Part shown: positions 1 through 25,404 of the stretch, piece by piece | Position numbering within the stretch: position 1 is the first letter of the stretch | How the letters are laid out: each line of letters opens with the position of its first letter | Assembly: GCA_036339465.1 (NCBI GenBank) | Contig: JAYZAY010000077.1 | Location: forward strand, 1-25,404 | Reading direction: 5' to 3' | Source: Myxococcota bacterium | GTDB taxonomy: Bacteria > Myxococcota > XYA12-FULL-58-9 > JABJBS01 | DNA length: 25,404 nt | Program-made: the position numbers and the translations under genes | The notes under the pieces: generated by a model | What the model saw: the letters and a program-made list of their open reading frames with translations, nothing else | What the model was told of the DNA's origin: nothing | Databases searched by the model: none

Positions 1-114
1 TGCCGTATTTACTGCCGTATTTACTGCCGTATTTACTGCCGTATTTACTGCCGTATTTACTGCCGTATTTACTGCCGTATTTACTGCCGTATTTACTGCC
101 GTATTTGCTGCCGT
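1..114. repeat. 12-bp tandem repeat (TGCCGTATTTAC)n, truncated by the window start
   Basis: Eight perfect copies at 1-96, one copy with one mismatch at 97-108 (TGCCGTATTTGC) and a partial TGCCGT at 109-114. Read directly from the sequence. Confidence 0.98.
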
Positions 115-312
115 GCGCATGGGTGAGCGGGCAGACGGGTGGGCGGCTGGCTGCCTAGGCGGTTACCCGCGAGCCTTTATCGCTGTGTGAACACGTGGCA
201 ATGGGGATGCATAGCCGTGCAAAAAGCTAAACATTCATCCGTCTACCAACCTCCCAACCCAGACGCCCACCTTTTTAAATGTCTATATTTTTACGCATTC
301 ACATTTTTACGC
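115..312. promoter_or_regulatory. Degenerate 4-bp-periodic arrays upstream of parA; candidate centromere (parS-like)/operator region
   Basis: G-rich tetramer run at about 115-165 (ATGG GTGA GCGG GCAG ACGG GTGG GCGG CTGG) and a mirrored C-rich run at about 235-270 (TCAT CCGT CTAC CAAC CTCC CAAC CCAG ACGC CCAC). ATTTTTACGC is repeated at 287 and 303. Function is inferred from position. Confidence 0.35.
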
Positions 313-410
313 TGCCAAAAATTTGCCAATCCACAAAGACCCTGTATTTTCCATGACTAAGTGGGAGCGCGCATGGCAAGTTGCCAAGCCCAAAACCAAG
401 GACGAGCACC

Positions 411-1076
411 ATGATTATCACGTTAGCATCACAGAAGGGCGGCGTCGGGAAAAGTACGGTGGCCATGGCCCTCACCGCAGAACTCTACGACCGTGGCTTT
501 AAGGTTTTACTCGCGGATTGCGATTGGCAATGTACCGCCCTCACTTGGAGAGAGGTGGGCGATGAAAGCCAAGTGGATGGGCCCGCGGTCATACATTTTG
601 GCCAGGGATTCCATCACCCAGATCAAATTCCCACCCAAGCGCAAATTTATGATTTCATCATCTTGGATACGCCGGGCCGTTCCGGAGACATCCAGCGACT
701 CGCCATGGGCCTTTCAGACCTCGTCCTTTTACCATGTGGTCCTACCAGTGCTGATGCTTGGGCCCTTGCCGATACCTTGGCTGAGCTCAATAAAGGTCGC
801 TTAATTAACCCGAATTTAATCGCACGGATTCTGATCTCCAAGGCCGATGGCCGTACCAATCTGGGCAAAACTGCGGGAGACATTTTCTCGAATCTCGACG
901 TGGCTTTGATGGAAAGCCGATTGAGCTATTTAACGGCTTTCCAAGAATTTCCCGCCACTGGCAAAGGACTCGTCGCCTTTACCGGTAAAAGTCACAAAGC
1001 GGCTAAAGAACTGATCAAACTCACCGACGAGATTCTGGATACGCTCCACATTAAAGAAGGAAGGAGGGCAGCGTAA
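411..1076 (+). CDS. parA: ParA/Soj-family Walker-A ATPase, short type Ib/ParF-like form without an N-terminal HTH
   Basis: Deviant Walker A QKGGVGKST, A' box LLADCDWQ and Walker B DFIILDTPG. ATG at 411 follows an AAGGACGAG RBS-like sequence and is preferred to TTG 381. Confidence 0.93.
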   Translation: MIITLASQKGGVGKSTVAMALTAELYDRGFKVLLADCDWQCTALTWREVGDESQVDGPAVIHFGQGFHHPDQIPTQAQIYDFIILDTPGRSGDIQRLAMGLSDLVLLPCGPTSADAWALADTLAELNKGRLINPNLIARILISKADGRTNLGKTAGDIFSNLDVALMESRLSYLTAFQEFPATGKGLVAFTGKSHKAAKELIKLTDEILDTLHIKEGRRAA

Positions 1077-1516
1077 TGGCAACTTCACCGAAAACAACCC
1101 TAAGAGTGCCCCGTGGTAGGGCCGCTGAACTTATGCGAAACCCCGAAGCTCTTAAAGCGGTTGAAAGCTTCGCACAAACCGACGAAACATCTCGGGTTGT
1201 TCCTGTCGAAGTCAAGCCCGGCGTGGCCAAAGGCTCAATTGATTCGATGCCAGAACCACCTCCTGTGAAGAACGTCGAATCCATGGACATCGATATGGAC
1301 CAACTCGGTTTAGGAAAGGAGGAGGATCGCTGGGAGCCATGGACCACAGCCCTAAGGACAGGCACTCACGATTTATTAACCCGACGAGAATTTGAGTTAA
1401 AAATGAAGCGCGTCAAGATCATGCGACGACAAATTGCCGACGCTGCCCTTAATTATGTCATGGAAAATGACAAGCATTGGCAAGCGGTCGTCAAGCAAAT
1501 GATTAAGGGCCAATAA
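1076..1516 (+). CDS. Small ParA partner, putative ribbon-helix-helix centromere-binding protein (ParG-like)
   Basis: TAATG overlap with parA. Arg-containing, flexible, Pro/acidic N-terminal half; C-terminal strand-helix-helix pattern (PWTTALR-TGTHDLLTRREFELKMK-MRRQIADAALNYVM). The fold is inferred. Confidence 0.6.
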   Translation: MATSPKTTLRVPRGRAAELMRNPEALKAVESFAQTDETSRVVPVEVKPGVAKGSIDSMPEPPPVKNVESMDIDMDQLGLGKEEDRWEPWTTALRTGTHDLLTRREFELKMKRVKIMRRQIADAALNYVMENDKHWQAVVKQMIKGQ

Positions 1517-1631
1517 GTCCTCCGGTTTTCGCTCTCCACTGGCCTGAACCACGAAACAGGCCTCTCTACAAAGTTGATTGACTCTGGGGCGACGAGACCC
1601 CACCAAACCTGTTGCCATATTGAGGTCGCCT

Positions 1632-2450
1632 GTGCGAATGCTTTTAGCCATCTCCTACCATCGACTTGCCTGTGGGATCGGGGCCTTATTGATTGGCCTC
1701 GCTTTTTCCCAGACCAGTCTGGCCGCCAATGTGGATCCTGTTGCCAAGGGTCTGAAAATTGCCCAAGAAAATGATATCGCCAATACCGGTTTTACCACCG
1801 ACCAATCCACCATGGAAATGACCCTCGTGAATGCCCATGGTGACGTGGTTTTTCGTAAAATGAAAAGCTGGGTTCTTGAGGGGGCGGCGCAAGGGGATCG
1901 ATCGCTTGTCCAATTTGTAGCGCCCGCAGATGTGAAAGGCACGCGTATGCTGACCCATTCAAAAAAGGTGGGCAGTGACCAACAGTGGCTCTACTTGCCC
2001 GCGATTAAACGGGTTAAACGCATCAGTTCTAGAAATAGGTCGGGATCCTTTATGGGAAGCGAATTTGCGTACGAGGACTTGGGGAGCCAGGAACTCGAAA
2101 AATATCATTATCAATGGCTGGCCGACGAAATCGCAGAGGGGAGGGCGCTTTGGAAACTCCAACGGATCCCCGTGGACAAGAAATCGGGCTATAGCAAACA
2201 AGAAATCTGGATCGATAAAGCCTATCGAGGTGCGATTCGCGTCGATTATTACGACCAAAAAGGAGACCTCCTCAAAACCGCTTCCTTCGACGCCTACAAA
2301 CAATACGGGAAATACTGGCGCCCCAACAAAATACACATGCGAAATCACCAGACGCGGAAGCAATCGGTCCTGGTTTGGAAAGATCGGGTTTTGGGAAAAG
2401 CCCTCGAAGTGGAAATGTTTGAGAGCTCTAGCCTAGAAGACGAGGAATAG
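1632..2450 (+). CDS. LolA-like 'outer membrane lipoprotein-sorting protein' family periplasmic protein
   Basis: Signal peptide (ALLIGLAFSQTSLA) and family motifs FVAPADVKGT, QWLYLPAIKRVKRI, SFMGSEFAYEDL and DYYDQKGDLLK. Start is GTG 1632 or ATG 1638 after GAGGT; the ORF track starts at 1578. Confidence 0.88.
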   Translation: MRMLLAISYHRLACGIGALLIGLAFSQTSLAANVDPVAKGLKIAQENDIANTGFTTDQSTMEMTLVNAHGDVVFRKMKSWVLEGAAQGDRSLVQFVAPADVKGTRMLTHSKKVGSDQQWLYLPAIKRVKRISSRNRSGSFMGSEFAYEDLGSQELEKYHYQWLADEIAEGRALWKLQRIPVDKKSGYSKQEIWIDKAYRGAIRVDYYDQKGDLLKTASFDAYKQYGKYWRPNKIHMRNHQTRKQSVLVWKDRVLGKALEVEMFESSSLEDEE

Positions 2451-2457
2451 CCCACCG

Positions 2458-3747
2458 ATGCGTGCGTGCTTTGTTTTATCTCTGCTCTTCACTCTCTTTT
2501 TGGCCCCATCTACGGCGCTTACGGGGGTGACAAGTCAGGGGGAGTTAGGCGTCTCCGGACGAGCCTTTTTACCCGACCATAACGATGACTCCGAGGACTG
2601 GGGCCTTACTGTCAACAGCCGACTCCGAGCAGACCTCAAATACAAGCCATGTCGGGCCAGAGTTCGGATTTTTGGCAGGGTGGATTCTCAAGACAGCGAA
2701 CGCAGTTTTCTCACCTTAGAAGAAGCCTGGTTCCAAATTGGGAATCGCACCATGACCCTTCGCGCTGGGTTCGACATGGTTAATTGGACGGTCACAGAAG
2801 CGTTTCATCCAGCCGATATTGTCAACAGTCGTAATCTCGACAGTGACCTTCAAAACCACGAAAAATTGGGGGAACCTTCCATTCGATTGAGGTGGCGTTA
2901 CGGTGAAGGCGCATGGGTTGGGTATTTCATGCCTACGTTTATCAAACCGAATTTTCCGTCACCAAGCTCCCGGCTGAACTTCTTCAGTCAGATTGGTGGG
3001 GCGACCTACCAAATCGCAAGGGTCCATGAGAAGGGAACCATCCATTCCGATGACGATGCTTACCCATGGATACCCCAAGGTGCGATTCGCTGGAACCACG
3101 CATTTGAAGACCTCGATCTCAGTTTCCATGTTGTCCATCATCTAGACCGATCCCTAGGGTGGCCGGCCCTCCACGCAAATACTCGGGATCCGCATTTACT
3201 CTTTCATCCCCAAACCCAAATTGGTGGCACCTTGCAATGGGCCTTTGAGGGACTTCTCACCAAAGTAGAGTGGGCCGCAAAGAGAACTTGGTTAAGTGAG
3301 GATAAGAAATATTATCTGCCATTTGGGCACCCGGCTAAGGCCTATGGCCTCCTGGCCCTCGGTTTCGAATACAGTTTGAGTCATGGCAATGGCAGTGAAA
3401 GCACCCTGCTTATGGAAGGGCAAAGTGTCGTGGGTATCTCCCGATCCCAAGCTCGCGAGTTGGAAATTTTCCAGGGAGACGTCCTGCTGGCCTACAGACA
3501 CGCGTTCAACGATGCTTCGAGCCGCGAAATCCGCTTAAGTATGTTGGGAGATGTGGAATATTTCAATGGCCTTATTCTCGGTGCCCACTACCAGGAACGC
3601 CTTTGGGATGATTTCGTTATCAGCGTGGATCTTCAACTCTTTTACGCGGAGAAGTCACCTGAGCACAATGAGCCTGATTTCAAGAGGAGTCTCAGTGGTC
3701 TACGGGATAGCGATTATATTCAGGTGGCCATGACCAGATACTTTTAA
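2458..3747 (+). CDS. Probable outer-membrane beta-barrel protein
   Basis: Signal peptide, amphipathic aromatic-rich strands and a C-terminal BAM-type signal ending in Phe (YIQVAMTRYF). Sits between the LolA-like and MMPL genes. Confidence 0.72.
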   Translation: MRACFVLSLLFTLFLAPSTALTGVTSQGELGVSGRAFLPDHNDDSEDWGLTVNSRLRADLKYKPCRARVRIFGRVDSQDSERSFLTLEEAWFQIGNRTMTLRAGFDMVNWTVTEAFHPADIVNSRNLDSDLQNHEKLGEPSIRLRWRYGEGAWVGYFMPTFIKPNFPSPSSRLNFFSQIGGATYQIARVHEKGTIHSDDDAYPWIPQGAIRWNHAFEDLDLSFHVVHHLDRSLGWPALHANTRDPHLLFHPQTQIGGTLQWAFEGLLTKVEWAAKRTWLSEDKKYYLPFGHPAKAYGLLALGFEYSLSHGNGSESTLLMEGQSVVGISRSQARELEIFQGDVLLAYRHAFNDASSREIRLSMLGDVEYFNGLILGAHYQERLWDDFVISVDLQLFYAEKSPEHNEPDFKRSLSGLRDSDYIQVAMTRYF

Positions 3748-3765
3748 GGACTAGGAACGAATATT

Positions 3766-6159
3766 ATGTATACTGCAGATTCTGTTCAACCACCCTTGGT
3801 GGGCCGCGTCGTTATCAACTATCTTTGCGACCATCCGATCCGGGCCATGATTTTTGCCATTCTATTTTTTCTTTGCCTATTGCCGGGGCGTGAGTTCCTC
3901 AAACCCGACTTCACGCACACGGGATTTTTCTACGATGATGATCCCATGTTGTTAGAATTCGAAAAATTTGAGCGCCAATTTGGGAATGATGATGCCATGA
4001 TCGTTGCGATTCATAGTCCCTCGGGCATCTTTGACCAGGATTCCGTGAACCTCATCCATGACGTGACCGTCGAACTGTGGAAGGTGCCAGAAGTCATACG
4101 CGTGGATTCCCTATCGAACTACAATTGGGTTCATGCCGAAGAGGACGACATTATGGTGGACCCCTTCCTACCCGACGACGAAGAGCCCACCGAGGCATTT
4201 CTGGAAGAGCGCAAGAATATAGCGCTGAATCACGAAGTTTTACCCGACTACCTCATCAGTCGAGATGCGAAAACGGCCATGGCCTTCGCTCGGATTAAAC
4301 CGGGATTCGAGGTCGCTCCGGATGCCGAAGCTATTGTGGAATCTGTTCGTGCCATCGCCAAAAAATATCAGATCGGAGACCACAAACTCTATGTGACAGG
4401 TGGGCCAGCCATTACCTACGGATTCCAAGAAGCGGCCGTTGGTGATTTGGAAACCATCGTGCCCTTGGTTGTATTTATGATTGTCTTTTTCCTAGCCGCC
4501 ACCTTGAGGAGAGTCTCTGGGATCCTGCTTTCCTTTACCGTGGTGATTTTTTCCACGGTCGCTGCATTGTCGCTGATGGGCTGGTTGGGTTTTGAAATGA
4601 CCAACGGCACCGCCATTTTGCCACAGATCTTGTTGGCCATTGGCATCGCGGATGCCGTTCATATTCTGGTGACCTATTATCGTGCCTATGCCGATGGTCT
4701 AAAACGAAAAGATGCCGTGCGTTATAGCCTCAATAAAAATTTCGTGCCCACCTTACTTACCAGTATTTCAACCTCCATTGGTTTTTTCAGTTTGGCGAGT
4801 GCGGATATCAAAAGCTTGGTGGGTCTTGGAACGACCGCAGGTTTTGGGGTTTTACTCGCTTGGTTCTTTACCTATTTCATTTTGGGTCCCCTGATGCTCT
4901 TAATTCCTGTCAAAGCGGCGGTGGTTCCAAGAGACAAACAAAAGTCGCGTTATGAAAGTCACGGTCGAATTGTGGATGTGCTTCATCGCCATCGTTCACC
5001 CATCATCGCCGTTTTCATCCTTTTAACCGGAGCGGCGGGCTTGGTTGCGAGCAAGAATGAGATTTCGTCTGATCCATTCCTCTATTTTCGCGAAGGCTTT
5101 CCCCTTCGGGTGGCCAGTGATTTCATCGACGAGAACGTGGGAGGTGTGCGTCAATTGGAAATCGTGATCCGAAGCGGTGAAGAAGAAGGTGTCAAATATC
5201 CCGACTTCCTGGCCGTGGTCGAAGACTTTCAAAAATGGATCGAGGCTAGCATTCCCGAAGTCACACGCACCATCTCCATTGTGGATATTCTCAAATCCAC
5301 CCATCGCTCCCTTCATGGAGACGACGAGGCCTTTTACAAACTTGCCGATAGTCCCGAAGCCATTGCTCAGGAGCTCTTTCTCTACACCATGAGCCTACCC
5401 CAGGGCATGGACATCAACGACCGCATCACCGTGAAGAATGATGCGATGCGCTTAAGCGTCTTGTGGACGCTCTCCAATTCCGCGCGCATCATGGCGGAGA
5501 TTGCACGTATTGAAGCCAAAGCCATTGAGCTGGGTCTCGATATTACCACCACCGGCAAGGGTAAACTCTATCAAGCCATGAACGGCTATGTGGTGGAATT
5601 ATTTATAAAGTCAATCTCCATTGCACTGTTGCTCATTAGCTTGCTTCTCGCGGTGGTTTTTCGGTCTCTCAAACTCGGACTCATTGCCTTGGCCTCCAAT
5701 TGCATTCCACTGATCATGGGTGGTGCCGTGCTCTATTTTTTGGGACATTCATTGGACGTTGGCACCGTGCTGGTAAGCAGTGTCTGCCTGGGTATCGCGG
5801 TGGATGATACCATTCACATCCTTTCTAATTACAATCGACTTAGGCAGACAGGAATGGCCCCTCAGCAAGCGATGACTGAGGTTTTCAACCATACGGGCCC
5901 GGCTTTGGTGCTGACAACTTTAATTCTCGTGGCAGGTTTCGGGACTTTTGCGCTGGCCACCTTTATTCCCAATCTCTATTTCGGGGTAATGTGCGCCATC
6001 ATCCTCACCGTGGCCCTTTTTACCGATTTCACCTTCTTACCGGCTCTTCTCACCGCCGCGGTGCCCGAGCCCAAGTCCGATTCCGAGCCCGATTCCGAGC
6101 CCGATTCCGAGTTTGAGGGGCAAGAGAGCAAATTGCAGCCCACATCCTTTGGTTCTTAG
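3766..6159 (+). CDS. MMPL/RND-superfamily lipid transporter
   Basis: 797 aa with two repeats of 1 TM + periplasmic domain + 5 TM. Proton-relay motifs AIGIADAVHI and LGIAVDDTIHI. Confidence 0.93.
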   Translation: MYTADSVQPPLVGRVVINYLCDHPIRAMIFAILFFLCLLPGREFLKPDFTHTGFFYDDDPMLLEFEKFERQFGNDDAMIVAIHSPSGIFDQDSVNLIHDVTVELWKVPEVIRVDSLSNYNWVHAEEDDIMVDPFLPDDEEPTEAFLEERKNIALNHEVLPDYLISRDAKTAMAFARIKPGFEVAPDAEAIVESVRAIAKKYQIGDHKLYVTGGPAITYGFQEAAVGDLETIVPLVVFMIVFFLAATLRRVSGILLSFTVVIFSTVAALSLMGWLGFEMTNGTAILPQILLAIGIADAVHILVTYYRAYADGLKRKDAVRYSLNKNFVPTLLTSISTSIGFFSLASADIKSLVGLGTTAGFGVLLAWFFTYFILGPLMLLIPVKAAVVPRDKQKSRYESHGRIVDVLHRHRSPIIAVFILLTGAAGLVASKNEISSDPFLYFREGFPLRVASDFIDENVGGVRQLEIVIRSGEEEGVKYPDFLAVVEDFQKWIEASIPEVTRTISIVDILKSTHRSLHGDDEAFYKLADSPEAIAQELFLYTMSLPQGMDINDRITVKNDAMRLSVLWTLSNSARIMAEIARIEAKAIELGLDITTTGKGKLYQAMNGYVVELFIKSISIALLLISLLLAVVFRSLKLGLIALASNCIPLIMGGAVLYFLGHSLDVGTVLVSSVCLGIAVDDTIHILSNYNRLRQTGMAPQQAMTEVFNHTGPALVLTTLILVAGFGTFALATFIPNLYFGVMCAIILTVALFTDFTFLPALLTAAVPEPKSDSEPDSEPDSEFEGQESKLQPTSFGS
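6077..6111 (+). repeat. In-frame 12-bp tandem repeat (CCGATTCCGAGC) x~3 encoding the SDSEPDSEPDSE tail of the MMPL protein
   Basis: Copies start at 6077, 6089 and 6101 (the last is 11 bp). Confidence 0.9.
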
Positions 6160-6170
6160 GGGCGCTGGTT

Positions 6171-6830
6171 ATGTCTTTAAATCCATGCCGCCTATGCGGG
6201 AACTGGGCCCAATCCTTCGCGGATTATGGAGCGCGGCACTACCAGCGCTGTGAAATTTGCAACTTGATACAACTCAACCAAGATGAATGTCCCGATGCTC
6301 TCGCTGAGAAAGCAGAATACGAACTTCACACCAACCATCCCGGGGATCTGGGCTATCGAAAGTTTTTGAATAAAGTCACCACGCCCGTGCTTCACTGGCT
6401 GAATGGGCGCGAGGTAAACGAAACCAAGCTTCTGGATTTTGGCGCTGGGCCTGGGCCTACGATTTCGGTTATTTTAGGCGAAGCGGGCTGGTCGATGACC
6501 AATTATGACCCATTCTTTTGCCCAGATCAGGCTGCTCTCCAACATCAATACGACCTAATCACCGCCACCGAAGTGGTGGAACATTTTCACCAACCCGGTG
6601 CTTCATGGAGCCATATGCGCGGCTTATTGGCCGAAAAGGGGCAGTTGGTGATCATGACCCAATGTTTTGATGATTATGAGACGCCTGAAAAATTCCAAAA
6701 GTGGGGCTATATTCGAGAAGAGAGTCACGTGGCCTTTTACCACACACAGACCATGGGCTGGATTGCCGAGCACTATGAGCTGAGGCTCTCCATTTTGGCC
6801 CCGAGCGTCTTTTGGTTTGCCCGTGTCTAA
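6171..6830 (+). CDS. Class I SAM-dependent methyltransferase with an N-terminal CxxC...CxxC zinc site
   Basis: CRLC and CEIC pairs; motif I LLDFGAGPGP; YDLITATEVVEHF. Confidence 0.88.
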   Translation: MSLNPCRLCGNWAQSFADYGARHYQRCEICNLIQLNQDECPDALAEKAEYELHTNHPGDLGYRKFLNKVTTPVLHWLNGREVNETKLLDFGAGPGPTISVILGEAGWSMTNYDPFFCPDQAALQHQYDLITATEVVEHFHQPGASWSHMRGLLAEKGQLVIMTQCFDDYETPEKFQKWGYIREESHVAFYHTQTMGWIAEHYELRLSILAPSVFWFARV

Positions 6831-6977
6831 ATTAGGGTGCTTTGGTTTCCTGTCTTGCCGAACTGTTTTAACGGTGACACGTTGTTTCGAGCAACGATCC
6901 TAGTAAAACCCACCAAATCAGTTGATCTTAGGTCAGGGATTGGCGGATAAGGATAAAGAGTAGGGAAGGGGAGAGGC

Positions 6978-8192
6978 TTGAATACCTTTACGATGGCCTG
7001 GAGAAATGTGTGGCGCAATACCCGCCGCTCCATCGCCACCATAGGCGCCATGACCCTCGCTCTTTGGGTGATGCTCCTCCATTCCGGTCTCGTTAAGGGA
7101 TACTACGACCGGCTGGAAAGAGGTGTTGTGGATTTGGAGCTGGGCGATATCCAAATCTTTGCGCCCACCTACCAAGATAATCCGTCTCTCTTTACAACCA
7201 TTCCTAACTCAGAGGAAGTCACCGAGGCCATCGAAAATTCAAACTATCCGGCGAGCCCTCGCCTACTTGGAGGTGGGCTTGGCGCATCTGGAAAATTTAG
7301 TGCGGGTGTTGCCTTGCGTGGTATTGAACTTGAGCGAGACCGGAAAGTGTCGCTCCTTCCCAAAATGGTCGGAGAGGGGCAGTGGTTGAATCAGAAATTT
7401 CCCCTAGGCGTGGTGATTGGCAAGAAACTGGCTCGAACCCTGAATGCAAGGGTGGGGTCTGAACTCGTGGTGCTCACCCAAGCCGCAGATGGTTCCATGG
7501 CCAACGAACTCTTCGATATCCGCGGCATTTTGGAAACCATCTCCGATGCCACCGACCGAAGAGGGGTGATTATGCTCGCTTCTAGCTTTCGGGAATTGAT
7601 GGTTTTCCCAGAGGGCGTCCACCAAATCGTCGTCCGACGGCCTGACGATATCGAGCTCACGGCGGCCACGGCTGCGGTGAGGAAATTGGCTCCCGATATG
7701 GATGTGCAAAGTTGGCGACAAATCCTGCCCACCATCGCCACCATGCTCGATGGGGCGAGGGCGAGCATCTTTATCCTCTATCTGGTTATTTATTTGGCGG
7801 TGGGCATTCTTCTGCTCAATGCCATGCTCATGGCCGTTTTTGAGCGCATTCGAGAATTCGGTGTTCTGAAAGCCATTGGGGCTGGGCCTGCGAAGGTATT
7901 CTCCCTCATCTTTTCCGAGGCGATTATTCAAATGGCCCTATCCACCGCTCTCGGAACTATTTTGGCACTCCCACCTATGTGGTACTTGAGCGAAGTGGGT
8001 ATCAATCTGGGAAATTTGGGTGGTATGTCCATGATGGGTATGTCTGTGGGTTCGGTCTTATACTCAATCTATTCGGTGGAAACAGTGGTACCCGCCTATA
8101 CGGCCCTGACCATCATTGTGCTCCTTTCCGTCCTTTACCCTGCACTCAAGGCTGCGTGGATCAAACCTATCGAATCCATGCGCTATCAATGA
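6978..8192 (+). CDS. ABC transporter permease, LolE/FtsX/MacB-like
   Basis: N-terminal AWRNVWRNTRRS, large periplasmic domain, coupling motif ERIREFGVLKAIG and C-terminal PALKAAWIKPIESMR. TTG start after a purine-rich RBS. Confidence 0.92.
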   Translation: MNTFTMAWRNVWRNTRRSIATIGAMTLALWVMLLHSGLVKGYYDRLERGVVDLELGDIQIFAPTYQDNPSLFTTIPNSEEVTEAIENSNYPASPRLLGGGLGASGKFSAGVALRGIELERDRKVSLLPKMVGEGQWLNQKFPLGVVIGKKLARTLNARVGSELVVLTQAADGSMANELFDIRGILETISDATDRRGVIMLASSFRELMVFPEGVHQIVVRRPDDIELTAATAAVRKLAPDMDVQSWRQILPTIATMLDGARASIFILYLVIYLAVGILLLNAMLMAVFERIREFGVLKAIGAGPAKVFSLIFSEAIIQMALSTALGTILALPPMWYLSEVGINLGNLGGMSMMGMSVGSVLYSIYSVETVVPAYTALTIIVLLSVLYPALKAAWIKPIESMRYQ

Positions 8193-8202
8193 GGAATATT
8201 CA

Positions 8203-9447
8203 ATGAAAGGACAGAATTTAGCAAAGCTCGCATGGCGAAATCTTTGGCGCCAGAAACGGCGCACCTTGCTCACCCTCTTCTCCATTGTCTTTGGCTTTTT
8301 CATTGCCATTCTCACCTACGCTACCCAGGATCGCAGCTACGCTAGCATGATTGATTTGGCCGCCAAAATGGGAGGAGGCCATGTCGCTGTGCAACATCCA
8401 AAATATATGGATGCTCCATCCCTCAAATATACGGTGATGGACCAAGGGCTCAGTGAAAAGATTGAAGCTCAGGAATCGGTCCATAAGGTGACCCACCGTA
8501 TCACCGGACAACTCATGGTCGCTACCGCGCGCCAAAGCATCGGCGGCTTCTTCATCGCCTACGATCCCGCCAAGGAAGACCCCGAGTCACTTTCGTTTCT
8601 AGAGGGCATCAAAGAAGGAGCGTTGTTCAAATTCGCCGACGAGTTGGGTATTATTTTGGGTAAGAAACTGGCCCAAAACCTTGGGGTTAAAATGGGCGGC
8701 AAAGTGGTTTATACCCTCATGGATAAGAATGGGGAGATTGTGACGGGTTTGGGGAGAGTCAGAGGGGTCATTGGGACTGGGGCCCAAGGAATTGATTCTA
8801 GTATCGTGCTTCTTCCCATCGACGCTCTGCGTCCGCTTTTGGGATACGCTCCCAATGAGATGACTCAATTGGCGGTCTACATCAATGATTCACGTCGCAG
8901 TCAAAAAGTAAGCAAAAAGATGGGCCCGCTCCTTGGCCCCCAACAAAAATCCTATACTTGGGCAGAGATTACCCCGGATCTGAAAAGCTTCATTGCCATG
9001 AAAATGGGCAGTAGCCTGGTGATTCAAATCATCATTGCCTTACTCGTCTGCGCTGGCATTTTCAACACGCTCTTTGTAAGCGTTATGGAACGCATGCGCG
9101 AATTTGGGATCCTCTTGGCCATCGGCTTTGAACCCCGACAACTCTTTTCCATGGTCATGTGGGAAAGCCTGTGGCTGGGCTTGGTGGGCTTGGTGGGGGG
9201 ATTTGCGCTTACCGCTTGGCCCTACGGCTATTTGGTCGAGCACGGTATCGACGTATCCGCCCAAATAGGTGAAAAAGCGGTGGACATAGCGGGCATTGGT
9301 TTTTCCCCCATCATCCAGGTGGGTATCTTTCCCGAACATGCAGTGATGATTTCCATTGCCGTGGTGGTGGCCACCCTGATGGCCGGCATCTATCCTGCTT
9401 GGCGCGCGGGTCGCGTCGTCCCTGTGGAAACGATCAGATTGGACTGA
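8203..9447 (+). CDS. ABC transporter permease, LolE/FtsX/MacB-like (second subunit)
   Basis: AWRNLWRQKRRT, ERMREFGILLAIG and PAWRAGRVVPVETIR. ATG 8203 follows GAGGA; the ORF-track start at 8116 overlaps the upstream gene. Confidence 0.92.
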   Translation: MKGQNLAKLAWRNLWRQKRRTLLTLFSIVFGFFIAILTYATQDRSYASMIDLAAKMGGGHVAVQHPKYMDAPSLKYTVMDQGLSEKIEAQESVHKVTHRITGQLMVATARQSIGGFFIAYDPAKEDPESLSFLEGIKEGALFKFADELGIILGKKLAQNLGVKMGGKVVYTLMDKNGEIVTGLGRVRGVIGTGAQGIDSSIVLLPIDALRPLLGYAPNEMTQLAVYINDSRRSQKVSKKMGPLLGPQQKSYTWAEITPDLKSFIAMKMGSSLVIQIIIALLVCAGIFNTLFVSVMERMREFGILLAIGFEPRQLFSMVMWESLWLGLVGLVGGFALTAWPYGYLVEHGIDVSAQIGEKAVDIAGIGFSPIIQVGIFPEHAVMISIAVVVATLMAGIYPAWRAGRVVPVETIRLD

Positions 9448-9455
9448 GGCCAAAA

Positions 9456-10154
9456 ATGAATCAAAATACGACGATTATTGAACTCAAAAATATCACCAAG
9501 GTCTACCGCCAGGGAGAACTGGATGTGCATGCGCTTCGGGGTCTCGATTTGACAATCAAGACCGGTGAGTTCACCGCCATTTCGGGGCCCTCGGGTTCAG
9601 GAAAGACCACGGCCCTAAACCTCATTGGGGCTCTGGACAAACCTACCAGTGGCGATATCCACCTGGAGGGGAATGATTTAAAGGCCATGGGACAACGCGC
9701 CCTCAGTCACCTCCGACGTGATCGCATCGGCTTTGTCTTTCAGGCCTACAATCTCATGCCCATTTTAACGGCCTACGAAAACGCGGAAACGGTTCTCGCG
9801 CTTCAGGGGGTCGCTGCTCAGAAACGAAAAGAAATCGTTATGAAGCTCCTTGAAGACGTTGGACTAGAAGGCATGGCAGATCGGCGCCCCAACCAATTGT
9901 CTGGTGGCCAGCAGCAACGGGTGGCTATCGCCCGAGCCATGGCCTCGCGTCCTGCTGTGATCCTCGCCGATGAACCCACCGCCAACGTGGATTCCGAAAC
10001 CGCAAGCCGATTGCTCGACCTCATGAAAAAACTCAACGAAGAACATGGCACCACCTTTGTTTTCTCCACCCACGACCCCCGGGTGATGGAAAGCGCCAAG
10101 CGCTTGATTCGCCTGGTGGATGGCAAAGTTGAAGATGAACAAGAGCATCCTTAA
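9456..10154 (+). CDS. ABC transporter ATP-binding protein, LolD-like
   Basis: Walker A GPSGSGKT, Q-loop FVFQ, signature LSGGQQQR, Walker B ILADEPT and H-loop STHD. ATG 9456 follows GAGG. Confidence 0.96.
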   Translation: MNQNTTIIELKNITKVYRQGELDVHALRGLDLTIKTGEFTAISGPSGSGKTTALNLIGALDKPTSGDIHLEGNDLKAMGQRALSHLRRDRIGFVFQAYNLMPILTAYENAETVLALQGVAAQKRKEIVMKLLEDVGLEGMADRRPNQLSGGQQQRVAIARAMASRPAVILADEPTANVDSETASRLLDLMKKLNEEHGTTFVFSTHDPRVMESAKRLIRLVDGKVEDEQEHP

Positions 10155-10263
10155 AAACCGAACAAAATCAGTCGATTTCCCAACCACGGGATAGAACCGG
10201 CTCCATTTTTTCGTTTCCTAGGCTATTTTATGGCAAGCCTGCCCTAGAATCTTCCCCGGTGCC

Positions 10264-10590
10264 ATGGAACTTTGTCATCGAAGTTTCTTGACAGATGGAT
10301 ACGTTCAGTTGCTAGAGACATACGCCATGCGCCACTTTTTCAACATCCATCCACCCATGCCCTCCATTAGAGAGCAGATGGCCATGGTTCCTTTGGGAGC
10401 ATCTCTGGTGGGACTGCGTTGGATGTTGGGGCAAGACCGAACTTGCCAAGAAGCTCGCGAACGCTACGCCCCCTTTAAGGAGCGCGTGGACCCAGCACCT
10501 ATGGTGCGAATAGAAAGTGGCCAAGTCAGTTTTGGAGATAACTTCGGCCCCAATCCTACTCCCAATTTGTCGGCACAAGAGAGTCAATAG
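10264..10590 (+). CDS. Possible short hypothetical protein or gene remnant
   Basis: 108-aa ATG ORF ending 2 bp before the next gene. No recognisable motif and no clear RBS. Confidence 0.3.
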   Translation: MELCHRSFLTDGYVQLLETYAMRHFFNIHPPMPSIREQMAMVPLGASLVGLRWMLGQDRTCQEARERYAPFKERVDPAPMVRIESGQVSFGDNFGPNPTPNLSAQESQ

Positions 10591-10592
10591 CG

Positions 10593-11702
10593 ATGAATAA
10601 ACTTAGATTGCTTCATATTCCAATCCTCATCGCGGCTATTTTTATGGGTCTCGGATTTTATGTGAAAGTAGAAGCGGCCAAAGCGCCGAAACAGGTCTTC
10701 ATTTTTGAAGAAATCACCCTATCGGGAAAATCCAAGATTGATCGCTTTATGGAAAGATACAAAACACGATTGTTTACCTTTATGGCGAAACAACCCGAAA
10801 CGAGCCGTCAAGAAATTACGGACGGACTTATTGAATCTGTGAATTATGGATTTTCATCGGAAAATTTCAAAGGCAATAAGGTCTTGGTGGGGCTCAACAA
10901 GAAGCACCCCGAACAACCCGTTATTCTCTCTCACTTAGCGTCTAGTTTTTTCGTTTTGGGAATACATCCCTCGATTAAGGAGGATGAAGACAGGCAAGCG
11001 TATTATCTGCGTGAGGCGCTTAATGCTTCCAAAGGTTGTCTCAAGAAACAGTCAGACCATGGTGGTTGCTGGATTTCCTACTCCGCAAGCTTAGGAACCC
11101 TGGCTTTGGTTGAAGGTATTTTTTCTACTTTATCCAAAATGAAAGAGGTCAATGAGTCACTCCACAAAGCTTTTGAGCTCTCCCAAAAGAAGAGCTTCCC
11201 CTTGGCCCCCAACGATGTCAGCACCAAGGATTTTTCTCGCGGGGCACTCACGGAGTTTTACCGATTGGTACCCGATTCATGGATCTTTGGCATGTTTGCA
11301 GGGATCCGGGGAGATAAGGAAAAATCATGGAAATATGGCAAGGGGCTTGAGGTCAAAAATATTGCCCTCGCCAATGTCAAAGCCCGTGCCGCGATCTGCT
11401 ACGGTGCTGTGAGTGAAAACATGAAACTCATTGAAGAAGGTAAGAAGATTGTTGCGGCTGGCCTAAAAATGGAAATCCTCCACCCCTTTGGTGCCCGAGA
11501 GTATGCGCGACTCAAAGCCATGCATGATGGTATGGATGGGGTTAAAGGCGAAGATTTTGATACCTATGAAGATGTCTCATGCAAAGAGTTTGGCAACGAT
11601 GATGAGTCACAGTTAGAACAGAAGAAGGCAGAGGAAAAAACAGAAGAGGGCAGAGGAAAAGTAAGCTCTTTGATTTCATTGCCTACGTTACTTCTGTCCT
11701 AA
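10593..11702 (+). CDS. Exported alpha-helical (TPR-like) protein resembling TatT/BstC-type lipid-binding proteins
   Basis: N-terminal signal/anchor. The segment CWISYSASLGTLALVEGIFSTL...LHKAFEL...RGALTEFYRLVPDSW...GDKEKS resembles TPR-like TatT-family patterns by eye. No lipobox Cys. The ORF is solid; the family call is tentative. Confidence 0.55.
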   Translation: MNKLRLLHIPILIAAIFMGLGFYVKVEAAKAPKQVFIFEEITLSGKSKIDRFMERYKTRLFTFMAKQPETSRQEITDGLIESVNYGFSSENFKGNKVLVGLNKKHPEQPVILSHLASSFFVLGIHPSIKEDEDRQAYYLREALNASKGCLKKQSDHGGCWISYSASLGTLALVEGIFSTLSKMKEVNESLHKAFELSQKKSFPLAPNDVSTKDFSRGALTEFYRLVPDSWIFGMFAGIRGDKEKSWKYGKGLEVKNIALANVKARAAICYGAVSENMKLIEEGKKIVAAGLKMEILHPFGAREYARLKAMHDGMDGVKGEDFDTYEDVSCKEFGNDDESQLEQKKAEEKTEEGRGKVSSLISLPTLLLS

Positions 11703-12056
11703 GAATATTCACCCATCGAATTCATATCTGTTTGCAGGCCGGGTATAGGTAGAAGCGATGTTTTCGTCCAAGCTTTTGCCTCTTTGGCCCCCTGAGTTGT
11801 GCCTAATTTTCCGACAACTTCCCTGAAATAAGGGGTGGTTTCTGGTGAAGTAGAATACGAATTCCAACGGGGCATCATCATCAGCGTGGGTTTCTAATAT
11901 TAGGGTTGTCGATATCGCGAAGATTTCGGTTTGCGGGTAGAATCGGTTGAGTGGTTTGCGCGGTTGCGAAGCCCTGCCCTGGGAGGTTAAGCTTAGAGCA
12001 TCAGGGATGCAGAACCTGAATTTTGGCCCTAAAAATTTCATTTCTGAGGGGAGGGT

Positions 12057-14870
12057 ATGGTGACACAGCGTGCCGAAGTGTCGGAAGTCGTTTCTTCCCC
12101 GGATAATTCGAAGTTACCCGGGGTCGTGATTGCAGATGTGGCTCTGGAGGCCGGGGAGGGTCGAATTGGTGGTAAGGCCATGGGTTTGGCCAAGTTGGTG
12201 GGAGCTGGAGCACCTGTACCACCGTGGTTTGTCGTTCCCACGGAATATTTCACTGCCCATGTTACTCAGGTGGAAGTGGCGGCTGCCATTGATTCATCTT
12301 TGGCCCCACTCCATCACCTCGATATGAACGATCCACTTTCGTTGAAGGCGGTTCAAAAAGCCTCCGAAACAATTCAGGCGGCAATTTGCAGGGCTCCAAT
12401 TCCCGGTCAACTAGAAGCAGATGTGGTGAGCCAACTTGGAGGTATCGGGCCTGGTCCATTTGCGGTGAGGAGTTCCATGGTGGGTGAGGACAGTGCTTCT
12501 CACTCCTTTGCCGGACAGCTCGACAGTTTCTTGTTTCAAAAAAGCAATGGGGAGGTTGTTGACTCAATTCGAGATTGCTGGGCTTCGGCCTTTGGTGACC
12601 GTTGCTTGGCTTATCACATGCGGGCAGATTTGCCGCTGACTGGTATCCGTGTGGGGGTGGTGGTCCAGAGGATGATTGATGGCCAGGTTTCGGGGGTCTT
12701 GTTTACGGCAAATCCCGTGAATGGTGAACGGGAAGAATGTTTACTTACCGCAGCATGGGGCCAAGGTGAAGGAATCGTTTCGGGGCTTTGCAACACCGAC
12801 GAATTCGTGTGGCAACACGGCGGACAAGAGCTTTTTGCGACACTTGTGGATAAAGACATTAAGGTTGCGGCGAAGCCCAACGGTGAAGCAGGCACGGTGG
12901 AAATGGAAGTTGATGCCGCTGACCGCAAGCGACGATGTTTGGATGAATCACAGGTCGCTCATATTTGTGGGGAAGGGGTTCGTATTGCTGAAAAATTTGG
13001 TTTGCCCCAAGATATTGAATGGACCATCGAAAACAACCAGGTGTATATTGTCCAAGCTCGTCCCATTACTTCGCTGCCTTTGCCATTGAATAAAGATGGT
13101 CCTGTCGTGGTTTGGGACAACAGCAATATCCAGGAAAGTTATTGTGGTGTGACTACGCCACTGACTTTTTCTTTTGCATCTCGCTCCTATTATACCGTCT
13201 ACCGCCAAACCGCCTTGGCGATGAGTGTTCCGACGCAATTGCTAGACAACAACGATTTGGTTCTTCGCAACTTACTGGGACTCATTAGAGGGCGCGTTTA
13301 TTACAATATCAACAATTGGTATAAGGGGTTGCTCCTTTTGCCATCATTTGGAACCAACAAATCCGATATGGAACGGATGATGGGGCTTCAAGATCCCGTG
13401 GACTTTGTGGACGACCGGGAGATGGGGCTTATGGAGAAACTCAAGTTGCTTCCTTTGATGTTGAAGGTGGTTTGGAATCTCATGGGGGCATTTCGGCGAC
13501 TCAAGGTATCAGTTCAGGGTTTTCTCGACCGTTTCGACCGCGCCTACAAAAAAATCGATAGAGATTCATTGGCGACAGCCTCGTTTTCAGAGCTCATGGG
13601 GCATGTGAATATGCTTCAAAAAGATATCATTGATAAATGGGACACTCCGATTGTTAACGATTTCTATGTGATGATGACCAATGGACGTTTGGCTCGGGCG
13701 GTTGAGGGTTCGGGAGTGGATGATCCAAACTTGGTTCAGAATAATCTCATTGCGGGGGAAGAAGGGATTGAGTCCACTGAGCCGACGCGGTTTCTGATGC
13801 GGTTGGCCAAGGAAGCAGGCGCTAATTCAGCCCTAGGCGATGTGATTAAGAGGGGAGGGCCTTTGGAGGTTTTGGCGGAACTCAAGGAAAAATTCCCTGC
13901 GTATTTCGCGAAAATTGATGATTATATTGAGCGCTATGGTGACCGAACCATCGGCGAATTGAAGCTTGAGACTATTTCATTACGGGAAGACCCAAGTTTT
14001 GTGGTGGAGGTTATTCGAAACTATATGGACCGACCCGATTTGGACCCCGACGCTCTGGTGGAAAACGAGAAGAAGATGCGATTTGATGCGGAAGCATTGA
14101 TGCGTTCAAAGTTGAATCCCCTTAAGGTGGGTCGTTTTATGAAAACCTTAGACCAGGCGCGGGCGGCGGTAAAAAACCGCGAAAACATGCGCCTGACGCG
14201 GACGCGGGCGTTTGGTCTCTATCGGGATATTTATCGCAATATAGGACGACACCTCGTGGCGGGTGAGAAATTGCTTCACCAGCGGGATGTCTTTTATCTC
14301 ACCGTAGAGGAAATCGAGCAATACCATGAAGGCCGAGCGATCACGACGGACTTTAAGGGTGTGGTTGCGGCAAGGAAGGCGGAATTTGATTCCTTCGAAG
14401 ACCAAGATTTGCCCCACCACTTTACAACCATAGGGCCGGTTTATCAGGGGAATAACTATGTTTACGATGGCAATGTTGAGGTTGATCCCGATGCGACCAC
14501 TTTGGTGGGGATTGGTTGTTATCCCGGTATAGTGGAATCTGATGTTCGGGTTATTTCTTCGCCCAAAGATGAACTCAGTGTGAACGGAAAAATCTTGGTG
14601 ACGATGAGAACCGATCCTGGGTGGGCGCCACTCTTTCCTACCACCAGTGGTATCTTGGTGGAAAGGGGAAGTACCCTCTCGCATTCGGCGGTGGTGGCGC
14701 GAGAGCTTGGTATTCCTGCGGTGGTGGGTATTGCGGGGCTTACGGAAATTGTTCAGGATGGTGAAAATGTCCGGATGGACGGCGGTAAGGGGACGGCAAT
14801 AAGATTAGACGCCGAAACCGAATCTGAATCTCCATCAGCAGCTGCACCTGACCCCGAAGATGCTTGTTAA
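12057..14870 (+). CDS. PEP-utilizer/PPDK-superfamily ATP-dependent phosphotransferase with RPH/PigC-like architecture
   Basis: ATP-grasp motifs GGKA, AVRSS, EDSASHSFAGQ, VVVQRM, GQGEGIVSG, PQDIEW and QARPIT; central domain starting WDNSNIQESYCGVTTPLT; C-terminal phosphohistidine domain TDPGW...GSTLSHSAVVARELGIP. Confidence 0.92.
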   Translation: MVTQRAEVSEVVSSPDNSKLPGVVIADVALEAGEGRIGGKAMGLAKLVGAGAPVPPWFVVPTEYFTAHVTQVEVAAAIDSSLAPLHHLDMNDPLSLKAVQKASETIQAAICRAPIPGQLEADVVSQLGGIGPGPFAVRSSMVGEDSASHSFAGQLDSFLFQKSNGEVVDSIRDCWASAFGDRCLAYHMRADLPLTGIRVGVVVQRMIDGQVSGVLFTANPVNGEREECLLTAAWGQGEGIVSGLCNTDEFVWQHGGQELFATLVDKDIKVAAKPNGEAGTVEMEVDAADRKRRCLDESQVAHICGEGVRIAEKFGLPQDIEWTIENNQVYIVQARPITSLPLPLNKDGPVVVWDNSNIQESYCGVTTPLTFSFASRSYYTVYRQTALAMSVPTQLLDNNDLVLRNLLGLIRGRVYYNINNWYKGLLLLPSFGTNKSDMERMMGLQDPVDFVDDREMGLMEKLKLLPLMLKVVWNLMGAFRRLKVSVQGFLDRFDRAYKKIDRDSLATASFSELMGHVNMLQKDIIDKWDTPIVNDFYVMMTNGRLARAVEGSGVDDPNLVQNNLIAGEEGIESTEPTRFLMRLAKEAGANSALGDVIKRGGPLEVLAELKEKFPAYFAKIDDYIERYGDRTIGELKLETISLREDPSFVVEVIRNYMDRPDLDPDALVENEKKMRFDAEALMRSKLNPLKVGRFMKTLDQARAAVKNRENMRLTRTRAFGLYRDIYRNIGRHLVAGEKLLHQRDVFYLTVEEIEQYHEGRAITTDFKGVVAARKAEFDSFEDQDLPHHFTTIGPVYQGNNYVYDGNVEVDPDATTLVGIGCYPGIVESDVRVISSPKDELSVNGKILVTMRTDPGWAPLFPTTSGILVERGSTLSHSAVVARELGIPAVVGIAGLTEIVQDGENVRMDGGKGTAIRLDAETESESPSAAAPDPEDAC

Positions 14871-14890
14871 GTTGGACGGGATATTTCTCT

Positions 14891-15625
14891 ATGGTGAAAC
14901 TTAAGTCCCCTCGGCGGGAGTTTTTTCCCGTGGTCGAGATGACCTCAGCTCAATGGGATTATATTTTGATGATGGCCAAGGATGTCCTAGGTCGTGTTGA
15001 GGGTTTAGAAGCGAGTATCAAGGAGCGCGAGAGGGTGGCTCTCTATTGGGACGAGGACGACACCATTGTGGGCCTTATTGCTATCGATTTACGCGAAGAA
15101 ACCTTCAATGGTCGCAAGGTTGTCTCGATTTATACCGGTAATACCTGGCTTCACGACAAATGCCGCGGAATGAATCTCGTGCCTAAATTGGCGCTTCGTT
15201 GTTATGTAGAGGCTTTGCTTCGTTGGCCGTTTCACCATCATTATTGGTTTTTTGGGAGTAATAGCTATCGCAGTTATCTCACCATGACCCGGAATTTTGC
15301 GCTCTGTTATCCCCAAAGAGAAACCCAAGCCCCAAAGTGGGAGACTGCTTATATTCAATATCTCGCGGAGGCTTTTTACGGGGCCAAAATCAATCCGGAA
15401 ACGTTTGTTTACGAAACTTCGGGTGGCCGTTCATTTAAGGAATATGCAGGGGGGGTACCAGATAGCCTCAACGGAGATTTGGATATCGAATATTTTTTGA
15501 AGATTAACCCGGGGTTTTCCGAAGGGGATAAGGTGATGTGTTTAGGCCCGCTGACCATGGGTAATTGGCGAAAGATAGGCATACGCTCTCTGAAGAGAAA
15601 GTTTGGTGTTCTGCAGGGATTTTAG
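14891..15625 (+). CDS. Hypothetical protein, probable GNAT-like acyltransferase fold
   Basis: SIYTGNTWLHDKCRGMNL resembles GNAT motif A. Start is ATG 14891 or TTG 14864 (the latter overlaps the upstream stop). Confidence 0.55.
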   Translation: MVKLKSPRREFFPVVEMTSAQWDYILMMAKDVLGRVEGLEASIKERERVALYWDEDDTIVGLIAIDLREETFNGRKVVSIYTGNTWLHDKCRGMNLVPKLALRCYVEALLRWPFHHHYWFFGSNSYRSYLTMTRNFALCYPQRETQAPKWETAYIQYLAEAFYGAKINPETFVYETSGGRSFKEYAGGVPDSLNGDLDIEYFLKINPGFSEGDKVMCLGPLTMGNWRKIGIRSLKRKFGVLQGF

Positions 15626-15655
15626 GCTCAGGGATTTTAGGCTCAGGGATTTTAG
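15614..15655. repeat. 15-bp tandem repeat (CAGGGATTTTAGGCT) x~2.8 spanning the junction of two convergent genes
   Basis: Copies start at 15614, 15629 and 15644 (the last is 12 bp). Confidence 0.95.
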
Positions 15656-17307
15656 ACTTTGCTTTCGAGGCGCCCTTCAAATCCTCGGCTCGGATCCTTC
15701 ATGTCGGCTTCGGGGGTTAGGGGAGTGAGGGTTTCGCCTTCGCTTACGGCTATGGCTGCAGTCACGGCCAAGTCGCCGGTCACGTTTACCGAGGTTCGAA
15801 ACATGTCTAAGATTCGGTCCATTCCCAGAATGAGGGCGATGCCGACTTGGGGGATCCCGACGGTGGTCAAAACCATGGCCAGGGTTACCATCCCCGCTCC
15901 CGGAACCCCGGCTGCACCAATGGAAGCCATGGTTGCGGTGAGAACAATGGTGAGCTGATCGCCGATTGTGAGGTCGATGCTGAAGACCTGCGCGATAAAT
16001 ACCGCGGCCACGCCCTGATAGAGTGCGGTTCCGTCCATGTTTACCGTGGAGCCCAAGGGTAAGACGAAACTGGATACGCTGTTACTGACTCCGAGGTTTT
16101 CTTCAGAGCACTCTAAGGAGACAGGGAGGGTTGCTGATGAAGAGGAGGTGGAAAAGGCGATGAGCTGTGCGGGCCGGATCGCTCGAAGGAAGTCGCCGAG
16201 CTTGAGTTTGGCCACAGACCTTACGATGGTGCCGTAGACACCACCGGCGTGAATGAGGAGGCCCACCACAACGGCGAGTCCGTAGATTAAGAGGGCGCCC
16301 AAAACGCTGGCCCCACTATTACCGACGACATCGGCAATGAGCGCAGCCACGCCATAGGGAGCGACTTCCATCACCATATGGATAATGACAACCATCGCTT
16401 CTTGAACACGATCGAAGAAAGTGATCACGGGTTGTGCCTTGGCCGTGCCCATCATCGTGAGTGCCACCCCAAAGATGAGGGCGAAAAAGATGATTTGTAG
16501 CATGTTGCCGCTGGAGAGGGCCCCCAGTGGATTGCTGGGAATGATATTGAGAATGTTGTCGATGGTGGACGGAGCTTGGGCCGCGGAGTGCGCTTTTGAA
16601 CCTGCCGCCCCGGAAAATTGCGCGACCAATTGGGCTTTGTCTGCGGTGCTCACAAAGCTGCCGGGATTGATGACATGGGCACAGACGAGGCCAATGGTTA
16701 CGGCGAGGGCTGTGGTGGTTAGGTAGAGTCCCAATGTTTTCCCGCCGAGTCGACCCAATTTACGGATATCTCCAAGGCTTGCCACGCCCACCAGGAGGGA
16801 TGCAAAGACCAGGGGTACGATGACCATTTTGATTAAGCGAAGGAATAGACTACCGACGGGTTTGAGAACGGCGATGATGGTGTTGCCGAGACCGCTTACG
16901 GGGCTTGGTGAGATATGAACGCTGTTCTCGGTGGCGGTGTGTTTGAGTTTTAGCCATGCTTTTACTTGTTGCCCCGGTTTACGGTGGGTTAATTTGTCCC
17001 CAAGGTATTTAAGCAGAAGTTTATCGGTGAGTTCGAATGTTCCTTGTGCCCAAATAGCGACTTCGTGGGGGCGTCCGGCCTTGTCGTGGATGGTGCCATT
17101 TTCAAGTTTGTCTCGCTCAAAAGAGAGTGGCACGGCGGGGAGCTTGAGGCGGCTGTCTGGATTTTTTCGGTCGAGGAGAATTTCAAACTTCGATGCGTCG
17201 GACAGTTTAAAAAGGTCATGGTCCATCATTGCGGATTTGGGCCCTACGGTGAGACCGATGATTGCACCGACGGCCATCCCGATGAGGATTTTGGTATAGA
17301 TTTTCAT
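15652..17307 (-). CDS. Dicarboxylate/amino acid:cation symporter (DAACS, GltPh/GltP-like), probably Na+-coupled Asp/Glu uptake
   Basis: HP1 AFSTSSSSATLP, TM7 NMDGT, HP2 ASIGAAGVPGAG and TM8 DRILDMFRTSVNVTGD (substrate Arg and Na1-site Asp present). ATG 17307 follows AAGGAG. Confidence 0.94.
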   Translation of the reverse strand: MKIYTKILIGMAVGAIIGLTVGPKSAMMDHDLFKLSDASKFEILLDRKNPDSRLKLPAVPLSFERDKLENGTIHDKAGRPHEVAIWAQGTFELTDKLLLKYLGDKLTHRKPGQQVKAWLKLKHTATENSVHISPSPVSGLGNTIIAVLKPVGSLFLRLIKMVIVPLVFASLLVGVASLGDIRKLGRLGGKTLGLYLTTTALAVTIGLVCAHVINPGSFVSTADKAQLVAQFSGAAGSKAHSAAQAPSTIDNILNIIPSNPLGALSSGNMLQIIFFALIFGVALTMMGTAKAQPVITFFDRVQEAMVVIIHMVMEVAPYGVAALIADVVGNSGASVLGALLIYGLAVVVGLLIHAGGVYGTIVRSVAKLKLGDFLRAIRPAQLIAFSTSSSSATLPVSLECSEENLGVSNSVSSFVLPLGSTVNMDGTALYQGVAAVFIAQVFSIDLTIGDQLTIVLTATMASIGAAGVPGAGMVTLAMVLTTVGIPQVGIALILGMDRILDMFRTSVNVTGDLAVTAAIAVSEGETLTPLTPEADMKDPSRGFEGRLESKV

Positions 17308-17804
17308 GGCGAACACGCTCCTTATTTGCAGATGCCTTTATCCCGTTGGCACAAAGGCTGCAAGATTTGTTGGCGGGGTGTCAGATTTTGGTAGCTTGAG
17401 ACACCTTTCGGTTGCTTAAATTGTCTCGATTGTTGTCTCCTGGGCGAGCCCCAACCGCTTTGATGCCCTCATTTGTTAGGGGTTTGCATTGGATAGGACC
17501 GATGACGCGAAATCTCCGAATCCAACACGATGTTTTGGGGGGATGATCTGGAGTTTAGGATACTCGAATTTGGTTTAGCTTCCGTTGGGGGTTGAGAATA
17601 ATTCTGTGCTGGAAGCAGCCTAAGGTTTGGGCGACCTTTCGGAGTTTATTGATTGCGATGAAGGTCTAGGGGTGGTTGGAGAATATGGTTTCAATTTTTC
17701 TTTTCCTGGAGAGAAGGTCTCTTCTCGGATATCTCGAGAATCAACCTGAGCGGAGAACTCTCAGATTCGTACCAGGAAATTCACGCCATTCATCTGATCG
17801 CTAA

Positions 17805-18458
17805 TCATGTTTTGTATAGAGGTCCTGTTTTAGGTTTCGGTATTGGCATTGGATTATGCACTTCTTATGAAGTAAATGCTTCTTTTGCGACGAAAATGTT
17901 TTCGAATTATTCAGCAAGGTTCATCGCTTGGGTCAGCTTATTGATGTAGCGATTTGCACCCAAGGAGAATGGTCGGTTTTATCGGCGGCGTAGACCTCCC
18001 AAAAAAACCGATGTTTTTAATTTGTTGAGCTTGGTTTTTTTTTGAATGGAAGTAACGATGTCGAAACCAACAATTCTAGGCATCACGGGATCTGCCACGA
18101 CGCAGTCAGGCTCGAACTGGATGATTTCCCCCAATGCTTTGGTTCTTTTGGCTGTAAACTCTACGGTGTGACCGGCGTCCTTTAATGCTAAAGATTGAAG
18201 TCGTAATATGTTAAGGTCATTATCGATAATAAATGCCTTGAGTGGGTTAGCTGTCTGCCCCGCTTTGTCTGTGCTTTTGAAGGCGGTCTTGATTTCCTGT
18301 GAACCAAATCGAAACTTTTATTTTGCTCTTGATTCGAGAGTATCGCCGGGAGTGACCGATTGGGTTTTATGTCCACAATTAGGACAGAGTTTTGTGTCTT
18401 TCGGATTCTTTATGCCACATTGAGAGCACGGTATTTGTTTATTGGATCCCGCAGGCAT
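17805..18458 (-). pseudogene. Decayed zinc-ribbon + response-regulator receiver gene
   Basis: Manual translation in one frame from ATG 18458: CSQC...CPNC, TAA (18320), LKAFIIDNDLNILRLQSLALKDAGHTV...FEPDCVVADPVMPRIVGFDIV, TAA (17981), FSLGANRYINK, TAA (17909 and 17867), TGA (17807). Confidence 0.8.
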
Positions 18459-18727
18459 CGGTGCCCTACCTCTCCCAATGATAATTTTTTCGAATTCGAA
18501 AAGAGGGAGCACGCTTTGATGAAATTTTAATCACTATTTAATCGGGTGTAGCTTTTCAAAAGTACGCTTACACCTGCTTCTATTGGTGTTGTTCAAGATA
18601 AATACAAGTAAAGTCATGAGTATAGACCTGTCTGAATGGGCATTGGAAATGGCACAATTGCAGCCAACTAGCCTGTCCCATGGATGGGCCGATTTTTGGA
18701 TGGGGAGAGGTGGTTTTGATTTGGAAA

Positions 18728-19693
18728 TTAACCAAACCAAACAACAGGATGCGTATGGAAAAGTGCGGTGAGAAGTGTGATGACAAAAATAACTGTTGCG
18801 CCGCCCGATGAAGCTTCACAGAGAGTGGCCAATTTGGGGGTTGGGTTTGAAATAAACTTAATGAATGTTCCAAAACCTAAGAGAATGGCTAAGCTCAATG
18901 GGATCCACCAACCCCAGGTTGGCGCGGTTGGTAATATCAGCTCGAGAATGTTGAAAGCCAAGAATGCATTGAGCACGACGAAAATACAGAGGGTCATAGG
19001 AGCACCCTTTAGACCTAGCACCTTGGTGTATGAATCGATGGTGTCGCGTTCGTCTTGTGGAGCTTTGATTTTGCGGCTTACTTCCCCGGCAAAAGAGGTG
19101 AAGAAACCCAGTGTTACTATCCAAAGGGTTGGTTCTATGGGAAGTGGGGCATCATGTGCGGCCATGGTCATATACCATACGAACGCGATGGGAACGACGA
19201 GCATATGGGAAATGGCATAGAGGAACAGCCGTTTTTCGAGCCACGCGCCGAGAAAGAATTCCTTTGCCATCAATAGGCTCCAGCCAATGGTGATGAACCA
19301 GATTTGGGTGATCGGGCCCATTCCTCCGTCTAGGTAGAGGGAGACCGAAAGTTGAATGCAGATCCCGAGGGCTCCGACCTTTTTCAGATCGCTCAAGGTG
19401 ATGATACCGCTTTGAAGCACTCGATTGGGGTGATTTTGGCAATCCAGTTCATAGTCTTTATGTTCATCGAATACGCGAAGCATCAAATAAAAAAACCAGC
19501 ACGCCAGGTATCCCAAAATTTGAGGAATTCCAATTTCCAACGATTCCTTGCCAATCAAATGTTGGGCGTAAAGGTGGGGCAAGAGAAAGACGAGCAAGAA
19601 AGCGATGGCGGTTGCCGGTGGGAACCGTTCATTCATCCAACCGAGAAATCGGCTTGGAAAGGGGCTGTTTTTGCTGAGGGGCTGATTCGACAT
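18728..19693 (-). CDS. UbiA-superfamily intramembrane prenyltransferase-like protein (divergent)
   Basis: Polytopic membrane protein. First Asp-rich motif LRVFDEHKDYELDCQNHPNRVLQSG; second-motif region EVSRKIKAPQDERDTIDSYTKVLG. Confidence 0.8.
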   Translation of the reverse strand: MSNQPLSKNSPFPSRFLGWMNERFPPATAIAFLLVFLLPHLYAQHLIGKESLEIGIPQILGYLACWFFYLMLRVFDEHKDYELDCQNHPNRVLQSGIITLSDLKKVGALGICIQLSVSLYLDGGMGPITQIWFITIGWSLLMAKEFFLGAWLEKRLFLYAISHMLVVPIAFVWYMTMAAHDAPLPIEPTLWIVTLGFFTSFAGEVSRKIKAPQDERDTIDSYTKVLGLKGAPMTLCIFVVLNAFLAFNILELILPTAPTWGWWIPLSLAILLGFGTFIKFISNPTPKLATLCEASSGGATVIFVITLLTALFHTHPVVWFG

Positions 19694-19961
19694 GTTTCAA
19701 TGTTCCTGTTTTGCTCAATGCGTTCGTGACGTTTGATTGTGATATTCACCGAATCTTTTCGTAAATCGGCTTTGGGTGCAACTTTTGCACCGCGATACTC
19801 GTGTGCAATTACTGCCACGAAATAATCAAAATGCCGATAGGGTCTAAGGCTACATCTGCGAAGAGATTAAACCATGCCGAGATGGATAAAGACGAAGGCA
19901 AAAAAGAAAGCGTGGATGGCGCTTGAGTTGTTCATCATGCTCTCACAGAAAGAGCAAGAGA

Positions 19962-22760
19962 CTAATCTTCCAAATATTCCGTTGCATGTGGATCGAGTTT
20001 AATCATTCTTCGTAAATTCATGTAGACGTGTTCGATGAAACCATAATTTCTGAAGGTGTGTGCCATGAGATACATGGCCAAGCGATTGATTCCGAAATCC
20101 CGGACGGCGAGTGAAAATCCTCTCTTCCAAGTGTCTTGGTCAATCTTGTCACCGGTGGCGCTCTCAAGTTTGCGGCGATGGCGTTCGGAATATTTTACGA
20201 TGAGTTCGTAGTCGTAGTTCCGCGGCAGGGTGAAACATAGAAACTCTACCAAATCTCTTTGAGGGATGTGGAGCGTGGCGAGTTCCCAGTCGTATGCACA
20301 CAATCTTAGGTTGTCATTGGCGTCTTTTCGAAAGCACATATTTCTGGGGTTAAAGTCGTTATGGATTAGGGTTCTTGGCATTTTCTCGATTTCGGACCAC
20401 CACTCTCCGATGTTGGAAACTATCTTCTGGTGAACGGAGAGATCGCCATGGCTGAACCAATCTGGAAACTCTTGGTAGGCGTGATACGCGAGGGTTTCCC
20501 ACAGGCTGTGCATTTCTTGCATGTCGTTGGCGGTCATGACGGTTCCCAGCCACTCTTGTTGTTGTAACTCTTCTTCTCGCCTCCACCAGATGGATTGGAG
20601 CTCAGCTAGGCCATCGATGGCTGCATTGATATGTTTGTCTGTCCAGTTAGTGGTATCATCGGCGGTATTGATGAGTTCCATATTGTCGAGTTTTTCCATA
20701 ACCACAGCGTAGGCTTCTCGGGTGTCGTCTCGAAAAGTGCGGTAAATTTCCGGTGTGTATCGGAGGAAGCGTGGATCCGATTGTTCATAAATTGCCAGTT
20801 CCCGAATATGGCATTTCTGGAAGCCAAGGCGGTGTTTATTCTTGTCGTGAGCAGATGCGAGTTTGGCGTCGCACATCCGGGCCATGGCATTCACCATCAC
20901 AATCACTTCCTGATCATTGGGTTTAATTTTGATCAAGACTTCTTGTTCTGTCTGACCGCTTTTTGCGTGACTGAGGCTTAGCTTGAAAGGAAAGAGTCCT
21001 ACCAATTTCTTTACTCGGCGAGCTGTCAGTTCAGTGATAATACTACTTCCCATCTTCATTTCGATGGGCTCTACCTTATGGACTTGAATGCCGGTATCTT
21101 GCAGGAGCTTTTGTACGCCGGGGGTGAAGAAAGCGGGGGTGAGGTCTTTGGCGGTAAACCAATCGACAGGTCGGTTGCGTCCCAGTCGCTCGTGGGCCGA
21201 CGCGAATTGGCCGCTTGCTACGGCCGAGAGCGTCGAGAGGTCTAGGGCCAAACAGAATCCCGCGATAATTTCAGCCAACCGTCCCGATTTTCGGACGCCT
21301 GCGCAATCGAGTATTTCTAGATAGTTTTGTTGGTGGGGCAGATTGGTTCCGCCTCCCACACTTCCCACAATGAGCGCGGGTAGGTCCATTGAGGCGTAGA
21401 GCCCGTCGTCGATTGATTCGATGACCAATTGCCCGATGGAAGATTCATGAACAGAGGCGATGTCTTGTCCTGTGGCTGTAAACATAGCCCCGATAACGTT
21501 GGCAATGTTGATGTTGTAACCCAGCGTTCCGATGGCCACGCTTCCACGAAGGCTACGTTTGTACATATCTTCCAGTTGATCTGGGTCTACTTTCAAGATT
21601 TTCCTGAGAATCGGTCCGGGTATGAAACATTCCGCAGTGACTCGGGTTCCTCGACCCAGTAGGTAAGATTGAAAATTGGCTTTCTTATCGCCACTCATAT
21701 TGGCATCGATGACGAAGTTTTGAATCTGAATGTCTGGGAAGTGGGTCATTTGTTCAAGAATCCAATTGCATGCCTTCCAGGTGCAGGTGGTGGTCATGTT
21801 TTGACCGGCCGCGTCTCCTGTTTCGTAGATGAAATGGGCATTGATGTCAGAGCCTACTTGATTGGGATAAACTTCTTTGAGGTTGGCGTAATTAGAGACC
21901 AACCGGGTTTGAGCTCGGATTTCATCGATATGATCGGTCATCCAGTCTCTTAGTTTACTGGCTTGTTCGGTGTTGCCCAATCTAAAGTAGGGCACCCGAA
22001 TCATCCTTTGTCTTAGGACCTTGGTTTGAACACCTCCCCCTTCGGTGATGGCGGTGGCGCCGCGTGTGGCCGAAGCCACCAGGGCACCTTCCGAAGTTCC
22101 CATGGGCGCATAGATGATACCCCGAACATTTTGGCCTCGGAAGAAAAGTGGGCCAGCCAAACCAACCGGGATTTCAACGCTACCCACGAGGTTTTCGATG
22201 TTTCCTGTTAACTTTTCCACTGGAAGACTCGTGTTTGTTATCTTATCTAATTTCTGTCCCGTGAATTCCCGAATGAAGGTGAGCCGCTCTTGACGTGCCT
22301 CTTCGGTATAATGGCCTCTGGCTGGGATTTTTTGAATCGAGTCGGGGATTTCTCCGGTGTCATATTCTTCGGCCGATTTCACGTTTTTCAATTCGCGAAA
22401 AATCTGCCATAAGCAGGAGCGACTGTCGGCATCGGATGCTTCGAGCCCCAGGACCCATGAGTCAGCGTCAGCGTCTTTAATGTGGCGAATGACCATGAGG
22501 CGAAGCGTCCGATTCAGTGTGGCTGTTCCTACCACGATGTTCTTTAAAAGCGTTCCCGCAGAGGGGATATTCGATATGTCTTTTGAAACCGAGACCGCAA
22601 CTCTAATGCCGACGCCGCCGGTTGAGATATCGAGAACTTTTCCAAGTACCCGCTCATTGCCTAGAGTAAGCACCACATAAGCACTTCGCATACCTCCGTA
22701 GGTATCGTCTGTTTCATCCATGGTGATTCGGTGGTGCGTGCGGTTGTCAATGACAGACAT
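19962..22760 (-). CDS. Three-domain fusion: PilZ-like domain / class I HMG-CoA reductase / APH-choline-kinase-like phosphotransferase
   Basis: PilZ motifs RTHHR and DISTGG. HMGR motifs ENLVG, PMGTSEGALVAS, TGDAAGQNM, GDKK, TGQD, VGGGT and catalytic His in SAHERL. Kinase motifs LIKIK, LIHNDFNPRN and YDWE. RBS AAGGAG. Confidence 0.9.
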   Translation of the reverse strand: MSVIDNRTHHRITMDETDDTYGGMRSAYVVLTLGNERVLGKVLDISTGGVGIRVAVSVSKDISNIPSAGTLLKNIVVGTATLNRTLRLMVIRHIKDADADSWVLGLEASDADSRSCLWQIFRELKNVKSAEEYDTGEIPDSIQKIPARGHYTEEARQERLTFIREFTGQKLDKITNTSLPVEKLTGNIENLVGSVEIPVGLAGPLFFRGQNVRGIIYAPMGTSEGALVASATRGATAITEGGGVQTKVLRQRMIRVPYFRLGNTEQASKLRDWMTDHIDEIRAQTRLVSNYANLKEVYPNQVGSDINAHFIYETGDAAGQNMTTTCTWKACNWILEQMTHFPDIQIQNFVIDANMSGDKKANFQSYLLGRGTRVTAECFIPGPILRKILKVDPDQLEDMYKRSLRGSVAIGTLGYNINIANVIGAMFTATGQDIASVHESSIGQLVIESIDDGLYASMDLPALIVGSVGGGTNLPHQQNYLEILDCAGVRKSGRLAEIIAGFCLALDLSTLSAVASGQFASAHERLGRNRPVDWFTAKDLTPAFFTPGVQKLLQDTGIQVHKVEPIEMKMGSSIITELTARRVKKLVGLFPFKLSLSHAKSGQTEQEVLIKIKPNDQEVIVMVNAMARMCDAKLASAHDKNKHRLGFQKCHIRELAIYEQSDPRFLRYTPEIYRTFRDDTREAYAVVMEKLDNMELINTADDTTNWTDKHINAAIDGLAELQSIWWRREEELQQQEWLGTVMTANDMQEMHSLWETLAYHAYQEFPDWFSHGDLSVHQKIVSNIGEWWSEIEKMPRTLIHNDFNPRNMCFRKDANDNLRLCAYDWELATLHIPQRDLVEFLCFTLPRNYDYELIVKYSERHRRKLESATGDKIDQDTWKRGFSLAVRDFGINRLAMYLMAHTFRNYGFIEHVYMNLRRMIKLDPHATEYLED

Positions 22761-22837
22761 GCTTTGCTCCTTCTAACGACACTTTTGTTATCGTCATGAA
22801 GTCGAGGTGAATTTAACCGCTTATAAGGCGTTTTCAG

Positions 22838-22901
22838 GTTGAAACGATATTTCTTAGTAAGTTTTTCAAGAAATGGAGTTTCAACCAAGGATCTTAGTAA
22901 G
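22838..22901. promoter_or_regulatory. Two composite motifs GTTnnAAC-N6-TCTTAGTAAG with an exact 40-bp period; candidate operators upstream of the HMGR fusion
   Basis: GTTGAAAC at 22838 and GTTTCAAC at 22878; TCTTAGTAAG at 22852 and 22892. Confidence 0.5.
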
Positions 22902-22954
22902 GAATTGTGTGTATTTGGCGGAGAAGTGGTGGCTTACTCTTTAAGTGGCCGAAA

Positions 22955-24340
22955 TCACGTTGGTTTATTCTCTTTCTTACTGTGTTTTGTGAGGCGCATG
23001 CCAACGGAGTTTTTGGGGCGTAGGGTAATGGAGGGATGTAGCTTCAGTTGGAAGTCATCGGCCAATCTGAAGTCATAGTTTTTGAGAATCAGAGCAAGAA
23101 CAATACTGGCTTCTAAGAACGCAAACTCTCTTCCGATGCAGAGTCGTTGCCCCGCTCCAAAGGGGATAAATGCGTAACGTTTTTCCCCTCGAGGTTCATT
23201 CTGCTCAAATCTTTCCGGCCAGAACTTTTCGGGGTCTGTGTAGAGATCTGGGTTTCGGTGAAGCGCGTAGGGGCTAATGCTGACGCTTGCGCCTTTGGGA
23301 ATTTTCACACCGCAAACGACGTCATCTTCAGTGGCTTTTCGACCCATGAGCCATATGGGGGGATAGAGGCGAAGGCTCTCTTGAAGTACGAGATTGAGAT
23401 AGGGGAGTAGGGAAAGGTTTTCCAAATTGGGTGGTCTGTCTATGCATACTTCTTCGATTTCTCGTCGGAGTTTTTCTTTGCATTTTGGGTTTTTGGCGAG
23501 GAGGAGGAGTGTCCAGGTTAAGAGGGCCGCGGTGGTATCGTGGCCGGCGAGGAATACGGTCATGACTTCGTCACGTATTTGTTGGTCATTCATGCAATAA
23601 CCTTCTTCTTCATCTTGGGTACGAATCAATTCGTCTAAAAGGTCGTTTCTCGGTTTTTCTTCTTTTCGTCGCTGGGCAATCATTCCCATGACCACCGTAT
23701 CGAGTTTACTTAAGAGCGTGTCAAATTGCTCTGATTGGGGTTTCATTCGGTTGAGTACCTTTCCCAAGGGGCCTCGTCCTGCGTCCAATAGATGCATGAT
23801 TTTGTCGATGGATTGGGTGACCTTATCGGCCTCGCCTTCAACCGAGGTGCCAAACATGGTTTGACTGATAACCGACATGGTAATGCGCGTCATTTCTTTG
23901 AAATAGTCAACGGGGCTCCCCGTTTTGGTGGCTTCGGTCCATGTTGAAAATCGAGCCCTGGTTACGGATTCCGTAATTTCTGCGACTCGGAGCATATGCT
24001 TTTTATGGAATGCCGGTTGGACAATCCGCCGGTTCTTACGCCAGTATTCTCCCTCTGAGATCAAGATGCCATTTCCCAAAACCTGACTGAGCCGGGCAAA
24101 AGTTCGAGTTTTACGGGAGTAGTTAGCGGCATTCTTCACGAGTACATGTTTGACTCCCTCTGGGTCATTAACCAAATACATATTGTAGCCGAAGGCTTTC
24201 ATGGTGGATACGGGTCCCAGGGCGGCACCCTTCATCATCATGGGTATGGGCCAGATCTGAATGGCTGGCCAGTGTCCAAGGATCGGCAAGCCGGGGATCG
24301 TGGGCGCTTTCTTTGAAGGTGTGTTGATATCGGAGTTCAC
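22955..24340 (-). CDS. Cytochrome P450
   Basis: I-helix AGHDTT, ExxR (ESLR), PERF and heme ligand FGAGQRLCIG. Confidence 0.97.
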   Translation of the reverse strand: MNSDINTPSKKAPTIPGLPILGHWPAIQIWPIPMMMKGAALGPVSTMKAFGYNMYLVNDPEGVKHVLVKNAANYSRKTRTFARLSQVLGNGILISEGEYWRKNRRIVQPAFHKKHMLRVAEITESVTRARFSTWTEATKTGSPVDYFKEMTRITMSVISQTMFGTSVEGEADKVTQSIDKIMHLLDAGRGPLGKVLNRMKPQSEQFDTLLSKLDTVVMGMIAQRRKEEKPRNDLLDELIRTQDEEEGYCMNDQQIRDEVMTVFLAGHDTTAALLTWTLLLLAKNPKCKEKLRREIEEVCIDRPPNLENLSLLPYLNLVLQESLRLYPPIWLMGRKATEDDVVCGVKIPKGASVSISPYALHRNPDLYTDPEKFWPERFEQNEPRGEKRYAFIPFGAGQRLCIGREFAFLEASIVLALILKNYDFRLADDFQLKLHPSITLRPKNSVGMRLTKHSKKENKPT

Positions 24341-24343
24341 GGG

Positions 24344-25252
24344 CTAACTTCCTTTTGGGTCCACGGTTGCCAAATGGCTTCTTATTTTCTGATTTGTGTC
24401 ATCGGATTGTTCTTGGTGTGCCCAGTGACCGGCGTTGTCTAGATAATCGACTTCGAAATTGCGCACATATTTTTTGTAGCTCGATGGATCCGCAAGTTCG
24501 GGCTCCAGGAAGGGATCGTCTAGAGCCCAGATCAATTTGGTGGGAACCTCGATCATCGATGAGACTTTGTTACGGATCCGTAATTTGGCACGGTAGTAGT
24601 TGATGCCCCCTTGGAGTCCTCGTGTGGCAACTTGATCGATATAGGGCAGTAGATTCTCATCGGTAAATGGTTTTTTATTGATGGCCCGTTTTCGGTAGAT
24701 CCGATGCACAAAATCAGCCGGGTCTTTTCGAACCCAATCTTCGGGATAATTCGGGATCTGAAAGAAGAACATGTACCATGATTTCTTCAATTGTTTCCAG
24801 GTGCGAAGGGCTTTGGAAAATACCTTGGGATGGGGGCAATTGATGGTGGTGAGGCTTTTGAGTCGGGTAGGGTGGCATTGAGCAAAATGCCAAACCACGT
24901 TGCCTCCCAGGTCATGACCCACCAGATGGGCTTTAGAGATATCGAGGGTGTCTAATAGCTCGCGAATGTCTTCCACGAGATGGCCCTGGATTGAGTATTT
25001 TCGCCAATCGGAGGGAGCATCGGTTTGGCCATAGCCTCGCATGTTGGGCGCAATGACGTGGTAGTCAGGCAATAGGTTTTCGAGTTGATAGCGCCAGGTC
25101 CAAGCCAAATCTGGAAATCCGTGCACGAATAGTATTGGGGCTCCCTTTCCCCCCTCAAATACCTCCATATTGAGCCCCGATGGCAATTTGAGCATGCGTT
25201 GGGTGATGCCGGCGGGAAAGGAGGGAATTGTCGACTGGCCGGTCATGGGCAT
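24344..25252 (-). CDS. Alpha/beta-hydrolase, epoxide hydrolase family
   Basis: HGFP oxyanion motif, RGYGQT, nucleophile Asp in GHDLGG, lid tyrosines SWYMFFFQ and NYYRA, and catalytic His in AGHW. Confidence 0.9.
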   Translation of the reverse strand: MPMTGQSTIPSFPAGITQRMLKLPSGLNMEVFEGGKGAPILFVHGFPDLAWTWRYQLENLLPDYHVIAPNMRGYGQTDAPSDWRKYSIQGHLVEDIRELLDTLDISKAHLVGHDLGGNVVWHFAQCHPTRLKSLTTINCPHPKVFSKALRTWKQLKKSWYMFFFQIPNYPEDWVRKDPADFVHRIYRKRAINKKPFTDENLLPYIDQVATRGLQGGINYYRAKLRIRNKVSSMIEVPTKLIWALDDPFLEPELADPSSYKKYVRNFEVDYLDNAGHWAHQEQSDDTNQKIRSHLATVDPKGS

Positions 25253-25404
25253 TCCGTGGTTTAACTGATTCGGTATCGCTAGCGCAAAAACGATACCTTA
25301 CCTTCTTGAGTGACTACAAGTTACCTGAGAACGGATGACTTGCTCCTGTCTATGTAAATTTTCATAATGTGTGATGGGAGTGTAAGAAGTTATCATGGCC
25401 GATT

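Follow-up and report, generated by a model that had tools for sequence, protein, structure and literature searches.

The window, by which we mean the whole stretch of DNA analysed, comprises 25,404 nucleotides from a Myxococcota bacterium (contig JAYZAY010000077.1 of assembly GCA_036339465.1). Its minus strand carries a single unbroken open reading frame of 932 residues (P0001), in which a PilZ-like domain is followed by a reductase domain of the HMG-CoA reductase (HMGR) fold and a kinase domain of the APH/choline kinase (ChoK) fold. The features of this gene and its surroundings are as follows.

19962..22760, minus strand: whole fusion gene, PilZ-like domain plus HMGR-fold reductase plus APH/ChoK-fold kinase (932 aa, P0001)
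22386..22760, minus strand: PilZ-like N-terminal domain, residues 1-125, with RxxxR (R7, R11) and DxSxxG (D44, S46, G49) motifs
21177..22295, minus strand: putative thioester reductase of the class I HMGR fold, residues 156-528, catalytic E189, K359, D433 and H523
19965..21155, minus strand: small-molecule kinase of the APH/ChoK fold, residues 536-932, with K611/K613, H800-x-D802...N807 and D824-W-E
18728..19693, minus strand: UbiA-like membrane transferase, directly downstream of the fusion (NCBIfam PRK05951 prenyltransferase, E 2.7e-38, below cut-off)
22955..24340, minus strand: cytochrome P450, read in the same direction as the fusion and 195 bp upstream of it
24344..25252, minus strand: alpha/beta hydrolase, in the same direction, with its end 3 bases ahead of the P450 start
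12057..14870, plus strand: dikinase with PPDK_N and PEP-utilizers domains, rifampin-phosphotransferase/PigC/PEP-synthase-like, 937 aa (NF004881, 900.7 bits, cut-off 883)
3766..6159, plus strand: MMPL/RND-type exporter with a sterol-sensing-like domain
2458..3747, plus strand: 429-aa protein between the LolA-like and MMPL genes
1578..2450, plus strand: LolA-like lipoprotein-sorting/lipid-carrier protein (PF17131, E 6.8e-61)

The initial annotation of the window had described an HMGR fused to a protein-kinase-like small-molecule kinase, with a domain of approximately 400 residues after the catalytic histidine, and both points were borne out. The interval that it assigned (19962-21170) corresponds approximately to residues 531-932, which is the kinase domain, and its motifs are all present and intact: IKIK is I610-K613, HNDFNPRN is H800-N807, DWE is D824-E826, and the reductase histidine is H523. 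The PilZ-like domain at residues 1-125 had been overlooked. Pfam detects both the reductase and the kinase families in P0001 and in 115 of its 120 best database relatives (approximately 800-930 aa), and the same layout occurs in frame at 37 further genomic loci from many phyla, isolates among them. K611, K613, H800, D802, N807, D824, and H523 are unchanged across 25 full-length relatives, and the fusion clade spans at least ten phyla. Because hundreds of independent assemblies contain the fusion, as do the genomes of isolates (tractable Photorhabdus, Streptomyces, and Paenibacillus strains), it is a real gene, and neither a frameshift nor an assembly artefact, the concern that the annotation itself had raised. 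The full-text literature searched (outside subscription journals, and including passages of PMC12419801, PMC1262709, and PMC9500038) contained no description of the HMGR-kinase fusion, its operon, or the thioester reductase-kinase protein discussed below, and we found no function for the fusion family in it.

The reductase domain (residues 156-528) matches profile positions 2-368 of 368 in Pfam HMG-CoA_red (PF00368, E 3.6e-106). Its closest solved structure is the archaeal HMGR of Methanothermococcus thermolithotrophicus (6hr7, E 5.4e-74), and it shares with 6hr7 and human HMGR (1dq8) the same fold over the whole catalytic domain. The catalytic residues E189, K359, D433, and H523 are invariant in 25 relatives and at 38 loci, and are present in 51-52 of 52 representatives. 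All the polar residues that contact HMG in solved class I reductases are also retained (human R590 is R233, S684 is S356, D690 is D358, K691 is K359, K692 is K360, and N755 is N421), and the tetrad and these contacts are as conserved as in bona fide class I reductases. The domain nevertheless departs from class I HMGRs in several respects. It scored 285 bits against the TIGR00533 equivalog, below the cut-off of 441.8, and the fusion-clade reductases (43 rows) are separated from standalone class I enzymes (39 rows) with an SH-aLRT support of 100. Three pocket positions, whose roles we took from part of one published account (PMC9500038), differ consistently from human HMGR: H752 is replaced by N418, L853 by T510, and G849 by L506. 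Asn, Thr, and Leu occupy these positions in 98-100% of the 43 fusion-clade rows, including all 38 fused loci, whereas His, Leu, and Gly occupy them in 82-100% of the 39 standalone class I enzymes. The equivalent of K735, which forms a salt bridge to the HMG carboxylate, was considered as a further discriminator, but it is uninformative, as it is variable in standalone bacterial class I enzymes too. Three actinomycete loci (L018, L022, and L039) carry fusion-clade reductases as standalone proteins, and within 10 kb of them we found neither a split-off kinase nor mevalonate genes among ORF calls that, at high G+C, are in many cases probably spurious.

Within the kinase domain, residues 619-857 match Pfam APH (PF01636, E 3.4e-7, 30.7 bits, cut-off 23.2), EcKL, and DUF1679, and all 25 relatives match APH. 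The Lys, HxD..N, and DWE positions are invariant in the 33 kinase domains derived from the loci. A search of the kinase half against the sequences of solved structures gave no match at E<=0.01. A structure model (pLDDT 94.4) has the bilobal kinase fold with a helical substrate lobe, and it aligned with Z scores of 16-19 to 50 listed entries, all of them small-molecule kinases or structural-genomics relatives. The best matches, all of them kinases of small-molecule hydroxyl groups and at Z 17-19, were corramycin phosphotransferase, glucosamine kinase, type-II homoserine kinase, choline kinases, and MTR kinase. Over 273-319 aligned residues, the domain thus has the fold of the group that comprises choline/ethanolamine kinases, APH enzymes, type-II homoserine kinases, and 5-methylthioribose kinases, with the Lys, HxDxxxxN, and D-x-E motifs in common; at 9-14% identity to that group, however, it constitutes a family of its own. 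Neither P0001 nor the isolated kinase domain matched the GHMP family or TIGR00549 (mevalonate kinase).

The N-terminal domain is less uniform. R7, R11, D44, S46, and G49 are present in 15, 20, 18, 18, and 15 of 25 relatives, respectively, and PF07238 (E<=0.01) was detected in 4 of the 25 (best E 4.5e-7) and not in P0001 itself. Judging from these motifs, the PilZ-like domain probably places the enzyme under c-di-GMP control.

A census of the kinase family yielded 544 representatives at E<=1e-30, and we read the architectures of the best 150. Among these, 57 kinases follow an HMGR domain, 55 follow PP-binding plus NAD_binding_4 domains (a thioester reductase, with TIGR01746 over its cut-off), and 38 are kinase-only proteins of up to 535 aa. 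Of the best 150, 112 thus have the kinase on the C-terminal side of a thioester reductase, and the two reductase folds are unrelated. In three fused proteins the chain begins with a domain of the fatty-acyl-AMP ligase type: P0200 and P0223 have the order A-T-HMGR-K, and P0162 the order A-T-R-K. The reductases of P0200 and P0223 share the residue signature of the window protein, although A-T-HMGR-K accounts for only 2 of the 57 HMGR-type representatives. At the single locus of an A-T-R-K operon (G297), the gene is co-stranded with a PPDK-like dikinase gene and a UbiA-like gene, the same partners as those of the HMGR type. An early tree (FastTree, kinase-only rows included) suggested repeated swaps of the reductase partner, and we set it aside: with those rows excluded, IQ-TREE placed the R-partnered kinases in one clade (SH-aLRT 99). 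The reductase was thus swapped once, an event that could have brought a change of substrate.

The neighbours of the fusion were compared across 38 loci. The dikinase is the commonest (23/38); it is missing from 15 loci, 10 of which are long enough to have revealed one. A UbiA-like homologue lies within 10 kb at 21 loci, AMP-binding genes were counted at 16, CDP-OH transferase genes at 15, and GNAT genes at 13. Homologues of the MMPL exporter and the LolA-like protein lie near the fusion at 9 and 5 loci, respectively, and the 429-aa protein, which has no Pfam or NCBIfam match, keeps its position at L008 and L009. Frequent partners are an acyl-CoA ligase, a GNAT acyltransferase, a BtaA-like DUF3419 protein, the MMPL/LolA-like export set, and a CDP-alcohol phosphatidyltransferase fused to a CdsA/CarS-like cytidylyltransferase, whose halves resemble PssA/archaetidylserine synthase and CdsA/CarS, all below the family cut-offs. 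The acyl-CoA ligase, GNAT, and CDP-alcohol transferase genes are absent from this window, and elsewhere in the assembly the ligase and DUF3419 are represented by distant copies only, on other contigs. The P450 and the alpha/beta hydrolase are particular to this window, and it is uncertain whether they belong to the module. The neighbour clusters contained no GGGP synthase, G1P dehydrogenase, or prenyl synthase, and none of HMGS, MVK, PMK, or MDD. We considered the AMP-binding neighbour as an OleC-like enzyme that would decarboxylate phosphomevalonate via a beta-lactone, and rejected this idea, as the OleC match is below cut-off and no conserved partner hydrolase was seen at the loci compared. 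These contexts are best read as gene sets for a lipid or specialised metabolite, to which the module contributes as an accessory element spread by horizontal transfer.

The interpretation that we favour, with a probability of about 0.58, is that the fusion is a reductase-kinase module which senses c-di-GMP and turns a carboxylic acid, once activated, into an alcohol phosphate for a specialised exported lipid. P0001 would be a soluble three-domain enzyme. Its HMGR-fold domain would consume two NAD(P)H in reducing an acyl thioester to the primary alcohol, as the intact catalytic tetrad suggests, and the fused kinase would phosphorylate that alcohol with ATP, as its intact motifs and its partnership with thioester reductases suggest. 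The core operon partners would be the dikinase and the UbiA-like membrane transferase, and the alcohol phosphate would then be phosphorylated again or CDP-activated and built into the exported lipid. The fatty-acyl-AMP ligase and carrier protein ahead of the reductase-kinase pair argue that a free acid is activated by adenylation; on these domain arrangements, the substrate is less likely to be HMG-CoA than an acid of fatty or lipid type that an adenylating enzyme has activated. The window protein has neither an A nor a T domain and presumably uses a CoA thioester. Among the observations that count against the lipid reading are the rarity of A-T-HMGR-K forms, the single A-T-R-K operon, the single swap of reductase, the partner genes absent from this window, and the loci without a dikinase. 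In addition, all the polar HMG-contact residues are kept, in a pocket that would have to take a long chain, and we recognised in this assembly no other way to make IPP, so that a role in mevalonate metabolism has some room here.

A more specific and rather speculative version of the lipid route, which we consider improbable as a whole, follows the logic of archaeal phospholipid synthesis on a non-isoprenoid chain under c-di-GMP control. An adenylating enzyme would activate a fatty or hydroxy-fatty acid, from which the HMGR-fold domain, recruited as an acyl-thioester reductase, would make the alcohol; the phosphate and then the diphosphate would be produced by the fused kinase and the dikinase; the UbiA-like enzyme would transfer the chain to an acceptor as an ether; and the CarS/CdsA-like plus PssA-like protein would add a head group before export by the MMPL/LolA-like set. 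The archaeal ether-lipid pathway uses a UbiA-family DGGGP synthase, the CDP-archaeol synthase CarS, and archaetidylserine synthase, and the Kennedy pathway uses choline kinase, a cytidylyltransferase, and a CDP-alcohol phosphotransferase. The operon resembles these pathways in logic only, through its UbiA-like transferase and its fused PssA-like/CarS-like partner. Such a scheme, if true, would mean that bacteria have a new way of making ether or glycerol-free lipids, and that the HMGR fold has a new role.

The initial annotation had proposed instead that the fusion couples a non-GHMP mevalonate kinase to the reductase. The architecture, the catalytic sets, and a kinase that takes the reductase's alcohol all stand; the identification of that alcohol as mevalonate does not fare as well. 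A reductase that makes mevalonate and a kinase that converts it to 5-phosphomevalonate, for a specialised product or for isoprenoids, would fit the conserved tetrad and HMG contacts and the archaeal HMGR as nearest structure. There is also a direct precedent for joining a reductase to the kinase of its product: relatives of this organism carry a class II HMGR fused to a GHMP mevalonate kinase (L082 and L084; confirmed by domain scan as the housekeeping form in G001, which holds L084). That enzyme is of another reductase class (22-24% identity) with another kinase fold, and it lies beside PMK, MDD, and IDI, which the window gene does not. Animal phosphomevalonate kinase has a thymidylate-kinase-like P-loop fold, and thymidylate-kinase-like P-loop genes adjoin the fusion in Bacteroidota and Actinoplanes contexts. 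Against these points stand the sub-threshold TIGR00533 score, the systematically altered pocket positions, the lack of HMGS in any clustered neighbourhood, the related forms with a fatty-acyl-AMP ligase and carrier protein ahead of the same reductase, and the operon of the same kind whose thioester reductase is not homologous. In addition, five fusion-bearing genomes from other groups contained neither HMGS_C (0/5) nor MDD over the cut-off (0/5). We therefore regard a mevalonate kinase as unlikely, and the best explanation is that the fusion is not the mevalonate kinase of this organism. The further proposal of a new entry route to phosphomevalonate-type intermediates was not upheld, as relatives keep a separate and complete classical cluster and the other hosts lack HMGS_C and MDD.

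A stronger form of the same idea, in which this organism gets from HMG-CoA to IPP solely by way of the fusion and its neighbours, as a non-canonical mevalonate pathway, is very improbable. The assembly (G000) has two polyprenyl synthases and one HMGR only; we found in it no IspH, IspG, or true DXS, and thus no MEP pathway, and no MDD, HMGS, or UbiD. Its sole GHMP kinase resembles a heptose-phosphate kinase, so that no classical mevalonate kinase, phosphomevalonate kinase, or decarboxylase is apparent, and tblastn searches of G000 with the HMGR-MVK, PMK, MDD, and IDI of a relative returned nothing. However, G000 is 92.8% complete in 102 contigs, and because the classical genes form one block of approximately 5 kb in relatives (MDD, PMK, class II HMGR fused to GHMP mevalonate kinase, and IDI), a single assembly gap would be enough to conceal the whole set. 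MgsA, a flank of the block in G001, likewise lacks a full-length match in G000. Beside the luciferase-like gene of G000 (the block flank in G001) lie dioxygenases, which are unrelated, and a UbiB-like kinase, with no trace of a replaced mevalonate block. Within this organism's order, the fusion is confined to one family, as an additional gene. MDD is present in 4 of 5 genomes of that family, and all four also carry the long fusion. Moreover, Photorhabdus, Oleispira, Agitococcus, and Paenibacillus carry the fusion and do not need it for IPP.

Two other readings of the kinase have still less in their favour. AMP-activated kinase phosphorylates eukaryotic HMGR, and the domain here has a protein-kinase-like fold with catalytic motifs common to protein kinases, but a regulatory kinase that phosphorylates the reductase or another protein, and no metabolite, is most improbable: all the listed structural neighbours are small-molecule kinases, and the occurrence of the kinase on an unrelated reductase fold is easier to explain if the two kinds of fusion have a small product in common than if they have a protein target in common. 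The least probable reading of all is one of resistance or self-protection, in which an APH-type antibiotic kinase accompanies a spare reductase copy, as the Pfam APH match and the corramycin phosphotransferase (the top VIA-align match, tied with many others) are set against low identity (9-14%) to any APH and constant partners that are biosynthetic and lipid genes, not resistance contexts.

The closest parallel to the favoured reading is found in carboxylic acid reductases and NRPS-type A-T-R enzymes, which likewise activate an acid first and then reduce the thioester. Kinases related to that of the window stand at the end of this A-T-R arrangement, and A-T-HMGR-K places an HMGR fold at the R position. 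A kinase step is, to our knowledge, no part of carboxylic acid reductases.

The HMGR fold is taken to serve a single purpose, in the mevalonate pathway. Here an entire clade of the fold, its catalytic centre intact, is joined to a small-molecule kinase family of its own and lies in a conserved operon of lipid type. Because operons of this type also place the kinase behind a thioester reductase that is not homologous, the arrangement suggests a general "reduce, then phosphorylate" module for converting carboxylic acids to alcohol phosphates, and the evidence points to a widespread reductase-kinase module and not to a new mevalonate kinase. The identity of the substrate would distinguish a non-GHMP mevalonate kinase from, more likely, a new lipid pathway with a new substrate class for the HMGR fold. 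Genome surveys should be cautious in taking fusion genes as evidence for a mevalonate pathway; in databases, the fusion proteins are named "HMG-CoA reductase (NADPH)" or "phosphotransferase".

The gene described in the initial annotation as an HMG-CoA reductase (HMGR) joined to a kinase proved to be one uninterrupted ORF of 932 residues:

19962..22760, minus strand, reductase-kinase fusion

Its HMG-CoA reductase domain occupies residues 156-528 (Pfam, E 3.6e-106), and residues 619-857 are covered by Pfam matches to APH, EcKL, and DUF1679. All of the motifs quoted in that annotation were located in this frame: the reductase His is H523, and the kinase motifs IKIK, HNDFNPRN, and DWE lie at 610-613, 800-807, and 824-826, respectively. 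E189, K359, D433, and H523 of the reductase and K611, K613, H800, D802, N807, and D824 of the kinase do not vary among 25 aligned full-length relatives, and the kinase catalytic set is also invariant across 33 kinase domains drawn from genomic loci. The two-domain description stands, but it overlooked a PilZ-like N terminus: residues 1-125 contain both c-di-GMP-binding motifs of PilZ (R7xxxR11 and D44xS46xxG49), and at E<=0.01 the Pfam PilZ model matches four of the 25 relatives and not the window protein itself.

The fusion is genuine and is not an artefact, a possibility that the annotation had raised. Of 8000 candidates scored in a database search, 2513 were relatives at E<=0.001, and 115 of the best 120 carry the reductase and kinase families together in proteins of approximately 800-930 residues. 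With each species represented by a single genome, a scan found 590 reductase relatives; 80 loci were kept, and the two domains lie in a single frame at 38 loci, including the window. The sources include Myxococcota, Bacteroidota, Bdellovibrionota, Thermodesulfobacteriota, Planctomycetota, and Entotheonella; Gammaproteobacteria (four Photorhabdus species, Oleispira, Bermanella, Ketobacter, and Agitococcus); Actinomycetota (Streptomyces, Nocardia, Rhodococcus, and Actinoplanes); and Bacillota (Paenibacillus and Marinicrinis). The search for the domain architecture, which had been proposed as a check, thus showed that the pairing recurs across many phyla. Databases name these relatives "phosphotransferase" or "hydroxymethylglutaryl-CoA reductase (NADPH)," and full-text literature searching found no functional study of such fusion proteins.

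A model of the kinase domain built from 33 sequences (mean pLDDT 94.4) was placed by Foldseek and VIA-align with kinases of the APH/choline-kinase type, which act on hydroxyl groups of small molecules. The structural matches included corramycin phosphotransferase, glucosamine kinase, type-II homoserine kinase, choline and ethanolamine kinases, methylthioribose kinase, and N-acetylhexosamine kinase (Z 17-19, with identities of only 9-14%), and none of them stands out as nearest. No PDB sequence matched the kinase half at E<=0.01.

With a profile restricted to the kinase domain, a search of 1.84 billion representative proteins yielded 5100 matches at E<=0.001, of which 1407 reached E<=1e-10 and 544 reached E<=1e-30. 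Among the best 150, the kinase is preceded by an HMGR domain in 57 and by a phosphopantetheine carrier and an NAD_binding_4 thioester reductase in 55 (TIGR01746 over cut-off), the fold of the latter reductase being unrelated to that of HMGR. The kinase stands alone in 38 (<=535 residues), which may be fragments or free-standing forms. The database protein P0162 has the order fatty-acyl-AMP-ligase-type adenylation domain, carrier, thioester reductase, kinase (A-T-R-K); in P0200 and P0223 the order is the same, but an HMGR fold occupies the place of the reductase. When 112 kinase domains were placed on a maximum-likelihood tree, those partnered with thioester reductases formed one clade (SH-aLRT 99), nested among the HMGR-partnered kinases under midpoint rooting; on this tree, therefore, the reductase partner was exchanged once. 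A FastTree run that included kinase-only rows suggested several exchanges and was not relied on. Among 301 genomes of the phylum, one, the large Myxococcota genome G297, contains a full A-T-R-K gene, which is adjoined by two further genes on its strand (locus L094):

L094:9783-14237, minus strand, A-T-R-K protein of 1484 aa (AMP-binding, thioester reductase, and kinase of the fusion's family)
L094:15986-16636, same strand, UbiA-like gene
L094:16617-19892, same strand, PPDK-like dikinase

This locus is a non-HMGR twin of the window's module. A dikinase and a UbiA-like enzyme also form the core company of the HMGR-type fusions. The domain orders indicate that this family of kinases is tied specifically to enzymes that turn thioesters into alcohols, and its simplest function would therefore be to phosphorylate the resulting alcohol. 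The proposal that the kinase is channelled to the reductase is supported to that extent; its choice of mevalonate as the alcohol, and hence of isoprenoid entry, fared less well.

The fusion reductase is a class I enzyme whose nearest solved structure is that from Methanothermococcus (6hr7, E 5.4e-74), and it scores 285 bits, below the NCBIfam equivalog cut-off of 441.8. A tree of 82 class I domains, all from fetched loci, has one group of 43 that comprises the fused forms together with five unfused rows; a branch with SH-aLRT 100 separates this group from 39 standalone enzymes. Among the unfused rows, L015 is truncated at a contig end, the kinase part of L014 lies in another reading frame, and no kinase was found within 10 kb of the actinomycete reductases L018, L022, and L039. 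PMC9500038 names R590, S684, D690, K691, K692, and N755 as polar HMG contacts of the human and plant enzymes. The catalytic tetrad and the polar contacts so named are common to both groups. The groups differ at three pocket or flap positions: the equivalents of human H752, L853, and G849 are Asn, Thr, and Leu in 98-100% of the fusion clade (43 rows), and at all 38 fused loci, versus His, Leu, and Gly in 82-100% of the standalone enzymes. The Asn/Thr/Leu signature is repeated in 50-52 of 52 further database representatives, and P0200 and P0223 carry the window protein's signature residues exactly. The salt-bridge Lys735 position was uninformative as a discriminator, as it varies in both groups alike.

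To survey the neighbours, we clustered the ORFs of the 38 fusion loci and searched with the cluster profiles within 10 kb. The most frequent was a dikinase of approximately 900 aa (PPDK_N and PEP-utilizers; 23 of 38 loci), from a family that includes rifampin phosphotransferase, PigC/RedH, and PEP synthase; of the 15 loci that lack it, five are contigs of <10 kb, and the other ten span enough sequence for it to have been seen. There followed a UbiA-like membrane transferase (21 loci), an AMP-binding enzyme of the fatty-acid-CoA-ligase family (16; PRK09274 over cut-off), a CDP-alcohol phosphatidyltransferase often joined to a CdsA/CarS-like cytidylyltransferase (15), a double-GNAT acyltransferase (13), an MMPL exporter (9), a LolA-like protein (5), and a BtaA-like DUF3419 protein (3). 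In the synthesis of betaine lipids, BtaA attaches an aminocarboxypropyl group to the hydroxyl of a lipid. DUF3419 is also fused into the reductase-kinase protein in P0054 and P0066 (1167-1170 aa), and is encoded beside the fusion at L017:18496-19587, L044:3837-5879, and L095:14390-15517. PKS and NRPS modules are added around the fusion in Nocardia and Rhodococcus. A second context is seen in Bacteroidota and Actinoplanes, where the fusion is accompanied by two thymidylate-kinase-like genes and an NTP_transf_5 nucleotidyltransferase:

L035:12669-17024, second context
L038:8509-13729, second context
L036:6236-6970 and 12264-13019, second context

The dikinase is also present at three of the four Bacteroidota loci; the loci of this context with a PPDK-like dikinase are L032, L038, and L043, and L035 has an FGGY kinase.

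In the window, this set of genes is scattered:

1578-6159, LolA-like gene, 429-aa gene, and MMPL gene
12057-14870, dikinase gene
before the fusion, co-directional, P450 and alpha/beta hydrolase genes (uncertain members of the set)
directly after the fusion, UbiA-like gene

Ligase, GNAT, and CDP-alcohol transferase genes were not found in the window, and the only module genes elsewhere in the source assembly are distant copies of the ligase (contig C49) and DUF3419 (C50). Between the MMPL and dikinase genes (6171-10154, plus strand) lies a SAM methyltransferase followed by a MacB-type ABC exporter, which consists of an ATPase and two FtsX/MacB_PCD permease genes. An ABC/FtsX pair also occurs close to the fusion in L034. 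The dikinase is flanked by ORFs at 10593-11702 (plus strand, 369 aa) and 14864-15625 (plus strand, 253 aa), neither of which has a Pfam or NCBIfam match.

Delivery of the acid by adenylation, and a product that feeds a specialised lipid rather than isoprenoid supply, are favoured by several observations: the HMGR fold and a carrier-dependent reductase interchange freely in one operon type, some of the proteins begin with a fatty-acyl-AMP-ligase-type domain, the operon includes an acyl-CoA ligase, the reductase pocket is changed, and other hosts lack mevalonate-pathway enzymes. To judge from the families of the neighbours, the dikinase might add a second phosphate, the UbiA-like enzyme might carry out a transfer, and CDP activation with head-group transfer, N-acylation, and then export could follow. 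Mevalonate, the substrate originally proposed for the fused kinase, is an unlikely one: the full conservation of the polar HMG contacts speaks for it, but the fusion hosts Photorhabdus khanii, Oleispira, Agitococcus, Paenibacillus oenotherae, and a Bdellovibrionales genome have no HMG-CoA source or downstream mevalonate enzyme (HMGS_C in none of the five; a diphosphomevalonate decarboxylase match over cut-off in none, with fragments only in the Bdellovibrionales genome).

The source assembly (4.17 Mb, 102 contigs, 92.8% complete) contains the fusion as its sole HMG-CoA reductase. We found in it no IspH, IspG, or true DXS of the MEP route and no HMG-CoA synthase, diphosphomevalonate decarboxylase, or UbiD; it has two polyprenyl synthases:

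C74:23718-24416, polyprenyl synthase
C62:156337-157050, polyprenyl synthase

This pattern could suggest that the fusion is the host's only isoprenoid entry, but a separate block in relatives argues otherwise. Among 26 genomes (25 relatives and the source), IspH occurs in two and a decarboxylase match in 23. In G007 (L082) and G001 (L084), the decarboxylase lies in a block with a PMK-like GHMP kinase, a type-1 IDI, and a class II HMGR fused to a GHMP mevalonate kinase (752-781 aa; TIGR00532 and TIGR00549 over cut-off):

L082:6635-8890, minus strand, class II HMGR-mevalonate kinase fusion
L084:2904-5246, minus strand, class II HMGR-mevalonate kinase fusion

This housekeeping reductase shares only 22-24% identity with the window's reductase domain. 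Open frames of ~750-820 aa around a reductase match recur across the order, whereas frames of >900 aa were confined, within the 26, to the family that the window belongs to (G001, G002, G003, and G005). These four genomes all carry the decarboxylase too, and the long frame of G001 also contains the kinase domain. By tblastn, none of the four genes of the G001 block was found in the source assembly, and the MgsA gene that flanks it has no full-length match there; a single assembly gap is the simplest, and a likely, explanation for the missing block.

The single GHMP kinase of the source assembly resembles heptose-phosphate kinase (HddA-like). Its neighbours on C51:1-9000 are a split transketolase-like pair and a B12-binding radical SAM protein, for which HpnJ was the best match but scored below cut-off; together the genes resemble a small cluster for modifying sugars or lipids. 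In the window, the cumulative GC skew stays level over 1-11 kb and climbs steadily from ~11000 to the end, the change in slope falling several kb ahead of the switch from plus- to mostly minus-strand genes (~15.6 kb).
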